A DNA stretch of 64,000 nucleotides, taken from contig CBDBIG010000003.1 of assembly GCA_965205845.1 (NCBI GenBank), positions 110,040-174,039 of the forward strand, given 5' to 3'. This document shows, one piece after another, positions 1 through 64,000 of the stretch. Numbering within the stretch: position 1 is the stretch's first letter; each line of letters starts with the position of its first letter. A program made the position numbers and the translations under genes. Source of the stretch: a bacterium (lineage in GTDB: Bacteria > SAR324 > JACQKK01). The notes under the pieces were generated by a model that saw only the letters and a program-made list of their open reading frames with translations, was not told the DNA's origin and did not search any database.

Positions 1-374
1 ACGCTGCTTCTTAAGTTGTGATGCCTTCTTTTTTTAAAAAAGCCCTGGAGAGGTTTTTGACAATGGTTACGTTTTGCGAAGCACCATTTCAAATGGAGGT
101 TTTCGACGCGGACCAACAGTTCCATACGTATATCAAATACCCGTTTGTATCAACCGTGTTTTGTTGTTTTTAGCGTATTTTTTATAGTACGCTCCATGCG
201 GGTCTAAGGCACCAAACGCACCTAGAACCAAACGGGGTTTCTCGCTTTTTAGCACGCATAAACCCAGCACCAACCCACACACCTGCCAACTATATGTACC
301 ATGCTGCCTTAGCGTTGGTCATTAAAGGCGAACCTTGCGCATGGCGTGATGAACCGCAGGATGCTTTTTTTAAA

Positions 375-447
375 AGCTGGCGAAGGGACTTGAACCCCCA
401 ACCTGCGCATTACAAATGCGCTGCTCTACCAGTTGAGCTACGCCAGC
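375..447 (-). tRNA. tRNA-Thr (anticodon UGU)
   Basis: Reverse complement reads GCTGGCGTAGCTCAACTGGTAGAGCAGCGCATTTGTAATGCGCAGGTTGGGGGTTCAAGTCCCTTCGCCAGC plus discriminator. 7-bp acceptor stem GCTGGCG/CGCCAGC. Anticodon stem GCGCA/TGCGC with loop TTTGTAA (TGT). GGTTCAAGTCC T-loop. No encoded CCA. Confidence 0.88.
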
Positions 448-632
448 AATTGCGTCATATCCGTTATACACTTTGCATACCTTCATTTTACAAACTACCA
501 AACGACAGCCGCTCCATTGTGCACATTCATATCCTTAGAGACAAGGCATAAAGTAAAAACAACAAGCAAGAACCAACGGTTTGCGTTGACACGCTACCAG
601 CAACCATCTTTTTAAAAAGGGCTCTTCAAAAT

Positions 633-1796
633 ATGCGCTTAGAAACCACTCTTATTCATAGCGAACGTGAACCTCGTAAAAACAAAGGCATTGTCAATCC
701 GCCCGTCTACCACATGTCGACCGTGTTGTATGATGACATCGAGAGTTTTTCTAAGCGTGGTGAGCGCCGCCTATCCCAAACGGAGATAGGCTATGGGGCG
801 CAAGGCTCACCTTTGTCTTATAGCCTGGGGCGCATGTTTTCTGAATTAGAAGGGGGCTTTGGTGCGGTTATGACCTGCACTGGATTGAGTGCTGTGTCGA
901 TGGCCTTGTCTGCATTTTTAAAAGCGGGCGATCATTTACTGATGGTCGACTCGGTGTACAATCCCACCCGCCATTTCTGCGATTACCACCTACGTCGCAT
1001 GGGCATTGAGGTTGAATACTATGATCCCTGTGTTGGTCAAGGCATTGCCCAGCTTTTGCGTCCTAATACCAGTGTGGTGTATTTGGAAAGCCCTGGCTCA
1101 CTCACCTTTGAGGTGCAAGATATTCCCGCTATTATACAAGCTGTTAAAGGGCGCAGCATTACCACCATTTTAGACAACACATGGTCTGCGGGTGTATTTT
1201 TGAAGCCGCTTCAAATGGGAGTGGATGTGAGTTTGCATGCGGTTACCAAATACCCCGCAGGGCACTCCGACTTGGTCATGGGTGCCATTATTGCCCGCGA
1301 AGAGGCCCATTACCTTAGCCTAAAAGAAACCGTATTGGCCTTTGGTGAAACCGCCCCACCTGACGATAGTTACTTGGCCATGCGCGGAATGCGCAGCATG
1401 ATGGTACGGCTTAAGCACCAAGAAAAAGCGGCCATCACCATGGCTCAATGGCTGCAAAAACAACCCCAAGTCAAGCAAGTGCTTCACCCAGCCCTGCCTA
1501 GTCACCCGCAACATGCCTTATGGAAGCGCGATTTTAGGGGTTCAAGCAGTTTATTTGGCGTAATATTAAACACCCAAAACGAGGCAGCCTACTCTAGAAT
1601 GCTTGATCCCATGGCATTGTTTAAAATGGGTGCCAGTTGGGGCGGGTTTGAAAGCCTTATTCTACCCGTCTTTCCCCAGGAAACCCGCAGCGCAGTTCCT
1701 TGGCAAGCAAAAGAACTGATGGTACGGGTTCACATTGGTTTAGAGCATGAGGAAGATTTGAAGGACGATTTAAAAAAAGCCCTTGAACGCTTATAA
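633..1796 (+). CDS. metC: Cystathionine beta-lyase-like PLP-dependent Cys/Met-metabolism enzyme
   Basis: 387-aa ORF. N-terminus TTLIHSER..GIVNPPVYHMSTV and PLP-lysine context AVTKYPAGHSDLVMG are typical of the family. The beta-lyase versus gamma-synthase choice rests on overall resemblance only. Confidence 0.75.
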   Translation: MRLETTLIHSEREPRKNKGIVNPPVYHMSTVLYDDIESFSKRGERRLSQTEIGYGAQGSPLSYSLGRMFSELEGGFGAVMTCTGLSAVSMALSAFLKAGDHLLMVDSVYNPTRHFCDYHLRRMGIEVEYYDPCVGQGIAQLLRPNTSVVYLESPGSLTFEVQDIPAIIQAVKGRSITTILDNTWSAGVFLKPLQMGVDVSLHAVTKYPAGHSDLVMGAIIAREEAHYLSLKETVLAFGETAPPDDSYLAMRGMRSMMVRLKHQEKAAITMAQWLQKQPQVKQVLHPALPSHPQHALWKRDFRGSSSLFGVILNTQNEAAYSRMLDPMALFKMGASWGGFESLILPVFPQETRSAVPWQAKELMVRVHIGLEHEEDLKDDLKKALERL

Positions 1797-1866
1797 ACAA
1801 GTGCACCTGGCAGGGCTCGTATAGGGGGGATGCCGTGGAGTGGGTCAAAATCTACGCATCAGCGAT

Positions 1867-2108
1867 ATGGAGCACTGCAACCGCCATGACGTAGCCAAAG
1901 CGAACGCTTTAATGGAGCACTGCAACCGCCATGACGTAGCCAAGGCGAACGCTTTAATGGAGCACTGCAACCGCTATGAGCGTAGCCAAGGCGAACGCTT
2001 TAATGGAGCACTGCAACCGCTATGGCGTAGCCAAAGCGAACGCTTTAATGGAGCACTGCAACCGCCATGACGTAGCCAAGGCGAACGCTTTAGTGGAGCA
2101 TTGTAAAT
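1867..2108. repeat. Tandem array, 45-bp unit x ~5.3 (one 46-bp variant)
   Basis: Unit ATGGAGCACTGCAACCGCCATGACGTAGCCAAAGCGAACGCTTTA restarts at 1867, 1912, 1957, 2003 and 2048, with a partial copy at 2093. Units abut directly with no spacers. Confidence 0.95.
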
Positions 2109-2252
2109 GCATTCAATATGCACGCGTTAAAAACGGCCGTTCAGCCCACGCATGCTTTGAGGGCGACCAAAATGGACGTTTTTACAGGGACCCTGGTGGA
2201 GGCGTGCTCGGATTGCAGCACTGACGCGGCGTGCCTGCTCGGATTGGATTTC

Positions 2253-3466
2253 CTAATTGGCATAAGATAGCAAGTGCTTAATGACCGAATGCCCCTGCTC
2301 AATCATCACGCCCGTTTGACTCGAATCGGTTTCGCCGTACTTGTAGTGGGTTTCACGATGCGTTGCATGTTGCATTTGTTGGCTCGACACCATGGCAAAA
2401 GGCGGCGGGTCTGTGCTATGGGTTTTGGTAGCCACGGGAGTTGCGTGATCGGAGGTAAGCAGCATGGTGTAGGGTTGAGGCAGATGTTGCAGCAAGTACC
2501 CAAGCACTTTTTCGTCAATTTGCTCAATGGCTCTAATTTTTTCTGCACGGTTACCCATGTGCCCCGCTTCATCAGGTGCTTCAATGTGTACAAACACCAA
2601 GTCATGATCAACCAGTGCTTTCACGGCGCACCGTGCTTTCGAGCGATAATCGGTATCTAAATACCCCGTCGCTCCTGGGGCATTGATAATCTGAAAGCCT
2701 GCACATGTGGCCACCCCACGTACCAAATCTACCGCAGAAATACAGGCGCCCGCCAAACCATGCAACTGCTTAAAGGTTGGCGTTGACACTGCTGCCCCTT
2801 GACCCCACGGCCATACATGGGTAATGGGTGCCTTGCCTGTAGCTTTGCGTGCTTTATTCACGGGATGCTCTGCAAATAGTTTTTGGGCCGTTTCCATCAT
2901 CTGCCTTAGCACATCAGCACCTTCTCCTTTGGGTAAATGGGGGGCTATTTGCTTGTCGCTAATATCATGGGGCGGGGTAAGTTCTATACCAAGGGGGCAT
3001 TCCGCCACACGAGCAAATGGCGATAGCTCACCCCTGCATGCAGGGCAAACCCATCACGCTCCACTTGCTCTGCCAGGGATTTAAGCAACAAGGTTGATTC
3101 CTCGGTGCTCACATGGCTTCCTGAATAATCGGCCATCACCGCTTGGTCACCTTGGCCAGCAAGGCATACCATATTGATTCTAAATGCCTGGTCGCCTTTT
3201 TGAAGTTTTACGCCCATGGCGGCGGCTTCTAAAGGGGCACGCCCTGTGTAGTAAACGTTTGGGTCATAGCCAAACAGGCTCAAATTGCCCACATCCGACC
3301 CAGGAGGTAGACCTTGAGGAATGGTGCGAATGCGCCCAAACACCCCAGCATTCGCCATTAAATCCATGTTGGGGGTATGTGCTGCCTCTAACGGGGTGGG
3401 TTCTTTGTTAGGTCCCTGCCAGTCACCCATGCCATCGCCTTGAATAATGATATACTTCATCTCCAC
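2253..3466 (-). pseudogene. apgM: Cofactor-independent (ApgM-type) phosphoglycerate mutase, split by a 1-nt frameshift
   Basis: ORF 2984..3466 (MKYIIIQGDGMGD...GVSYRHLLVWRNAPLV*) and ORF 2253..3008 (..CPLGIELTPPHDISDK...HIEAPDEAGHMG...) are the N- and C-halves of one protein in different frames. Adding one C to the C5 run (G5 on + strand, 2994-2998) gives a continuous ...VWRNAPLGIELTPPHDI. Confidence 0.75.
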
Positions 3467-3569
3467 ACGCCTTGTTCCTTCACATCATGGTAGGTTTTGT
3501 TCACATTGAAGAGGTTTTTTCATACCCCTTGGCAAATGATGGGTTTGGCTTCATTTTGCAATGAAACGT

Positions 3570-4802
3570 TCAATCTCCAAATGTTGCCTTATACTTCAAA
3601 TGTTCTTGCCTTTTTTTGATTTTCAGCCTTAAAAATTCCATGGGCTGATTGCCCTTGACACGGTTACAGTTACCACATAGCAGTTGATAGTTTTCGTAAT
3701 AATTCCCACCACCCTTCGACTTAGGAATAATGTGATCAATCTCAAAATGCCTCATGTCGAGTTTATCTTCGCAGCCATTGCACAGCGCACCTTGAAGCTT
3801 GTACAACCGCGCTTTCACAGATTGATTATCTGGCAGCTCTTGGGTGATATCGGTTCGTTGAGGGGTATCGGTTCGATGCACAAAATCAGAAAACAAGCCG
3901 GCATCATCGCTTAACCTTTGGAGCAAAATATCGACCGCTTTTACTTCAATATCAACCCCGATCCACCGCCGTTGTAATTGCTGTGCTGCCACCATGGTTG
4001 TGGCACACCCACAAAATGGGTCGAGGATAACATCCCCTTCATCGCTTGAGGCTTTAACAATCCGCTCAAGTAACTTTAGGGGTTTTTGGGTGGGGTAACC
4101 CAGCCGTTCTTTTGCCATATTATTGATAGTCGGGATTCGCCAAACATCATGCGGTAATTTTCCTTTAGGGTTTGGTTTGTATCTAGCATCCTTCGCATAA
4201 CCGCTAGTTTTTAACCAATTACTATCTTCGGCGTAAGGTTCTCTCACGTCTTCCACATTGAAGGTATTTTTTGCACCCTTTGAATAGCAAAGGATAATGT
4301 CGTGCTTCCTTCCAAAGAATTTCTTTGATGTTGATGCAGCGTTATAGTAGTGCCAAACAATCTCATTCCTAAAATGGTTCTTACCAAACACCTTGTCCAT
4401 GATGATTTTAAGGTAATGGCTGGCAGTTGGGTCAACGTGCAAGTAAAGGCTTCCTGTTGATTTTAAGACACGGTGCATTTCAATTATTCTTTGTGCCATA
4501 TAGGTAATATACGACATCATCGGTTTACCATGGATGCCTTCGATCAACTGAATAAACTCAACCATAAATGGATAATCTACCAAACGCTCCAAATAGAATT
4601 CATCCACATCTTGCCACGTCCACATGTCCTTAAAGCTTGCTCCAGCCGATTTGCTCCCCACAGGTGCAGAATACGTACGTTTGCTGTTGAATGGTGGATC
4701 AAGATAAATAAGGTCAACAGACTCGCTGTTAAGCCCATTCAAAATATAGAGATTATCTCCTGTAAACAACGTATTCGTCATGAAACCATCAAGCCTTTGC
4801 AA
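3570..4802 (-). CDS. Beta-class N6A/N4C DNA methyltransferase fused to a C-terminal HNH endonuclease domain
   Basis: Motif IV DPPFNS lies near the N-terminus and AdoMet motif I ILDPFCGCATT lies later, which is the beta-class order. C-terminus CNGC..FEIDHIIPKSKGG..NYQLLCGNCNRVKGN is an HNH with flanking Cys pairs. The 4802 start is TTG; the ATG at 4781 (MTNTLFTGDNL) is more likely. Visibly AT-richer than its neighbours. Confidence 0.85.
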   Translation of the reverse strand: MQRLDGFMTNTLFTGDNLYILNGLNSESVDLIYLDPPFNSKRTYSAPVGSKSAGASFKDMWTWQDVDEFYLERLVDYPFMVEFIQLIEGIHGKPMMSYITYMAQRIIEMHRVLKSTGSLYLHVDPTASHYLKIIMDKVFGKNHFRNEIVWHYYNAASTSKKFFGRKHDIILCYSKGAKNTFNVEDVREPYAEDSNWLKTSGYAKDARYKPNPKGKLPHDVWRIPTINNMAKERLGYPTQKPLKLLERIVKASSDEGDVILDPFCGCATTMVAAQQLQRRWIGVDIEVKAVDILLQRLSDDAGLFSDFVHRTDTPQRTDITQELPDNQSVKARLYKLQGALCNGCEDKLDMRHFEIDHIIPKSKGGGNYYENYQLLCGNCNRVKGNQPMEFLRLKIKKRQEHLKYKATFGD

Positions 4803-4952
4803 GTTCGTTTTGGGTCAGTAAAGCCTGTGGTATTTTTTAATTCCTCAAGGTGCATGTCCTCATCTCAGAGGACAACGGCTCGCGCGGACAACAAAAAGGC
4901 ACATATCCCCTTCGATCCCTTCCCCTATTGCCCCACCACCACCAACCCATGC

Positions 4953-6107
4953 TTAATGCACGCTAATATGTAAGATGTCCACTCGGTTGGCTACACGCGT
5001 ATTGGCATTGCGCGGTACGTAAAGAAGGGCTTTTAGGGTGGCTGTGATTCGACCTACCTCGGTTTGCAGGCTGACATAGTAGCGCTCGTTGTGGGTTGAA
5101 AAGAGGAAATTGGTTCCATAGTTGTCACGAAAACCTGCATTGTTTAAATACGTGCTCAAGCTTTGCGGGTTATGAACCACGCGGGGTTGTGTTTTTGTGT
5201 TGGGGGCAAAGGCATTTGCCAATGTGTCTGCCTCATCAATGTAGCGGTTAATGCCACGTTGAATGGCCACATTGTTTGCTTGGGTTAACTGCTTTGTTAC
5301 GCGGCGGTTTTGTAGGTGCTGCATAATCTCTTCAGCACTGGCGAGGTTTACATTAATTTTTCCCAAATACAATAAGGTGTTGCTCCGTCTTGGCCATACC
5401 ATCAAATTGTCTGCCCAACTGTGCCACGAAAAACGGCTTTCGCCTACCCCACGCACCAAGCGAAACTCCTCTAAAAAATCGAGCGGCGCATTTTTAATTT
5501 GTACCTGAGGCCTTTGCCCAAAAAGGTTATCGTCCTCTATTCCAGCACTGCCATCGGGTGCGACATAAACGCTTTGATCAACGTCAACCCAATCGGTTAA
5601 AGCCGCATAAATGGAACTTAATTGGTTGTCTGTTAGCCTCCCCTGGGTGTCCTCGCCTTTTGCGTCGATTTGAGGCACATCGGCAAAGGTGTTTAAAAAG
5701 ATACGCCAGCGCAAGTAGTCTTGATCGGTGCCCTGGCGAATAGTGGCCAGTTCATTCACGGCAAATAAGTGATCGATAGGGGTTACATTTAATGCGCGTA
5801 AAAACCCTTCATCTAACGGCGCAGGGGTAACATTGAGTACATTTTGAATTCGCTTTAAGGAAGAGAAAAAAACGAGTTCGTCAAGATGCAACCCCGCCTG
5901 AACACCGCGAAGAGTGGCTTTGGCCAGTGCCCTTGCCCTTATCGAATCGCGATGATTAGAAACCGCCTGTAAATCGACCCCTGTATAAAAAAACACTTGG
6001 GTAACAAAGATTGTAAGCAGCGTAACCACCAGCAACACGGTGAGTAAAGCAGCCCCTCTTGCTTTTGGATCAGGCCCGTTTTTGCTACGTTGTTCCAGAT
6101 AAACCAT
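4953..6107 (-). CDS. gspK: Type II secretion minor pseudopilin GspK
   Basis: N-terminal hydrophobic segment GAALLTVLLVVTLLTIFV. GspK-like motifs LTDWVDVDQ and INVNLASAEEIM. Last gene of the pseudopilin row. Confidence 0.8.
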   Translation of the reverse strand: MVYLEQRSKNGPDPKARGAALLTVLLVVTLLTIFVTQVFFYTGVDLQAVSNHRDSIRARALAKATLRGVQAGLHLDELVFFSSLKRIQNVLNVTPAPLDEGFLRALNVTPIDHLFAVNELATIRQGTDQDYLRWRIFLNTFADVPQIDAKGEDTQGRLTDNQLSSIYAALTDWVDVDQSVYVAPDGSAGIEDDNLFGQRPQVQIKNAPLDFLEEFRLVRGVGESRFSWHSWADNLMVWPRRSNTLLYLGKINVNLASAEEIMQHLQNRRVTKQLTQANNVAIQRGINRYIDEADTLANAFAPNTKTQPRVVHNPQSLSTYLNNAGFRDNYGTNFLFSTHNERYYVSLQTEVGRITATLKALLYVPRNANTRVANRVDILHISVH

Positions 6108-6170
6108 TTTTTAATCGCTGTTTTGTCAAAAAACTGCTCAAAATGGGCGTCGCTTAAAACCAACACACAT

Positions 6171-6899
6171 TTATGGAGTTGCCTTTGTGCGTAAGGCAGA
6201 ATACAGGGTCTGTTCAAGGTTAAAAGTCAGTTGTTCTTTAAAAATTTTGCCCGAATCACTTTGAATGGCCATGGTAAAACGCACCGCAACGGGCATCCGG
6301 TCGTTTTTTTGGCGTGAAACAGCCTGCCATTCCTTAACCCAACCACGCTCCTCATCCGCATGTAAGGGCAAAAGCTCGAGCACAAAGGCTTGAACACCCG
6401 TTGCCAGTACTTGCTTAATGCCCCCCTGATCGATATCACTGTCAATGTAGTAATCCTCGCGACGCACCAGCATAAATGTGTCGTTTTTTTGCGTAATTTC
6501 GTAGCCTGCCTCGTGTACATAAGGGTCGAGTAAAGGCTTGGCATTGCGGTGCAACCTTGCTCTGCCCACCACATGCATGAAAACCCAAGAGAACATTTTG
6601 CCACCCACCCTGCGCGAACCCAACTCAATGCCCGAGGGTTGTTGAACTTCGATCAGGGAGGTTAAGTAACGCGCTGAGCGTAAATCTTCACTGACCACAT
6701 GCATTAACAAGCGGAGCTTTTGTTGGCTTTGAATGTTTTGATTAAGGGTTTTGCTATGAAAGGCTATTTGGTTAAAAGAGGTATAAGCTAGGGTAATGAT
6801 GACCGAGAGCAGGGCAATGGCCAACAACACCTCAAGCAGTGTAAATGCTGACAAAATGCCTTTTAATGACGATTCAGGGGGACGGGGTATTTGAACCAA
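6171..6899 (-). CDS. gspJ: Type II secretion minor pseudopilin GspJ
   Basis: Prepilin-type N-terminus AFTLLEVLLAIALLSVII. Size and position between gspI and gspK. Confidence 0.65.
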   Translation of the reverse strand: MVQIPRPPESSLKGILSAFTLLEVLLAIALLSVIITLAYTSFNQIAFHSKTLNQNIQSQQKLRLLMHVVSEDLRSARYLTSLIEVQQPSGIELGSRRVGGKMFSWVFMHVVGRARLHRNAKPLLDPYVHEAGYEITQKNDTFMLVRREDYYIDSDIDQGGIKQVLATGVQAFVLELLPLHADEERGWVKEWQAVSRQKNDRMPVAVRFTMAIQSDSGKIFKEQLTFNLEQTLYSALRTKATP

Positions 6900-6902
6900 T
6901 GC

Positions 6903-7394
6903 TTAGTTTGCGGGCAGATTTAAGGTTGAGGTATAGGACCGTGGCTGCTCTTTATCCCCCCATTCCAAGGCAAATTCAACCTTTTTAATGCTGACTCCCG
7001 GAAAGGGTTGGGTGTTGCGGACACTGCGCCGCCAGCGATAATGGGCCAGTGGATGATTGGAAGGGTAAACCCCTTGGGTGACGGCAATGAGAGGCGTGGT
7101 AGGAGAACGCTCAATGCGAGCCATTTCCTGGTTTACAAAGCGAAAAGCGCGCCAGAGTTCATTGGAGGTTTGGTGAGTTAACAGTGCAGAGCTAAATGCC
7201 TGATGCACTGCAAGCAACGAAATGCTCAAAATCAAGGCCGCTACCAGCACCTCAAGCAATGTAAACCCCGTTTGTTTTGGCACGCCGCCGCTTCCCTGGC
7301 ATCGTAACCCAGCATCCATTGGGCTTACCGCACCCAAACCAGACCTCGGAGCCATGGGCCTACCATCGATGTATTTAGGGGATAATATCCACAT
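6903..7394 (-). CDS. gspI: Type II secretion minor pseudopilin GspI
   Basis: Prepilin-type motif TGFTLLEVLVAALILSISLL. The annotated N-terminal extension is probably too long; internal Met starts at 7355 or 7319 are plausible. Confidence 0.6.
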   Translation of the reverse strand: MWILSPKYIDGRPMAPRSGLGAVSPMDAGLRCQGSGGVPKQTGFTLLEVLVAALILSISLLAVHQAFSSALLTHQTSNELWRAFRFVNQEMARIERSPTTPLIAVTQGVYPSNHPLAHYRWRRSVRNTQPFPGVSIKKVEFALEWGDKEQPRSYTSTLNLPAN

Positions 7395-7926
7395 GCCCTT
7401 CCAACACTTTCACCTCTGCTAAAATCGAGGATTGCAAAGACCGCTTGCCTTTAGGGGTCAGCAATTGCCATACAAAGGGGTCAGCAAACCCCAAGGAATC
7501 CACACGCAAGCTGGCCTCGCCATTATCCTTTATAGGGCCACCACTCAACACGCGCAAAACCTTTAGCGCAGAAGAAAGGCGATAAGGTCGCATGATATGG
7601 GGGGTTTTACGCAGCTGACGCTTACCTTCTTTATCTTCGCTTTCAATACGATAGCCACCCTTCTCAATTTCTAAAACCAACCAATATGCTTGGCGATTAA
7701 GCACAGCTTCCTGGCGCAACAGCTGCAGCACACTTTGTAAGCGTGCTGCCTCTTTCTCCAAACTCACCTCAAAAAACCCGCGCCACGTGGGTGCCGAAAA
7801 CACCGCAACTATGGACAGCAAAACCACCACCACCAGCACTTCAAGCACACTAAAGGCCTTTGCTACGCCGTTTTTGCCTGGCTTGCAGGCCATCAAGGTG
7901 CGCGGAATAGGGCATAAAGGCATCAT
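7375..7926 (-). CDS. gspH: Type II secretion minor pseudopilin GspH
   Basis: Pseudopilin N-terminus KAFSVLEVLVVVVLLSIVAV. Position directly after gspG. Confidence 0.6.
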   Translation of the reverse strand: MMPLCPIPRTLMACKPGKNGVAKAFSVLEVLVVVVLLSIVAVFSAPTWRGFFEVSLEKEAARLQSVLQLLRQEAVLNRQAYWLVLEIEKGGYRIESEDKEGKRQLRKTPHIMRPYRLSSALKVLRVLSGGPIKDNGEASLRVDSLGFADPFVWQLLTPKGKRSLQSSILAEVKVLEGHVDIIP

Positions 7927-7929
7927 GGC

Positions 7930-8430
7930 TTAAAAGTCATCGCTGGTAATATCCGCCGCAAAATCAACCCCTCCTTCGACGCCATCTGCACCATATGAGT
8001 AAATAACGTAATCTCCGCCCGTCGAGGTATAGCCAAACCCATTACTCCAACCATCACTAGGCAATACCTTGCTGGTTAAGTAAGGCCCCTGCCAGTTTTT
8101 AGGAACCACCCCCACCCCGGGTTTGCGCAGCAAGGCTTCTAGCCCTTGTTTGGTATCGGGGTAAATGGCATTGTGTAAGCGGTATAAAGCAAGGGCAGAG
8201 CGTAACTGACCTATTTGAATTTGGGTAGCCTTCACCCGCGCTCTATCGCTTTCAGCAAATAAAGAAACCGCCACCACACTGGCAAGCATGGCCAAAATAA
8301 CCACCACCACCAGCACTTCAATAAAGGTGAAACCACCAAGATGGCACATGGTTTGGGAACCACGCTTCCTTGGAATAAAGCTTAAGGGGATGCTATCTCG
8401 ATGTTGCATGGTATCCGGTTTTTTTTTCAT
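7930..8430 (-). CDS. gspG: Type II secretion major pseudopilin GspG
   Basis: Prepilin cleavage/methylation motif GG|FTFIEVLVVVVILAMLA. C-terminal SDGWSNGFGY..YSYGADGVEGG resembles the GspG calcium-loop region. A short leader implies the ATG at 8349 (MCHLGGFTFIE) rather than 8430. Confidence 0.9.
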   Translation of the reverse strand: MKKKPDTMQHRDSIPLSFIPRKRGSQTMCHLGGFTFIEVLVVVVILAMLASVVAVSLFAESDRARVKATQIQIGQLRSALALYRLHNAIYPDTKQGLEALLRKPGVGVVPKNWQGPYLTSKVLPSDGWSNGFGYTSTGGDYVIYSYGADGVEGGVDFAADITSDDF

Positions 8431-8566
8431 GTTTGTTTTTGTCTATGGTGGATCATCTTTTTTTTAAAACCACCCAATACATCCCAAGGTATATCCGGTG
8501 ATATGCACGCCCCCCACATCCCATTGTAAAGGGTATTTTTCTCTTTTGTCATGGCTTGCCAACAGC

Positions 8567-9817
8567 TTAGCGTACCAATTGGTTGAGTTGTAACAAGGGT
8601 AGCAGTACCGAAAGCACAATAAAACCCACCACCAAACCCATTAGCAAAATTAGCACGGGTTCCATCAAGGCAGATAGGGCATCAATCCGCGAGGTCGTTT
8701 GCTGCTCATAGCGTTCTGCAATGTGGGTCAGCATCACCTCCAAATCCCCTGTTTCCTCACCAATCGACACCATTTGGCACACATCTTCACCAAAAAAAAG
8801 TGCTTTCCTAAGCGCAGAAGCGAGGGTAACTCCGTGATTTTGCACCTGTAAAATCACTGCTTGGAGAGCTTGGCGAAAAAGGTGATTGTCCATGACCTGG
8901 CCTGCTACATGCAAAGCTTGGCGCAATTCAACCCCGCTTGCCAGCAATGCCGCCAAGGTGTTGGCAAAACGATGGACCAACAATTGATGGCGCAACTTAC
9001 CCCATAAAGGCAGTTGCAATTCCCAACGTGCCCAAAACAGCTGACCTTTATGGCTCCGAAACCAGCGAAGGGAAAAAACCCAGGCCAACGTGAGCAGTAT
9101 AATCATCAACCACCACCAATTCACCAAGGCTTCGCTGATGGCAATAAGCATGCGGGTAGGCAGTGGCAATTGCGCATTGAATTGATCAAACAAACGGCTG
9201 ATGCGTGGAATTACAAACAAAACCAAGAACATGGTAACAGCAAAGCCAAAGCAGGTCATAAACAAGGGGTAAGCGGCCGCGCTCAGCAATTTGGTTTCTA
9301 ATCGATGCTGGCGCTCATAATGGTTGGCCAAGCGTTCCATCACCCTTTCGAGGGACGCACTCACCTCCCCTGCACGCATCATATTCACCATTAAGGGGGG
9401 AAAACACTGGGATTGCGTGGCCATGGCGTCCGCCAAATATACCCCACTTTGTACTTGGGCTTGTACCTCACCCAGAGCTGTGCGGAGCAAAGGAGAAGAG
9501 GATTCGCGGATAAGCATGCCAAGGGCTGCATCATAAGGTAGGCTCGCCTTTAACAACACCCGCATTTGTCGCATAAACGCACTTAAATCGGCTGCACCCA
9601 ATTTGGGGCGCAGACCGATGCCATGCAAGCGCAGCCACGCCATGACCCCGGGGGGTACTTCTTTTAGATCGGTGGCATGAATGCCATGCAAGCGCAACCA
9701 TGTACGGGCTTCGCGTTCTGTATTTGCAGAAAATTGCCCTTTTACAACGGCTCCTTGCTGATCGATTCCCTTATAGGCGTACAAATCATCTCCCTCTGCC
9801 AAGGGTTTTTGACCCAA
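8567..9817 (-). CDS. gspF: Type II secretion inner-membrane platform protein GspF
   Basis: 416 aa with two T2SS-F-type repeats, three hydrophobic segments and the GEETGDLEVML motif. Confidence 0.85.
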   Translation of the reverse strand: MGQKPLAEGDDLYAYKGIDQQGAVVKGQFSANTEREARTWLRLHGIHATDLKEVPPGVMAWLRLHGIGLRPKLGAADLSAFMRQMRVLLKASLPYDAALGMLIRESSSPLLRTALGEVQAQVQSGVYLADAMATQSQCFPPLMVNMMRAGEVSASLERVMERLANHYERQHRLETKLLSAAAYPLFMTCFGFAVTMFLVLFVIPRISRLFDQFNAQLPLPTRMLIAISEALVNWWWLMIILLTLAWVFSLRWFRSHKGQLFWARWELQLPLWGKLRHQLLVHRFANTLAALLASGVELRQALHVAGQVMDNHLFRQALQAVILQVQNHGVTLASALRKALFFGEDVCQMVSIGEETGDLEVMLTHIAERYEQQTTSRIDALSALMEPVLILLMGLVVGFIVLSVLLPLLQLNQLVR

Positions 9818-9831
9818 AATAGTACATGTTT

Positions 9832-10953
9832 TTAACGCTTCCTCGATCGCTTACGCTTTTGACGCAAAGGCTCAATTTGGTAGCGGAACACCGCCCAATT
9901 ATGCTCACGTAGGGTACGTGAAAAATGGTGCAGACCATTTCCCTTGCCCACAAAAAATAGATAGTGCGAGGGTGTGGGTTGCACCACTGCTTGCATGCTC
10001 TCCTTACCTGGGTTTGCAATAGGGGTAGGGGTTAAACCTTGAATGCTATAAGTGTTATAAGGCGTATAGGTGCGCAAGTGCTTGCGGGTAATGTTGCCAT
10101 TGTAGTCTTCAATGCCATAAATCACGGTAGGGTCGCTTTGCAGTTTCATGCCCCTTTTTAAGCGGTTGTGAAACACCGAGGCAATGAGTGGCCGTTCTTT
10201 GGGAGCCCCGCTTTCTTTTTCGACAATCGAAGCCATAATAAGTGCTTGGTAAGGGGTTAGATTTGTACGCTGTGCTTTTTGCTTTAGCAATGGCCATGCT
10301 TGCACCAAAAACTGCCCCACCATTACGCGGAGCATACGCTTTGCTTCCATTCCTTCGCTTAACACATAGGTCTCAGGAAAAAGCAGCCCTTCAAGGGTTT
10401 TAGGGGGGATGGCAAAGGGCAAATTGAGAGTGCGAATAAAGTGTTGGTCTTTCGATAACTGCAAAAATCCCTTGGCAGAAAGCACTTTTTTTTCTTCTAA
10501 CCGCGCCGCAATTTGCTTTAGCGTAAAGCCTTCGGGAATGGTAACCAACACCTGTTGGACACTCCCTCGCACGAGTTTGTCGAGCAAGGAGTTGGCTGAA
10601 AGCCTGCCTTCAAAGGTATAAACACCCGCTTTAATGCGAACTGCATCCCCACGAAAACGCGCCAACCACAGCAAAGTGTGAGGGTTTTGAATGCGCTTGT
10701 TGTCTTTCCAGCGCCCCACCATGTGAATAAATGCTTCTCCACGACGCGCCTTTAGCGAGACAGGAGCAGGTTCTTGAATGCTAGTGCTAAGGGTGCCCCA
10801 CAACAAGACTACAGGCTTGGCACCAAACAACAACAACAAAGCGACCCCTACGCTCCATACCCAGGGGCTTTTAAACAGGGGTTTGGTTGTATCTTGAGGG
10901 GACGTCGGTTGAGTTTGGGTTGGCATGAGGGTTTTAAAAAAATAGGGTTTCAT
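9832..10953 (-). CDS. mltG: Endolytic murein transglycosylase MltG (YceG family)
   Basis: N-terminal TM segment. YceG-like motifs LIMASIVEKE, DPTVIYG, YNTY..GLTPTPIANPG. Confidence 0.85.
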   Translation of the reverse strand: MKPYFFKTLMPTQTQPTSPQDTTKPLFKSPWVWSVGVALLLLFGAKPVVLLWGTLSTSIQEPAPVSLKARRGEAFIHMVGRWKDNKRIQNPHTLLWLARFRGDAVRIKAGVYTFEGRLSANSLLDKLVRGSVQQVLVTIPEGFTLKQIAARLEEKKVLSAKGFLQLSKDQHFIRTLNLPFAIPPKTLEGLLFPETYVLSEGMEAKRMLRVMVGQFLVQAWPLLKQKAQRTNLTPYQALIMASIVEKESGAPKERPLIASVFHNRLKRGMKLQSDPTVIYGIEDYNGNITRKHLRTYTPYNTYSIQGLTPTPIANPGKESMQAVVQPTPSHYLFFVGKGNGLHHFSRTLREHNWAVFRYQIEPLRQKRKRSRKR

Positions 10954-11065
10954 GGATGCGTAATCTTGGTGGCAATCCCCAAGAAAGAGCGTGCTACCTA
11001 CCCTAGGCTAAGGCATCAATGCAAAAACCACGAACCCAGCAAACGGGTAGGTTCCACCATGTTGC

Positions 11066-12052
11066 TTAGTTAACTGGGTTAATCCGCGGGCTGGCAATTG
11101 CCCCTCGAATATAAAAGCCGTTTTTGTTGCTAGCAAGTTGCGCTTGCACAATTTGCCCCAACGGGCCGATTTGCTGTACCCAGGCGGGTGCCAGTTTGCC
11201 CAATATTTTCAAGTCTAATACTGAGTGGGCTGGCTGGCGAAAATTGACCACAATACTACCAGATATCTTGAATGATGCATTCCCCTTCCCCTCAAAGGTT
11301 TCGATTTCTAAGCGGTTATTTTTAAGCCCAGCGCGCAAAACCACTTGGGCTAGCACCAAATCGGGCAGAACACGTGTTAGCAGCTTGACACCACTTAACT
11401 TTATTTGTGCACCTCGCAGTTCTGCCATGGCACTTTGTAAGGGAAAAGAGCCCTTGTGGCTACGTTTAAAACGGGTATTTAGCTGCCAATCTCCCTGCAG
11501 TTGTCCTTGCATGTCGTGTGGTAGGTCAAACCTGCGCCCCCCATCAATGGCAGGTCCAAGAAACGCCATTTTTAACTCCCATGAATCGGCCATCCCAAAG
11601 GGTGCTAACAGGGTTATTTCCCCTTGCTGTTTTTGGATTGTGCCACGAAACACCACGCCCAAGGGAAAAAAATGAGGTGACAACGAGGCGTGATCTATAT
11701 GCAAAAAAATTCTGCTTTCTTTTTGTAGAACAACCCTTTCCATTTTTAATGTAGTCCAACCAAAATGCATCTTTTGGATGTTAAGTAGCATTCCTGTGTG
11801 CTGTTTTACCGTATTAACCAGAATATTTTCCATTCTTGCTACGGGGAGATAATATTTAAATGCACTCCACGTTCCTAAAATGAAAACCAATAAACACGCT
11901 GCAACCTTTACAGCACGATGTACCCAGTAAGGCCATTTTAGCAGCGGTTCTAAAAATTTTTTCACCCAACTTGCCCCTAGTATAACCCTGCTTAGAGAGG
12001 AGTTGCTAAAGCAAAGCCTCGACACGTAGCACCAAGCGAAGCAACTCAGCAT
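11066..12052 (-). CDS. GspN-like type II secretion accessory protein (tentative)
   Basis: Single N-terminal TM (VKVAACLLVFILGTWSAF) followed by a beta-rich periplasmic region. Follows the gspM-like gene. Start uncertain because it overlaps the end of the upstream gene. Confidence 0.4.
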   Translation of the reverse strand: MLSCFAWCYVSRLCFSNSSLSRVILGASWVKKFLEPLLKWPYWVHRAVKVAACLLVFILGTWSAFKYYLPVARMENILVNTVKQHTGMLLNIQKMHFGWTTLKMERVVLQKESRIFLHIDHASLSPHFFPLGVVFRGTIQKQQGEITLLAPFGMADSWELKMAFLGPAIDGGRRFDLPHDMQGQLQGDWQLNTRFKRSHKGSFPLQSAMAELRGAQIKLSGVKLLTRVLPDLVLAQVVLRAGLKNNRLEIETFEGKGNASFKISGSIVVNFRQPAHSVLDLKILGKLAPAWVQQIGPLGQIVQAQLASNKNGFYIRGAIASPRINPVN

Positions 12053-12491
12053 TATGTAAAGACTGTATAACTTCCATGGTATTGATCACCAACAAATTGG
12101 CATCGCTTTCAATGGCGTGCACAATATACACCATCTCATCAATGCTAATATCATCCACTTGCATTTCAACCTCTTGCAGACCCGCTACGCTACTATTGCC
12201 GATTGGATTAAGTTGAATGCGTTGCCTGATGCCAAAGCGATCCGCAATATTTTCTAATTGTGCGGTAAGCGATATCCGGCTAATTTGTTCTTGAAATTTT
12301 TGCTGTTGCTGTTGTTGTTCTGCGAGCACACCCAATTCTTTTAGCACGTTTTCCATGCGTTCAATTTGTTCATCCGATGACGCGCTACCAAAAAGCCCTC
12401 GACCCCCCACAAAATAAAGACCTACGCCCAGCACCACCACACCCAATAAAATGAGCAATTTTTTCTCGCGGTCATTGAGTTTCATAAGCAA
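12006..12491 (-). CDS. GspM-like type II secretion protein (tentative)
   Basis: ~160 aa. N-terminal TM (KKLLILLGVVVLGVGLYFVG), a coiled segment, then a small alpha/beta domain. Follows the gspL-like gene. Confidence 0.5.
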   Translation of the reverse strand: MLMKLNDREKKLLILLGVVVLGVGLYFVGGRGLFGSASSDEQIERMENVLKELGVLAEQQQQQQKFQEQISRISLTAQLENIADRFGIRQRIQLNPIGNSSVAGLQEVEMQVDDISIDEMVYIVHAIESDANLLVINTMEVIQSLHNAELLRLVLRVEALL

Positions 12492-12672
12492 TTAGGGCTC
12501 TATTTTTTATGATGATGAACACGCCGAGTTACCCCAAAATGCTGTCGATGGGGCGCAAAGCAAGCCTTGGTGACGAATTGAGATGAAGAGGCATGAGGAT
12601 TATGGAAATTTTTGAAACCAGCCATTTACCGCCTAACATACACAAAAAAACATTGGAACCAGCATAGCATCC

Positions 12673-14487
12673 TTACTTAGCCTTGGTGATTTGAATCTGA
12701 AAAGCCACTTTTTCTCCACTGCGCTTTTGACTCACACTCACTTTTTGTTCATCAAATACAGGGATATTTAGGAGGTAGATTTTCACAGATTCCACATCTT
12801 CAAAGCGCGTGGCCTCACCATTCAGCCTCAATTGCTCGCGCCCCACATACAAATTTTTTAAGTGCATTCCTTCGCGCTGAGACACCCCTTGCGATATCTG
12901 ACTGAGCCATTTAGACATTTGGTAATCGTAGTCCACAAAATGCTGGAGACGCTTTTCTTTTTCTTGGGCGTTGCGTACATTTTTTTTGCGCACGTTAAAT
13001 GCTGCGTCAATATTTTCGATGCTGGTATTACGCGGCAACTTTAGGATATGCGTAATTTGTGCTTGTACATTTTTCCGCTGCTCTTTTTGTGCAATGTTTT
13101 TTAAACCAAAGCCCAAAACCTCGAGCGACAACCACACTCCCAATGAAACGGCAAGGGCGAGAGAGCGCATGCGGTGTACTTTAACCCAACCAAGCCATGG
13201 GGTGGCACTGCGATAAAAAGTGGGGCTTTGCTGTGCCGCAACAAAGGGCGCGTTCTTTTCACCAGGCAAGGCAGACAGCACCCCCCAATGGGCTTTTTTT
13301 TGTTTGCAAAGTGCCGCCAAGCGCCACTCAAAGCGCAGGCGTAAAGCCCTTGTGTCCCATGTGAAGCAAGGTGAAAACAGACCCAAAACACGCACCTCAC
13401 ACGTTTGCAGCAAAGAGACCTCCGCCACAATAAACCGATTGATGGCTTCAGTACTGTCTTCTAAAGCATGGCGCAATGCCTGAGTAAACTTGCTTGGTGT
13501 CCAGTTTGATTGAAAAACACTCTCTTGTGTGTTTTGGGTTTCATGTTGCAGTCTTTCCCATACTGCAATGGGTGAATGTACCGTGGGTTGCAATGCCTCT
13601 TTTAAAATATCGCCAACTTTGCAATAGATATGTTGCATTTGGTGCAGATGCCCACCTGCCGTGGCACTCACAAACACTTCGTCTGCACCAACGTAAACTT
13701 GAAAATGAACGCCTTGCAATGGGGGTCCCCATGCATGCTGCAGTAAATGAGCAGATGAAATGGTACGCAAAACCCCACCCCCAGTTTCCTCAATGGCTTG
13801 GGTAATTTGCTGAAGGCGCTTTTTGGATTGCATGAGCACAAAAGCACGAGAGCCTTTGTCGTTGCGATGCTGATGCAAAGAAAAACACCATGCATACCTA
13901 TCCAAATTATCTAACATTTTTTCTGCTAGCATAAAGGACAGTATTTTGCTGGCTTTTGGTTTATTTTGCGTGGGTAGAGAAAACGCGTGAAAGTGCAAAA
14001 AGGTCGTAGGCAGTACGAGGATAACCCTACCAAACTGGTATTGATTGTGTTTAATCAACCCTGATAACATTTGGTTTAGAGCGTGGTGCTCTTTCTCACC
14101 CAATGCATGCTGCGGGCTTTCGTCCGATGCTTGTATACGCTGCCTACCACCCCATGTCCCGGTATCAACCGAAACCGCCGGGCTTCCCAGAGCCCCTTTG
14201 GGAAAGGGCCTTGGAAATGCTGACACGGCACTCACCGACACCACCTTTTGGACACCGGCCTCATGGTGCCACTCAAATCCCTCCAAAAAAGGGGGAGAAA
14301 ACGACAGGATATAGGCTGCGCGCTGGAAGAAGAGGCGTTCGGCGAGGGCTTGGAAAAGGTTGCGCAAAACGATGAGACCTACACGGCGTGCATCCACACG
14401 AAAGCGACCACGCCTTCGTCGAGAAAGCTTCCCACCCCCGAAAAAATGACGCACACACCGCCTCGATCCTGACTGAAACCCAAACAA
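12673..14487 (-). CDS. GspL-like (actin-like cytoplasmic domain + TM + periplasmic domain) type II secretion protein (tentative)
   Basis: Central TM (SLALAVSLGVWLSLEVLGFGL) separates a ~300-aa cytoplasmic part from a ~150-aa C-terminal part. Gene order L-M-N. The Arg-rich N-terminal ~140 aa look non-coding; the ATG at 14070 is a plausible true start. Confidence 0.45.
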   Translation of the reverse strand: MFGFQSGSRRCVRHFFGGGKLSRRRRGRFRVDARRVGLIVLRNLFQALAERLFFQRAAYILSFSPPFLEGFEWHHEAGVQKVVSVSAVSAFPRPFPKGALGSPAVSVDTGTWGGRQRIQASDESPQHALGEKEHHALNQMLSGLIKHNQYQFGRVILVLPTTFLHFHAFSLPTQNKPKASKILSFMLAEKMLDNLDRYAWCFSLHQHRNDKGSRAFVLMQSKKRLQQITQAIEETGGGVLRTISSAHLLQHAWGPPLQGVHFQVYVGADEVFVSATAGGHLHQMQHIYCKVGDILKEALQPTVHSPIAVWERLQHETQNTQESVFQSNWTPSKFTQALRHALEDSTEAINRFIVAEVSLLQTCEVRVLGLFSPCFTWDTRALRLRFEWRLAALCKQKKAHWGVLSALPGEKNAPFVAAQQSPTFYRSATPWLGWVKVHRMRSLALAVSLGVWLSLEVLGFGLKNIAQKEQRKNVQAQITHILKLPRNTSIENIDAAFNVRKKNVRNAQEKEKRLQHFVDYDYQMSKWLSQISQGVSQREGMHLKNLYVGREQLRLNGEATRFEDVESVKIYLLNIPVFDEQKVSVSQKRSGEKVAFQIQITKAK

Positions 14488-14712
14488 CGGAAGAAGTTTC
14501 TTGCCAAGAATCTTATGATGTTTACTAAAAAAGAAATTTCCAGGAAAAACCTTCCCTGACCAGGCTTAAGACAACCAAGGTTTTCACCGATTTACCGCAA
14601 CTACGTACAGGCAGCCAAGATAAGAGGTAAGGCCTCACCTCTACATGGCCACCATGAACTTGTCCGTGTCTCCCAAACAACCACCCGCAAAAACATGAAA
14701 CACTCAATTCTC

Positions 14713-16659
14713 TCAAATTGTCTCCATTTCAGTCTCTACTTCCTCTATGCCTTCTTCTTGCGGGACATCACCCATCACCTCACCTCCAGAAGAAGCAAAC
14801 TCACCAGCAATATCCGACCGTTCTGTCGAGCGACGACGGGAAAAAGAAGCAAACGCTTGATCTTGAAAACCAGAGGATGTGCTCGACAAAAATTCGTTTA
14901 AAACATTGGCCATGTTCATCATGGTTGCACTCTTGCGCTTAATGCTTACAATGTCGATATCCAATAGCAACCCCGGACTCATATGGTATGGGTTCACTTG
15001 CGAGGTAAACCTTTTGAACTCATTCTCCAAGAACCGCACCCGGCCTTCCACTAAAGCACGAACCATGGGCGTCCTCCCGCCAAAAATTTTCTTCATCCTC
15101 TCACACATGATGGGAAACCGCAGTTCAATACTCTCAATCCGGGATTCGTAAGTCGAATTTTCTGCAACCACGGGTGGTTCTTCAGGATGAATAAAATGGA
15201 TTTCATTCCATTTCTTTTCGTGCGGTGCTGCACCCTCCTCGCTTTCTTCTTCCTCGTCCCCACTAAACAAAAAGCGAAACCACGAGCGACGACGTTCGGC
15301 CACCCGGCCACCCAACAGCGCACTTGAAAAATTTTCCCAGTTCTCCACACCATTGTCTTGTTGGTGCTCATCAAACATCTCTTCAACGACTTTCCATATT
15401 TCATCCACCGTACGTTGAAACTCATTTAACTGCGCCAAAAACGCTTCTTGCATTCGATGCAGTTCTACATCGGTGTAATAGTTTAGCACCATTTGATAGC
15501 GTTCATCGGGCAAACTCTCTTCATCGGCAGTTTCATACTCACGAATGATCAATCTACGGTCATAGCGAAAATTCTCAATGTGTTGATACCCCATCCGACT
15601 CCAATCCAACACATGGGTCAACGAGTTTATGGCAGTGTTCCAACCACGGCTACGAATATTGTCTTTATCAATCACTGAAATGATGCTATCGCGTAGACCA
15701 AGGGCATCAAAATCCTCGAACTTCAGGTTATTCTCCGCACTCCCCAAACCATCAAAAACTTTTTTGGGGATGAAGGCATAACGCAACGACTCGTTATGTT
15801 CCGTGTCATCAGAAGTGTATTTCTCCAGTGCCTTAATGCGTTCAAACACTTTTTCCTCGGCAGAAATCTCCGGTTTCCCTGAATCAATCATCTCCTCGTT
15901 GAGGGCTTCGATCTCTTTATCAATCGATTCAGTAATGCGATTGGTAACAACATCTTTTAGCAGGTCTATCGCAGCCGTCTGATAAGGGTATATGCGGCTA
16001 ATAAGCTCACTTTCATCTATATTGAGTGCTAATTTAAGCATCATCACATTTTCAGGTTTTTGCGGATGATCTCTAAAAGAGCACTTGGCAATAGCGTAAG
16101 CATTTTCACCACGCACAAAGGCACCCACATCCGTCTTGCGACGCAGCAGACTGTTGGTAGTGGTTTCTAAATCATTCATTTCACGCTGTACATGACCATG
16201 TAAGTGCCCATACATATTAACGATCGAACGCTCAAGCTCACCTGTATGGAATTTGTCAGACCCCCCAACACGATCTAACAAATAAGAAATAGCACGTGGG
16301 CTATAGCGATTCAAACTACGCATCTCTTCCATATCGACCAAGTCGCGCACCTTCTTGCCCATCTCGTCCTCAACCGTGGTCAAGTAGCGGTTAAGCATGT
16401 TTTGCATATTTTGATTATAGTAATTATGCAATTTAGACTTAACGGTCGTCATCACCTCCATTTTGCTCAACACCTCCGGTGGCAACTTGGAATGGATGTG
16501 ATTAAGTATTTTGTCTACCTCCTCATCAACAAAGAGGCGCCCCTCCATGTATTCATCACGTTGATCTCGGTTGATACTATTACGTGATCCAACTGCACTG
16601 GGAATCTCTGGGTGGACAACGTTTGGGCCGCGAGTAAGAATGTTGTCGGCGGACATCAA
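14713..16659 (-). CDS. Uncharacterised 648-aa cytoplasmic protein, paralogue A
   Basis: Long uninterrupted ORF. Collinear similarity over its full length to ORF 20541..22364, e.g. GPNVVHPEIPSAVGSRNSINRDQRDEY vs GPNLIHPETPSAVGSRNSVNRDDRDEY, MGYQHIENFRYDR vs MGYQHIENYRLAR, and NPYHMSPGLL vs NPYHLQPGLM. No signal peptide, TM segment or Walker motif seen. Acidic C-terminal tail. Confidence 0.85.
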   Translation of the reverse strand: MMSADNILTRGPNVVHPEIPSAVGSRNSINRDQRDEYMEGRLFVDEEVDKILNHIHSKLPPEVLSKMEVMTTVKSKLHNYYNQNMQNMLNRYLTTVEDEMGKKVRDLVDMEEMRSLNRYSPRAISYLLDRVGGSDKFHTGELERSIVNMYGHLHGHVQREMNDLETTTNSLLRRKTDVGAFVRGENAYAIAKCSFRDHPQKPENVMMLKLALNIDESELISRIYPYQTAAIDLLKDVVTNRITESIDKEIEALNEEMIDSGKPEISAEEKVFERIKALEKYTSDDTEHNESLRYAFIPKKVFDGLGSAENNLKFEDFDALGLRDSIISVIDKDNIRSRGWNTAINSLTHVLDWSRMGYQHIENFRYDRRLIIREYETADEESLPDERYQMVLNYYTDVELHRMQEAFLAQLNEFQRTVDEIWKVVEEMFDEHQQDNGVENWENFSSALLGGRVAERRRSWFRFLFSGDEEEESEEGAAPHEKKWNEIHFIHPEEPPVVAENSTYESRIESIELRFPIMCERMKKIFGGRTPMVRALVEGRVRFLENEFKRFTSQVNPYHMSPGLLLDIDIVSIKRKSATMMNMANVLNEFLSSTSSGFQDQAFASFSRRRSTERSDIAGEFASSGGEVMGDVPQEEGIEEVETEMETI

Positions 16660-16732
16660 TCGCTCCTTTTATTTACTGATGGGTGCACTAGGTGCCTTAT
16701 AGGTTGATACAGGGATACAATTCAAGAACAAA

Positions 16733-19318
16733 TTAGCCCCTTCGGGCTATATCGAGTTTCATGGCAGACAATTTTGCAATGGGCACTCCGTACGGGGCAC
16801 TTACCACAAAATCTAGTCCAGTTTTATACGCAAAATCAATATTTTCGGGCTCGTAAACGTATGACCCAACCCCCCCGATCTCAATATCTGGTCTAATCAT
16901 ACGTCCATACTGCACCACAGCAGAAACCAACTCTTTCACGGGCACAGAAAGAACCTCGAAGGGGTTGTCCTTCAAGATATCATACTGATTATATGCAGGC
17001 AAAAACGTGTTTAGATCATCGGCTGACATCCCGTTGGCGGTCTGTGTCAGCATGGTGAAATCAATCACAAAAAACTCAGCTTGTTTTGCTAGATGCCCAG
17101 CCATCAAAGTGGCAGCGGGTAAATCAATCACGGCACCCACACGGTAATTCAGTTCGGTATTCGTTTCACCCAATTCTTTCAGCACTTGCTGTTCAATCCC
17201 ACGCACACCATGAATAACGTTGCTTTCAATATTACGTCCATGGCGAATAAAGCGCATCTCCGCATCTCCAACGACACCAGAGACGCACAAATCAAAATCA
17301 AGTTTGACCCCCGATTTTCGAGCTCGGCAAGCACCATAAAAAATACCCCCAGAAATTGCCTGATAAATCTCAGGGTAGGCAATGCAAATTCTCCCACCAC
17401 GTTGCCCCATCATGGGGTTTACGTTCCGCAAGTTGCTGGCTCTAGAATTAAAATGCTCAATCTCAACCCCATGCAACTGGGATATTTCTTGAAACAACCG
17501 CTCACGAGCATGACTATCGACAGGCAAAAACTCAATCAACGGGGTGTTCAACAAGCGTATGATAACCTTTTTACCATCCATTTTCTTAAAAAGATCTTCG
17601 CAAACACCACTCAACACGTCACGAAACCTTTTTAGCGCAGAAGTATATTTTTCTTTCTCCCCATACAATAAAACAACCTCCTGGAACAAGCGCGCTGTCT
17701 TCTCGTCGCGCATCATCGCTTCAACAGGCAGCAAGCCGATACCACCAGCACCCAGACGAATGCTTGAATCCACATCACCAACCGTAGCAGCCAATCCCAA
17801 TATTCGCAGATTCGTTCCCACACCATCCGTCACGTCAATCGCGCGTATAAATTCCTCCAATCCATTTTTTGCTGTATCAGGAAACTGCATACTGGCTTCA
17901 CCAAACCATACACTAGGCTCAGTGTACGTTGGGGATTCAAGGGAAATTATATCCCACTCATTCACCCGTTCCCCGCCAATGGTGGCGTAACCGTCAAAAA
18001 ACTGGACATCAGAATACAGCAAGCAAGGTTTACGCAAACTTCTCGAAACCACAGGTGCGTGAGAAGAATACCCGCCGACCGAAGCAAGCACACCCGCACA
18101 CATCTCAATGCCTTCAACATCTCCGGCATCCGTATGAGGCATTACCAAAATAAAATCTGCTTTTTCACCTTTCAAGGAACAACGGCGATGCTCTGCCAAC
18201 AAAGCATGGGTGCTAAAACACACGCGGCCAACGGCAGCCCCAGGTGACCCTGCAATACCCCCCTTGATCATTTTTAGATTGGTAACACTTGCATGATCAA
18301 TAACAGGGTGTAACAAATCTTGCATTTGGCCCGCGGGTACTGCATGCACAATGTCTTCACGCGTTAACAACTTTTTTCGGTATAGATCAAGCAGCGTTCT
18401 AATCTCAGCTTGAGTTGATTTGCCATCCACGGGGGTTTGCTCAATCAGCCATATTTTGCCATCTTCAATGGTGAATTTAATCTCACGAATATCTTTGAAA
18501 CTGGATTCAAGCAAACTACACATTTCTTGCAGCTGCTTTAAATAATTGACATCTAATTTTTCCAATGGCCGTCCACTTTCCTTTGAAACATCAAAAGAAT
18601 TCATCGAAAACACACCATTAATGCCTGCTGAACCGGTCACAATATCGCGTGAATACAGATGCCCACTCCCAGAATTCTCATTCCAGTTGCCATAGACCAG
18701 CAGTTGTACCAGTAGGGCCGCCTCAATGTCCTCGTTCATGTCATCGGCCAAATACCGTTTTGCGGTCTGGCTTAACACTGTTTGCAATTGCTCATAACCA
18801 TCTTGAGGAAAATCTTTGATAGGCCCTTGCAAATAGGCTTGACATATCTCCTTGCTTGCTGTTTTCCCTTGCACAGCATCCTCGATGCTCTTGACGTCCC
18901 GCCCCAAAAAAACGCTGCCAAATCTCTCCAATAACACCTTGTATTCATGATACGTAAACTCATCCCCCCAGCGTTTGGCAAGGCCTTCGGCAACACGATC
19001 ATTCATCCCAATGGTATGGGTAGATCTAAATGTACCGATCTGGATAGAGGGAGAGACAACCACTTTAAGTAGCATTGGTTTTTCAGGATTGCCAAATTCT
19101 CTGCCTGCAATGCTCTCTATTTTTCGAATGGCGGGCTTCAACGCAGCCAAATCCAACTCGACCAGCGCAGGCAAGTCCTTTGACTCAATCAAAAAGCCCG
19201 GCACTAAAGGTGTATTCAAACTTGCCAACTGCAGCAAATTGCGCCCACGCAAGCCAAACCGCTCTTGCAGGTCATTTCCTTCAACATGTTCTTTCTGATT
19301 AAAATGGAAAAATTGCAT
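16733..19318 (-). CDS. Pyruvate,phosphate dikinase (PPDK)-like protein with degenerate catalytic motifs
   Basis: 861 aa, collinear with PPDK. Phospho-His motif GGYSSHAPVVSRS is retained; NPMMGQRGGR and LNTPLIEFLP are recognisable. ATP-grasp and PEP/pyruvate-site motifs are substituted (details in findings). Confidence 0.85.
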   Translation of the reverse strand: MQFFHFNQKEHVEGNDLQERFGLRGRNLLQLASLNTPLVPGFLIESKDLPALVELDLAALKPAIRKIESIAGREFGNPEKPMLLKVVVSPSIQIGTFRSTHTIGMNDRVAEGLAKRWGDEFTYHEYKVLLERFGSVFLGRDVKSIEDAVQGKTASKEICQAYLQGPIKDFPQDGYEQLQTVLSQTAKRYLADDMNEDIEAALLVQLLVYGNWNENSGSGHLYSRDIVTGSAGINGVFSMNSFDVSKESGRPLEKLDVNYLKQLQEMCSLLESSFKDIREIKFTIEDGKIWLIEQTPVDGKSTQAEIRTLLDLYRKKLLTREDIVHAVPAGQMQDLLHPVIDHASVTNLKMIKGGIAGSPGAAVGRVCFSTHALLAEHRRCSLKGEKADFILVMPHTDAGDVEGIEMCAGVLASVGGYSSHAPVVSRSLRKPCLLYSDVQFFDGYATIGGERVNEWDIISLESPTYTEPSVWFGEASMQFPDTAKNGLEEFIRAIDVTDGVGTNLRILGLAATVGDVDSSIRLGAGGIGLLPVEAMMRDEKTARLFQEVVLLYGEKEKYTSALKRFRDVLSGVCEDLFKKMDGKKVIIRLLNTPLIEFLPVDSHARERLFQEISQLHGVEIEHFNSRASNLRNVNPMMGQRGGRICIAYPEIYQAISGGIFYGACRARKSGVKLDFDLCVSGVVGDAEMRFIRHGRNIESNVIHGVRGIEQQVLKELGETNTELNYRVGAVIDLPAATLMAGHLAKQAEFFVIDFTMLTQTANGMSADDLNTFLPAYNQYDILKDNPFEVLSVPVKELVSAVVQYGRMIRPDIEIGGVGSYVYEPENIDFAYKTGLDFVVSAPYGVPIAKLSAMKLDIARRG

Positions 19319-19495
19319 GGCAACATATGTTTCTTTATCAAATTTTCCTCATAGCAGAACAATGTACAACTGAAACATGCAACAAGGTATTGGGTTTAAA
19401 TCTCTTGATCCAGCAAGCCAAAGAAATCCATCACAGAAATATGCCCCATTTTAAACGAAGCAAAACGCCGCGGCGCAAACAACAAGCATCGCAAC

Positions 19496-20479
19496 CTAGA
19501 ATAACTTTAACACTTTATTCACATCCACCTTAATAAAGATCTCATACCTCATGCTAGCACCTTCATATAAATAGCGCTGAAGCTTTGCGACACCCTTTAT
19601 TTCTTCCCCAGAAATACTGATAAGCAAAACATCACCGTGTTTTACCTTGCCCCATTTAAACAAGGCGTTGATGTTGTTTACCTTTTCACCATCATGAAAA
19701 ATATGCACATCGAGGCCAGCATACTTTGCTTTGTAACTCTCAACAATGTTTTTCCACGCCTCCACGTTTCCATTATGAAACAACTCATTGGTAACCTGCA
19801 CGCTATACTTCGGGGTCATGACAATCTTCTTCCCTGAACTCGTCGCTTTGGGGGGAGGCGATTTCCCCTTAACAGCAGGTTTTCTGGCTGGCACAGCTGT
19901 GGATTTAGAATGTGCAGCAGATTTGCTGGCAGCAGAGGTAATTTTAGGTTTGGGTGCAGGTTTAGGTCTTGGTGGAGCTCCGCCTAAGTTTTCCAACCCA
20001 CTCGGAGTAAGGCCTTCCAATACGGCAAAAAGAGCTCTCGCGGCTCTCTGCTCAAGATCAGCATCCTGAACATCGTACGCTTTAGCGTACACCACCATCA
20101 ACTCATCGGGCGTAACCTCTTGTACGTTTTCCCAATGTTTTTTTACCTTTGGGTTAATCAAAGTCACACCCATTTGCGGTTGATGGTACGCCACAACCAT
20201 GTCGACACGATTCCACTTGGACACCACTTCACACAACGCGTCAAAATCGTTGTACCTTTCGCGCACATTGCGCGACACCACCGTATACCCCATCCGCTCA
20301 ATAATTACAGCATTGAGCAAAGGCCCTATTTGCATCTTACTGACATTGTCCATTGCGTCAATAATGTTTGCTAAATTGCTGGTTTTCAACATCCTAACAA
20401 TGCCGGTCACCAAACGAAAATGCCCCAGCGAGCGATTGAACCCTCCACGGCTGCTCAAAGAAGAAAAATCATTAATCAC
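19496..20479 (-). CDS. Uncharacterised 327-aa two-domain protein with Pro/Lys/Ala/Ser-rich linker
   Basis: ORF between paralogue B and the PPDK-like gene. ~165-aa N-domain, linker GGAPPRPKPAPKPKITSAASKSAAHSKSTAVPARKPAVKGKSPPPKATSSGKK, ~100-aa C-domain. No motif I recognise. Confidence 0.7.
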   Translation of the reverse strand: MINDFSSLSSRGGFNRSLGHFRLVTGIVRMLKTSNLANIIDAMDNVSKMQIGPLLNAVIIERMGYTVVSRNVRERYNDFDALCEVVSKWNRVDMVVAYHQPQMGVTLINPKVKKHWENVQEVTPDELMVVYAKAYDVQDADLEQRAARALFAVLEGLTPSGLENLGGAPPRPKPAPKPKITSAASKSAAHSKSTAVPARKPAVKGKSPPPKATSSGKKIVMTPKYSVQVTNELFHNGNVEAWKNIVESYKAKYAGLDVHIFHDGEKVNNINALFKWGKVKHGDVLLISISGEEIKGVAKLQRYLYEGASMRYEIFIKVDVNKVLKLF

Positions 20480-20540
20480 TGATCACCCTAAATAAAACCT
20501 TTCCTATCAACTATCAATAGCCCATGAAGAAAATGAAACC

Positions 20541-22364
20541 TCAAGAATTCGCTGCTTCCCCCCCAAACGCATCGCTACCCTCATCCTTGATGTTGGCGTG
20601 TCTGCGGCTTCCAGTAACTACAGGCTGCCTATAGCCACTCGAAATGCGTGACAAAAACTCGCTCATCACATTCGACATTCCAGCAACAGTCACCTGCCGG
20701 CGCTTGATGCTCGTCAGTTTGAGTTGAATCATCAACCCTGGCTGCAAGTGGTATGGGTTCACAACACTCGAAAAACGAATAAACTCATCCTCTAAAAAAA
20801 ATAACCTGCTCTCGACAACTTCTCTATTTACTGGATGACGTTTCCCAAAAATTTGCGTTAGGCGCCTTCTAATAATCAAGAAACGCTCGCGAAACTCCGT
20901 GCTTAACTCTTCATAAGTGCGATTCATCTCCTCCAAGGTGCTTAGCTCACGCTGAATAAACACCACTTCATTCCATTTGCGATTCGGTTCAACGCTTTCA
21001 TCGCGATGAAACCAACCAGAACCCCCGCGACCTACCGTCTCACTCACAACATCACCCCAGTCGCGTAAATGGCTAGAAGTTTTCTCTTCGAGGTACACCT
21101 GTTCAACCACATTCCAAAGGCGCATTATCTCGCGTTGAAATTCGAGCAGTTGTGCAGTATAGGCAGCCTTTTGGGCTCGCATTCCATCCGCATCTACGTA
21201 TTCCATGTAAATCTCAAAACGCTCATCAGGCAACGTATCTTGCAGTGTGCTTTCATACTCACGCAACACCATTTTACGCGCCAAGCGATAGTTTTCAATA
21301 TGCTGATAACCCATGCGGCAGTTGTCTAAAATCGAGGTGATCGAATTAATTGCCGTATACCAACCGCGGGTGCGCAACGCTTCATGCTCAAGCATCTCAC
21401 TTGATGCCACTTCAAAAGTGAGCGGATCAGCCCCTTCACCACGCAAATCGGGCGTAATATTGCGAATACGCTCAAGCATGTCCTGGGAAAGCAGCTGATT
21501 AATGAGCGCATTGTCACCATCCTCCACAGCCAACCCCTGCTCGACCGCTTTTAATTTTTCAAACACCGCCTCGTTCGGGCTCAAAGCTTTGCGCCCCTCG
21601 CCTTCCAATTGGCGATTAATCTCGTCAATTTCCTTATCTACAAGTTCTCGCAAGCGCTTGGCAACCACATCTTTAATCAAAAATTCTGTGGGCAACAAAT
21701 GGTGTACAATCGGGGATATCAACTCAGATTCCAACACATTAATTGCAATATCAATGTCCACGACCTCTTCTGGTTTTCGCACATTGTCATGGAAACTGGC
21801 TCTCACCACCGCATACGCATTGGCACCATTGATAAAGCCTCCCACGTCAGACTGCCTGGTTAAAATCCGAATGGTCGCGTTTTCAAAATCGGCGGAACCA
21901 CGCGCAACATGACCTTGCAAATGCCCCATAATATTCACCGTGGATTTCTCGACCTCGGCGGTGTTGAAATCAGCACCACCCATTTGATTCAACAACCCAG
22001 CCACTTCCCGCGGCGTATAGCGATTCAATGCGTGATGTTCCTCTTTGTCCACCATATCGCGCACCTTCTTAGACATCTCATCTTCAACGGTGGTCAGGTA
22101 GCGGCTGAGCATATTTTGCATGCTTTGGTTAAAATAGGTATGCAAATGCGACTTTACATTCCCCTGCACAGTCATGTCTTGCAACACTTCAGGAGGCAGT
22201 TTGGCTTGAATATGGTTGAGAATCTTATCCACCTCTTCATCAATCATCGACCGTGATTCCACGTATTCATCGCGGTCATCACGGTTTACGCTGTTGCGAG
22301 ACCCTACCGCGCTAGGCGTCTCTGGATGAATTAAATTTGGTCCTCTGCGAAAATCACTACCCAT
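20541..22364 (-). CDS. Uncharacterised 607-aa cytoplasmic protein, paralogue B
   Basis: Full-length paralogue of ORF 14713..16659 (see that entry). First gene of the co-directional module. Confidence 0.85.
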   Translation of the reverse strand: MGSDFRRGPNLIHPETPSAVGSRNSVNRDDRDEYVESRSMIDEEVDKILNHIQAKLPPEVLQDMTVQGNVKSHLHTYFNQSMQNMLSRYLTTVEDEMSKKVRDMVDKEEHHALNRYTPREVAGLLNQMGGADFNTAEVEKSTVNIMGHLQGHVARGSADFENATIRILTRQSDVGGFINGANAYAVVRASFHDNVRKPEEVVDIDIAINVLESELISPIVHHLLPTEFLIKDVVAKRLRELVDKEIDEINRQLEGEGRKALSPNEAVFEKLKAVEQGLAVEDGDNALINQLLSQDMLERIRNITPDLRGEGADPLTFEVASSEMLEHEALRTRGWYTAINSITSILDNCRMGYQHIENYRLARKMVLREYESTLQDTLPDERFEIYMEYVDADGMRAQKAAYTAQLLEFQREIMRLWNVVEQVYLEEKTSSHLRDWGDVVSETVGRGGSGWFHRDESVEPNRKWNEVVFIQRELSTLEEMNRTYEELSTEFRERFLIIRRRLTQIFGKRHPVNREVVESRLFFLEDEFIRFSSVVNPYHLQPGLMIQLKLTSIKRRQVTVAGMSNVMSEFLSRISSGYRQPVVTGSRRHANIKDEGSDAFGGEAANS

Positions 22365-23515
22365 GACGTTTCCTGCATATTATTGAAGTCAGATACGGTT
22401 ATTTGGTTCGAGAGTTCGAGCATAGCGGCACAAGCGCACCAAATGCCAGCACCCAATCGATGGATGCCCTCTTTATCCCAAAATCAAATGAAAACTGGCT
22501 CTCATCATATCACTGTTCGTTACAACGGATTGCCCACAGCAACAATCAACCGATGATTACAAAGCAACCCTGCTCCCACCAATACCTGCATGGAAGCGAG
22601 CATGTCCAGCAAAAAATGAGGCCCCCACGCTGCTTATAATGAAAGCACAAACCCTTTGAACCATCCATCCAAGCGGGCATTGTCGCCTACACGCGCATAA
22701 TAGGCACATCACGCATTATGGTGCTAGCAAAATTTTACCTCAGGAGCCAATTTTTTATTACCCAATTTGTACGTAGCAACTCAAGATCGCATATTGTGCT
22801 TGTTCACCAAGCCCATGCGGTAAGGTCAAAGCAGCTATGCCAAAACCGTCATTTCAGCCTAATCTCTAATTAACACGCACCTGACTACCCACCTCCGAGT
22901 ATTGCAAATACCCCAACCATTGGCGACACACCATAACCGCACCTCAACACAAAAAATAAGTCCCATCCTCAATATTGCAAAACCTCAGCAAAGGGATGGC
23001 ACCCATTCCCAGCAACCATAGCAGCTTTATTCTTGTTCATCATCATTTTGATGGGGGATTGATTTCCTGCGTTGTCTCGTCCTCTAGCCAACCTTTCCCT
23101 TTGCAAAGATCGCAAAGGCGTTTGGAGCAGAGTGTGCTTTTTGGATGCTGACCTTAATAGTTTATTGAAGATCTATCTGATCGAGCGAGGATGCGTTATG
23201 CAGTAGAAAACATGAACACCAAATGGTTGTGCCAATTTGTGTTCGCCCTTGATTTTTGGGGAGATGTCCCTTGGGTAATTAATGTTAGTCTGGGGATGTC
23301 CCGGCACACGCTCAAGTTGTGGTGAGGTCAACCCCTGTTTGAAATAGCCTGTAAACATAGTTTGCACGCTGGCCGTGCCATGGTTTTCCGTCGCTGTCAA
23401 TCCGATGAACTTGAAGGTGGTGTGGGCTATTGCGGCGGTGATGGAATGGAATGAGGTGCGAGACACAAAACAACGGGTTTAAGCCAAAAACAATGGGCGA
23501 TGGTTTAACGTTTCC

Positions 23516-24115
23516 TTAGCTTCGAAGTTTCATGACGACGCGTTTCCCTATTGCCAGCAGGGCACAGCCCATTATGAGAAACTGGGTCACAAGCAAAAGG
23601 GCCGTTTTGGTTTGTGTAAACAGTGACGCACTTTGTACCTGAACTTCTGAAATATTTGGATATTGTAGCAACATCTTCGTGACCTGGATGTTCTCGCCAA
23701 GGTCAGTAATCCCTGCTACGACAGGGATGATGGCCAGCCAACCGAGGAATTCGTTTGCACGGAACCGGTAAATTATTCCGGCGAAAAAGGTTGTATAGAT
23801 CAGTGGAAACAGGGTGTCCAAAGTGGGACTGACCATTGAATAAATGCGCCGTCCGTCTTCGCCGTACTGGGTCATCAGTTTATGAACAAGCGCAAAATCA
23901 TACTGAGGTTGTCGATCAAGGCTCTCGCCACCGATAGGGATGTTGGGAAAGATCACCAGAGCAAAGAGAAGGGTTCCGATGAAAGTCAATATCAGAATTT
24001 TAGTTTTTGCAGCGAACTGAAAGTAGAGAGTCATTTTAACACCCTTTGTTTTAATGGGACCAGTATCTTTCGATGGGGTCAAGGCGTTGAAATTTACGCG
24101 TCTCATTTTCCACAT
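23516..24115 (-). CDS. Small integral membrane protein (4-5 predicted TM segments)
   Basis: Hydrophobic stretches ILILTFIGTLLFALVIF, LFPLIYTTFFAGIIY, GWLAIIPVVAGI, ALLLVTQFLIMGCALLAI. The probable start is the ATG at 24034 (MTLYFQF). Confidence 0.55.
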   Translation of the reverse strand: MWKMRRVNFNALTPSKDTGPIKTKGVKMTLYFQFAAKTKILILTFIGTLLFALVIFPNIPIGGESLDRQPQYDFALVHKLMTQYGEDGRRIYSMVSPTLDTLFPLIYTTFFAGIIYRFRANEFLGWLAIIPVVAGITDLGENIQVTKMLLQYPNISEVQVQSASLFTQTKTALLLVTQFLIMGCALLAIGKRVVMKLRS

Positions 24116-24178
24116 CTGGACTCCAACTCACCGCGGGCCAGCCCCCTGCATGGAACGCCCATTTTTCGGCTAAACCCA

Positions 24179-24204
24179 TGGCGTGGTTGGGGTTGGAGCA
24201 TGCT
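24179..24204. repeat. 26-bp sequence TGGCGTGGTTGGGGTTGGAGCATGCT, copy 1 (inverted partner at 33078-33103)
   Basis: Perfect reverse-complement match, checked base by base. Confidence 0.95.
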
Positions 24205-24211
24205 TAGGGCT

Positions 24212-24381
24212 GCGGCACACCCCCTGCCAAAAAGCCAATGCCCTTCACAAGATATCCTTGGCTATACACACGGGGCATCTACCTGGTGGTAAGCAGCGGC
24301 ACACCCCCTGCCAAAAAGCCAATGCCCTTCACAAGATATCCTTGGCTATACACACGGGGCATCTACCTGGTGGTAAGCAGC
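24212..24381. repeat. Tandem array, 84-bp unit x 2
   Basis: GCGGCACACCCCCTGCCAAAAAGCCAATGCCCTTCACAAGATATCCTTGGCTATACACACGGGGCATCTACCTGGTGGTAAGCA starts at 24212 and again at 24296. Confidence 0.95.
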
Positions 24382-24449
24382 GATTTCTATGCAAAAAAGG
24401 GGGTTCCTCCGACCTTGGCAAACTTCCCTTTTGGGTGAGCGCGCTCCTT

Positions 24450-25868
24450 TTAACTTGATGCCGGAGGTAGCGTAACTGAAGTGGGACCGACAGAGTCTTG
24501 AAACTGGTCTGGAAAGGTGCCACTTCGCTTTCTACCATATTTCCCCCAACAAAAAACATCGCCATTTTCAACAAGGGCACAGCTGTGATAGTGCGATGCA
24601 GACACTGCTTCCACCTGAGGGTTAGCCCCTGGCATCGACACGGATACAGGCAAAGATGGGGAAGGGGTGTTGCCATCACCTAGTTGGCCGTGGTTGTTGC
24701 GCCCCCAGCACATGGCGCGGCCCTCTACCACGGCACAACTGTGATAATAACCAGCACTCACTGCTTCCACCTGAGGGTTAGCCCCTGGCATCGACACGGA
24801 TACAGGCAAAGATGGGGAGGCGGTGTTGCCATTGCCTAACTGACCGTAGTCGTTGCGCCCCCAGCACATGACACCCGTATTCAATTCGCCACTCTTTTTT
24901 ACCAAGGCGCAGGCATGGTTCCCGCCCAACGAGATAGCCTTGACACCACTCTCAAGCCCTTGCACTTGTGTAGGGGTGTAAGACGAAGAACCAGCGGTGG
25001 CAGATCCAAGCATCCCATACGAATTTATCCCCCAACATTTGGCTGCTCCATCGATGATGGCACAGGCACTTGTGGAACCTATGTCAATCGCACGCACCCC
25101 GCTCGATAAACCTGTTGAGGATACGGAATAAAATCCAGCCTCTTTCCTTCCATTGCCCAGTTGACCATGGACGTTATTGCCCCAACACATGGCCTCCTCG
25201 TCGAGGATGGCACAAGCACTCCTGGGGCCAATGCTTACGCCACTTACCCCACGGGGTAGATTTTTCACATACCTCCCCTCCCATCTGGAATCGACCGGAT
25301 CAGAGGGATTCTCCGCCTTGAAATCATCATAAAAACCCTTTCCCCAACAGATAACGCGGCCATCACGGATAACACAACCATGCTGAGATCCGTTGGCAGA
25401 TATCGCGGTAATTGTGGATGCCGCCTTGGTTGTGGACGCCGGTTGGGGTGGCATGGTAACTTCGCGCGCCTCGATGGCTGCGGGTAATCTCGAAGAAGAG
25501 ACACGCAAGCAAAACACGCGATTGCTTTTAAGTACGCACGCCCTCTTGTCATTTCTGCTCATCATAACAAGCTCCTCAAGCAAAGGGCCAATAGGTGCCG
25601 CCCCACCTGAGCCTCCCGTCAAATTATCCTCCGGGATGGCGTTCGAGGCACCGGAGGCAGATGATGCCTCATCTGTGTTTGCAACAGGGGAACCACCACC
25701 TTCGGAGCAACTAAATAGAAAAAGGGCACCCGTGAACACCACAGCGAGGGCAATGTTTTTGGAGGGTATGCCTCGTAAACTGCAGCAGGATTTTTGTAAA
25801 AACATTAGAAACAATCTTTCTTCATAATTAACACGATACAATGTACGGTGCAGACCAACGCGGTTCAC
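24450..25868 (-). CDS. RCC1-repeat (beta-propeller) lipoprotein
   Basis: Lipobox ALFLFS|C. Repeated CWG(R/N)N.(Y/H)GQLG(N/D)G blades (CWGNNVHGQLGNG, CWGINSYGMLGS, CWGRNDYGQLGNG, CWGRNNHGQLGDG). Likely start is the ATG at 25805. Confidence 0.8.
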   Translation of the reverse strand: MNRVGLHRTLYRVNYEERLFLMFLQKSCCSLRGIPSKNIALAVVFTGALFLFSCSEGGGSPVANTDEASSASGASNAIPEDNLTGGSGGAAPIGPLLEELVMMSRNDKRACVLKSNRVFCLRVSSSRLPAAIEAREVTMPPQPASTTKAASTITAISANGSQHGCVIRDGRVICWGKGFYDDFKAENPSDPVDSRWEGRYVKNLPRGVSGVSIGPRSACAILDEEAMCWGNNVHGQLGNGRKEAGFYSVSSTGLSSGVRAIDIGSTSACAIIDGAAKCWGINSYGMLGSATAGSSSYTPTQVQGLESGVKAISLGGNHACALVKKSGELNTGVMCWGRNDYGQLGNGNTASPSLPVSVSMPGANPQVEAVSAGYYHSCAVVEGRAMCWGRNNHGQLGDGNTPSPSLPVSVSMPGANPQVEAVSASHYHSCALVENGDVFCWGKYGRKRSGTFPDQFQDSVGPTSVTLPPASS

Positions 25869-26315
25869 GCTATGTCACACAAACCAAGATTCATGCAACA
25901 ACAACACCATTGCTCATCAAAGCAGCAAAAACACTCGCGCACCCTTTAGTACACAAAAGAGCAAAAACGCAACCCCGACGTACCAATATACAGTGAATAA
26001 ATCAAAACCGTAAGACAAACTATAAAAATTACAGCCCCCCACCCATATCGACGCACACTCCATTCGAATCCAAACCATCTACAACCCGCCCAAATAGAGA
26101 CACACTGAGAAGATGCAATGAGAAACCGACGACCTCTATGCCTTGGATGCCAAGCGCACGGGTATAAACCGTCCACATGCCCCTACCCACGGTTATCCTG
26201 CAAAGGGTCAGCGGTGCTTCGGGATTCGAAGCTTGGCTAAGCCTGTGGTCGCAAAACCATGCGTGCAAAAAACCGGCTCGCGCAATCCCCGCAAACCCAC
26301 GGCAATGGTTAAGCC

Positions 26316-26437
26316 AGGGTATCCCCCCTTATAAACAAAGCTTTGCCCCCCCCGCGCACCCCCTTGGCTTATTCAGGAGGGTATCCCCCCTTATAAACAA
26401 AGCTTTGCCCCCCCGCACCCCCTTAAAGCCTATTCAG
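26316..26437. repeat. Tandem array, ~60-62-bp unit x 2
   Basis: GGGTATCCCCCCTTATAAACAAAGCTTTGCCCCCC..GCACCCCCTT..ATTCAGG occurs at 26316 and 26378. The second copy overlaps the stop codon of the 26430..27860 gene. Confidence 0.9.
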
Positions 26438-27860
26438 GCACGCCAGGGAACTCTAAAAAGGGGGCGTTCTCGAGGGTTTCTGTGGGGTCGTTGCCATAGA
26501 TTTTGTCGCCATTACCAAAGCCCAGTTCAGCCTCGGTTAAGCCCCCAGCGATTCCAATACCCAAGTTGTTTGTCGTACCGGTAGAACGGGGCATGTTATT
26601 GCCCACACATTTAAGATTGCCTACGTAGTTAAAGCATAGCCCATCCTTATCGCCGTGTATGGCAACCACACGCGCATTGTGAAACACCCTGGTTGGGCGC
26701 AGAAGGTTGTTTGTATTCCCCAGCCGGTAAATGTCATCGGCGGGGTTGCTGTTGGAACCCCAGCAAAACACCTCAAGCTGCGCGTTGATGGTGCAAGTTC
26801 TGTCTTCAGGCGTAATAATACCCAAAACCCTCCCCAACGAGGCAGCTTTTGCAGGAGGCACTACCTTGACGGGGCGCGATGCGGACCGGGTGCTGCCATT
26901 GCCCACTTCGCCCTTAATGTTTTCCCCCCAACAATACACCGTGGTTGCTTCACCAAGCGCGGCGCAAGTGTGCCTTTTGCCGGCAGATGCTGTGCGGACA
27001 TCGCTTAAAAAACCATCTCCACTGGGGGTGCGCACCCTGCCTGGTGGCGCCGAAGATCTATCACTTGTATTACCTCGACCCAAATAATGGCCTCTAACGG
27101 GGAAAAAACCACTTCTCCAGGTCACCAAGGTAGCATCGCGCATTAACACCACCCAGCCACTGATAAGGCGCGCAGCACCCCTTAGTGTTTCTTGACTTCC
27201 CATTGGGCGGTCGGCCGCCTCAACGGCCAAAGGCGTCGGGGAGCCCTCGTTTGGCGAGGCCCCCGGTACCGCGGGCACTGAGCCTGGGCCAACGCCAAGG
27301 CGATAGTGAGTGCTGGAACCGCCCCAGCAGGCAACCTCGCCTTGGTCGCCAAACACGGCACAAAAGGTCCCATTTCCCGCTGCAATGGAGGTAACCCCCG
27401 TTAGGGTGCCCATATCCCCTAACCTCACCACAGGTCCGGGAACGGGTGTGTAGGAACGACCGGCAGGTGGCGGTAGCCTAATTATACCACGCCCCAATTG
27501 GTAATATTCGTTATTGCCTCTACCAGCATCTTTACCTCCCCAGCATTGGAGCCCACCGTTGATTAGGCGCGCACAAAGCGTGTGTTCTGTTGCCGCCATT
27601 TGAACAATGTCTGCCGTGTTGAAACCCTCCAAGGTAACAAGTACTGGGCGGGTGGGGTAGGGACCATTTGAATATACCGTTGCTGGAAGCCCAGCATACT
27701 GTCCCCAACAATACAACGGACCATGGCTCCATTTCACACACTTGCCACTCCCTCGGTGGACCACCACGGACTCGATAAATAATTTCTCGCGTCTATCTTG
27801 GCCTGGCGTAAAGCAGCTGGCCACAAGCAATAAAAGGCTCAATTTGAGGGCAAGGCGCAT
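26430..27860 (-). CDS. RCC1-like repeat lipoprotein
   Basis: Signal/lipobox MRLALKLSLLLLVAS|C. Degenerate RCC1 blades (CWGGKDAG..YYQLGRG, CWGGSSTHYRLGVG, CWGENIKGEVGNG, CWGSNSNPADDIYRLGN). Confidence 0.75.
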   Translation of the reverse strand: MRLALKLSLLLLVASCFTPGQDRREKLFIESVVVHRGSGKCVKWSHGPLYCWGQYAGLPATVYSNGPYPTRPVLVTLEGFNTADIVQMAATEHTLCARLINGGLQCWGGKDAGRGNNEYYQLGRGIIRLPPPAGRSYTPVPGPVVRLGDMGTLTGVTSIAAGNGTFCAVFGDQGEVACWGGSSTHYRLGVGPGSVPAVPGASPNEGSPTPLAVEAADRPMGSQETLRGAARLISGWVVLMRDATLVTWRSGFFPVRGHYLGRGNTSDRSSAPPGRVRTPSGDGFLSDVRTASAGKRHTCAALGEATTVYCWGENIKGEVGNGSTRSASRPVKVVPPAKAASLGRVLGIITPEDRTCTINAQLEVFCWGSNSNPADDIYRLGNTNNLLRPTRVFHNARVVAIHGDKDGLCFNYVGNLKCVGNNMPRSTGTTNNLGIGIAGGLTEAELGFGNGDKIYGNDPTETLENAPFLEFPGVPE

Positions 27861-28899
27861 GGTATTTTTTTAAAACCCTTCCTTGTGAAAAGAAACCCAG
27901 GCATAACACCAGATGGTAGCATACTATCACTTGCCGCTAAAAAATACAAACAAAAATGGGTCTACATCCCAATGCCCGTTTCGCAAAAACTCCCTTGCCT
28001 CATCGCGGGTTGGCAAAACGCGGTGGATGCTGCCCCATGCAAAGCGTTTGTTTTTGGGAAGCACCGATGCAGTGCACCAACTAACCCCTGAGAAGAACTA
28101 CAGTGCCAATACGTTAAGCGTGCCCAGCATTCGCGAGGTAAGCCGTTTACCTTGTGCGAACGTGCCCCCTTGCATAAGGGGGCGACAACCCCCGTAATAG
28201 TACAACGTTGCTGCCACCGCAGCAAGCTGGCGGGTTGGCTGATGAGCCTCAGCCCGCACAAAGTAAGGCCTGAGGTAAAACCCAGACTGCTGGCCTACCA
28301 AGCCGAGTGCGATGATCCCCTTTGAAACTACTGGAGTAAAGACCGTGTGAGGAGCCCTTGCTTTATCCCTGTTTAGACTAGGGCTGCACGTTACCGCTTC
28401 GACCAGTGCCTGTAGTTGTCAAGTTAAAGGTTGGCGGGTGTTGTGCGGTCCCAAATGTAGATTGGCAGATGCTAGAAACGGAAATAATAGATATTAGCAG
28501 TTGCAGGATTTACATTTGCATGACGACCGTACTATTGCTAGTGCGTTTGGAATGTGGTGATTATACGCCCGCATTTTTTATCCCAACCTTGATCACTGAG
28601 GGCACATGGGGCCTATGCCGCCACCTGGTACCCATCGCCGATTGGCGCGAGGGCACAACAATGCAGCGTTACCCCACGGCACGCAAAATGCGTGCAGCAA
28701 TGCAGACTGTGTGCAACTTGAGGGAGAATGTTGGTAAGGTGGCTATTGCGAGATGTTCCTTACTAAAGGCAACCTGGGTCGTTGTGGCTTGCTTTAAAGC
28801 ATTCATGCGTATTTTTGTGCGTGCACTGAAGATGGTTTATTGTGTTGATTCGGTTTTTCGTGTTTATATCTGCTATGGTCGCGTCTTAATAAATGTGTG

Positions 28900-29505
28900 G
28901 GCAAGAAATTGCAATCTCGAGAAAAATTCGGCATACCTTGCAGGCAGCGATGTAGGCGTTGTGCTGGCCCATGGTAGGGGCAAGCACCCTACTTGGAAGG
29001 TTGTTAAATCCGCTTAGAAAAACGATCCGCCGTAAGCTTGGATGGACAACACTCTCAATTCAGATGCCCACATTTCCGGGGCAATGCTGGAAAGTGTATG
29101 GGAAAAATTTTTATGTTGCTGAACATCGCATTAAAAAGGCGGTTAAACACCTTCATGCTATAGGAGTTGATCAGATCTATCTTATAGGGCATAGCATGGG
29201 TGCGAGAATTTAGGCGTACTACGCATCACGGCACGCTGATATTGCTGGAGTGGTTGTGATAGGGTGTTGCAATAATGGTGGGGACCCCCTCGATTGCAAT
29301 CAATCAATCTCAAGGAGTAAGGTTCCTGTGCTTGATGTGTTTGGTTCTAGGAATGCTAAGGATGCACATGTGGCAGATGCTAGAAAGGTGTACGTTGGTA
29401 ACACATACCAGCAAATTGTAATCTAAGGGTGCTGGGCACACGTTTGACGATCACAAGGAGGAACTTGCCAGCGGGGGTGATCTCTTGGTTAAAAAACATC
29501 TCTAA
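28900..29505 (+). pseudogene. Alpha/beta-hydrolase, decayed (frameshifts and in-frame stops)
   Basis: Fragments lie in different frames: ..GVVLAHGRGKHPTW.. ; ..LRKTIRRKLGWTTLSIQMP...IYLIGHSMGARI*(TAG)AYYASRHADIAGVVVIG..VPVLDVFGS...QQIVI*(TAA) ; then GAGHTFDDHKEELA..LVKKHL*. The nucleophile elbow GHSMG and the C-terminal GAGH are recognisable. The left boundary is approximate. Confidence 0.65.
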
Positions 29506-29554
29506 AAAACAAAGATAACTAAGGGGGTTAAAAAACGCTCAAAAATTGCGTTGA

Positions 29555-30730
29555 ATGCCTCCCATTTTGATGCCCAAAAAATACGTAGCCCAAACTATGG
29601 CCCGGACTGTGGCAACGAAACCCCTAGAAGGTATTTTGGTGGTGGCTTTAGAGCAAGCCATTGCAGCCCCCCTTGCAACCCTACGCTTGGCTCAGGCAGG
29701 AGCACGGGTTGTTAAAATAGAACGCCCTGAGGGTGACTTTGCGCGCAGCTACGACCGCGGTGCTAAGGGTCAAAGTGCTTTTTTTTTATGGCTTAACCGT
29801 GGAAAACAGTCGTTGGTGCTCAACGTAAAAGCCAAAAGCGATGCAAGTTTGTTGATGCGCATGTTGATGAAGGCCGATGTGTTCGTGCAAAACCTTGCCC
29901 CCGGGGCCGCCGAGCGTCTAGGCCTTGGGGCAAAAGCGTTACTTGCCAAAAACCCGCGCTTGATTGTGTGTGATATTTCGGGGTATGGCAACCAGGAGCC
30001 AATGCGCCAAATGCGTGCTTATGACATGCTGGTACAGGCTGAAAGCGGCCTCGCTTCCGTAACGGGTTCCGCAGAAGAAGCAGGGCGGGTAGGGGTCTCC
30101 ATTTGCGATATTGGTGCGGGCATGAATGCCTACTCGGCCATTTTGGAAGCCCTTTTGTCTAGAGAACGCACGGGTCAAGGAAACGCACTTTCGATATCCC
30201 TTTTCCACAGTGCCATCGAATGGATGACCCCTGTGCTGGCCCACCAGGAAACCTACCAAAAAGCCCTACCACGTACGGGCCTGCGCCATCCGCTCATTTG
30301 CCCCTATGGGCGCTTTACCTGCCAAGATGGGTTGGAGATTTTGCTGGCCATTCAAAACCAACGCGAATGGGAGCGCTTTTGTGTGGGGGTAATTGAATGC
30401 CCTGAATGGGCAACGGATGCGCGTTATACCTCAAACCTTGAGCGCAACGCCAACCGCGATGCATTGGAAAAAGACCTGCAGGTTATTTGGTTGAAAACCC
30501 CCGCCAAGGAATGGCAAAGGCGCTTGCTGTCCCATAAAATTGCCTATGGGATGGTGAATACCCCTGCCAACCTCCTTGAGCATCCCGCCTTAAAACGGGT
30601 GATGGCCCACACAAAAGCGGGCCCCGTGTACATTCCCGCTTCACCTTTGCACGATGGGGCAGCAGAATCCCTTCGTGTGCCAAGCATTGATGAGCATGGC
30701 CTTGCCATACGCAGGGAGTTTAGCACCTAA
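29555..30730 (+). CDS. Family III CoA-transferase (CaiB/BaiF-like)
   Basis: N-terminal PLEGILVVALEQAIAAPLATLRLAQAGARVVKIERPEGDFAR is typical of the family. ~390 aa. An alternative ATG lies at 29597. Confidence 0.8.
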   Translation: MPPILMPKKYVAQTMARTVATKPLEGILVVALEQAIAAPLATLRLAQAGARVVKIERPEGDFARSYDRGAKGQSAFFLWLNRGKQSLVLNVKAKSDASLLMRMLMKADVFVQNLAPGAAERLGLGAKALLAKNPRLIVCDISGYGNQEPMRQMRAYDMLVQAESGLASVTGSAEEAGRVGVSICDIGAGMNAYSAILEALLSRERTGQGNALSISLFHSAIEWMTPVLAHQETYQKALPRTGLRHPLICPYGRFTCQDGLEILLAIQNQREWERFCVGVIECPEWATDARYTSNLERNANRDALEKDLQVIWLKTPAKEWQRRLLSHKIAYGMVNTPANLLEHPALKRVMAHTKAGPVYIPASPLHDGAAESLRVPSIDEHGLAIRREFST

Positions 30731-30815
30731 TAGCAAGCCTTAACAAAGAGATTCTTGCGCGATGTGCAATTGCGCGGCATGGGGCAGGCTTTCAATCACA
30801 GGCAGTAAACGTGCT

Positions 30816-31638
30816 TTATCTCCCAGCTAAGGTAATGTGCAAATGCTGGGGATGGTGGTCTTTTTGCAAAATGTCTTCAATTTTCTCCACACTCACCGCG
30901 TGTGCTTTTTGGGCGTAAGCCTCCTCGTCTTCCAAGTGAAAACCATAAAGTGCTGCTTGCATTTGCCACATCAAGCGCTTTTGCGGGGTGGAGTGCAAAA
31001 AGGGGTAGGCATTGATGAGGGTGCACTTGGCATGTTCTAACTCTTGAGAAAGTACGCCTTGCTCACACAAAGTCTGGTAAAGGCCAAGCATTAAAGGGAG
31101 CGTTTGCGCGGAGTGTTGTGTGCTAGGATAAGGTGTAAAAGCAAAATGCAGCAACGCGATTAAGCGGCGTGCTTTCGTGCACGGACCCCCACCAACAGCT
31201 TGCCCCATACGAAAAACCCTTCTCACCGCGCACAATGCGAAACAGACGCGAATTCATATCCCCGCTAAAAATATGGGCCATGATTTGATGGGTTATCCGC
31301 TGGGGATGGGTTTGGGGGGCTGAAAACCGCCCAAACATCTTCAAGCAGACCAATAATGGGGCGTTGATAGGGGTGATTTTGATACGCAGCTTGCATTAAA
31401 TCATTCCACAGCTGTTCAGAAGGTTGATCTGCCAGCATCCGCATCTCACCCAATACGGCCCCACGCTCCGCCTCCACTTGCGTTTCATTCAAGCGCAACT
31501 GCCCACCCGATACTGTAGGTGGCAAGCCACCACTGCCGCGGGTGGGTTTTGCACAAGCAACACTTCAAGGCGATTCTCCAAGCAAAAGTGCACAAACTTC
31601 AAAGGGCCAAATGCTTCACCTTCATCTAATACACGCAT
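30816..31638 (-). pseudogene. M16 (pitrilysin/insulinase-type) peptidase remnant
   Basis: Reading the minus strand from the ATG at 31638 gives MRVLDEGEAFGPLKFVHFCLENRLEVLLVQNPPAAVVACHLQYRVGSCA*, an M16 N-terminus that stops before the HxxEH zinc motif. Later fragments in other frames (..ERGAVLGEMRM...YQNHPYQRPIIG.. ; ..GDMNSRLFRIVRGEKGFSYGA.. ; a C-terminal domain) total far less than a ~420-aa enzyme. Confidence 0.65.
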
Positions 31639-31772
31639 GTTTGCATTGAACCTTCTTTAATCGTCCCTTTTCCATCACACCCAACGGCCATAACGCATAC
31701 GCAGCGGACACGTATTCATTGCTATTAGGTCCAAGCACGCGACCATTGTGCATACTTTTGGTACAAAAAGCA

Positions 31773-32297
31773 TTAAGAGGCAGGGTGCTCAACGAGCAAA
31801 CTTAAGCAAGTACTGGCCTTTGACGGTATGGCGATTCTTTTGGGCGAAGGGTTTAACTTAACCTCTAAGGTCTTATCGGCAGGCCAAGGCCCATGGGCAA
31901 AAGGTAAAGGGGTTTGTTGGCTGCGTGCCCGACGTTGCCTGGCTTTGTATTCCAAAAATTCTTGCGCCACCACTGCCCAAACTTGTTGCTCTTTGGTGTA
32001 CACAAAACTGCATACGCTGCCTCCCTTACCAACCCATGTCAACAATTCTTCAAATTGCCACGGGCTTTCTTTTAAACGCTGATTAAGCAAACATTTGTAG
32101 CGGAAACGAAAAAACGCCGTTGCAAAGATCTCACCTTGCCTCCCACGCAAAATTCGTGGTGGTGGCGCAAGGGTATGCAACCACTTTTTTTGATGCGCTG
32201 CAAGGTTCAAAAAACCTAAGTCACTGGCCGCCAATGCGGCAGGTGAAACCTCCAATAAAGTCGTGTTTGGCGGAACCGCATGATTAAATGACATCAT
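31773..32297 (-). CDS. Hypothetical protein (174 aa)
   Basis: ORF only; no motif recognised. Confidence 0.35.
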   Translation of the reverse strand: MMSFNHAVPPNTTLLEVSPAALAASDLGFLNLAAHQKKWLHTLAPPPRILRGRQGEIFATAFFRFRYKCLLNQRLKESPWQFEELLTWVGKGGSVCSFVYTKEQQVWAVVAQEFLEYKARQRRARSQQTPLPFAHGPWPADKTLEVKLNPSPKRIAIPSKASTCLSLLVEHPAS

Positions 32298-33077
32298 GTG
32301 TGGAACTCCTTATGGGTGAAATCGCATGGCAAAAGGTTTTTGGCTAAGAAGTCGTTCTTATTTTTACATCACACATACAACTTTAAACGAAGGTTTTTTT
32401 AAAGTCAAAATATTTTTTTTTGTTTTATGTTCACTCGAAACTTCAGCATCACTTAAGGCTTCCCACGGGGCTTTTGATTTGGTCGTTTTGAGTACGCAAA
32501 GATCGTTTTCCAGCCAACCTGGACTTATTCATTTCCCCATCCAATTTTGAACACCCCCTCTTTTGCACGCGCTTGATGACACAGAAGTGTTGCTGGCGTG
32601 ACATGAGATCGAGGATTTGCTGTCTGGAATTTACGGGTCCAAAACAGACCGTCCGAGTCATCCGCTTTTGACCTTATTTCAGGGCTTGTTGCTTGGGGTT
32701 TGATATCGCCTCTCGGATGTCGAGTTGGCTCAGTGTCTTTACCGCGATCTTCTTCGCAAATTCTGCCACCCGCCGCTTGCTTGTGAACTTACGGTAAAAG
32801 TACGTGGTAAAAGTTGCGCTATATAAGAGAATACAAGGCTCTAACTCAAATGGTTGTCGCCGTATTGCCGTCTTTGTAAACGGCAATCATGCAAGGCATT
32901 CTTTGGTGCTTTTAAGTTGTTTTTTAGGTTTTAAAAGATTGCGGTAAAAATGGAGTCCGCGTGACACATAGTGAAAAAACAACGTAAATTGATCGCGGAA
33001 CGCTGGAAGACCTTCGTCTTCCAGACAAAAATTGACGGTAAAACCCGTGAAATGCTCTCCATGCAATTGCTTCAATC

Positions 33078-33103
33078 AGCATGCTCCAACCCCAACCACG
33101 CCA
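33078..33103. repeat. 26-bp sequence, copy 2 (reverse complement of 24179-24204)
   Basis: AGCATGCTCCAACCCCAACCACGCCA is the exact reverse complement of copy 1. Confidence 0.95.
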
Positions 33104-33297
33104 CACGGAAAGCCCTCGTACGCAGCTTGCAGTACGCGCCTTTTACATCTACAATGGAGGTGGGTGGGGTTTGCCCGAAAACGGGCCGTCCCATGCAGGG
33201 GGATGACCCGTCGTGAACTGGGTCCAAAATTGAATGCTGTGGTGTTGCAATACCAAGGCGGGCAGTGCCCCTGCTAATCGTTCTTGGCGAGCATGGT

Positions 33298-33480
33298 TTA
33301 CACGAATGATTTCTTGGGAGGGGCTGCAGCAGTTTGCGCTTTTAATTGATCAAGATCTGTACTTAAGGCATCCAGTTTTTTTGTCATCCCCCGTAGAAGC
33401 CGTCTATATCGGTTCATTTGCTTTTCCTTGATGACAAGCTGTTCCTCTAAAGCAGATATTTTGCGTTGGTCCGCACGCAA
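33298..33480 (-). CDS. Small coiled-coil protein (hypothetical, phage-remnant associated)
   Basis: 60-aa ORF with a heptad-like charged sequence (ISALEEQLVIKEKQMNRYRRLLRGMTKKLDALSTDLDQLKAQ). Non-ATG start. Co-directional with the spike operon. Confidence 0.3.
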   Translation of the reverse strand: MRADQRKISALEEQLVIKEKQMNRYRRLLRGMTKKLDALSTDLDQLKAQTAAAPPKKSFV

Positions 33481-33534
33481 TAACGCGTGAATGTTTTCAT
33501 GCCGCTGTTACGCCTTTGACGGCAGTGGTGTTTT

Positions 33535-33717
33535 TTAAGAAAGCGTGCCCGTGCCGGGTCCTGCGGGTGTGCTCACGGTGACCGTGGCGGTTTGGATGTA
33601 GGCATCAACGGCATTGGCGAGTTCTTGGGCCACTTGTGCTTGGGTTTTTGTGCCCGTTTGCCCTGCTTCAAAAATGCGGGTGAGTTCACTAACCAACGCT
33701 GCTTTGTTCAAGGGCAT
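33535..33717 (-). CDS. Small hypothetical protein coupled to the spike gene
   Basis: 60-aa ORF. Its ATG lies 3 nt after the stop of the spike gene. Confidence 0.45.
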   Translation of the reverse strand: MPLNKAALVSELTRIFEAGQTGTKTQAQVAQELANAVDAYIQTATVTVSTPAGPGTGTLS

Positions 33718-33720
33718 GGT

Positions 33721-34653
33721 TTACTCCTTCAAGGTGGCCAGTTTGGTTTGGGTGGCAAGGTAGTCGGGGTTGTTGTTGGGCGGGGTTGTGGGACCAACGC
33801 CGGTTCCATGGGTTTCACTTTGTAAAGCGGTGAGAACGTCATGCAAGATTGTGATGAGTTCTGCTACGGGTGTCCCCGCTTTCAAGCGTCCTTGAGCAGT
33901 GATTTCAATGCTTGCCAGGGGTGTTTTTGTGGCAACGCTTTCGCCTGCAATGGTGTTGGCCGCCCTCCCTGCGAGCACAGTATGATCACCCCCCACAGCG
34001 TGCTCTGCGCTCCCTAGGGTTGCTTGACGCAGGTCGCCCCCCGTGCTTACGACCCTGCTTCCCAACACGCTGGCGCTGCTGCTGCCTGCCACTTTGAGGC
34101 TGGCATCGCCTTCAATGGTGAGGTCTGCTTTCCCTGTGGTTGTTTTAAGTACCTGGGTTTGGAGGGTTGCGCTGTGGGCGTCTAAAGAAATATTGGCGGG
34201 GCTGCAAAGGTCGACGCGGCCATCACTCCCAAAGCGCAGTTGTGCCCCTGATGTATGGGAAATGGCAATTTCCCCCGTTTTTAAGGCGGGAATGGGCGAA
34301 CTGGAGCCTGTGGCGTAAAGGGCTGTGATGTAGGGTGCATGGGGGTTCCCATTGGCAAAAGCGAGGATCACATGGGTTCCAAGGTCGGGCAGGGCATAAA
34401 AGCCTGTGCCGTTTCCAGCCCCTGGAACGGGCAAAGGGACGTCCTGCAAAACGGGGGCGTTTTTATCGGGCTGGCCTTTGGCATTGAGCAATTGGACATC
34501 GGCGGCATAGCGTGGCAAAAAGGCATCGCCTAAGGTTTCTTCCTGGGGCGGTTCAGGTATCCCAACCACGCGTCCGAGGCGTGGCGCATAGTGCTGTGGA
34601 AAACCAGGGAAGGCACGCCGCATCCACTTTTGAAAGGCCATGAGCGAAAACAT
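33721..34653 (-). CDS. Phage baseplate central spike (P2 gpV / Mu gp45 / VgrG-gp5-like)
   Basis: OB-fold-like N-terminus RLGRVVG...VLQDVPLPVPGAGNGTGFYALPDLGTHVILAFANGNPHAPYITALY fits the gpV pattern (G..G....P..G..V...F..G....P.I). A Gly/Ser/Thr/Ala-rich beta-helix-like repeat region follows. The ATG at 34653 sits 1 nt after the upstream stop (TAA-T-ATG). The track ORF extends to 34797, which is probably an artefact. Confidence 0.6.
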   Translation of the reverse strand: MFSLMAFQKWMRRAFPGFPQHYAPRLGRVVGIPEPPQEETLGDAFLPRYAADVQLLNAKGQPDKNAPVLQDVPLPVPGAGNGTGFYALPDLGTHVILAFANGNPHAPYITALYATGSSSPIPALKTGEIAISHTSGAQLRFGSDGRVDLCSPANISLDAHSATLQTQVLKTTTGKADLTIEGDASLKVAGSSSASVLGSRVVSTGGDLRQATLGSAEHAVGGDHTVLAGRAANTIAGESVATKTPLASIEITAQGRLKAGTPVAELITILHDVLTALQSETHGTGVGPTTPPNNNPDYLATQTKLATLKE

Positions 34654-34654
34654 A

Positions 34655-35368
34655 TTACCACTGCAACTCGGTGTGGGGTGGGAAGTGGAGCACGCGGACA
34701 ATGCGGCGCACGGTGCCGTTGAGCGCGAGGCGCATGCCTGGACGCCAATGAGGATTTGCAACCATGCGTAAGCGTCCGTCGGGCTGATGGCGCCCAATCA
34801 GTGCTCTGGGCACGCTTAAGGCCCTCCCATAAAAGGGGGTGTGCTGGCGTTGCCCCCAAAACACGCGCCCATCGGGGAGGGCCCACCAGCCGGCGTCCTC
34901 AATCCCCCATGCATGGCACATCGAATCCAATGCTTCGCGCCCGCTACCCAAAGAAACAAAGCGCGGGACACGCTGGGTAAGGTAGGGGGCTTTTTGAGGA
35001 AGGAGCAAGGGGAGCCCACACGCCCCTTCGACCTTGCGAAGGACATCGGCTGGGGTGGGGGCGTAGAGTGAAAGGTGCGCAGGCAAATCCAAGGCTGCAG
35101 CCGCACAACGCCCCGTGAACTGCGCCTCGTCGCCATCCAAGCGGAGCACATCGGCCAGCACGCCCATAAACACTTGTACCAAAGGCTCTTTTGTGTCTGC
35201 GAGGCCAAGGGCAATCCGCAAAGGGATCCCAAGGGTTGGCAAGGCTTTTTCCCTTCCCCAGTGGGTGCGCAGTTCTGCCAAGCCCACCGCGTGTTCACCG
35301 AGGGCTATTTGGGAAGTGTTTGCCTGGAATGCTTCCCCCGCAAGGGTGATCAAGGTTTCGATACGCAT
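34655..35368 (-). CDS. Putative baseplate hub-like protein (short; tentative)
   Basis: 237-aa ORF translationally coupled to the spike gene, in the position the hub (Mu gp44 / P2 gpD type) occupies in Mu-like baseplate modules. Shorter than those proteins. Assignment is by context only. Confidence 0.35.
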   Translation of the reverse strand: MRIETLITLAGEAFQANTSQIALGEHAVGLAELRTHWGREKALPTLGIPLRIALGLADTKEPLVQVFMGVLADVLRLDGDEAQFTGRCAAAALDLPAHLSLYAPTPADVLRKVEGACGLPLLLPQKAPYLTQRVPRFVSLGSGREALDSMCHAWGIEDAGWWALPDGRVFWGQRQHTPFYGRALSVPRALIGRHQPDGRLRMVANPHWRPGMRLALNGTVRRIVRVLHFPPHTELQW

Positions 35369-35378
35369 CTTTTAAGGG

Positions 35379-35813
35379 TTACTCTTTCCCATCTTGTCCA
35401 AAGATGAATGTTAATGTTTTGGCTGCGTAATGCTCGAGATCTTCAAGGAATGGGGACAAGGGTACGTTTTCCTGTGCATCTGCCTTTTGCCCAGCAGGTG
35501 TGGTCGCACCCGCGGAGGTGTTGCCAGGGGAGGTCTGTTTTGCAACGGGGGGCGGTTTAGAGCGTTCTTCAGAAGTTGCGGGCACTCCGCCCCCCGCAAT
35601 GAATTGGGCGTTTACTTCCCATGCATGCAGGTTTTGAGCTTGGACAATCCCAAGTTCCCCAAAAAAACGCACCTCGTGAACGGCCATGTTTTGGGTGAGG
35701 GGGTGAAAGATTTGATAAGACACGGGGGTCTTGCCCTTGCTTGCTATGGAACGCTGATGTAAACGGCGTAAAAAGCCGAGGGCCTCCTCACCTGTACGGG
35801 TTTTTTCTTCCAA
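35379..35813 (-). CDS. Hypothetical protein, first gene of the phage-like operon
   Basis: 144-aa ORF ending 10 nt before the hub-like gene. Low-complexity Pro/Thr/Ala middle region. Confidence 0.4.
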   Translation of the reverse strand: MEEKTRTGEEALGFLRRLHQRSIASKGKTPVSYQIFHPLTQNMAVHEVRFFGELGIVQAQNLHAWEVNAQFIAGGGVPATSEERSKPPPVAKQTSPGNTSAGATTPAGQKADAQENVPLSPFLEDLEHYAAKTLTFIFGQDGKE

Positions 35814-36048
35814 GGGGATTGGTTCACGCCTGGATGATAGGAACGGGGACTGTTGGGATGCGCAAGGGCTGGGGCAGGCTTGTCATAGTCTTGGGAAAAC
35901 CATAGGGGGGGGCTTCTTGCTTTTATTTTACAAGCAAAAGCGCGGAGGGGGCGTGTGCTCTTGCGCCGCCCAAAGGTAGCCCCACTAAGCGCGTTTGGTT
36001 TAGCGACTTGATCTGCGTGGATTATGTGGCGGCAAAGCCCGCAAATCA

Positions 36049-37197
36049 TCATGATCCATGCTTTTTACCAATGGCTTTAAGCAAAGGGGGTAGCACCTTA
36101 TACAAATCCCCCACAATACCCAAGTGTGCCGCTGAAAAAATAGGGGCTTCTGGATCTTGGTTGATGGCAATGAGGTGTTTTACATTGCGCAAGCCCACCA
36201 TATGATAAGGTGCCCCTGAAATTCCAATGGCCACATACAGTTGTGGACTCACGACAGCCCCCGTTAAACCCACTTGACGCTCAAAGGGCAACCAGCCTTC
36301 ATCGGCAGCAGGGCGCGTACATGCCACCACAGCACCCAGTGCTGTTGCCAAGCACTCAATCAGGGCAATGGCTTTGGCGTGAAACGCTCCACGACCAAAA
36401 GCCACAATCCGCTCTGCATCCACAAGGGCCATTTTTTTAGGGTCTGGCGGGCTCCACGCAGAGGCATTTGGCAAAGATTCTACCTCAAACGCCGCGGCTT
36501 TTTGCCGCGCAGAATTGTTTGGCTGAGGTGCTTGCAATTCTCCAAAAGGAACTATCTGGAGTGTTGGCTTGGTATGTTTGGCATAAGGTGGTTCACCCTC
36601 GCCCACGGCATTGGCTAAAATGGAAACCACCAGTGGCGTTTGGCTCAAGGCTTCCACTTTGGTCTCCAACCCCCCCCCCCACAATGGGCGCACTGCCTGT
36701 AAACGATGTGAAGGCGGCCCTTGAACTTGCACCGCATTGCTGACACATACACCACCGAGCATGGCAGCAAAAAGGGGGGCACTGGCACGTCCAAATGAGT
36801 CGGCCAAAAGCAACAGCGAACAAGGCTTGGCGGCAACGGGTAAATTGGCTATTTGAGCAAACAACCCCTGGCGCACCGTGGTAAACGCGCACGGCATGGC
36901 TGCGTGTTTCAGGTTGGCGGTCGATTTTGACAGTAGCGTATAAACCTTGCCCACTCCCCAGCGTGCCAGCCATTCGCATTCATTGGGATTGGGTGCTGTT
37001 AAAGCAAGCCCTGCTAGGGTTGTTTGTAAACCGGTTGCCAATTGGTGGGCTTCATACAGCACTTCTTCCATTGCAGGGGAAAATAAGCCTTCGTGGTTAC
37101 GCCCCAGCCACACCCAGACCTCACCCTTTGTGTTTAAAGAGGGCACACATGGTTTGTGGAGGGTGTTTGAGGTTGGCATGGGGCTGTCTATTTCCAT
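36049..37197 (-). CDS. Electron-transfer flavoprotein alpha-subunit (EtfA/FixB)-like protein
   Basis: The C-terminal FAD-domain signature PQLYVAIGISGAPYHMVGLRNVKHLIAINQDPEAPIF is close to the ETF-alpha consensus. The track ORF (to 37494) overlaps the FadH-like gene. ATG starts at 37197 or 37179 flank the FadH-like stop (37188-37190). Confidence 0.75.
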   Translation of the reverse strand: MEIDSPMPTSNTLHKPCVPSLNTKGEVWVWLGRNHEGLFSPAMEEVLYEAHQLATGLQTTLAGLALTAPNPNECEWLARWGVGKVYTLLSKSTANLKHAAMPCAFTTVRQGLFAQIANLPVAAKPCSLLLLADSFGRASAPLFAAMLGGVCVSNAVQVQGPPSHRLQAVRPLWGGGLETKVEALSQTPLVVSILANAVGEGEPPYAKHTKPTLQIVPFGELQAPQPNNSARQKAAAFEVESLPNASAWSPPDPKKMALVDAERIVAFGRGAFHAKAIALIECLATALGAVVACTRPAADEGWLPFERQVGLTGAVVSPQLYVAIGISGAPYHMVGLRNVKHLIAINQDPEAPIFSAAHLGIVGDLYKVLPPLLKAIGKKHGS

Positions 37198-39167
37198 CCG
37201 CAGTCCATACCGTGGATGGTACGCCCTGCGCGATGACCGTCCAAAATGGCTTGTCCAACATCCTTTGGTGCCAGGGCATCTCCCACGCGGTAAAGCTGGT
37301 TTAGCTTGCCATGCAAGGCGTGAAACAGTGCATCTTGGCTCAGGCCGTGTTGTACGGGGACAATCAAATCGACCCCCTTGATGCTGGTTTGAACTTGCGT
37401 TAAAATGTTGAGGAGCACAGGGTCTGCTGTTGCATCCAACAGCACCACATTGCCTTGTACTTGCAAGGGTTTCCCTGCTTGGCGCATGAACCACAGTTCG
37501 ACATCAAGGGTTACCCCTAGGTGCTGGCCGGGTTGCAATGCCGATGAGGTAAGCAGCACGCGCCAACCTTGATTTAGCAAAAATTCTGCCATATTCATGG
37601 CCTGATGCCCGCCTACCTCGTCAACCACCATCGCTTGGGCACCGTGTCCTTTGGGGGCTGTCTCTAAAACTTGCAAGGGGGTTTGCACACGCGTCCTGTG
37701 ATCCATACCTTGAATGTGGCTCATACGCCCTTCACTTTGACCCGTTGCCACCACCAAAGCATCCACATTTTCGCGGATCACCTGGGTGCAGTCCAACGTC
37801 TCCCCCAACTCCAAGGTCACCCCAAAGCGCTTGAGTTCACTTTGTTTGTTGCGCAACAGGTCTCCATATTCAGCACGTTCTGCGATGCGCGTGATCCAGT
37901 TTACCTTACCGCCAATCGATTCCTCACTTTCAAATAAGCGTACATGATGCCCATGGCGCGCGCAGGTAATGGAGGCCTCCAATCCCGCAGGGCCAGCCCC
38001 AGCTACCCATACCTCAAGTGGTTTGGTGGCTTGATGATAGTGTGCATTACCCCATACCCCCTCCATCCCATTGGCTGGGTTTTGAATGCAACTTAAAGGC
38101 GAGTTAAGCCCCATCAATCCAATACAATATTGGTTGCAGGCGATACATTTGCGAATCTCCTCTGCCTTATCTTCACGTGCCTTTTGACTCCATTGTGCAT
38201 CGGCAATTTGCCCTCGGACCACCCCTACCAAATCCATGACACCTTCATCCAAGAGGCGGTCTGCCAGCATGGGATCATTGATGCGTCCCACGCCAATCAC
38301 AGGAATCTCGACCTGTTGACGAACCCGCGCCGTATACCCGCTTTGGTAAGCTGCGGGTGTGGACATCGAGCCTTCCACCATAAACAAATTGGCCGTGGTG
38401 CCAATGCTTGTATTCAGGTAGTCCACCAAACCCGTTTCACCCAATGCCTTGGCAACATGCAATGTATCCTCAATGCCCATCCCACCTTCAAGCAATTCAT
38501 CCGTACACAAGCGCACGCCCACGGCCATCCCACCCGCTTCACCACGAACGGCCTTAACGCATTCGAGCAGCAAGCGCAACCGCGCAGAACGACTCCCTCC
38601 GTAGGCATCTTGGCGTTGATTGGTGTAAGGAGAGAGAAACTGACGTAATAAACTGGAATGAGAAGTCTGCAGTTCGACCCCATCAAAACCACCCTCACGG
38701 GCGTGGGCCGTAACCTTGGCATACCCTGCAACGACCTCTTCTATTTGGGCAAGGTCAATGCTCTGAGGGATTTCATGAAACAGGCCATCCTCCACAGGAG
38801 AAGGACCCCATAACGCCTCATCGTTAAAAAAAGAAAAGCCTTGCAAGCCATTGTGATTAAGCTGGCAAAAAATTTTGCTTCCCTCACGTTGCACAGCTTT
38901 GGTAAGGCGTTGGTAGTAGGGAATAATGTGCGGATGGTAAGCGTGGATCAGTTTTTCGTATGCATGATCCGAGGGGTGAATGGACTGCTCTTCGGTGATA
39001 ATCAGCCCCGCCCCCCCGCTGGCGCGTTCACGGTAGTAGTGCATCAAGCGTTCTTGGGGAAGGTTTTCCTGGGCATAATTGGTGAGATGTGCCGAAAACA
39101 CAACGCGATTTGGAACGCGGACCCCGCCCAGTTGGATTGGGCTAAATAAATGCCTATAGCGCCCCAT
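37188..39167 (-). CDS. 2,4-dienoyl-CoA reductase (FadH)-like: OYE-type FMN domain + 4Fe-4S + FAD/NAD(P) domain
   Basis: 659 aa. N-terminal OYE/TIM-barrel part (VPNRVVFSAH..ITEEQSIHP..GFDGVELQTSHSSLLRQFLSP). Cys cluster motif RKCIACNQYCIG. Rossmann motif VWVAGAGPAGLEA. Confidence 0.8.
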   Translation of the reverse strand: MGRYRHLFSPIQLGGVRVPNRVVFSAHLTNYAQENLPQERLMHYYRERASGGAGLIITEEQSIHPSDHAYEKLIHAYHPHIIPYYQRLTKAVQREGSKIFCQLNHNGLQGFSFFNDEALWGPSPVEDGLFHEIPQSIDLAQIEEVVAGYAKVTAHAREGGFDGVELQTSHSSLLRQFLSPYTNQRQDAYGGSRSARLRLLLECVKAVRGEAGGMAVGVRLCTDELLEGGMGIEDTLHVAKALGETGLVDYLNTSIGTTANLFMVEGSMSTPAAYQSGYTARVRQQVEIPVIGVGRINDPMLADRLLDEGVMDLVGVVRGQIADAQWSQKAREDKAEEIRKCIACNQYCIGLMGLNSPLSCIQNPANGMEGVWGNAHYHQATKPLEVWVAGAGPAGLEASITCARHGHHVRLFESEESIGGKVNWITRIAERAEYGDLLRNKQSELKRFGVTLELGETLDCTQVIRENVDALVVATGQSEGRMSHIQGMDHRTRVQTPLQVLETAPKGHGAQAMVVDEVGGHQAMNMAEFLLNQGWRVLLTSSALQPGQHLGVTLDVELWFMRQAGKPLQVQGNVVLLDATADPVLLNILTQVQTSIKGVDLIVPVQHGLSQDALFHALHGKLNQLYRVGDALAPKDVGQAILDGHRAGRTIHGMDCGWK

Positions 39168-39305
39168 GCTCGTGCCATGCCCTCAAAAAAAAAACCGCCA
39201 TCACCCCCTGGCCCCGTTTCTTCTTACCCACGAGAAGGGCGCAAGGGCTGCAAAATGCTTGCTCGCACACCAGCGTCTCTGAAAAAAAGAGGATCCTCTT
39301 CGCGC

Positions 39306-39698
39306 TTATCTGGTGGGTTTTAAAGGCGTGAACGATTCTCCGCAGCCACAGACAGCCCCATCGGTTTTTCGCTCGAAGCGAAACCCTTGCTCCACCAAAT
39401 TGCCATCTTGGTAGTCAATTTCGGTCGATCCCAAGACATTGTTCAAGCAATCGGCATTGACTGCCACGTGAATACCCTGGGATTGAAACACCACATCCTC
39501 TACTCCAATCTCTTCACTGCTCGCATAGTCTAAATTGTACATAAAGCCCGAACACCCACCAGCACGTGCACCCACGCGTAAATAGGCCTTATCGGTATCT
39601 CCGTGTTCTGCAAAAGCCTCGTGGACCACTTGGGCCGCACGAGGGGTGAGGCTGACGTAATAACCGTTCGCGTTTGTGCTTTGACTCCATTCAGACAT
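39306..39698 (-). CDS. HesB/IscA/ErpA-family iron-sulfur cluster insertion protein
   Basis: LRVGARAGGCSGFMYNLDY ... CGCGESF: the three conserved Cys of the family. Confidence 0.85.
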   Translation of the reverse strand: MSEWSQSTNANGYYVSLTPRAAQVVHEAFAEHGDTDKAYLRVGARAGGCSGFMYNLDYASSEEIGVEDVVFQSQGIHVAVNADCLNNVLGSTEIDYQDGNLVEQGFRFERKTDGAVCGCGESFTPLKPTR

Positions 39699-40276
39699 GA
39701 CGCTGCAAACAACTCCTTAAGCAATGAAATTTATTTCGTATTCTTTAGTAAGGCATTTTGAAAAAAACGCGTCGGTAATCATGGATGGCACTCCTCTAAC
39801 CACGGTGGCACCCCTCACACTTGCCACCAAGGAGTAAAAAAGCAAAGGAACGGTCAAAATACCCACGGCGTTCCCATTATTTCACAAACAAAAGCAGGGG
39901 TAAATCTTTTTTATTCATGCAAAATAGACGGCTTAAGCATTTACAGTGCCATGCGTTTTTTTTAAAACCTGATTACCTGGCGTACCACCTCGTTACCCGC
40001 AGGCACATTTTGGACACAGGTGTTAATCTCAACGCGCTTAAGGCTCCTCGGTTACCAGGCCATTCAAGTCTAAATTGCCGTCTTCATACAGTTGGATAGA
40101 GTGCGCAATGTTTTCGCAAAATTGAGCATCGCCTGCCTGTTGCATGCATCTTGCGCCCGCATTTCGGCCAGACTTGGGTGGGTTTCGTTCTCACTTCCTA
40201 TCAACCACCAAAAGTGGATCCATTCCTCCTATAGACCGCAGCATGCATACAGCATCGCTCGATCCTTTTTTTGTTT

Positions 40277-41407
40277 TTAATCAAAATAAATCACCTGACG
40301 AACCACCTCTTTTTCCGCCATGATATTTTCGACCGCATCGTTAATTTGGTCTAGGCGAAGCCGATGACTGATCATGTTGTTTAAGTCAATTTTTCCTTCC
40401 TCATACATTTTGACATAGCGCGGTATGTCATACCGAAACTGGATGTCTCCAAAGAGCACCCCCTTGACGCGTTTGCGATAATAGGTTAAGTGTCCAGGCG
40501 CCAAAGGCAAATACCCCATTTTAGAGGTCGCAACCCCCACCATGCAAAAAGTGCCCTGTTTGCGAACCCCCATAAACCCTATCTCCAAGGTTTCAGGTGC
40601 CTGGGAATGCCCCACAAACTCAAAAGCGTAATCCGCACCGACGCCCCAGGTAATCTCATTCACCTTGTCTAGCACTTCGCCCACGCGATGCTGATTTTGA
40701 ATGGTGTGTGTCGCACCAAACTGACGGGCCAAGGTCAATTTTTCTTGGTGCACATCGACGGCAATAATTTTACCTGCCCCACAGGCCTTTGCTGCTTGCA
40801 CTGCCGCCAAACCAAGGCCGCCACACCCCACAATCAGCACGCACTCTCCAGGGCGCACGTGAACCGCGTTCATTACCGCGCCATAACCGCTACTAAAACC
40901 ACAGCCAAAAAGGCATACCTGACGAAGGTCAATATAATCTGCCACTTTCACCACCGAGGCTGCGGGGCACACCGAATACTCGGCAAAAGTACTCACAAAC
41001 AAAAAATGGTGCAAAGACTCACCACTGGGTCTTCGCATGCGTACTTCGCCATTAGGCAAGAGACCCTTGTTGAGCATCCCGCCCATATCGCACATATTGG
41101 GTTGGCCCGTGTGGCACCAGCGACACCTACCGCAGGCAGGTAAGTAGGTTAGGACCACATGATCCCCTACTTTTACCTCGTCAACGCCTTCGCCTACCTC
41201 GGCAATTACACCCGCACCCTCATGTCCTAACACCACAGGAAAAGGGCTTATCACCTTGTCACCGGCCCAAAAGTTGATGTCACTACGGCAAACACCCGTC
41301 GCCACCATCTTTACCATGACTTCCCCCGGGCCAGGGGAGGAAAATTCAACCTCTTCAATCACAAAAGGATCTTTAATTCCCGTAAGTACAGCTGCACGTC
41401 CCTTCAT
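40277..41407 (-). CDS. Zinc-dependent medium-chain alcohol dehydrogenase
   Basis: GVCRSD...GHEGAGVIAEVGEGV zinc motif. Structural-zinc Cys cluster CGRCRWCHTGQPNMC. Rossmann motif GCGGLGLAAV. Confidence 0.85.
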   Translation of the reverse strand: MKGRAAVLTGIKDPFVIEEVEFSSPGPGEVMVKMVATGVCRSDINFWAGDKVISPFPVVLGHEGAGVIAEVGEGVDEVKVGDHVVLTYLPACGRCRWCHTGQPNMCDMGGMLNKGLLPNGEVRMRRPSGESLHHFLFVSTFAEYSVCPAASVVKVADYIDLRQVCLFGCGFSSGYGAVMNAVHVRPGECVLIVGCGGLGLAAVQAAKACGAGKIIAVDVHQEKLTLARQFGATHTIQNQHRVGEVLDKVNEITWGVGADYAFEFVGHSQAPETLEIGFMGVRKQGTFCMVGVATSKMGYLPLAPGHLTYYRKRVKGVLFGDIQFRYDIPRYVKMYEEGKIDLNNMISHRLRLDQINDAVENIMAEKEVVRQVIYFD

Positions 41408-41600
41408 TCGTTTTTTTCCTCACGTGTATTTTCTAGTACCACAAACTTCCCATCATTTTCCGAGGCTACAAATGCCCCAGCAAAACCACACCTCGTTCTC
41501 GAAGTAATACCCACAAGTCACCATAAACACAACTCAAAAACCGCCTTTAAATCTGCTACAAACCCTTATTGTTTGTAACAAAAACACGCTAGTCCTAACT

Positions 41601-42164
41601 TTGGATATGCCCTTAAGAGATATTGCTGGTGCTTGTCATGAAAAGTATGCCGCAGATTACATCCTTTGCAGCCTTGTAAAAAATTCAGTATGGTGTACGT
41701 GGTGGATGTGCGCGTCTAAACGAGACCTTGCTATTTGCAAACAGGAGCGCGCAAAAATTTCAAAAATTTGCGGTTGGCCAGGGCTACCCTTTTTGAAAAC
41801 TCTCAACAACTACAAATATCAAGATAATTGTCTCTCACCCCACCTTCAACACAAAAAATCTCCTGCCATGCCCAAGTATCGCGTTGCGTTTTCAAAAGAT
41901 TGGATTAAAGGGCGCTGGGGGTTTATCGACCGTCTTTTTACCCGATTAAAAGGCACGCGCTACCCCAGTGAGGTGGTTACTGCGTGGGTGGTCAACTACC
42001 GTGGCAGTCCGGGACCTTTGGGGCGTGTGCTTATGGAAGAACTCAAGATCAACCCTCAAGATTTAAAAAATTTTGGGACTATTTTTGAAATTCGGTTGCT
42101 TGAAGACAGCCCTGCCACAAAACGCCTGGCAAGCAAGTTTGCGTCCCGCAAATACCTGCCCTAA
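41601..42164 (+). CDS. Hypothetical protein (start uncertain)
   Basis: ORF only. The internal start MPKYRVAFSKDW.. would give ~100 aa. Confidence 0.3.
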   Translation: MDMPLRDIAGACHEKYAADYILCSLVKNSVWCTWWMCASKRDLAICKQERAKISKICGWPGLPFLKTLNNYKYQDNCLSPHLQHKKSPAMPKYRVAFSKDWIKGRWGFIDRLFTRLKGTRYPSEVVTAWVVNYRGSPGPLGRVLMEELKINPQDLKNFGTIFEIRLLEDSPATKRLASKFASRKYLP

Positions 42165-42214
42165 TAGCCCTGCCATATTGCGTTTTTTTCCACCTTTTTG
42201 ATTCAAAAAATACC

Positions 42215-42772
42215 ATGCCCAAAATATCCATCCAATTTCACGTTTGCCGTTATTTACGGATTTGTATGCTGGCGCTTGTTTGCACAATGGTGGTAACGCC
42301 ATGTATCGCAAGCGAAAACCAACGGGCAAAAAGCCCTTATGCTGGGGCGTATCGAATTGAGGGTTGGAGGGATTATCAAAAAAAGGAGGTCGAGCATTTT
42401 TTCTTCTTGCACCCGAAGGGGATTTTTTTGCTGGCAGCCCAGTTGCGTGGCCGTGAAAATACCCGCATTGGCGGCCATTGGCAGGTGGCTGGAAATGAAA
42501 TTATTTTGCAAGGCGCAGCCCACGTATGGACAAACCAAGGAGAATGGCGCACCCCATTTTGGCGCCGTTTTCGGATCCAAAAAAGCCCTAACGGTCTGCT
42601 GCTAACACCCATGCCTGCAAAAAACCGCTATGGTTTGATGGGATGGCCTAATGCATTTTTATATTCGGGCAAAAAACCCCTTGCACTGCCAGGCAAAAGC
42701 ACCCCCGCCCAGCCTAACGCCCTGTTACAAGAAGCAAAAACCCTGCTATCGGGTCAACAACAAGCCCGATAG
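42215..42772 (+). CDS. Hypothetical secreted protein
   Basis: N-terminal signal-like segment MLALVCTMVVTPCIASE. No recognised domain. Confidence 0.45.
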   Translation: MPKISIQFHVCRYLRICMLALVCTMVVTPCIASENQRAKSPYAGAYRIEGWRDYQKKEVEHFFFLHPKGIFLLAAQLRGRENTRIGGHWQVAGNEIILQGAAHVWTNQGEWRTPFWRRFRIQKSPNGLLLTPMPAKNRYGLMGWPNAFLYSGKKPLALPGKSTPAQPNALLQEAKTLLSGQQQAR

Positions 42773-43028
42773 CAAACACAAAACGACGCAGACATCAGCA
42801 CCAATACGAAGTTCTGGATGGCATGAGGGCACTCCTCATAACGCACAAAGCAGGGCACAAGACGACCTATCGGTACACCAGCCCACCCCACTCGCAGCAA
42901 ACAAGCACAGCAAAAACGAACGGGTCCCACAAGGCGCTAAAAACCGATGCCTTTATGCCAGATATGCCTCACAGCACAAGACTGCAAAATGTTCAAACCA
43001 ATACAGGAAATTCGCAAGTGGCAAGGCT

Positions 43029-43679
43029 TTAAGCCGCTTCCCCGACACCTTTGATATCATGTCGCTCGATAATGCGGTCGATCAAACCGTAATCAAGGGC
43101 CTCTGGCGCATCCATAAAGCGATCCCTTTGCGTATCGGCCTCAATGCTTTCGGCGGTTTTTCCCGTATGTTTGGCAAACATACGGTTTAAAATGGTCTTC
43201 ACGCGTACCACCTCACGCGCATGAATATCAATATCGGATGCTTGACCCGAAAAACCACCCCATGGCTGATGCAACAACACACGGGCATGGGGCAAAGAAG
43301 CACGCTTGCCTTTTTTACCTCCAGCCAGCAGTAAAGCGCCAATACTGGTAGCCTGCCCCAGGCAAATGGTGTGCACTGGGGGGCGAATGTATTGGATGGT
43401 ATCGTACACGCATAAACCCGAGGTAAGCACGCCGCCAGGGCAGTTGATATACATCGAAATCTCAGACTTTGCATCTTCTGCCTCCAAAAACAGCAGCTGT
43501 GCCACAATTAAATTGGCCATGGCATCGTCAATGGCTGCACCGATAAACACAATCCGGTCCCGCAATAAACGCGAATATATGTCGAACGCACGCTCCCCGC
43601 GATTGGTTTGCTCGACAACCATAGGAATAAGGGTCATGGTAAAAACACTTTCTGCGATACATTTTTGATGTGTGGGCAT
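43029..43679 (-). CDS. clpP: ATP-dependent Clp protease proteolytic subunit
   Basis: [28 protein letters not shown].., Ser-site [11 protein letters not shown], His-site LLHQP. An alternative ATG lies at 43637. Confidence 0.92.
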
Positions 43680-43803
43680 GCCTCTAACGGCAAAAACACG
43701 CCATATCCGTTACCGTTTGCCTATAATCACAGGCGGCACTTGCCAGCATTCAAAACCCCCAAGGCGAAAAATGTGCTCCATGCTTGGGGTTGCATTGCAC
43801 ACC

Positions 43804-45165
43804 TTATTTTGTTTTTGCGCCCGTTTTTTTGCTGGCACTTGGCCGTTTGGCAGCGACCGATTCTACGGCAGCCGCCTGGGGGGCTTCTTCACCAAGGACT
43901 TCTTTGCACAAGGTATCCAAAATACGCTCATGCAACAAGCGTTCACGAACTTGCCTTAACAAGCGCTCGCCCAGTTCACTGTGAATGAGCTTTTGTGGAT
44001 CTTGGCGCATCATTTGGGCTTGAAGCATAAAACGTTCACGTATATCGTTGGCATCAGGTTCGAAACCACGCGCTCTGGCTACAGCCTCAATCACATAAGA
44101 TAAGCGCAACGCATTCTCAATCCGTTTCCTTTCTTCGCTTTGGGCCGTTTCCCATTTTTCCTTATCTTCCATTACCTTAGGGGTGTTTTTTTGCACCTGT
44201 CTCTCGTGACTTTGCAGTGCCTCTTTCACCAAAATTTCGGGTACAGGAAAAACGTATTTCTGAGAGATTTGTTCCGCCATTTCGGATTGCTGGGCAGCTC
44301 GGGCGGCATGTTCTGCTTCACGCGCAATTTCCGCCTTAATATGCCCACGGAAAGCGGGCATATCCTCAAAAGGGCCAAAGCGCGAGAAAAACGCCTTGTC
44401 TAGTGCTGCGGGAAGGAGTTGGGAAACCTGCCCTACCACCACGCTAAACGCCACCTCTTTACCCGCAAGGTGGGCTGCTTGGTAGTCTTGTGGAAATTGC
44501 AAAGGAAAGGTTTTGCTTTCTCCTTTTTCCATCCCCAGCATGGCCGTTTCAAATTCTTTTAAAAAGCGCTCCTGGCCCAGCTCAAGCTGCTGATTTTGTC
44601 CACTGCCCCCTTCAAACAACGCACCGTCGAGGCGTCCGCTAAAATCAAACTGGACCACATCTCCCTTGACGGCCTTGCCGGTTTTCTCCTGAGGGGTGGC
44701 ATGCGATTTTTGTAAGGCTTCAATGCGTTCTTGTATTTGGTCATCGTTAACGGCAATTTTAGCGGGCTTGATGCTAAATTCTGAAATATCCAACAAAGCA
44801 AACTCCGGAACAACCTCAAACTCCGCCTCCACCACCAACGGGCGCTCTTTATCCAACTTTACTTCATGCAAATGAGGTCTTGTGGCGGGTGTTAAAGACA
44901 GCTGCTCTAAAGCACGCTGCATATGGGTGGGTGCCAAATTTTGTAACAGATCCGCTTGCAACATTTCTTGGTAGCGTTTTTCCAAAATTCCCTTAGGAAC
45001 TTTTCCAGGCCTAAACCCGGGAAGTTTCAAACTTTTTTGCGCTTTTTGGACCACGCTTCGGTAAGCATGTTGTACTTCCTGTACGGGAATTTCGATTTTG
45101 AGTTTACGCCCAAGGACCGTGGTTTCCTCCACAGAAACCTGCAAGGGAACGTCCCTTTCTACCAT
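43804..45165 (-). CDS. tig: Trigger factor
   Basis: 453 aa. Ribosome-binding N-domain with GFRPGKVP motif. Position immediately upstream of clpP. Confidence 0.9.
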   Translation of the reverse strand: MVERDVPLQVSVEETTVLGRKLKIEIPVQEVQHAYRSVVQKAQKSLKLPGFRPGKVPKGILEKRYQEMLQADLLQNLAPTHMQRALEQLSLTPATRPHLHEVKLDKERPLVVEAEFEVVPEFALLDISEFSIKPAKIAVNDDQIQERIEALQKSHATPQEKTGKAVKGDVVQFDFSGRLDGALFEGGSGQNQQLELGQERFLKEFETAMLGMEKGESKTFPLQFPQDYQAAHLAGKEVAFSVVVGQVSQLLPAALDKAFFSRFGPFEDMPAFRGHIKAEIAREAEHAARAAQQSEMAEQISQKYVFPVPEILVKEALQSHERQVQKNTPKVMEDKEKWETAQSEERKRIENALRLSYVIEAVARARGFEPDANDIRERFMLQAQMMRQDPQKLIHSELGERLLRQVRERLLHERILDTLCKEVLGEEAPQAAAVESVAAKRPSASKKTGAKTK

Positions 45166-45248
45166 ATTCTCATTGCCCTTTGCTGTTTATTCTTTGGTGA
45201 CATACTTTGCTTAAGGGGGGGGCTCACCACGCACGCGGCTGATAAAAA

Positions 45249-45332
45249 TGCGAAGGGGGGGAGTTGAACCCCCACGCCCGTGAAGGCGCTGGATCCTAAA
45301 TCCAGTGCGTCTGCCAGTTCCGCCACCCTCGC
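45249..45332 (-). tRNA. tRNA-Leu (anticodon UAG), class II
   Basis: Reverse complement reads GCGAGGGTGGCGGAACTGGCAGACGCACTGGATTTAGGATCCAGCGCCTTCACGGGCGTGGGGGTTCAACTCCCCCCCTTCGCA. Acceptor GCGAGGG/CCTTCGC (one G-U). Anticodon stem CTGGA/TCCAG with loop TTTAGGA. Long variable arm. T-arm GGGGG-TTCAACT-CCCCC. Confidence 0.9.
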
Positions 45333-45360
45333 CTTAAAATGGACGTAAATTAGGGATAAA

Positions 45361-47133
45361 TCATGCGTGAGCCACCAACCAATTGCGCAAATAGACGCAG
45401 ATAGGGGCTGGTAGTTTTTTAAATAGAAGATACACCGCCCTCGGGTCCCTTTTAAGCATTTTAACCACAACAAAAAGACAAACTACTCTGAAAGACATCC
45501 GCCCATTTACCTTGCGATTCGGTGCAATCACACCAAACCTAATTCTTGTCGTGTGAGGGGTTTGGGTTTGTTGGATCAATCCCATTGTTAACTGGCTAAG
45601 TAAGTGATCCCTTTGGGAGTTGATAAGAATGGTTTTTGTGGCTCTCTTCGGGGATAACCACTTCACATAATTCAATGTTGTTATCCGAAAAATATAGGCA
45701 AGGAGAGACTTGCCATGGGCCAATAAAAGGAGGTCCGCCTCCGAACGTGGACGGCTTTCAAAATGCAACGACCCGCCCATTCCATCCGTGGATTTTTTTT
45801 TGTGGCCATAGATCTTGTCTAAGCCATAGTCAATGAATAAAAGAACATCCCCCAACGTATCCATTATCTGCGATATCTTTGCGCACTGACGGCGTATGGT
45901 TCGAACCATCGTTTGCTTCGAGAACTCCATCTCGACGATATGCAGTGTACCGCCATGCTGTGTTTTAACAGCCCGGAGCTTTTCTTGCATCACCCAATTT
46001 CCACCGTGATACACAAAGTCTTTTTTGAGGTCTTCTTGGGTTAATGCATTCAATAGGTATGGAAACACATGCTCAGTATCATATTGATGGGCGATCGCTT
46101 CCCATTCCTTCAAGTCAACCTTGTCGTTTATGCAAAAAGTCTCCTGTTCTGCCTCACCTTTACGTGTGAGTTGTAACATTGTCTCTTGCAATACCTGTGC
46201 ATCTGTATTTTTTGTTAAACACACTTCTTGAAAAGAGCGTTCTGGCAGACCCCAGGTATCACATTGTTTCCGGAGATAAGGCGTGGAAACCTCCTCATAG
46301 AAAGTGACGAGGTCATTTCCCACGCGTTTTGTTTGGTGCATGCTTCCCGCACTGAAAGTGTGGTTACAGTGATAGCCCTCATAAAAGCGCATCAAATCTT
46401 TTGCGGGGATATCTTGGTGATAGAGCCCTAAGCGCTTAAACAGATTGCTATCGACGTGCCAACCACGAATCATCTCCTCATGAAAGCCATGAATGGCTTC
46501 TAAATCCTCTTTTAAGCAAAGCTGAAAGTCACCTGGGGCATCAAAACCCACATCATCAGCAACTGTCACCACCTCCCCCAAATTAAGCCTACTCCCCCAT
46601 TCGCCAAATTTTGCAATAAGCTCTTTGGGTTGTTTGCGGTCCACGTTTTCCCACAGTCTTTCGGGCATCTCAAACCTTGGCAGGCCATAAAAGCCACCCT
46701 CTAAATTTTTAACCACTTGGGAAAGGCTCTGCCGCTTGAGAGGAACAAAAACCATGTCCAAATTGGTGGAGAGGACCCAGCGGTTTTTGGGGTTCATACG
46801 CCGCAGCGCGATATTGCGCGAAATGGGCTCTAAAACCTGCAAATGGGTCCTGTGCGCAAAGTACCCTTGATGAACATCGGGCGGCACACGAATAACGCGC
46901 AGGAGACGCTTGGCTTTGTCCGTGAGTGTATCTGCAATCGCTTCTGGAAAAGTGGGGTACATTTGGGGGCTGTTGTAGTCCACAAAAATTAGCTCATCGT
47001 TGGGATGATCTAACACCTCCGCCATACAATTGATGCTAATCGCGCAACGCTTGTGCAAGTTATACCCATAGCCATCATTCCTGCCATATACAATTGCTGA
47101 TATCATCAAATGATTCTCTAAAAAAGGATACAA
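45361..47133 (-). CDS. GT-A-fold glycosyltransferase-like protein with uncharacterised C-terminal region
   Basis: N-terminus ISAIVYGRNDGYG...DELIFVDYNS and ..LSTNLDMVF.. ..FHEEMIRGWHVDSNLFKRL resemble GT2/GT7-type motifs (DxD-like, WG.ED-like). Follows the epimerase gene. The last ~150 aa are unassigned. Confidence 0.5.
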   Translation of the reverse strand: MYPFLENHLMISAIVYGRNDGYGYNLHKRCAISINCMAEVLDHPNDELIFVDYNSPQMYPTFPEAIADTLTDKAKRLLRVIRVPPDVHQGYFAHRTHLQVLEPISRNIALRRMNPKNRWVLSTNLDMVFVPLKRQSLSQVVKNLEGGFYGLPRFEMPERLWENVDRKQPKELIAKFGEWGSRLNLGEVVTVADDVGFDAPGDFQLCLKEDLEAIHGFHEEMIRGWHVDSNLFKRLGLYHQDIPAKDLMRFYEGYHCNHTFSAGSMHQTKRVGNDLVTFYEEVSTPYLRKQCDTWGLPERSFQEVCLTKNTDAQVLQETMLQLTRKGEAEQETFCINDKVDLKEWEAIAHQYDTEHVFPYLLNALTQEDLKKDFVYHGGNWVMQEKLRAVKTQHGGTLHIVEMEFSKQTMVRTIRRQCAKISQIMDTLGDVLLFIDYGLDKIYGHKKKSTDGMGGSLHFESRPRSEADLLLLAHGKSLLAYIFRITTLNYVKWLSPKRATKTILINSQRDHLLSQLTMGLIQQTQTPHTTRIRFGVIAPNRKVNGRMSFRVVCLFVVVKMLKRDPRAVYLLFKKLPAPICVYLRNWLVAHA

Positions 47134-47142
47134 ATTCTGTGG

Positions 47143-48165
47143 CTATTGCGCTGTTGCCAGCCCTATACTGGCCGCAGAGATTGGCGCCGCGGGTGCTGGT
47201 TGTTGAGGCTTGGCTTGGCGAGCAATCCAAGCGTAGGTGATTCTTAGCCCCTCCACTAAAGCACGGGAGGGTGCCCAGTCGAGTTCTTGTTGAATCAAGC
47301 GATTATCCGAGTTGCGCCCGCGCACTCCAGTAGGGCCTGGGATGTGGCGAAGGCTGACGCTTTTATTGGCCACCCCCATTACCATTTTAGCCAAAGCGTC
47401 AATGGTTAGCATTTCTTCTGACCCAATATTGACGGGTCCCGCAAAATTTGGCGAGCGCATTAAGCGTAAACTTCCCTCGATGCATTCGTCTACGTACAAA
47501 AACGAGCGCGTCTGCCGCCCATCACCCCAGATATCAATGCTCCCCCCGTCTTCACTCAAGGCAATTTTTCGACACAAGGCTGCCGGGGCTTTTTCACGTC
47601 CACCGTCCCAGGTACCTTCTGGACCAAATATATTGTGGTAGCGCGCCACGCTACAGTTCATGCCATAACACCGATTGTAGGCAAGGTATAGACGCTCACT
47701 AAATAACTTCTCCCAGCCATACTCACTGTCTGGTGCGGCCGGGTAGGCCGAATTTTCGCGGCACAAAGGATTATTGGGATCTTCTTGGTTATGGGCGGGA
47801 TACATGCAGGCAGAAGAAGAATAAAACACATTCTTGATGGAGCGCTTATAGCAAGCATCGAGCATGTTTAAGTTAATGCTTGCAGAGTTGTGCATAATAT
47901 CTGCGTCGTTCTCGCCCACAAAAATAAACCCCGCCCCTCCCATATCTGCCGCCAGTTGGTATACCTCGTCAAATTTGCGGTCCACCACCTGCCGACAAGT
48001 GGTCTGATCACGCAAATCCCCCACCACAAAATCATCCGCCTCGCTTTCAACATACTCATGCATTTTCAAGTCAACGCCTCGTACCCAAAAACCCTCGCGC
48101 TTCAAACGCTTAACCAAATGTCCACCAATAAACCCCCCTGCACCACATACCAACGCTGTCTTCAT
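47143..48165 (-). CDS. NAD-dependent sugar-nucleotide epimerase (GDP-mannose 3,5-epimerase-like SDR)
   Basis: Rossmann motif VCGAGGFIGGH, catalytic YGWEK (YxxxK), and HNIFGPEGTWDGGREKAPAALCRK..WGDGRQTRSFLYVDECIEG. Confidence 0.8.
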   Translation of the reverse strand: MKTALVCGAGGFIGGHLVKRLKREGFWVRGVDLKMHEYVESEADDFVVGDLRDQTTCRQVVDRKFDEVYQLAADMGGAGFIFVGENDADIMHNSASINLNMLDACYKRSIKNVFYSSSACMYPAHNQEDPNNPLCRENSAYPAAPDSEYGWEKLFSERLYLAYNRCYGMNCSVARYHNIFGPEGTWDGGREKAPAALCRKIALSEDGGSIDIWGDGRQTRSFLYVDECIEGSLRLMRSPNFAGPVNIGSEEMLTIDALAKMVMGVANKSVSLRHIPGPTGVRGRNSDNRLIQQELDWAPSRALVEGLRITYAWIARQAKPQQPAPAAPISAASIGLATAQ

Positions 48166-48261
48166 AACACCCTTTTTTTAAATATAACACCCTTTTTTTA
48201 AATTTTTTTTAGAATAACCCCCACCTGCCCTAATATGTTTGCTACCAACGTTTGGTAACAT

Positions 48262-48432
48262 CAACCCATGGGACCTCCCAAGTCAGAGGATTGTGCCTCA
48301 CAATTTTGGCAGACACAACCCATGGGACCTCCCAAGTCAGAGGATTGTGCCTCACAATTTTGGCAGACACAACCCATAGGACCTCCCAAGTCAGAGGATT
48401 GTGCCTCACAATTTTGGCAGACACAACCCACG
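48262..48432. repeat. Tandem array, 54-bp unit x ~3.2
   Basis: CAACCCATGGGACCTCCCAAGTCAGAGGATTGTGCCTCACAATTTTGGCAGACA restarts at 48262, 48316 and 48370, with a partial copy at 48424. Each unit contains the palindrome ATTGTG-CCT-CACAAT. Confidence 0.95.
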
Positions 48433-48714
48433 ATAACACACGTTATCTGCAAATGCTTTCTCAAATTTGTAAGGTTTTGGTGCCCCCACCCCAACGCTTA
48501 AGGCCATGCTCTAAAAAGTGCCTTGGCAAACACCTAAACGCGGGCTCTCACAAATACCATGCACATCGATTCACCCTTTTTGCGACACGTTTACTTGCCC
48601 AACCCATCTTTATTCAGACCCCACTCGCTTTCAATTTGCACAGATCGACTTATAAGGAATTAGGGAAACGGATCTCATGCGAACCACCTATTATCCAAAC
48701 GGCCACCCCCAACA

Positions 48715-50170
48715 CCCCGCAGAATTGCTTTGGCAGGGATCTTTTTGGATAAGCTAATGGCTTTAGCCTCCGTTACCACAAAGGAAGACTTTGATGCGAT
48801 GTTACTGGCTCGAAGGACAGAGCATTTTAACCAAGGCTAAGGGCACCTAAAATCGCTATCTCTCCCGAGTTATGTTCCTTTGTGCAGGCCATGGATGCAA
48901 GCGGTCCATGGTAGCCTTTTGCCTTTGGTGCTTGCGGCCAGTGCGCCTAAAGGGCTCGTGGCACAGGTGTGCTATCAACAATGGATCGCGGTTTGTAAGC
49001 AGCAGTTAGACCAACTAAGGGCCTGTCGATGCGGTTTATTTATGTAACCATGGGGCAATGCCGCGGAGAGGGTGGTGACTCGAAAGATGCTCTCATTGCA
49101 AAGCAAATTCGCCAATGGGTGGGGCCTCATATTCCCATTGTGGTAACCTTTGGCCTACACGCAGAACCTATCCCCCCAATTGGTCGAGGCGGTTGACGTG
49201 GTGATTGGCTACCAAACCAACCCCCATGTGGATATGCGTGAGCGGGGTCGTGAGGCGGCCTTCGCATTACGGCAAATCCTCGCAAGGGCAAAGCACGCCT
49301 CAAATGGCTGCCTTGCGCTTACCTCTTGCTCCTCTTTACAGTTGGTTTGCTCACTGCAGAAGGTCCCTATGGTGAGACCATTTCCTTTTTGCAAAGGCCC
49401 AGGCAAGAAAGGGGGGATGCCGTTTTAACTGCCTCATTCTTTGGGGGGTTTTGTTTTGGCGGATACCATGGATTGTGGCATGCATGTGGTGGCAGCTGGA
49501 CGCCATGCCTTGGAACCCGCCAAGCGTTTGGTGCGTGAGGCGGCAGATTTTTGCTGAGATTGCAGGCAATCCCCGGAGGCGGTGGTAGCAGGGCAAGTGG
49601 TCCATTTGTTAAAAGCTTTTGTACAAGCAGGGGTTCAAAACGCCTTGATGGGGGCATTTTTTGATGTCGATTTGGCCAAGCAAGCCCACGCGGGTGGGGG
49701 AGGGCGCGCGCTTTACCGCCATTTTTAATGCTTCTAAACGGTCTACAGGCAAGCCTCGTCCATCCCCCGCAAAAGGTGAGCCCTACCACGTAGAGGCAGA
49801 AGTACTCCAATTGTATGCTCCCAACAAAAATGGCCCTGTGGTGGATGAACTGGGGCTTTATGCAGGAATCGCTTTAAAACTGGGCCTGTGCTGCGCCCTG
49901 CGCATTGGGGGGATTACGGTGGCCGTTATCTCTTTGCGCGCACAAGCAGCGGATCCCGTTTTTTTTCACCTGTTTGGCCTCGATATTGGGGCTGCGCACA
50001 CCGTTGTTGTAAAGTCGCGAGGAGTGATTTAGATAGGGCAGGCTTTGCCCCTTGGTTTGCCAGTGAACATGTGGTTGAGGTGGATTCTCCGGGGCTAACC
50101 TCGCCCGTATTGGAGCGCTTACCTTTGGATAAGGATTGCCCCGCCCCATTTTTCCATTGGATGGCGATAC
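48715..50170 (+). pseudogene. MlrC-like (M81 family) peptidase gene, heavily decayed
   Basis: Family-like fragments lie in several frames: RRIALAGIFLD..TTKEDF (no start codon) ; GDSKDALIAKQIRQWVGPHIPIVVTFGLHAEP ; NLSPQLVEAVDVVIGYQTNPHVDMRERGREAAFAL ; GGITVAVISLRAQAADPVFFHLFGLDIGAAHTVVVKSRG ; VVEVDSPGLTSPVLERLPLDK. Stops and frameshifts separate them. Boundaries are approximate. Confidence 0.65.
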
Positions 50171-50433
50171 CCGGTTTGAAATTCCTCAATAACCCAACAA
50201 CACACTTTTCGTGTCGCTTTTTTTGCCAGGCCATCACAAAAACCTTGACAGGATACAAAATATGAGACATGAGATAGCGTGGGTTGCTTTTAGCTAAGGA
50301 GATTGTGCTACCCGCTTACCGGCCTGATCGTCCCATTTTGAAAAGAAACTGTTCCAAGTGTCGATAGGCATATCCCCAAACATCTCCGTTCCTAATTAAA
50401 CCTCCATTTTTATCATAAGAAAGCGTTTGTAAA

Positions 50434-52053
50434 ATGATGAACCGTATTACACAAACATACACACAAAGGGTTGCCCTGCTTGCCACGCTGGCGGTTGCTT
50501 TGTTGATTGTTGCCATGCCTGTGCAAGCCAAAGACCTGCGCATTGCACTGGCGTCGGAGCCCAGTTCAATGGACCCGCATTACCATAATTTGGCACCAAA
50601 CAACGCGGTCGCCAGATCCATTTTTACACCTTTGATCTTGACCGATGAGAAGCAACGCCTTACGCCTGGCTTGGCGACTTCCTGGCGCCCGGTCAATCAA
50701 ACCACATGGGAGTTTAAACTGCGCAAAGGGGTGAAGTTTCATGATGGCACGCCTTTTAGCGCAGATGATGTGGTGTTTACCTTTAAGCGTGCGGCCAATG
50801 TACCCAATAGCCCCAGCAGCTTTGGCACTTACTTAAAGGGCAAAAAAGTCGTTAAAGTCAACCAGTACACGGTGCGCATTGTTACCGCAAAGCCTTATCC
50901 CTTAATGCCCAATGATATGTCAACTTTTGTTGTTATTTCTTCGAAAATTGGCAAAAATGCCAGCACAGAAGACTACAATACGGGCAAGACAACCATTGGG
51001 ACGGGTCCGTTTAAGTTTGTAAAATGGGTCCCTGGGGATAGCATTGTTTTAAAGCGCAACAAAAATTACTGGGGCAAAAAGCCCGAGTGGACAAACGTTA
51101 CCTTAAAAGCCATTAAATCGGGACCAACCCGCGTGGCGTCGTTGCTGGCCGGGGATGTGGACATGATTGAGGGCGTACCCACCACGGATATTGAGCGGTT
51201 AAAGCGTAATAAAAAACTAGACCTCTCTCAGGGTATCTCCAATCGGGTAATTTACCTCCATTTAGACCATGACCGTCGGGCCTCCCCCTATGTAAAAAGT
51301 GCCAGTGGCGGTTCGATTGATAACCCATTGCGTAAACTCAAAGTGCGCCAAGCTATTTCCATGGCGATTAACCGCGATGCCATTGTGAAGCGTGTGATGG
51401 AAGGTGTGGCCATTAAAGCGGGTCAATTGCTGCCCGAAGGTTTTTTTGGGGTTAGTAAAAAACTCAAACCCGTTCGATATGACCTCAAGCGTGCCAAGCA
51501 GTTGTTAAAGGAAGCGGGCTACCCTAAGGGCTTTCAACTCACCATTCATGGACCCAATGATCGCTACATTAATGATGCCAAAATTGCCGAAGCCGTGGCA
51601 CAGATGCTGACCCGTGCGGGTATTAAAACCTCGGTGGAAACCATGACGCGTTCCGTTTTCTTTTCGAATGCTTCGCGTGGTGGACCCAATAAAACCCCTA
51701 AATTCTCCTTTATTTTGGTGGGTTGGGGTGCTGGTTCTGGCGAGGCATCTTCGCCATTAAAATCCTTGTTGCACACTTATGATAAAAGCCGTGGTTTTGG
51801 TGCTTCCAATCGTGGGCGTTACTCCAACCCCAAGCTCGATGAATTGCTTGAAAAAGCCTTGGCCACCGTGAATGACAAAAAACGCGCTGCGTTGCTTGCA
51901 CAGGCCACTGAAGTGGGCATTAAGGATGTAGGCATTATTCCCTTGCACTACCAAGTGAATACTTGGGCGGCACGCAAAGGCATCCGCTATAAGGCACGTA
52001 CTGATGAAGGCACTTTGCCCGATTCGGCTTACTCCGTAAACGCGGGATACTAG
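50434..52053 (+). CDS. ABC transporter substrate-binding protein, family 5 (peptide/nickel type)
   Basis: 539 aa. Signal peptide LLATLAVALLIVAMPVQA. Typical family-5 N-terminal block LRIALASEPSSMDPH... Confidence 0.85.
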   Translation: MMNRITQTYTQRVALLATLAVALLIVAMPVQAKDLRIALASEPSSMDPHYHNLAPNNAVARSIFTPLILTDEKQRLTPGLATSWRPVNQTTWEFKLRKGVKFHDGTPFSADDVVFTFKRAANVPNSPSSFGTYLKGKKVVKVNQYTVRIVTAKPYPLMPNDMSTFVVISSKIGKNASTEDYNTGKTTIGTGPFKFVKWVPGDSIVLKRNKNYWGKKPEWTNVTLKAIKSGPTRVASLLAGDVDMIEGVPTTDIERLKRNKKLDLSQGISNRVIYLHLDHDRRASPYVKSASGGSIDNPLRKLKVRQAISMAINRDAIVKRVMEGVAIKAGQLLPEGFFGVSKKLKPVRYDLKRAKQLLKEAGYPKGFQLTIHGPNDRYINDAKIAEAVAQMLTRAGIKTSVETMTRSVFFSNASRGGPNKTPKFSFILVGWGAGSGEASSPLKSLLHTYDKSRGFGASNRGRYSNPKLDELLEKALATVNDKKRAALLAQATEVGIKDVGIIPLHYQVNTWAARKGIRYKARTDEGTLPDSAYSVNAGY

Positions 52054-52133
52054 CCATAGCCCGGGGGGGGGTATAAAAGGCGGTTTTAATGTGGATTAAA
52101 GTCGCCTTTTGCCTCCCTCCCGCACGTGCTGGC

Positions 52134-52362
52134 AAAGCAACGCAACGCAGTGCTCACCCAGCCATACAACCCCGTTTTTACCAATGCAAATTGCAACGCA
52201 ACACAGTGCTCACCCAGCCATACAACCCCGTTTTTACCAATGCAAATTGCAACGCAACACAGTGCTCACCCAGCCATACAACCCCGTTTTTACCAATGCA
52301 AATTGCAACGCAACACAGTGCTCACCCAGCCATACAACCCCGTTTTTACCAATGCAGATTGC
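52134..52362. repeat. Tandem array, 56-bp unit x ~4
   Basis: The AGTGCTCACCCAGCCATACAACCCCGTTTTTACCAATGCAAATTGCAACGCAACAC phase restarts at 52149, 52205, 52261 and 52317. Lies between the SBP gene and the first permease gene. Confidence 0.95.
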
Positions 52363-52589
52363 CACCTACCCCATGATGAAATTTATCAGCAACGATGATG
52401 ATAGACGAGTCGGCTGTTGTAAACATTGGGTTTTTTGTGCATTTCCTTATGATTCCCCCCATGCGGATCCTCCCTTTTCACACAAAATTGCCGAACGTCC
52501 TGTATCCCTAACGGCTTAAAATCGAAAGTCAATCAAAAGTCTTTTTCCCCATTTTTTACCCCCTGCTCAAGCAGTCCATGTTGTAAATT

Positions 52590-53561
52590 ATGCTCGTTTT
52601 TATTATCCGTCGCACCATGCAAAGTGCTATTGTTGCGCTGTTTATGTCTGTCATTGTGTTTTTTGGCATCAATGTGGTGGGCGACCCTGTTGATGCGCTC
52701 ATTAACCCCGAAGCAGATCAAGAGGATATCGAGAAAGCCATAAAAGCATTGGGGCTGGACAAACCCATTTGGGAACAATACCTCGTTTTTCTCAAAGGGA
52801 TTACTCAGGGCAACTGGGGCAAATCGTTTGTATTTGGCACTCCCGCCTTAAAATTGATTATAGAACGGATGCCTGCAACCTTTGAATTGGCTTCGTGCTC
52901 CATGCTTATTGCCGTGTTGCTGGGCATCCCGCTGGGTGTGATCGCGGGGCTGCGGCACGAAAGTGCGATTGGGCGATCGATTATGAGTTTTTCTATTTTG
53001 GGGTTTTCGCTACCCACCTTTTGGGTAGGGCTGATGCTCATCCTTATTTTTGCGGTGCACCTTGGTTGGTTGCCTGCTACAGGGCGGGGTAGTACGCAGC
53101 TGTTGTTTGGCGTTCCCGTCTCGTTTTTATCATGGGATGGCTTACAGCACCTTTTTTTACCCGCCCTAAACCTTGCACTGTTTAAGTTGGCATTGGTTAT
53201 TCGGCTGGCGCGTGCTGGCACTAAAGAGGTAATGCATCAAGACTATATCAAATTTGCACGCGCCAAAGGTTTGAGCAACCAGCGCGTGGTGTTGGTACAT
53301 GTAATGAAGAACATTATGATTCCAGTGGTAACCGTGCTTGGTCTTGAACTGGGAGGCGTCATTGCCTTTGCCGTGGTGACCGAAACCATTTTTGCCTGGC
53401 CTGGAATTGGAAAACTCCTCATTGACTCCATTCAAATTTTGGATCGCCCTGTGGTGGTTGCCTATTTAATCATTACTGTTTTAATGTTCATCGTCATCAA
53501 TTTATGTGTTGATATTATCTACTCCATCCTTGACCCTCGGGTAAGGTTGCAGGAGTCTTAA
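52590..53561 (+). CDS. ABC transporter permease (DppB/OppB-like)
   Basis: 323 aa, multi-TM. Conserved block ..YIKFARAKGLSNQRVVLVHVMKN. Confidence 0.88.
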   Translation: MLVFIIRRTMQSAIVALFMSVIVFFGINVVGDPVDALINPEADQEDIEKAIKALGLDKPIWEQYLVFLKGITQGNWGKSFVFGTPALKLIIERMPATFELASCSMLIAVLLGIPLGVIAGLRHESAIGRSIMSFSILGFSLPTFWVGLMLILIFAVHLGWLPATGRGSTQLLFGVPVSFLSWDGLQHLFLPALNLALFKLALVIRLARAGTKEVMHQDYIKFARAKGLSNQRVVLVHVMKNIMIPVVTVLGLELGGVIAFAVVTETIFAWPGIGKLLIDSIQILDRPVVVAYLIITVLMFIVINLCVDIIYSILDPRVRLQES

Positions 53562-53595
53562 AAAAAATAACAAGGAATACCTTTGTAATAGGTCT

Positions 53596-54522
53596 ATGAT
53601 GAATGCCTTTGCCTCAACGGCCAAAGATGAGCAAGCGCCACCCCCCGAAAAAACCTTGCTGGTTTCCTTTGCCCACGATTTTTTCCAAAGCAAAATTGCC
53701 AGCATTGCGTTGGTGCTGTTTTTGAGCATCCTCATTCTCGCCTTGTTTGCCCCGCTGATTTCACCTCAAAACCCCTACGACCTTGCCTTGGTAAGCGTAT
53801 TGGATGCAAGGTTGTCCCCGGGGGAGTCTTCCTTTGAAACGGGTTTGGTCTTTTTGTTGGGGTCTGATGGTGCAGGACGCGATGTGCTAAGTGCCATTTT
53901 ATATGGCTTGCGTACCAGCTTGTTTGTGGGGTTAATGAGCGGATTTTTGGCCATGGTCATCGGGATGACCGTGGGTCTGATTGCGGCTTATTTTGGAGGT
54001 AAGGTCGAAACTTTCATCATGCGCTTCGTGGATATGCAGCTCTCTTTCCCTGCTGTGCTGATTGCGTTGGTGTTGGTTAGCATTTTAGGCAAAGGGGCGG
54101 ATAAGGTAATTATTGCCTTGGTGGTGGTACAATGGGCGTATTATGCACGTACTGTGCGGGGGTCTGCTTTGGTTGAGCGGCGCAAAGAGTACATTGAGGC
54201 GGCCCGTTGCCTTGCCTTAAGCCCTTTGCGCATCGTTTTTCGACATTTGCTTCCCAATTGCCTCCCCCCTTTGATTGTGGTGGGTGCTGTGCAGACTGCC
54301 CATGCCATTTCTTTGGAGGCTACCCTCTCATTTTTAGGGATTGGTTTGCCCCAAACCGAGCCTTCTTTAGGGCTCCTTATCTCTAATGGGTATGAATATT
54401 TATTGTCTAACAAGTATTGGATTTCAGTGTTCCCAGGGGTTGCATTGCTATTGCTCATCGCCTCACTGAACCTGGTGGGTGACCATTTAAGAGATATTTT
54501 AAACCCAAGGCTACAGCGATGA
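53596..54522 (+). CDS. ABC transporter permease (DppC/OppC-like)
   Basis: 308 aa, multi-TM. Blocks LLGSDGAGRDVLS and EYIEAARCLALSPLRIVFRHLLPN. Confidence 0.88.
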   Translation: MMNAFASTAKDEQAPPPEKTLLVSFAHDFFQSKIASIALVLFLSILILALFAPLISPQNPYDLALVSVLDARLSPGESSFETGLVFLLGSDGAGRDVLSAILYGLRTSLFVGLMSGFLAMVIGMTVGLIAAYFGGKVETFIMRFVDMQLSFPAVLIALVLVSILGKGADKVIIALVVVQWAYYARTVRGSALVERRKEYIEAARCLALSPLRIVFRHLLPNCLPPLIVVGAVQTAHAISLEATLSFLGIGLPQTEPSLGLLISNGYEYLLSNKYWISVFPGVALLLLIASLNLVGDHLRDILNPRLQR

Positions 54523-55490
54523 AGACAGCACCCGTTGTGCTGGAGGTTAAAAACCTAAGCACCCACTTTGCAACCAAGCAGGGCATTGCCAAGGCCGTGG
54601 ATGGGGTTAGTTTTTCCCTGAAACAAGGGGAGGTGCTGGGTTTGGTTGGCGAGTCGGGTTCGGGGAAATCGGTTACGGGGTTTTCTATTTTAGGGCTGGT
54701 TGACCCCCCTGGAAAGGTGGTTGGGGGTTCGATTAAATTACAAGGTGAGGAGATCGTTGGTGCAGACGATGCACTACTGCGCCAGATGCGTGGTCCCAAA
54801 ATGACCATGATTTTTCAAGACCCCATGATGACTCTCAACCCTGTACTGCGAGTCGATACCCAAATGGTTGAGGCGGTCCAGGCTCACGAGAAAGTGTCGC
54901 GCCAGGCGGCACTGAGCCGCGCCGAGCAGTCCTTAAACCAGGTAGGCATTCCTTCACCAAAAGAAAGGCTAAAAGCCTACCCCCATGAGCTTTCTGGTGG
55001 TATGCGACAACGGGTGGCCATCGCCATCGCCATGTTGCACCGTCCCGCATTAATTATTGCAGATGAGCCCACCACCGCTTTGGACGTAACCATTCAAGGG
55101 CAAATTTTGTACGAAATGCAAAAACTGTGTGCCGACACGGGGGCTGCACTGATTTGGATTACCCATGATTTGGCTGTGGTAGCAGGCTTGGCAGATCGCT
55201 TGGCCGTAATGTACGCTGGGAGCATTGTTGAACTAGGGGGTATTGATGAGGTGTTGGATATGCCCTGTCATCCCTACACCCATGGTCTTATTAACTCCGT
55301 TCCAAATGAGCAGCAACTGGGCAAGACCCTCTTTCAAATCCCGGGGATGGCGCCGTCTTTGTTAAACCTGTCCCAAGGTTGCGCATTCCAACCGCGTTGC
55401 CCGCGGGCCCTCGAGCAATGTACGCAGGTGCCGCCGCTCAAAGAATCGACCAAAGGCCGTTTTGTACGCTGTTATAATCCTCATCTTTAA
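54519..55490 (+). CDS. ABC transporter ATP-binding protein (DppD/OppD-like)
   Basis: Walker A GESGSGKS, signature LSGGMRQR, Walker B IIADEPTTALD, C-terminal oligopeptide-type extension. Overlaps the upstream permease gene by 4 nt. Confidence 0.9.
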   Translation: MKTAPVVLEVKNLSTHFATKQGIAKAVDGVSFSLKQGEVLGLVGESGSGKSVTGFSILGLVDPPGKVVGGSIKLQGEEIVGADDALLRQMRGPKMTMIFQDPMMTLNPVLRVDTQMVEAVQAHEKVSRQAALSRAEQSLNQVGIPSPKERLKAYPHELSGGMRQRVAIAIAMLHRPALIIADEPTTALDVTIQGQILYEMQKLCADTGAALIWITHDLAVVAGLADRLAVMYAGSIVELGGIDEVLDMPCHPYTHGLINSVPNEQQLGKTLFQIPGMAPSLLNLSQGCAFQPRCPRALEQCTQVPPLKESTKGRFVRCYNPHL

Positions 55491-55514
55491 AAATCTCATT
55501 TCCCCTTAGCGTGT

Positions 55515-56552
55515 TTGGTTTTAGTTTTAAAAATGCCTTCTCCAAGTTCAACGAACACCAAAAAGATTACCCCGTTGGCCCATGCCGATGCTGTTTCCAA
55601 GCGTTTTGTGAATCGCTTGGATATGGCCGCCAAAATAGGGCGCATGCTGGGGGCCAAGGTAAACGAAAACGTGGTCCATGCAGTTGACGGCGTCGATGTT
55701 AAGGTTTATGAGGGCGAAGTGGTAGGCTTGGTTGGGGAGTCAGGCTGTGGAAAATCGACTTTGGGGCGCGTAATGGTGGGTTTGCTACCCCCTAGTGAAG
55801 GCAAGGCACACTACCAAGGGATTGATATATACACCCAAAAAGAGCGTTCGATTCAACTCAAATCGCAGATGATTTTTCAAGATCCTTTCGCCAGTCTAAA
55901 CCCACGTATGCGGGTTAGGCAAATTGTGAGCGAAGCACCACTGGCACATGGCATCATTGACAAGCCACAGGCCGGAGAGTACACAGCAGAGATGCTTGAA
56001 CGCGTGGGTCTCGATCCCAGTTACCACAACCGATTTCCGCATCAATTTTCGGGAGGCCAACGTCAACGCTTGGGAATTGCCCGTGCATTGGCCGTGGAGC
56101 CGCGGTTTTTGGTTTGCGATGAAGCCGTTGCTGCATTGGATGTCTCGATTCAAGCGCAAATTCTCAATTTATTTATGGATTTGCGCCAAAAATATAACCT
56201 AACCTATCTGTTTATCAGCCACGACCTCTCGGTGGTGCGCCATATTTGCGATGAAGTGGTCATTATGTATTTGGGTCGTGTGGTCGAAAAATCACCCGCA
56301 AAAGCGCTGTTTGATACACCCAATCACCCTTACACCCAAGCCCTGCTGGAGGAAGCCCCAAAGATTAACCTGCGCAAACGTACTTATCAACCCATTAAGG
56401 GTGAGATCCCCTCGCCCCTCAATCCGCCAAGCGGCTGCCATTTTCACCCGCGTTGTGCTTTTGCAAAGGAACGCTGTCGCATGGAGTACCCCAAACTCAT
56501 TCAAATCAAGGGAGAAAATAGATTTTCTGCCTGCCATTTAAATGAAGCATAG
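55515..56552 (+). CDS. ABC transporter ATP-binding protein (DppF/OppF-like)
   Basis: Walker A GESGCGKS, signature FSGGQRQR, Walker B LVCDEAVAALD. Confidence 0.9.
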   Translation: MVLVLKMPSPSSTNTKKITPLAHADAVSKRFVNRLDMAAKIGRMLGAKVNENVVHAVDGVDVKVYEGEVVGLVGESGCGKSTLGRVMVGLLPPSEGKAHYQGIDIYTQKERSIQLKSQMIFQDPFASLNPRMRVRQIVSEAPLAHGIIDKPQAGEYTAEMLERVGLDPSYHNRFPHQFSGGQRQRLGIARALAVEPRFLVCDEAVAALDVSIQAQILNLFMDLRQKYNLTYLFISHDLSVVRHICDEVVIMYLGRVVEKSPAKALFDTPNHPYTQALLEEAPKINLRKRTYQPIKGEIPSPLNPPSGCHFHPRCAFAKERCRMEYPKLIQIKGENRFSACHLNEA

Positions 56553-56749
56553 GCAAACCATGTACTGACACGGCCAAAAAATAAAATGAACCCCCTTTGA
56601 TGCATAATCGATTGAGCTGCTTATGCCAAATGCCCTTATCGCGATAACGTCCGCCCCTTTTTTGTGGAATAACTCTCCAAGGTCACATGCATGCATGTGA
56701 TGCTTGTGATACGCCCGATAAAGCGCAACGATAGAAATAATAAAGGATT

Positions 56750-57673
56750 ATGCTAAAACCACACGAGGCCCATCCCGCGGCGGGTGCGCGACGCTTGCGC
56801 ATGGAAAAAGTGAATGTCACCCCCGCCCACAAAACCTTGCCCCATCCAGCAGGATCCGGCCCGCGCATTTTTGCCGACAGCGCCAACATAACCGAGATTA
56901 AGCCCTTAAAAGAGGGCGGAATCATTCACGGAGTTACCACCAACCCCACCTTGCTTAAGCGCGCGGGAGCTAACTCGTGGCAAGATGCGGTGCAAAAAAT
57001 GGGTGACATATGCCAATTCATGCACCCTTTTCCAGTCTCTCTTGAATTGACGGCACTCGATCCTGAGGCTATGCTGCAGCAAGCCCATGAATTGGCCTCC
57101 TTAAATGACAATGTGGTCATTAAAGTACCCGTAGGTGGTTACGGGGCCCTCGGCAAAAACCCCTTTACAGGCTTGCAGGTCATTCGCCGTTTGTGGGAGC
57201 GCGATATTAAGGTGAATGCCACTTTGATTTTTAACACCACCCAAGCTTTTTGGGCAGCCAACGCAGGAGCAAGTTATGTATCTCCCTTTTTAGGGCGCCT
57301 GGCGGACCACCTTTACAAATACGATCACCCCGAGCGTGAAAGAGGGAATGCGCTCCATTTTATTGAGAACCATAAGGTTCCCGCAGGCGGGGTTGAGCGG
57401 GTGGCCAATACCCATTACGTGGCCAGTGGCGGTGCGCGCAAAGATGCAGGCATTCGCTTGATTCAAGAGATCATGGCTGTGTTTAATGCTTATGCCATTC
57501 ATACTGAGGTGCTTGCGGCTTCGCTGCGCCATGCAGCGCAAGTGAGCGAGTGCTTGTTGGCGGGGGTGGATATTTTAACCGTTCCAGCACCCATTCTTAT
57601 GGGAGTGGCAGACCACCCCTTAAGCGATGAGGGGATGCGCATGTTCTACGAAGATGCCAAGGCGTTTGCCTAA
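56750..57673 (+). CDS. Transaldolase-family protein (TalC/fructose-6-phosphate-aldolase-like) with an internal insertion
   Basis: IFADSANITEI..GVTTNPTLL, Schiff-base Lys context VVIKVP, NATLIFN..AGASYVSPFLGR. The N-terminus is uncertain (candidate start at 56801, or a TTG closer to RIFADS). Confidence 0.7.
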   Translation: MLKPHEAHPAAGARRLRMEKVNVTPAHKTLPHPAGSGPRIFADSANITEIKPLKEGGIIHGVTTNPTLLKRAGANSWQDAVQKMGDICQFMHPFPVSLELTALDPEAMLQQAHELASLNDNVVIKVPVGGYGALGKNPFTGLQVIRRLWERDIKVNATLIFNTTQAFWAANAGASYVSPFLGRLADHLYKYDHPERERGNALHFIENHKVPAGGVERVANTHYVASGGARKDAGIRLIQEIMAVFNAYAIHTEVLAASLRHAAQVSECLLAGVDILTVPAPILMGVADHPLSDEGMRMFYEDAKAFA

Positions 57674-57728
57674 ATGATTGGCTCTTAAAAAAACGAATTA
57701 GCAGGGTGCAAGGATGCGAGGAGCGTGA

Positions 57729-59093
57729 TTGATTTTGATGCCGGGAAACAAAACAGGGCGAGCATCGCTTGGAGACCCCAGTCTCGAGCGCAATGCTGTA
57801 AAGAAGGGTGCTGTAGGTACGCAAAGGGAAGAGCGTGTGTTGTTGCAGCCCGTGAGAGGGGTGCGCGACTTTTATCCTGAAGACATGCGCAGGCGTCAAT
57901 GGTTATTTGACACATGGCGCAATACCGCCAAAGGGTTTGGCATGGAAGAGTATGATGCCTGTGTGCTTGAGCATGAGGCCTTGTATCTGCGCAAGGCGGG
58001 AGAAGAAATTGCGGAGCAACTCTACCATTTTGAGGACAAAAACCAGCGACGCCTCGCGTTGCGCCCCGAGATGACCCCCTCTTTGGCACGCATGGTGTTA
58101 CAGCGCAAAAATACCCTCTCCTTTCCATTAAAATGGTTTTCCCTTCCCCAGTGCTTTCGCTACGAACGCATGACTCGTGGGAGACGCAGAGAACATTTTC
58201 AATGGAATGCAGATATTGTTGGTACAGCCGATCTGTGGGCTGATGTGGAAATCGTATGCTTGCTTCTAAGTGCCATGGGCAACCTAGGCTTGAACGCCGA
58301 GACTGTCCAACTACACCTCAATCACCGTGGCCTGATGAGTGCCGTCCTGAAACGGGCAGGGATTCCCATGCATCAAATGGTGGAAGTTTTGGTGGTGATG
58401 GACAAGCGCGACAAATTAAATGCTGCGGACTTCAAGAAACAACTCACCGAGTTAGGGCTTCACTCCGCCCAGGTGGATGGTGTGTTGACCTTAATGGATG
58501 CCAAATCCTTGCCAGATGTGGCAGATTTGCTGCAAGAAGAGGGCGTTTTGCGCGAATTGGACGACATCATGGCTGCCGTTCAAAAAGCAGGATTTGGGGA
58601 CTGGGTGGTGTTTGATCCCTCAGTGGTCCGCGGCTTGGCTTATTATACGGGGCTGGTGTTTGAAGGGCGTGATACCAAGGGTGAATTGAGGGCCATTTGC
58701 GGTGGAGGGCGTTATGATGGCTTGCTGTCGACTTTGGGTGGCCCACCGACGCCTGCTGTGGGCTTTGGTTTTGGTGATGCGATCATTATGGAGGTCTTGC
58801 AATCCTCCGCACTGCTACCCAACATGCCAAACCAAGGGGACGATGCCGTGATTCCTTATGGGAGCGAGGCAGGCGAAATGGCCATGCAAGTGGCCATGAA
58901 ACTGCGTGCACAAGGGAGAAGGGTTTACGTTGATTTTAGCTTTAGGCGTTTGAAGCGGAGCTTGAGCAAAGCGGTTGAACAAGGGTTTTTGCGTGCAATA
59001 CTGCTAATGCCAGAAGAACTGGCGCGTGGGATGGTGGTTGTGCGCGACTTAAGAACCCATCAAGAAACGGCCATCCCTCTTCACCAGCTGTAA
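57729..59093 (+). CDS. hisS: Histidyl-tRNA synthetase
   Basis: VRGVRDFYPEDM.., class II motif 2 FRYERMTRGRRREHFQWNADIVG, motif 3 region GGGRYDGL, C-terminal anticodon-binding domain. The GTG at 57837 is a plausible true start. Confidence 0.9.
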   Translation: MILMPGNKTGRASLGDPSLERNAVKKGAVGTQREERVLLQPVRGVRDFYPEDMRRRQWLFDTWRNTAKGFGMEEYDACVLEHEALYLRKAGEEIAEQLYHFEDKNQRRLALRPEMTPSLARMVLQRKNTLSFPLKWFSLPQCFRYERMTRGRRREHFQWNADIVGTADLWADVEIVCLLLSAMGNLGLNAETVQLHLNHRGLMSAVLKRAGIPMHQMVEVLVVMDKRDKLNAADFKKQLTELGLHSAQVDGVLTLMDAKSLPDVADLLQEEGVLRELDDIMAAVQKAGFGDWVVFDPSVVRGLAYYTGLVFEGRDTKGELRAICGGGRYDGLLSTLGGPPTPAVGFGFGDAIIMEVLQSSALLPNMPNQGDDAVIPYGSEAGEMAMQVAMKLRAQGRRVYVDFSFRRLKRSLSKAVEQGFLRAILLMPEELARGMVVVRDLRTHQETAIPLHQL

Positions 59094-59144
59094 TACCCTT
59101 CTTGGCTAAGCAAACAATTTGCACACATAACCCCCTTTTCAAAA

Positions 59145-60095
59145 ATGCAGGCAGCAATCTCTTTTTTATGTCAATCGAGTCGCTTTACTTTTTTTGCAAT
59201 ACACGCCAACACAACACACAAAAAAGGCCTTAAATACGTCATGTCTCAAGATTTACACGTATTGGATTTTATTCCGGCGCAAGAAAAACGCCTCCCCCTG
59301 TTATTTGATAGCCCCCACAGCGGTACTGTTTATCCAAGTGACTTTGACTATACCATTGAACATAACATTCTTAGGTTGGCAGAAGACGCTTACGTTGATG
59401 AATTATTTCGCCATGCTCCAAAAGTGGGTGCTGGTCTTTTGCGTGCCCTGTTTCCACGGAGTTACATCGACCCTAATCGCAGCACAGAAGATTTTGACGT
59501 GAATATGGTCGATGGGGCTTGGGATATGCCAACCAACCCAGGGTCCAAAACCAGGCAAGGCATTGGCTTAATATTTCGTGACTTGCCTAGCCGCGGTGCG
59601 GTGTATAGCCGGATGCTGACTATAGATGAGGTGCACCAACGCATTGATCGGTATTGGCGACCGTATCATCAGCGCATTGGGCAAGAAATAAATGCTTTGT
59701 ATGCCCAATTTGGCAAAGTATGGCACGTAAACTGCCACTCCATGCCTGCCTATAGCAGTAAAGCCGCCCCGGATGGGGCCGTAAAACGCGCCGAAGTGGT
59801 GTTGGGCGATCGACATCAAAGCACTTGCAGCCCTGAATTTACCCAGTTTATTCAGCAGTTTTTCGTCACCACGGGCTATCAGGTTAAGGTGAACGAACCT
59901 TATGCAGGTGTTGAACTTGTTCGCCGTTATTCTAATCCTGGGCAAGGACGTCACAGCATTCAAGTGGAGCTGCGCAGAGATTTGTATATGAATGAGGAAA
60001 CGCTAGAAAAAAACCCTGGTTTTACCAAATTGCAAAAAGATTTAAGCGCGTTGTGCGTAGCATTAGGCGATTATGTGCGCCAAAAGCTGCTTTAA
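59145..60095 (+). CDS. N-formylglutamate amidohydrolase (FGase/HutG-like) family protein
   Basis: LLFDSPHSGTVYP..., ..YIDPNR.., ..HVNCHSMP.. are typical of the family. Likely start is the ATG at 59241 (MSQDLHVLDF). Confidence 0.7.
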   Translation: MQAAISFLCQSSRFTFFAIHANTTHKKGLKYVMSQDLHVLDFIPAQEKRLPLLFDSPHSGTVYPSDFDYTIEHNILRLAEDAYVDELFRHAPKVGAGLLRALFPRSYIDPNRSTEDFDVNMVDGAWDMPTNPGSKTRQGIGLIFRDLPSRGAVYSRMLTIDEVHQRIDRYWRPYHQRIGQEINALYAQFGKVWHVNCHSMPAYSSKAAPDGAVKRAEVVLGDRHQSTCSPEFTQFIQQFFVTTGYQVKVNEPYAGVELVRRYSNPGQGRHSIQVELRRDLYMNEETLEKNPGFTKLQKDLSALCVALGDYVRQKLL

Positions 60096-60133
60096 AATCC
60101 ACGCACTCCACGGGCTATATACGTCAGAACCCC

Positions 60134-60273
60134 AAGGTTTTATCATCCGACTGACCTGCCGAATACCATCATTGCAAAGCCTGCTGCAACACCATTCTAT
60201 CGGATAAGGTTTTATCATCCGACTGACCTGCCGAATACCATCATTGCAAAGCCTGCTGCAACACCATTCTATC
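60134..60273. repeat. Tandem array, 72-bp unit x ~2
   Basis: AAGGTTTTATCATCCGACTGACCTGCCGAATACCATCATTGCAAAGCCTGCTGCAACACCATTCTATC occurs at 60134 and 60206. Confidence 0.95.
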
Positions 60274-60502
60274 TGTATGAAGTCTGCCGTTAGGATGGCG
60301 CAGGGACGCACTAACGGCCGATGCGGTGCCTGATGAGGCGGGCTGTGCTCGGCAAAATCTCCAAGGAGACTTGGGAGAGCAACCCATTCGCAAGTGCGAT
60401 CATTCGTCATGCAGCAAGCAATTTTAAAACCACCTAACCCATCGCACCCTCATACCCGCTGGGTTTCGAACTTAATGTTCATGGAAAATCACACGCGGCG
60501 GG

Positions 60503-61039
60503 TTAACGGGCACGGGCAGAAGAAAACAAACCACCAAACGGCCTTTTAGGCAGAGACTCTCTGCGCTTTGCAATGTATTGTTGATGGTAGTCTTCTGCCA
60601 GATAGTAATTGGTATAAGGCGTGATTTCCGTTACCACTTTTTTCCCAAGGTGCCCGGTGTTTTCCAATGTTTTTTTCGATTCAACAGCATTTTTTTGCTG
60701 GGTTTCGTCAAGGGTAAAAATGGCCGAGCGATACTGCGAACCCACATCAGGACCCTGCCGATTAAGGGTGGTTGGATCGTGACAGTCCCAAAATGCCTCA
60801 AGCATCTTTTGATACGAGGTTTGGCCTGGATCAAACTCCACCTCAACCACTTCGGCATGCCCACTGTTACCACCACATACTTCCTTGTAACTGGGATGGG
60901 GCGACTTTCCCCCACCATATCCCACCGATGTACGCGTAACACCTTGCAATTGACGAAAGGCTTCCTCAACCCCCCAAAAACATCCTGCTGCAAAATAAGC
61001 TTTGGCCATAACCTGCTTCTCCTTACAATTGTGTGCCAC
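60503..61039 (-). CDS. msrA: Peptide-methionine (S)-S-oxide reductase
   Basis: AYFAAGCFWGVEEAF...VGYGGG..PSYKEVCGG.SGHAEVVEVEFDP. Likely start is the ATG at 61009. Confidence 0.92.
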   Translation of the reverse strand: MAHNCKEKQVMAKAYFAAGCFWGVEEAFRQLQGVTRTSVGYGGGKSPHPSYKEVCGGNSGHAEVVEVEFDPGQTSYQKMLEAFWDCHDPTTLNRQGPDVGSQYRSAIFTLDETQQKNAVESKKTLENTGHLGKKVVTEITPYTNYYLAEDYHQQYIAKRRESLPKRPFGGLFSSARAR

Positions 61040-61279
61040 TAAGGAATGCTTGCTCGGGCTACACCACCCGAGACCCCAATCCTAGCATAAAAAACACATT
61101 CCCATCACTTTTATGCACGGTACTTGGTTTATTCTTCCCTATTTGCTAGGGTGCCTTCACTGGTTTGGCGGACGCGTCATGTGGCGCGGCCTGTCGCCAG
61201 CAGCCGCTCGCGGATTGTTCACCCACCCATCAACCCATCGTTATCCTTATAAATTATAAAAAGGGAATGCCAACACGCC

Positions 61280-61516
61280 ATGCCTTATCCCAATGTGCTG
61301 CGCAAAGCCAAAACGGTAATTTTTTCCTTCCTCAAATACGCTATGCTGGCCATGTTGGTTTTTGAACTATTGCACCACGTTGAGGCCCGCGCTTTTGCCC
61401 ATTCAGGCAGCATAACCGAGCACGTACAATGGAGCACCCTCCTGGGCCATTTAGCCCTGCCAATTGCATTGATACTGGGCTGTGCGTGGTTCATAAAACG
61501 TGGTTTTAAGGCGTAG
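61280..61516 (+). CDS. Small putative membrane protein (2 TM)
   Basis: 78-aa ORF ending 11 nt before tyrS. Two hydrophobic segments (AMLAMLVFELL, LGHLALPIALILGCAWF). ORF evidence only. Confidence 0.35.
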   Translation: MPYPNVLRKAKTVIFSFLKYAMLAMLVFELLHHVEARAFAHSGSITEHVQWSTLLGHLALPIALILGCAWFIKRGFKA

Positions 61517-61527
61517 AGCAAGGTTTT

Positions 61528-62811
61528 ATGCACCCCTCCACTTCTGTATCTCCTCCCCAGCATATTTGGCAGGTATTGCAAGCAAGAGGGCTTTATCGCA
61601 AATCGACCGATGCCGACGCAATGATCGCCTTGGTTGAAAAACGTGGCAAACCCATCACGGCTTACATTGGCTTTGACCCCACTGCCAACTCGTTTCATGC
61701 AGGTCATCTTGTTCCTTTAATGACGCTTATCCATTGGCAGCGCTGTGGACATCGCCCCATTGCACTGCTTGGTGGTGGTACAGCCATGATTGGCGATCCT
61801 ACGGGAAAAAACGACATGCGTAAAATGCTCTCCTTAGAGCAACTGCAGTGTAATGCCGAAGGATTACGTCAGCAACTCAATAATTTGCTCGCGTTTGATG
61901 GGCCACAAGGCGCGGTGTTAGCCAACAATGCCGATTGGTTGTTGGGGTTGGGCTATGTTGAGTTTTTGCGCGACGTCGGGGTGCACTTTTCAGTGAATCG
62001 CATGCTGACCTTTGAAACATTTCGCATGCGCATGGAAGGGGGCGGGCTCTCGTTTTTAGAGTTTAATTACCCGCTGTTACAAGCTTACGATTTTTGGCAA
62101 CTCAAACAACGCTATCAATGCCTTGTACAATTCGGTGGTGATGACCAATGGGCCAATATTATTAGTGGTATCGACTTGGTACGGCGGATGGGCAAAACAA
62201 CCGTGTACGGCTGGACCCTCCCTTTGCTTACCACTTCTGGCGGTAAAAAAATGGGTAAAACCGAGCGCGGCGCACTCTGGCTTGATGCCAACAAGACTTC
62301 TCCCTACGAGTATTACCAATACTGGCTTAATGTAGATGATGATAACGTGGGTCAATGCTTACGCTTGCTGACCTTTTTGCCCTTAGAAGAAATTCACGCT
62401 TTAGAACGGTTGGAGGGAGAAAAAATTCGGCAGGCCAAAGCCGTGCTGGCCCACCACACCTGTGCCCTTGTTCATGGGCAAGAGGAAGCTGAGAAAGCGC
62501 AAAAAGGCGCGAGGGCTTTGTTTGGTGGCAGCCATCCTGGCAACAATCCCAAAGATTTGGCACATATCCCCAGCAGCACCGCTGCCAAAAGCAGCCTCAA
62601 AGCGGGGTTGGGGGTTTTGGCTGCCCTTGAACAAGTCGGTCTCACCCGCTCGCGAGGCGAAGCACGCCGTTTGGTACGCCAAGGTGGGGTGTTTGTAAAT
62701 GGCCAACGCCTTGAAAACGAAGAAGCTGTACTAACCTTAGCCGATGTACAAGAGGGTGCAATTTTGCTTGGTATAGGTAAAAAGAGACGCCTACGCTTGT
62801 TGGTGTGCTAA
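61528..62811 (+). CDS. tyrS: Tyrosyl-tRNA synthetase
   Basis: HIGH-type motif (GFDPTANSFHAGHL), KMSKS-type motif (KKMGKT), C-terminal S4-like domain (RRLVRQGGVFVNG). Confidence 0.92.
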   Translation: MHPSTSVSPPQHIWQVLQARGLYRKSTDADAMIALVEKRGKPITAYIGFDPTANSFHAGHLVPLMTLIHWQRCGHRPIALLGGGTAMIGDPTGKNDMRKMLSLEQLQCNAEGLRQQLNNLLAFDGPQGAVLANNADWLLGLGYVEFLRDVGVHFSVNRMLTFETFRMRMEGGGLSFLEFNYPLLQAYDFWQLKQRYQCLVQFGGDDQWANIISGIDLVRRMGKTTVYGWTLPLLTTSGGKKMGKTERGALWLDANKTSPYEYYQYWLNVDDDNVGQCLRLLTFLPLEEIHALERLEGEKIRQAKAVLAHHTCALVHGQEEAEKAQKGARALFGGSHPGNNPKDLAHIPSSTAAKSSLKAGLGVLAALEQVGLTRSRGEARRLVRQGGVFVNGQRLENEEAVLTLADVQEGAILLGIGKKRRLRLLVC

Positions 62812-63141
62812 CACGGCGTTTGACAGGCAAGCGTTTATCGCAATCAGAGCGAAGTGGCCAATGGGGTGATTGAAGGCCTATAAGGGGAGGGAGGTGGGGA
62901 TATCCTCATTGGAGGTGCTGAGCACGCTTGGCTTGAGGGCATGCGCCATGGCGATCATCTGCGGCCTTACTCGAGAGTTTATCGCTGTCAAAGAAGAGCA
63001 TCTTTCCACTTGGTGGGGCTTGATAAAACACAAACATGCGGATTGCCGCTCGTGTCCCATCAACAAAGGCTTGGCAAATTGTGTGAGGTTTTTTTAAGGC
63101 AGCAACCTGTTGCGTACAAAACAAAATGCTACGCGCTGTGC

Positions 63142-63540
63142 AAGGCGTAAACACGCGTATGCTCGAGGCAGCGGCATCCAAGTACTCAAAAGGTTTTCCC
63201 TTTGGGGTTTTTAATGTTACGGTGCCGCGGGATTTTTTTATGGCGCAGAGCGGGTTTTTAAGCGGACAATTTTTGACACACCACAATATATTCACTGCTC
63301 ATGGTGGCCTCCTTTTGCCCCGCCTTATTCGATGGTGAATAAGGCGTAAACACGCGTATGCTCGAGGCAGCGGCATCCAAGTACTCAAAAGGTTTTACCT
63401 TTGGGGGTTTTTAATGTTACGGTGCCGCGGGATTTTTTTATGGCGCAGAGCGGGTTTTTAAGCGGACAATTTTTGACACACCACAATATATTCACTGCTC
63501 ATGGTGGCCTCCTTTTGCCCCGCCTTATTCGATGGTGAAT
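63142..63540. repeat. Tandem duplication, 199/200-bp unit x 2
   Basis: 63142-63340 and 63341-63540 are identical apart from one substitution (ttccc/ttacc) and one extra G. Confidence 0.95.
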
Positions 63541-63582
63541 TGCGCATGGGCATTCTTTTGTTCGAGATTGTCCGTTGATAGG

Positions 63583-64000
63583 TTACCCGATGTTGTAAAA
63601 ATTGACTGTCGCAAAGCAAATCAGCGGCATCTCTCCCCCATGATAAGAAATACCGTATTTATTTTTTAGCGCTTTATCCGTTGAGTGGGCAATTTCCAGT
63701 AACAATTTCCACTTATACGTTTGTCCCGCTCTTTCTCTTAACGATGTTTTAAGGGATAAGATCATCATTTTTTTTGTTTCACGGTGTACAATCACCAAAT
63801 CACAATCGGGATTTTGCGTTTCTCCCGCAACGTGAATGGTAAACGCTTCGTCAAACTGGTTTAAAGCACTTTGCTTGCTGATGATAGAGATATTGTTGGA
63901 TATGTTTCCGGATTCTTTATTTTTGATAAAAATGTAGGTAATCAGGTACTGCAAACATGTTGCCCGCGATGGATTTTCTTGTTTGGGCAATATCCTTAAT
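63583..64000 (-). CDS. Partial ORF, possible PD-(D/E)xK restriction-endonuclease-like protein
   Basis: AT-rich ORF open to the window edge (the track start at 63990 is TTG, with no upstream stop). ..PDCDLVIVHRE..MMILSLKTSLRERAGQ.. has the D...(S/E)xK spacing of PD-(D/E)xK nucleases. Weak, from memory of the fold motif only. Confidence 0.3.
   Translation of the reverse strand, partial: LRILPKQENPSRATCLQYLITYIFIKNKESGNISNNISIISKQSALNQFDEAFTIHVAGETQNPDCDLVIVHRETKKMMILSLKTSLRERAGQTYKWKLLLEIAHSTDKALKNKYGISYHGGEMPLICFATVNFYNIG

Follow-up and report, generated by a model that had tools for sequence, protein, structure and literature searches.

The four-gene cluster on the minus strand of the window (the whole stretch of 64,000 nucleotides of bacterial DNA that was analysed) is probably a Treponema-type CfpA filament locus, from which a filament with accessory proteins is expected. 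Two cfpA paralogues, B and A, enclose genes for an adaptor of the TP_0747 family and for a protein derived from pyruvate, phosphate dikinase (PPDK). The CfpA filament of Treponema is already known and the cluster is a variant of that system; what is new is the occurrence of CfpA outside Spirochaetota, against the statement that it is exclusive to spirochaetes (PMC2776988), the presence of two in-cluster cfpA paralogues plus a third, solo copy in related genomes, and a PPDK-like protein that has the phospho-histidine motif but in which the catalytic residues of the nucleotide and PEP sites are gone. The description "candidate undescribed cytoplasmic system" in the initial annotation was therefore overstated, since experiments on Treponema have already established the filament protein and two of the three kinds of gene have curated family models. 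As far as homology and gene order go, the annotation's suggestion of a CfpA-like filament is correct: both paralogues exceed the 500-bit cut-off of the CfpA model (727 and 606 bits), and the neighbourhood is conserved in two phyla.

Layout of the locus

ORF calling places the four co-directional genes where they had been annotated initially, separated by gaps of 73, 177 and 61 nt that hold no notable interleaved ORF (Table 1). Paralogue A starts with a TTG codon; an ATG one codon inside gives the 647-residue form found in the database (P0001). Upstream of paralogue B lies a non-coding stretch of 1.15 kb with no ORF of at least 100 amino acids and no credible Rfam match, in which a promoter scan gave results at chance level. 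The cluster is followed by a type II secretion (T2SS) operon. GspL-like and GspM-like genes come immediately after paralogue A, both in the window and in the majority of related modules. The GC content of the four-gene module is 45.8%, that of the adjacent T2SS genes 47.7% and that of the whole window 49.1%; the block is thus richer in AT than the secretion genes, as had been noted, but only marginally so. None of the four proteins is matched by the anti-phage defence models of PADLOC.

Table 1. Features of the CfpA cluster and its upstream region, in window coordinates.
Feature	Position	Strand	Basis or remark
Non-coding stretch upstream of paralogue B	22365..23515	.	presumed promoter/leader of the cluster
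cfpA paralogue B, 607 aa	20541..22364	-	first gene of the cluster, in the slot of the single spirochaete cfpA
TP_0747-family two-domain adaptor, 327 aa, GTG start	19496..20479	-	Pfam PF27497 (TP_0747_N)
Adaptor N-domain, residues ~1-165	19985-20479	-	domain of the 327-aa protein
Adaptor linker, residues ~166-219; basic, Pro/Ala/Lys-rich, predicted disordered	19823-19984	-	AF2 pLDDT <50
Adaptor C-domain, residues 220-327	19499-19822	-	domain of the 327-aa protein
Invariant His235 codon, motif N-E-L-F-H-N-G-N-V-E-A-W-K, adaptor C-domain	19775..19777	-	homologue alignment
PPDK-derived putative pseudoenzyme, 861 aa	16733..19318	-	TIGR01828 423 bits, below cut-off of 843
cfpA paralogue A, 648 aa; additional cfpA, downstream of the PPDK-like gene	14713..16659	-	NF040882 727 bits

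The CfpA paralogues

Going by their sequences, both flanking genes encode CfpA-family proteins. The curated, equivalog-level NCBIfam model NF040882 ("cytoplasmic filament protein CfpA", cut-off 500 bits) matches paralogue A with 726.6 bits and paralogue B with 605.5 bits, with model positions 1-605 covered, and paralogue A is 47% identical over 630 residues to CfpA of T. denticola (CP051302.1). Several of the closest homologues from MAGs are already labelled "cytoplasmic filament protein CfpA" by NCBI, and Pfam CfpA_C is precomputed on homologues of the paralogues. The nearest homologues (50-63% identity) come from MAGs titled SAR324, Lambdaproteobacteria or Deltaproteobacteria, and spirochaete homologues are 46-49% identical. 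In the tree, paralogue B belongs to a monophyletic "B" clade together with the upstream cfpA of 14 related modules, and paralogue A to a monophyletic "A" clade. Paralogue B is the most divergent of the paralogues; of the columns conserved to 90% or more among spirochaete CfpA proteins, it keeps 51%.

The two proteins align with each other end to end in BLASTP, with 278 of 619 residues identical (45%), 65% positives and E = 0.0, which is far beyond chance and agrees with their earlier description as full-length paralogues. The shared blocks listed at that time (GPN..HPE.PSAVGSRNS, LTTVEDEM.KKVRD, MGYQHIEN, LPDER and NPYH..PGL) are all found in the alignment. The reported lack of a Walker or catalytic motif is consistent with the absence of any match in a Pfam scan and of any PDB structure with a similar fold. 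The paralogues are matched by no family of defence systems or enzymes; homology to a characterised enzyme family had been named initially as a finding that would speak against the proposed system.

In T. denticola, knock-out of CfpA abolishes the filaments and leads to chromosome condensation and filamentation phenotypes (cited in PMC3398590). In the literature the protein is likened to intermediate filaments and credited with a high content of predicted coiled coil (PMC2776988). Like crescentin, FilP and Ccrp, CfpA is a nucleotide-independent cytoskeletal protein; unlike a continuous coiled-coil rod, the AF2 model of paralogue A has helices broken by three beta-sheet elements. The model is of mediocre quality (pLDDT 64.6) and finds no fold or sequence match among solved structures; because it is mediocre and unlike anything solved, a polymerisation interface cannot be argued from it. 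Treponemal filaments are also stated to be of "single protein composition" (PMC3398590), which by itself gives no support to accessory proteins as stoichiometric components.

The adaptor and the PPDK-derived protein

The 327-residue protein is assigned to the TP_0747 family: the precomputed annotation of the window's product (P0121) includes Pfam PF27497 (TP_0747_N), as does that of each of the 120 homologues listed, and the protein is 32% identical to that encoded next to cfpA in T. denticola. Its GTG start is backed by the conservation of the first 42 residues in homologues; the database gene call has 285 residues. The AF2 model has a pLDDT of 76. In the two closest relatives (loci L001 and L011) the two domains are encoded by separate ORFs, that of the C-domain being 109-117 residues long, and the domains can for this reason be regarded as autonomous modules. 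Across phyla, the C-domain has a mean column identity of 80%. The motif around His235 is present in 50 of 50 complete adaptor homologues from the loci, and the residue is invariant in alignment A3.

The 861-residue protein is, on residue-level comparison with maize PPDK and 40 family members, a cfpA-linked PPDK derivative which, in the window, no longer has the catalytic residues of either active site. Its alignment with maize PPDK (1vbg) runs over the full length, with about 850 residues collinear (E ~1e-99). The three-domain architecture of PPDK (EC 2.7.9.1; C. symbiosum and maize, 1kbl and 1vbg) is kept, and so is its GG-x-[ST]-S-H-A motif, here GGYSSH(420)APVV, in which His420 (nt 18059-18061) is equivalent to His455 in C. 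symbiosum numbering. This phospho-histidine motif is conserved in 41 of 41 cfpA-linked PPDK-like proteins, that of the window included. The score against TIGR01828, however, is 422.8 bits, just over half the curated equivalog cut-off of 843.45 bits, and among the Pfam domains PEP-utilizers and PEP-utilizers_C are matched, with PPDK_N below threshold. Unlike in PPDK, key residues of both partial reactions are replaced. At the PEP/pyruvate site the changes from C. symbiosum to the window are R561 to P531, E745 to D732, N768/D769 to T755/M756 and C831 to S840; at the nucleotide site they are K22 to R24, R92 to V87 and E323 to K281, with Arg337 lost and the GEDVVAG loop deleted. The catalytic roles of Arg561, Glu745, Asn768, Asp769 and Cys831 are assigned after the literature on C. 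symbiosum PPDK. The initial reading of a degenerate PPDK homologue is thus borne out point by point as well as in score. The protein is judged to be a pseudoenzyme, and we infer that its role cannot be the interconversion of PEP, pyruvate and ATP.

Among SAR324-type members, the residues at the former active-site positions are variable; that of R561 is occupied by P, K, A, S, Q or G. As identity is nevertheless 55-68% overall per domain, purifying selection probably acts on a non-catalytic function. Spirochaete members have a fully canonical PEP/pyruvate domain and the phospho-histidine, with a non-canonical nucleotide domain; the T. denticola counterpart is 36% identical to the window's protein. 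The treponemal members now carry the NCBI name "putative PEP-binding protein", "pyruvate, phosphate dikinase" is a frequent annotation of homologues, and TP0746 has been called Ppdk (PMC10013896). The "PPDK" of treponemal metabolic reconstructions belongs to this subfamily with a non-canonical nucleotide domain. The fully degenerate copy of the window represents a natural separation-of-function allele and argues for a non-catalytic role of the PPDK-like protein. For this lineage, the loss of both active sites also favours the earlier proposal of a structural or regulatory assembly rather than a pathway.

Gene order in two phyla and the proposed assembly

The order cfpA, TP0747-like, PPDK-like is found in 34 of 36 informative spirochaete loci, and in T. 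denticola (CP051302.1) the three genes lie in a row (TDE0842-44). Their linkage is kept across two phyla, in over 50 genomes counted at species level, so that the conservation of the neighbourhood in related genomes, which had been put forward as a test, is strong. Thirteen distinct related loci have all four genes in this arrangement, and three more, which lie at contig ends, have part of it; the MAGs with this form number about 16 and bear the labels SAR324, Lambdaproteobacteria or Deltaproteobacteria, all relatives being uncultured. The three-gene order is ancestral to both phyla, and SAR324-type lineages added a second cfpA downstream. That cfpA of T. pallidum lies two genes from a PPDK gene, as the initial annotation had it, is indirectly borne out by the family name TP_0747_N, by the designation of TP0746 and by the T. 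denticola trio.

Compared with the Treponema locus (TP0748-TP0747-TP0746; TDE0842-0843-0844), the cluster has the same three families in the same order and orientation, and the non-canonical nucleotide domain and conserved phospho-histidine motif of the PPDK-like protein are common to both. It differs in its apparently non-spirochaete host, as judged from the labels of the nearest homologues, in the second cfpA after the PPDK-like gene and the solo copy of related genomes, in the destruction of a PEP/pyruvate site that is intact in spirochaetes and in the T2SS operon that follows.

From the conserved linkage, and from the co-repression of TDE0842-44 in transcriptomes (PMC3914990), the four products would be physically associated. 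The CfpA paralogues would assemble into filaments in the cytoplasm, by copolymerising or by forming a separate filament type each. The TP0747-like protein, with two globular domains on a flexible basic linker, and the PPDK-derived scaffold would have no catalytic role and would associate with the filament to bridge, anchor or regulate it. That the phospho-histidine swivel domain is retained and the adaptor histidine invariant suggests that the two proteins share a conserved contact for docking or signalling. Both are candidates for the "bridging and anchoring components" reportedly seen by tomography (a phrase that is the title of Izard, 2004). Among bacterial cytoskeletons the CfpA filament is poorly understood, and two to three paralogues in a second phylum-level group would give comparative leverage on filament function apart from spirochaete morphology and periplasmic flagella.

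An unlikely alternative is a PTS-like phosphorelay tied to the filament, in which an Enzyme-I-like PPDK derivative would be phosphorylated on its histidine by PEP and pass the phosphate to the histidine of the adaptor C-domain; the adaptor would then control filament assembly or anchoring. In spirochaetes, the PEP-utilising His-phosphoprotein combines an intact PEP domain with a non-canonical nucleotide domain, which is Enzyme-I-like logic, and its gene lies beside that of a predicted HPr-like domain with an invariant histidine. Among the best 50 Foldseek matches of the adaptor model in the PDB, most are HPr (probability up to 0.98, target-normalised TM 0.5-0.69), although with weak E-values of 0.03-0.3. 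The C-domain, which can stand alone as an ORF, has the size of HPr and, in predicted secondary-structure order, its b-a-b-b-a-b-a topology. In the AF2 model, His235 is at the N-terminus of helix 1, following a seven-residue loop after strand 1, and would thus sit topologically where His15 does in HPr. Against this, hhalign gives the adaptor a probability of 3.5% against an HPr alignment, with the histidine region outside the aligned part; HPr is absent from the adaptor's profile search of PDB sequences, Pfam gives no match to HPr (PF00381), and the conserved Arg17 of HPr is missing from the C-domain. The HPr-like fold is therefore a weak prediction without sequence support, and is taken as a lead only. 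The PPDK derivative also lacks an Enzyme-I-type HPr-binding subdomain, and in the window's clade the PEP site is destroyed while both histidine motifs are invariant, which is unexpected for a simple PEP-driven relay; in this lineage the relay would have to be vestigial or fed by another donor. It is doubtful that the cfpA-linked "PPDK" and the TP0747 C-domain make up an ancient Enzyme-I/HPr-like His-to-His relay coupling PEP status to the spirochaete filament, of which the SAR324-type version would be derived, with a decayed PEP site and a retained docking pair. If they do, the treponeme "PPDK" (TDE0844 and, by inference, TP0746) would be something other than a conventional AMP/PPi-dependent dikinase.

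A further alternative concerns the third cfpA paralogue, which related genomes carry solo, elsewhere in the genome. This "C" clade is the most spirochaete-like (56% identity), with 72% of spirochaete-conserved columns against 64% and 58% for in-cluster A and B, and the slowest evolving, with a within-clade identity of 78% against 61-63%. Because A and B evolve faster and keep fewer of the spirochaete-conserved positions, the solo copy may be the main filament former in related genomes. That A and B have altogether taken on a new function, perhaps tied to the T2SS/pseudopilus operon, and have left the CfpA filament to the solo copy, would fit the adjacent GspL-like and GspM-like genes and the parallel degeneration of the PPDK-like partner. 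It is nonetheless improbable: paralogue A is similar over its full length to a filament protein known from experiment, both A and B pass the NF040882 cut-off, the genes for the TP0747-like and PPDK-like partners are linked to A and B and not to C, and the T2SS adjacency, absent in spirochaetes and in loci L023 and L047, may be mere lineage synteny.

That the PPDK-like gene encodes an ordinary metabolic PPDK, placed between cfpA genes by fortuitous synteny, is hardly credible in spite of the full-length similarity to PPDK structures and the common annotation, given the low TIGR01828 score, the loss of R92, E323, R561, N768/D769, C831 and the GEDVVAG loop, the linkage across two phyla, the co-regulation in T. 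denticola and the present NCBI name of the treponemal members.

CfpA identity of the two paralogues

Both paralogues match the NCBIfam equivalog NF040882 ('cytoplasmic filament protein CfpA') over the full length of the model, A with 727 bits and B with 606 bits, the curated cut-off being 500 bits. Paralogue A is 47% identical to T. denticola CfpA over 630 residues, slightly closer than to its own paralogue B (45%). In terms of homology and gene order, the hypothesis of a CfpA-like filament system put forward in the initial annotation proved right. That annotation had also described four co-directional minus-strand genes, including two full-length paralogues. The ORF listing bears out the arrangement, with intergenic gaps of 73, 177 and 61 nt counted from paralogue A, and the alignment of A with B runs over their whole length (278/619, E=0.0) and contains all the motif blocks quoted at the time. 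PF27473 (CfpA_C) is present on all database homologues of the paralogues among the matches listed. When the four proteins were scanned with a Pfam version that predates PF27473 and PF27497, A, B and the 327-aa protein had no match. A defence system was considered as a rival identity and rejected.

The AlphaFold2 (AF2) model of CfpA, of mediocre quality (pLDDT 64.6), consists of long helices broken by three beta elements. A fold search of the PDB with this model gave no significant match among solved structures, and a PDB sequence search with CfpA gave no match to any of them; the predicted model does not allow the polymerisation mechanism to be read.

The NCBI pipeline already labels some MAG proteins CfpA, which leaves nothing new in the family assignment as such; it names other homologues 'cytochrome C oxidase subunit II', a misnomer carried by several public records. 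One CfpA homologue was found within a freshwater mussel assembly, and a spirochaete-type locus (L063) lies within a 'Candidatus Paceibacterota' MAG.

Features of the cluster and its surroundings (window positions; adaptor domains also by residue)
Feature	Position	Strand	Length or character	Source
Secretion/pseudopilus operon	2253-14487	minus	type II secretion	
Paralogue A	14713-16659	minus	648 aa	ORF listing
PPDK-like	16733-19318	minus	861 aa	ORF listing
Adaptor	19496-20479	minus	327 aa	ORF listing
Adaptor N-domain	residues 11-154		alpha/beta	AF2 model
Adaptor linker	about residues 165-220 (19823-19984)		disordered, basic Pro/Ala/Lys	AF2 model
Adaptor C-domain			topology b-a-b-b-a-b-a	AF2 model
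Paralogue B	20541-22364	minus	607 aa	ORF listing
Non-coding stretch, 5' of paralogue B	22365-23515		1.15 kb, no convincing ORF	
RCC1-repeat (beta-propeller) protein	24450-25868	minus		
RCC1-repeat (beta-propeller) protein	26430-27860	minus		

The four-gene block, earlier called visibly AT-richer than the adjoining secretion genes, does have a lower GC content, but the margin is slight (45.8% versus 47.7%, with 49.1% for the window). Its GC skew is strongly negative, which reflects the purine-rich coding strand of the charged cluster proteins. A promoter and terminator scan stayed at chance level and gave no operon signal, and an Rfam search of the 1.15-kb region upstream of paralogue B found no credible family. 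A comparably long gap, of about 790 nt, lies upstream of the cluster in L001, one of the two loci most closely related to the window. The two RCC1-repeat proteins are encoded further upstream on the same strand.

Gene order and history of the paralogues

One genome per GTDB species was scanned. Of the 325 CfpA relatives obtained, the best 80, corresponding to 77 distinct loci, were retained, and the four window proteins were run against these loci with tblastn. The genome of the window was not one of the representatives scanned, the best of which reached 62% identity, and a host outside the spirochaetes is therefore presumed from the nearest homologues. Among these best 80 of 325 relatives, 13 distinct loci show the whole order cfpA(B), TP0747-like, PPDK-like, cfpA(A), and in 3 more it is broken off at contig ends; the MAGs concerned all bear the title SAR324 cluster, Candidatus Lambdaproteobacteria, Deltaproteobacteria or 'bacterium'. 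Two loci titled 'bacterium' (L023 and L047) also have the four-gene order, but the PEP domain of their PPDK-like protein is intact. GspL-like and GspM-like genes usually come next after the module in loci labelled SAR324, Lambdaproteobacteria or Deltaproteobacteria (SAR324-type), as they do in the window, where the operon directly following paralogue A on the same strand encodes GspL-like, GspM-like, YceG, GspF, GspH and N-methyl pseudopilin proteins. This adjoining operon is kept in most SAR324-type modules and not in spirochaetes.

In the same set (best 80 of 325 relatives), cfpA, TP0747-like and PPDK-like genes follow one another in this order in 34 of the 36 informative Spirochaetota loci. 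In T. denticola (CP051302.1) the consecutive genes encode CfpA (681 aa), a TP_0747_N protein (341 aa) and a 'putative PEP-binding protein' (933 aa); TDE0842-44 were co-repressed in a transcriptome study (PMC3914990). The T. pallidum order given in the initial annotation, cfpA, one gene, PPDK, is borne out, since the family of the 327-aa protein is named for the gene between TP0748 (cfpA) and TP0746, the latter named Ppdk (PMC10013896). Two spirochaete MAG loci (L053 and L056) carry cfpA alone, with no TP0747-like or PPDK-like gene within 10 kb on either side.

The neighbour-joining tree contains distinct A and B clades, each monophyletic, together with a spirochaete clade and clades of solo copies. 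The window paralogues both group with L001 and L011, the window's closest relatives. At least 10 MAGs that have the module also carry a solo third paralogue, C, away from it, either on a different contig or elsewhere, and so does the L001 genome; no third cfpA copy lies within the window. Clade C is the most spirochaete-like and slowest evolving of the three, with 78% within-clade identity, 56% identity to spirochaete CfpA and 72% of the spirochaete-conserved columns kept; the corresponding values are 63, 49 and 64% for clade A and 61, 47 and 58% for clade B, and the window's paralogue B keeps 51% of these columns. Solo cfpA genes are found at L081:8001-9851 and likewise in L020, L022, L025-L029 and L031-L034. 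Their conserved upstream neighbours are a co-directional gene for a 252-aa protein without Pfam match and a divergent H+-translocating pyrophosphatase gene, and ftsZ and FHA-domain genes are found some 6.5-9 kb upstream in L081 and L029. A recent horizontal acquisition from a spirochaete was rejected on two grounds: a GC offset of just 2-3 points, and SAR324-type and spirochaete clades that are separate and deep.

Mainly because identity and synteny are secure, we consider it likely that this is a CfpA filament cluster, in which the adaptor and the PPDK-like protein would accompany A and B as two non-catalytic accessory proteins; their physical assembly is the part that we infer. CfpA filaments, the part they play when T. 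denticola organises its chromosome and divides (PMC3398590), and the family models were known before, and to speak of a candidate undescribed cytoplasmic system, as was done initially, overstated the case. CfpA has been said to be 'found exclusively in spirochaetes' (PMC2776988). In the literature searched, no mention of CfpA together with SAR324 was found, nor, one table entry aside, any discussion of TP0747 or TDE0843. The extension of CfpA beyond spirochaetes, the duplicated cfpA architecture, the doubly degenerate PPDK derivative and the conserved three-gene cassette as a functional unit appear to be undescribed.

The PPDK-like protein

The 861-aa protein is collinear with the sequences of crystallised PPDKs (E about 1e-99), scores 423 bits with TIGR01828 (cut-off 843 bits) and contains no PPDK_N domain detectable with Pfam. 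It was aligned with 40 cfpA-linked homologues and a maize PPDK sequence rebuilt from a printed alignment. Every aligned cfpA-linked member, spirochaete or SAR324-type, retains the phospho-histidine motif GGY[AS][AS]HA (His420 in the window), and in every one the nucleotide domain is non-canonical, with Lys22 replaced by Arg, Arg92 by Val or Ile and Glu323 by Lys or Arg, and the GEDVVAG loop deleted. In the spirochaete members the PEP/pyruvate domain is fully canonical (GIGLCRTEHMF, FGTNDLTQ, GLCGEHG, YVSCS). In the four-gene SAR324-type modules the SRDD arginine is lost, as are Asp769, replaced mostly by Met, and Arg561, replaced variably by P, K, A, S, Q or G; the window and the two relatives nearest to it lack Cys831 as well (Ser or Thr). 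The window residues at the PPDK positions are R24, V87, K281, H420, P531, D732, T755/M756 and S840; the functional roles of these positions follow the C. symbiosum PPDK literature. We judge the window protein not to be a dikinase. Its gene is nevertheless under selection, since the three domains are 55-68% identical within the SAR324-type group.

T. denticola (L079:6001-8802) and spirochaete loci L037-L078 have an intact PEP/pyruvate domain and phospho-histidine. The treponemal 'pyruvate phosphate dikinase' encoded next to cfpA, currently named 'putative PEP-binding protein' by NCBI, has the K22 to R, R92 to V/I and E323 to R substitutions and is missing the GEDVVAG loop. If TP0746 is of the same type, as its position suggests, its assumed role as AMP/PPi-dependent dikinase in glycolysis merits re-examination; when the T. 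brennaborense protein was used as query in a homology search, T. denticola, T. pedis and T. putidum were among the matches listed and T. pallidum was not. The PPDK-like ORF of L059, a locus titled T. brennaborense, has the same sequence as database protein P0404, which is labelled Bacteroides/Prevotella.

The adaptor protein

All listed homologues of the 327-aa adaptor carry PF27497 ('TP_0747_N'). Its AF2 model (pLDDT 76) contains two domains joined by a disordered linker. Mean column identity in the C-domain is 80% across both phyla, and all 50 complete homologues have its N[ED]LFHNGN motif (in the window NELFHNGNVEAWK). Foldseek comparison of the model with the PDB returned mostly HPr phosphocarrier chains, with a probability of up to 0.98 and target-normalised TM scores of 0.5-0.69 at weak E-values (0.03-0.3). 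Going by the order of secondary-structure elements in the model, the invariant His235 is located at the end of a seven-residue loop after strand 1, like His15 in HPr. In an hhalign comparison, which placed strands 2-4 and helices B and C in register, the match to HPr was not significant (probability 3.5%), and a profile search of PDB sequences with the adaptor yielded no HPr. A NusA N-terminal match to the TP0747 profile in PDB sequences (E = 0.015) is weak and regarded as chance. An Enzyme-I/HPr analogy for the PPDK-like protein and the adaptor is taken as a lead and not a finding; that both histidine motifs are invariant despite the decayed PEP site speaks against a relay driven simply by PEP in the SAR324-type lineage.

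The database gene call for the adaptor is 285 aa long and starts at Met43; the 42 residues upstream of it (MINDFSSLSSRGGFNRSLGHFRLV...) are conserved in homologues, which makes the GTG at 20479 the better start. In L001:6141-7152 and L011:5998-7000 two ORFs take the place of the adaptor gene, one for the N-domain (172-177 aa) and one for the C-domain (109-117 aa), with a spacer of 130-150 nt instead of the linker; in the window the domains are fused. The chromosome-condensation phenotype seen in cfpA mutants makes nucleoid contact via basic tails and linkers conceivable. Many spirochaete PPDK-like proteins (P0424-P0427, P0490, the C-terminus of P0478) have Lys/Ala/Pro-rich, histone H1-like tails (precomputed PF07382), and the linkers of the TP0747 family are similarly basic.

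Follow-up and report, generated by a model that had tools for sequence, protein, structure and literature searches.

The locus described here raises the question whether a protein which is collinear with PPDK over its full length and has kept the phosphocarrier histidine can still be a dikinase when catalytic motifs are altered, and if not, which role it has taken over. The gene lies in the window, as we call the whole 64-kb stretch of DNA that was analyzed and in which also two tRNAs are found. An initial annotation had described its product as a PPDK homologue with altered motifs and probably a pseudoenzyme or repurposed swivel protein. Each of the eight motif strings given there is present in the open reading frame 16733-19318, namely GLRGRNL (aa 22-28), VVSPSIQIGTFRSTHT (87-102), IEQTPVDGKST (292-302), GGYSSHAPVVSRS (415-427), GLLPVEAMM (528-536), NPMMGQRGGR (634-643), FVIDFTMLTQ (750-759), and IEIGGVGSYV (812-821). 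Length and collinearity are preserved as had been stated: the protein aligns end to end (aa 3-854) with the solved PPDKs (1vbg, E 3.6e-99; C. symbiosum 1dik/2dik, E ~1e-87), and the PPDK equivalog model TIGR01828 matches aa 14-855 of 861. The three-domain architecture of ATP-grasp domain, swivel His domain, and PEP/pyruvate TIM barrel, collinear over ~870 aa, is thus found in the window protein (Table 1).

Table 1. Coordinates of the PPDK-like gene, its domains, and the neighboring genes in the window
Feature	Position	Strand	Basis and remarks
PPDK-like gene, probable pseudo-dikinase	16733..19318	-	ATG start, 861 aa; TIGR01828 end-to-end match, PDB, AF2, Foldseek
Remodelled ATP-grasp-derived domain, aa 1-335	18314..19318	-	R24, K85, V87, H101, R278, K281, E293, T295 replace K22, S90, R92, L107, Q320, E323, Q335, R337
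Linker and swivel phosphohistidine domain, aa 336-500	17819..18313	-	motif GGYSSHAPVVSRS; Pfam PEP-utilizers 37.7 bits
His420 codon of PPDK-like gene	18059-18061	-	within motif GGYSSHAPVVSRS
Eroded PEP/pyruvate-binding TIM-barrel domain, aa 501-861	16736..17818	-	Pfam PEP-utilizers_C 74.3 bits; P531, D732, T755, M756, V817 replace R561, E745, N768, D769, C831; R588, R640, R643 kept
TP0747-like partner gene, 327 aa from GTG start	19496..20479	-	PF27497 TP_0747_N on homologues; AF2 pLDDT 84.1
Predicted HPr-like C-terminal domain of TP0747-like gene	19529-19822	-	predicted structure
His235 codon of TP0747-like gene	19775-19777	-	invariant motif NELFHNGNVEAW
cfpA paralogue 1, 607 aa, first gene of the module	20541..22364	-	NCBIfam NF040882 605.5 bits, cut-off 500
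cfpA paralogue 2, 648 aa, directly downstream of PPDK-like gene	14713..16659	-	NF040882 726.6 bits, cut-off 500

Active-site residues are given in the numbering of the C. symbiosum PPDK, whose sequence was rebuilt and checked to reproduce the literature numbering. The residue calls rest on HMMER pairwise alignments, on four independent MAFFT alignments with different sequence sets, and on a family profile. On the ATP-grasp side K22 corresponds to R24, R92 to V87, E323 to K281, and R337 to T295, and the glycine-rich loop (G101) is one residue shorter. The ATP-grasp lysine had been considered lost, and K22 is indeed absent; the change is, however, a conservative exchange to arginine which is fixed throughout the family described below, and no simple loss. 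At the carrier site T453 is S418, and H455 is kept as H420 within GGYSSHAPVV, in agreement with the initial annotation. The same holds for the PEP side, where the catalytic arginine R561 has become P531 under several alignments, the Asn-Asp pair N768/D769 is T755 and M756 in FVIDFTMLTQ, and the catalytic cysteine C831 is V817. R617, R665, and R668 are kept (R588, R640, and R643), the latter two within NPMMGQRGGR, the surviving form of NPMLGHRGCR. Besides the retained R617, the exchanges of E323 to Lys and of E745 to Asp (D732) had been missed before. The window protein has no cysteine close to C831, its FxxxxxxLTQ motif is without an N-D pair, and its QT(R) strand lacks an arginine. Across the family the only alignment-dependent positions are Q335/R337, and for group A only (see below); in the window protein Q335 is read as Gln with a gap and as Glu if the strands YFLQTR and WLIEQT are aligned ungapped.

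Could the protein be a genuine PPDK whose catalytic residues only seem to be missing because the alignment is out of register? That it is collinear over the full length and still has the NPMMGxRGxR and His motifs would be compatible with this, but HMMER, all four MAFFT alignments, and the family profile put non-catalytic residues at the key positions, and with 422.8 bits the TIGR01828 score is half of the cut-off (843.45). We consider a genuine PPDK very improbable. The alignments to the curated PPDKs show the catalytic residues to be absent and not shifted, and misalignment as the cause of the missing residues is ruled out by the HMMER pairwise and the four MAFFT alignments.

A broader comparison was based on 60 canonical PPDK representatives and the positions conserved in at least 90% of them. 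Of these positions the group of the window protein keeps 44 of 78 in the PEP domain and 21 of 65 in the ATP-grasp domain; by this count the residue loss is far beyond chance. In the ATP-grasp domain 29 of the 65 canonical-invariant positions have switched to another conserved residue. The nucleotide-site signature KRGEQR, nearly universal among the canonical representatives, is missing in the window protein; the motifs of the adenine side, VQxMVYGN and SxxGxxYSRN..TG, are still present in the N-terminal domain. K22 touches the γ-phosphate of ATP, and the K22A mutation kills the related enzyme RPH (PMC4844700); mutant PPDK structures with K22A and R337A are available (1jde, 2dik). The equivalent of R92K, R106K, served as ATP-binding knockout in VadK (PMC13400623). 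The E323K exchange alone proves little because RPH stays active when its Mg-coordinating Glu is changed to Ala (PMC4844700). From these substitutions we infer that PPDK activity, the reversible conversion of ATP, Pi, and pyruvate to AMP, PPi, and PEP, has probably been lost. With R617, R665, and R668 surviving, and in most group B members also E745, some anion binding in the PEP pocket may be possible.

The predicted structure of the protein is that of a PPDK: the AF2 model has a pLDDT of 90.4 and a pTM of 0.82, and the top Foldseek matches are all PPDK (E 3e-63). Comparison with the gene at locus L085, which is 77% identical, yielded a pN of 0.136 and a saturated pS of 0.74, i.e., an omega of ~0.05 or less. 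Per domain, pN was 0.12 in the ATP-grasp-derived domain, lowest in the swivel domain (0.088), and 0.195 in the PEP domain. All three domains are under strong purifying selection. A decaying pseudogene, or an artefact of assembly or annotation, has accordingly next to no probability. Many catalytic residues are missing, and according to the residue table the window protein is the most degenerate family member seen, but the frame of 861 codons is intact at this low omega, more than 50 full-length group B homologues exist with 42-53% identity to the window protein, the fold is predicted with confidence, and the synteny is conserved. Selection, family size, and predicted fold rule out the pseudogene. 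Taken together with the residue losses, the TIGR01828 score below the cut-off, and the invariant His, they support the earlier suggestion of a pseudoenzyme or repurposed swivel protein, which would have a non-dikinase role.

By sequence comparison the window protein is a member of a large, uncharacterised, and monophyletic family for which we coined the name CfpA-linked PPDK-like proteins (TP0746 family). In the neighbor-joining tree the family is separate from the canonical PPDKs on a long branch and monophyletic in 30/30 bootstraps. Nested within it and likewise monophyletic (30/30) is group B, which includes the window protein (P0001; 30/30) and whose sister lineage has an intact PEP site. 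The family never attains the PPDK equivalog cut-off of TIGR01828 (group A 652-711 bits, group B 404-516, canonical control P0264 1417.6). Family-wide marks are G-(L/I)-R-G, K-V-V-x-S, and (K/R)-F-(T/V)-(I/V)-E together with His455, and all of them are found in the window protein. The His455 equivalent is invariant in 114 of 114 members; R22, V92, and K/R323 are fixed in 112-114 of 114, and the conserved family replacements comprise R22, K90, V92, H107, R320, and K/R323. In P0253, a representative of the family, the phosphocarrier His is exchanged for Tyr. The more eroded lineages P0254-P0263 and P0266 have lost even R22/V92/K323, yet are still found in the cfpA module. The group A proteins inspected, which are labelled Spirochaetota, have kept R561, R617, E745, N768, D769, and C831 as well as the His. 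In group B the catalytic positions vary among the members (R561 to P, S, A, N, and others; C831 is C, S, L, A, or V), and conservation is 64% in the N-terminal domain vs 58% in the PEP domain. In the tree and the alignments this distribution shows the order of loss: the ATP-grasp residues were lost in the family ancestor and the PEP site later in the lineage of the window protein, whose nearest homologues carry the labels SAR324, Lambda- or Deltaproteobacteria.

The genetic context is not that of a metabolic gene. In the window cfpA, the TP0747-like gene, and the PPDK-like gene follow each other on the same strand with gaps of 61 and 177 bp, and cfpA and the TP0747-like gene adjoin the PPDK-like gene, in this order, also in L001-L004, L085, L086, and L087. 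Every family gene whose locus we examined is part of this module. We scanned species-representative genomes and analyzed the best 80 loci, i.e., those nearest to the first query sequence. Among the scan matches listed, the PPDK-like gene is present in 60 of 63 cfpA loci, with the gene order of the window, at a median of 1.1 kb downstream and on the same strand; three cfpA loci have neither partner gene. A second cfpA is located at the equivalent place in L002, L003/L004, and L087, and the group of the window also has a T2SS-like/YceG cluster downstream. The PPDK-like family is thus tied genetically to cfpA and the TP0747-like gene, by an adjacency which is no proof of a physical link to the filaments. 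Neither a canonical ppdK nor another PEP-utilising enzyme was found within the 64-kb window. A promoter and terminator scan of the cluster gave sites no more frequently than shuffled sequence and therefore says nothing on operon structure. We know of no demonstration that CfpA homologues outside the spirochetes form filaments, and our search for solved structures of CfpA or TP0747 found none. TDE0842/0843/0844 of T. denticola are for the most part repressed together (PMC3914990). When CfpA is lost, effects are seen on cell division, chromosome structure, and pathogenicity (PMC3398590). A literature search found nothing on TP0747/TDE0843 or on any link between PPDK and filaments.

The TP0747-like partner consists of an N-terminal α/β domain, a disordered Pro/Lys-rich linker, and a C-terminal domain which is predicted to be HPr-like. 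In the AF2 prediction the order of secondary structure elements of the latter is that of HPr (β-α-β-β-α-β-α), and most of its top-50 Foldseek matches are HPr, with target-normalised TM scores of 0.54-0.71 and weak E values of 0.008-0.1. The His of NELFHNGNVEAW is invariant in 74/74 loci and 120/120 proteins (194/194). It directly precedes predicted helix 1 and aligns with His15 of HPr in a global profile alignment, which is weak (probability <=2%). With hhalign the E values of the C-domain against HPr were 0.024-0.044, also at a probability <=2%, and Pfam PTS-HPr (PF00381) matched 0 of 50 TP0747-like members even at E<=10. A partner with a predicted HPr-like domain and an invariant His suggests a PTS-like relay which might feed the filament system.

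We think it probable that the window protein is a pseudo-dikinase which descends from PPDK, has both half-reactions gone, and acts within the CfpA module as an adaptor or His carrier. Ancestrally, the swivel His would be phosphorylated by PEP, in the manner of PTS Enzyme I. The swivel domain would then swing to the remodelled ATP-grasp domain, which would no longer handle nucleotide and instead dock or transfer to the HPr-like domain of the TP0747-like protein, and such a relay could couple the metabolic state to the CfpA filament system. In the lineage of the window protein the PEP input would have been lost. There the protein would most likely be non-catalytic and act in the two-CfpA filament module as conformational adaptor or His carrier, and any phosphorylation of it would arrive in trans. 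Such a role without PEP input could be the reason that both histidines and the N-terminal domain are conserved and the PEP pocket is drifting. The specific proposal that the cfpA – TP0747 – PPDK-like module is a new PTS-type phosphorelay on a PPDK chassis, in which PEP loads the swivel His, the former ATP-grasp domain docks the HPr-like acceptor, and the signal controls the filament ribbon, with the lineage of the window derived and its PEP input lost, is a tentative one; it may be right, but we would not rely on it.

The invariant His of the PPDK-like family could also be conserved for structural reasons. The protein would then be a purely structural pseudoenzyme, i.e., a scaffold, bridge, or anchor of the CfpA ribbon without phosphotransfer, and the His motif would be a domain-docking interface. 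Erosion affects both pockets, and the residues of the PEP pocket differ from one group B member to the next, which fits a relaxed catalytic constraint. In the Nichols proteome TP0746 and TP0747 have abundance ranks 9 and 30, as expected of structural proteins, and bridging and anchoring components of treponemal filaments have been reported (Izard 2004, as cited in PMC3398590). A phosphocarrier His in 114/114 and a partner His motif in 194/194 sequences, however, exceed what a docking surface usually needs, and the change of His to Tyr in P0253 is tolerated by the fold. Moreover group A keeps every catalytic residue of the PEP site, which argues for the chemistry being ancestral to the module. 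We regard the purely structural role as doubtful, a minority possibility that deserves attention.

A further explanation is a neofunctionalised enzyme whose ATP-grasp pocket would have acquired a new donor or acceptor of phosphoryl groups, such as PPi, polyphosphate, acetyl phosphate, or another nucleotide, possibly without need for a metal; a substrate would still be turned over via His420. The pocket is still rich in positive charges (R22, K90, R320, K/R323), the replacements are conserved and not random, the two adenine-side motifs persist, and among the large domains of group B the N-terminal one is conserved best. Nevertheless, no ATP-grasp enzyme is known to work with Val at R92 when in addition the Gly loop is shorter and the Mg ligand has been replaced by Lys/Arg. 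In addition P0254-P0263 and P0266 remain in the module despite their eroded pockets, which speaks against one new active site shared by all members. A new enzyme of this kind is therefore unlikely.

Compared with PPDK (EC 2.7.9.1; C. symbiosum 1DIK/1KBL, maize 1VBG) the window protein shares the three domains, the length, the predicted fold, G-G-x-x-S-H-A, NPM(M/L)GxRGxR, and R617, but it has both sites altered, fails the equivalog cut-off, falls into a separate clade, and has its gene in a module of filament genes. The histidine kinase VadK (Rv1127c) of M. tuberculosis is also a PPDK descendant outside central metabolism which uses the swivel His for regulation; it has, however, a working ATP-grasp domain (ATP/Mg-dependent autophosphorylation with essential R106), and its PEP domain is gone (PMC13400623). 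The window protein is rather its mirror image: all three domains are kept, R92 is Val, and both the ATP-grasp and the PEP chemistry appear to be lost. With PTS Enzyme I the group A proteins share the pairing of a PEP-binding TIM barrel with a swivel His, next to a neighbor predicted to be HPr-like. The window protein differs by its eroded PEP site and scores only 25.2 bits with TIGR01417 (cut-off 341.7) and 27.6 with PRK11177 (824), and no EI-type HPr-binding helical subdomain was identified in it. Rifampin phosphotransferase, PigC/RedH, and further relatives among the PEP-utilising enzymes, to which there are weak NCBIfam matches, likewise act on other acceptors with the ATP-grasp and swivel-His modules (PMC4844700), but they keep a catalytic ATP-grasp domain (Lys22 essential) and have another domain order or third domain; the Foldseek TM of the window model with RPH is 0.18.

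Known counterparts are TP0746 of T. pallidum and TDE0844 of T. denticola, both annotated as 'PPDK', which belong to the same family and have the same gene order of cfpA, TP0747, and X as the window; the inspected proteins of group A differ from the window protein by their fully canonical PEP/pyruvate site. The N-terminal 399 aa of TP0746, to which our comparison refers, and the full TP0747 sequence were taken from proteomics supplements. This part of TP0746 contains LLGIRG, KVVLS, the shortened loop, LHNFG, and EVRFTIE and scores 404-426 bits against family members vs 81-93 against canonical PPDKs. On the basis of these 399 aa TP0746 is a family member with the family's ATP-grasp substitutions. 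The TP0747 sequence of T. pallidum has the same motifs as the TP0747-like family.

In the syphilis spirochete the role of glycolytic PPDK has been assigned to TP0746 (PMC10013896). Should TP0746 be no dikinase, a new calculation of the ATP balance is needed for T. pallidum, which is thought to rely on substrate-level phosphorylation. Should the PTS-type relay exist, T. pallidum and its relatives would be without a true PPDK, and the ATP-yielding step from PEP, AMP, and PPi in the energy models would have to be replaced, e.g., by PEP carboxykinase plus oxaloacetate decarboxylase. The family, its two-step site loss, and its genetic tie to cfpA and the TP0747-like genes go beyond the initial annotation. 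The conserved three-gene module offers testable candidate partners for the treponemal cytoplasmic filament, which has been known for decades. The family also provides a natural series of stepwise pseudoenzyme evolution in which one active site is lost and then the other with the carrier His being kept, mirroring VadK. The CfpA module is present also in MAGs without a Spirochaetota label.

The PPDK-like ORF of the window is intact, and all eight motif strings quoted for it in the initial annotation were found at the expected places. Its product matches TIGR01828, the PPDK equivalog model of NCBIfam, from end to end with 422.8 bits, the curated cut-off being 843.45 bits. It passes the Pfam models PEP-utilizers_C and PEP-utilizers (swivel), and with Pfam PPDK_N it reaches 16.5 bits, below the cut-off of 27. 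Solved PPDKs align collinearly with the protein (1vbg, E 3.6e-99; C. symbiosum 1dik and 2dik, about 1e-87). The AlphaFold2 model, for which a 49-sequence family alignment was the input, has a pLDDT of 90.4 and a pTM of 0.82, and with this model Foldseek returned exclusively PPDK structures as top matches (E down to 3e-63). The whole-chain TM of 0.52-0.65 is expected because the domains of the protein are mobile. PPDK is the closest characterised family; a true PPDK is nevertheless rejected, since the protein does not qualify as a member by its equivalog score or by either catalytic site.

For the comparison of the catalytic residues we rebuilt the C. symbiosum PPDK sequence from HMMER output; it reproduced the literature numbering, as checked on K22, R92, G101, E323, Q335, R337, T453, H455, R561, R617, E745, N768, D769 and C831. 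The roles of these residues reportedly go back to the mutagenesis and structure work of Dunaway-Mariano and Herzberg, by Ye et al. in 2001 and likewise by Herzberg et al. in 1996 and 2002. Mutant structures are available in the PDB for K22A (1jde), R337A (2dik) and T453A (1ggo). Lys22 contacts the gamma-phosphate of ATP, and K22A kills the related enzyme RPH (PMC4844700); a mutation equivalent to R92K serves as an ATP-binding knockout (PMC13400623). In the window protein R92 (now V87), E323 (K281), R337 (T295), R561 (P531), N768 and D769 (T755 and M756) and C831 (V817) are lost, as is the Gly-rich loop, which is shorter by one residue. K22 (R24, a conservative exchange), T453 (S418) and E745 (D732) are replaced, and H455 (H420), R617 (R588) and R665/R668 (R640/R643) are kept. 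The Q335 equivalent is Gln or Glu, set by the placement of a one-residue indel. Residues needed for both PPDK half-reactions are missing, and the fold and the carrier histidine are kept. The initial annotation had rightly recognised the retained phosphocarrier His, which is H420 (H455 on the checked numbering), and the loss of the Arg, Asn-Asp and Cys of the PEP/pyruvate domain. On the ATP-grasp side it was correct that site residues are changed (V87, T295), but K22 is swapped for Arg and not simply lost; its list of substitutions holds where given, but E323K and E745D had been missed, and R617 is retained. The window protein is the most degenerate family member we have seen, and judged from its residues it is very probably not a dikinase.

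At 77% identity, P0002 (locus L085) is the closest relative. Between the two genes the synonymous sites are saturated (pS 0.74) and pN is 0.136 (0.12, 0.088 and 0.195 by domain); the dN/dS analysis proposed in the initial annotation therefore gives an omega of about 0.05 or lower. The window gene is under strong constraint. This omega and the confident fold prediction led us to reject a decaying pseudogene.

More than 240 relatives, each about 860-870 aa long, turned up among the 5.8 billion proteins searched, and 114 full-length members were aligned to the C. symbiosum reference. Common to all is the shortened Gly loop; K22 is replaced by R in 113/114, R92 by V in 112/114 and E323 by K or R in 114/114, and His455 is kept in every one of the 114. 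The members fall into two groups. Group A carries Spirochaetota labels, is 37-39% identical to the window protein and has a complete PEP/pyruvate site (R561, R617, R665, R668, E745, N768, D769, C831). Group B, to which the window protein belongs, is labelled SAR324, Candidatus Lambdaproteobacteria or Deltaproteobacteria, with 42-53% identity to the window protein; D769 is absent from every member, R561 is gone in nearly all, and the C831 position holds a mixture of C, S, L, A and V. We further counted positions with a conservation of at least 90% among 60 canonical PPDK representatives. Of 78 such positions in the PEP domain group A keeps 74 and group B 44, with 27 variable and 7 switched. Of 65 in the ATP-grasp domain group A keeps 22 and group B 21, and 29 of the positions in group B have switched to another conserved residue. 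Mean pairwise identity in group B is higher in the ATP-grasp-derived domain (64%) than in the PEP domain (58%); in group A this is reversed (61% and 78%).

When the family profile was searched against 1.84 billion cluster representatives, the scores dropped steeply from 1277 to about 640 bits across about 27 representatives, all with a non-canonical nucleotide site. The scores then level off among canonical proteins, nearly all of which show KRGEQR, H and RRRENDC at the diagnostic positions. All family members stay below the TIGR01828 cut-off: group A scores 652-711 bits, group B 404-516 bits and the more eroded representatives 537-545 bits, compared with 1417.6 bits for the canonical control. 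A simple neighbour-joining distance tree, with canonical PPDKs as the root, recovers the family as monophyletic in 30/30 bootstraps; group B, nested within the family, is likewise monophyletic (30/30). In the sister lineage of group B (P0241, P0058 and P0059) the PEP site is still complete; the remodelling of the ATP-grasp domain is therefore family-ancestral and the erosion of the PEP site later and derived. In one family representative, the 873-aa protein P0253, Tyr replaces the phosphocarrier His and the PEP site is also eroded (KRREDNL); this is a third degeneration step. Some further lineages (P0254-P0263 and P0266) have lost even the family-specific R22/V92/K323 and kept the His and the canonical PEP site.

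The window gene is encoded inside a CfpA module. CfpA is the spirochete cytoplasmic filament protein, and two cfpA paralogues, both above the NF040882 cut-off of 500 bits, flank the gene on the same strand; the 327-aa ORF separates the PPDK-like gene from the first cfpA. The order cfpA, Pfam TP_0747_N gene, PPDK-like gene was found at every family-member locus looked up, namely in one 4.27-Mb Spirochaetota genome, on two group B contigs and at the loci of the closest relative and of two more eroded representatives. The latter two (L086, L087) are still cfpA - TP0747 - PPDK-like modules. A scan of species-representative genomes with a CfpA alignment as query gave at least 394 loci for CfpA relatives. 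Of the best 80, 63 have at least 4.5 kb downstream of cfpA, and in 60 of the 63 a PPDK-like gene follows on the cfpA strand at a median of 1.1 kb. All 60 full-length proteins from these loci combine the family signature with an intact PEP site. Three Spirochaetota cfpA loci flanked by at least 10 kb on either side (L038, L054, L060) contain neither a TP0747-like nor a PPDK-like gene; either these are extra cfpA copies or the module is split in those genomes. The MAGs that contain the nearest relatives of the window's PPDK-like and TP0747-like genes carry the labels SAR324, Lambdaproteobacteria or Deltaproteobacteria and not Spirochaetota, which suggests that the filament module extends beyond spirochetes. 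In T. denticola TDE0842 is cfpA, TDE0843 hypothetical and TDE0844 "PPDK, putative", and the co-culture conditions that repress the three are mostly shared (PMC3914990). The arrangement in T. pallidum, taken from the literature, is TP0748 (cfpA), TP0747 and TP0746. In the literature searched we found no paper linking PPDK with the filament and none on TP0747/TDE0843. We regard the window protein with good confidence as a functional member of the module.

Features of the window and their coordinates
Feature	Coordinates	Strand	Remarks
tRNA-Thr(TGT)	375-447	-	Rfam
410-aa fusion ORF	3570-4802	-	N6/N4 DNA methylase domain (188.5 bits) and C-terminal HNH endonuclease domain
GspK-like	4953-6107	-	
Pseudopilin-like ORF	6171-6899	-	
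GspF	8567-9817	-	
YceG/MltG-like	9832-10953	-	
Unknown 328-aa ORF	11066-12052	-	
GspL-like	12673-14487	-	directly downstream of module
cfpA paralogue	14713-16659	-	NF040882, 726.6 bits
PPDK-like ORF	16733-19318	-	intact, ATG start, 861 aa
TP0747-like gene	19496-20479	-	327 aa from GTG at 20479; 285 aa in database gene call (P0390)
cfpA paralogue	20541-22364	-	NF040882, 605.5 bits
RCC1-repeat (beta-propeller) ORF	24450-25868	-	upstream of cfpA module; neighbour of next
RCC1-repeat (beta-propeller) ORF	26430-27860	-	upstream of cfpA module
tRNA-Leu(TAG)	45249-45332	-	Rfam

The database call of the TP0747-like gene seems too short at the N-terminus because conserved residues extend upstream to the GTG. 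The family has 2,929 matches, annotated as hypothetical throughout; the protein had no match in the Pfam library searched and has no solved relative. Conservation is extraordinarily high over a C-terminal stretch of some 95 residues, and the 12-residue motif NELFHNGNVEAW in this domain is present at 74/74 loci and in 120/120 database proteins, in all lineages. Full T. pallidum TP0747 carries the motifs of the family as well (sequence from PMC11668736). In the AlphaFold2 model (pLDDT 84.1) a disordered Pro/Lys-rich linker connects two folded domains, and the predicted C-domain has the order beta-alpha-beta-beta-alpha-beta-alpha. HPr, the PTS histidine phosphocarrier, accounts for most of the top 50 Foldseek matches of this model in the PDB (target-normalised TM 0.54-0.71 over about 90-99 columns), with probabilities up to 1.0 yet weak E values of 0.008-0.1. 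The invariant His of the C-domain immediately precedes predicted helix 1, the place of His15 in HPr, and a global profile-profile alignment also sets it on His15 (hhalign E 0.02-0.04, probability at most 2%). Pfam PTS-HPr was matched by 0/50 members even at E<=10. As the sequence evidence is weak, we call the C-domain HPr-like by prediction and do not claim membership of the HPr family.

With respect to function, group A pairs, like PTS Enzyme I, a complete PEP site with a swivel His and should therefore autophosphorylate from PEP. The remodelled ATP-grasp domain has probably given up canonical Mg-nucleotide binding, yet it is conserved with new, mostly basic residues; its simplest role would be that of a second station of the swivel for a protein partner. 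For this partner the predicted HPr-like domain encoded next door is the obvious candidate, and the output of such a relay would act on the CfpA filament. The module may work like the Enzyme I/HPr pair, but membership fails for both proteins. In group B the catalytic positions of the PEP site differ from member to member, which has the look of relaxed catalytic constraint. Here the PEP station has been lost too, and the His, the N-terminal domain and the His motif of the partner are fixed, a combination that favours a non-catalytic His carrier or a conformational adaptor. The rival view of a neofunctionalised enzyme whose remodelled pocket takes a new donor is weakened, as the more eroded lineages without R22/V92/K323 remain in the module. 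For the window protein our preferred reading is such a carrier or adaptor within the filament module, which would receive any phosphoryl group in trans; the pseudo-enzyme or repurposed swivel protein of the initial annotation is supported, and extended, by the loss of residues at both sites, the retained His and fold, and the constraint. A phosphorelay or adaptor mechanism is tentative for group A, at somewhat under an even chance, and less probable still for the window protein. Conceptually, the nearest precedent is VadK (Rv1127c), a PPDK descendant turned regulatory His kinase; it is a mirror image in that it keeps the ATP-grasp site and has the PEP domain deleted (PMC13400623).

The presence, in a conserved cytoplasmic-filament module, of a PPDK descendant that retains its His and is very probably inactive at both sites bears directly on the understanding of treponemal metabolism and filaments. 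For TP0746 a proteomics table lists the PPDK_TREPA peptide RLDRGLLGIR (residues 19-28, next residue G; PMC5015957), and the first 399 residues of TPANIC_0746 come from a proteome FASTA (PMC10600179). These contain LLGIRG (K22R), LLKVVLSPNLAIS-NYPVLHNFG (R92V and the shortened loop) and EVRFTIE (E323R), and with phmmer they score 404-426 bits against Treponematales family members versus 81-93 bits against canonical PPDKs. On this sequence evidence the T. pallidum "PPDK" is a member of the CfpA-linked family; for its C-terminal half we infer the PEP site from the rest of group A. TP0746 is now named "putative PEP-binding protein" in RefSeq and takes rank 9 in the Nichols proteome, with TP0747 at rank 30 (PMC11668736); it is still treated as a maker of ATP from PEP, AMP and PPi (PMC10013896). 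Its high abundance would also fit a purely structural bridging or anchoring protein, the rival to a His carrier or adaptor, as would the bridging and anchoring components reported on treponemal filaments (Izard 2004, as cited in PMC3398590). Also abundant in T. pallidum are the GTP-dependent PEP carboxykinase (rank 10) and the alpha subunit of the Na+-extruding oxaloacetate decarboxylase (rank 25; both from the supplements of PMC11668736). If TP0746 is no real PPDK, these two enzymes offer, on paper, a route from PEP via oxaloacetate to pyruvate. According to a reported study by Gonzalez et al. in 2005, treponemes possess homologues of HPr, HprK and EIIA-Ntr and lack PTS permeases, and the Enzyme I gene of T. 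pallidum is a pseudogene. If this holds, an Enzyme I-like activity of TP0746 would be of extra interest.

Above the gathering score Rfam detected in the window two tRNAs only and no rRNA. Two cfpA copies, as in the window, are also present at L002, L003 and L087. The group B contigs add the second cfpA and then GspL/M-like, YceG, GspF and pseudopilin genes in the same layout as the window. The cluster from the GspL-like to the GspK-like gene (4953-14487, minus strand) follows the module in the same order at loci L002 and L003/L004; therefore this T2SS-like/YceG cluster may be functionally linked to the filament module in the lineage of the window.
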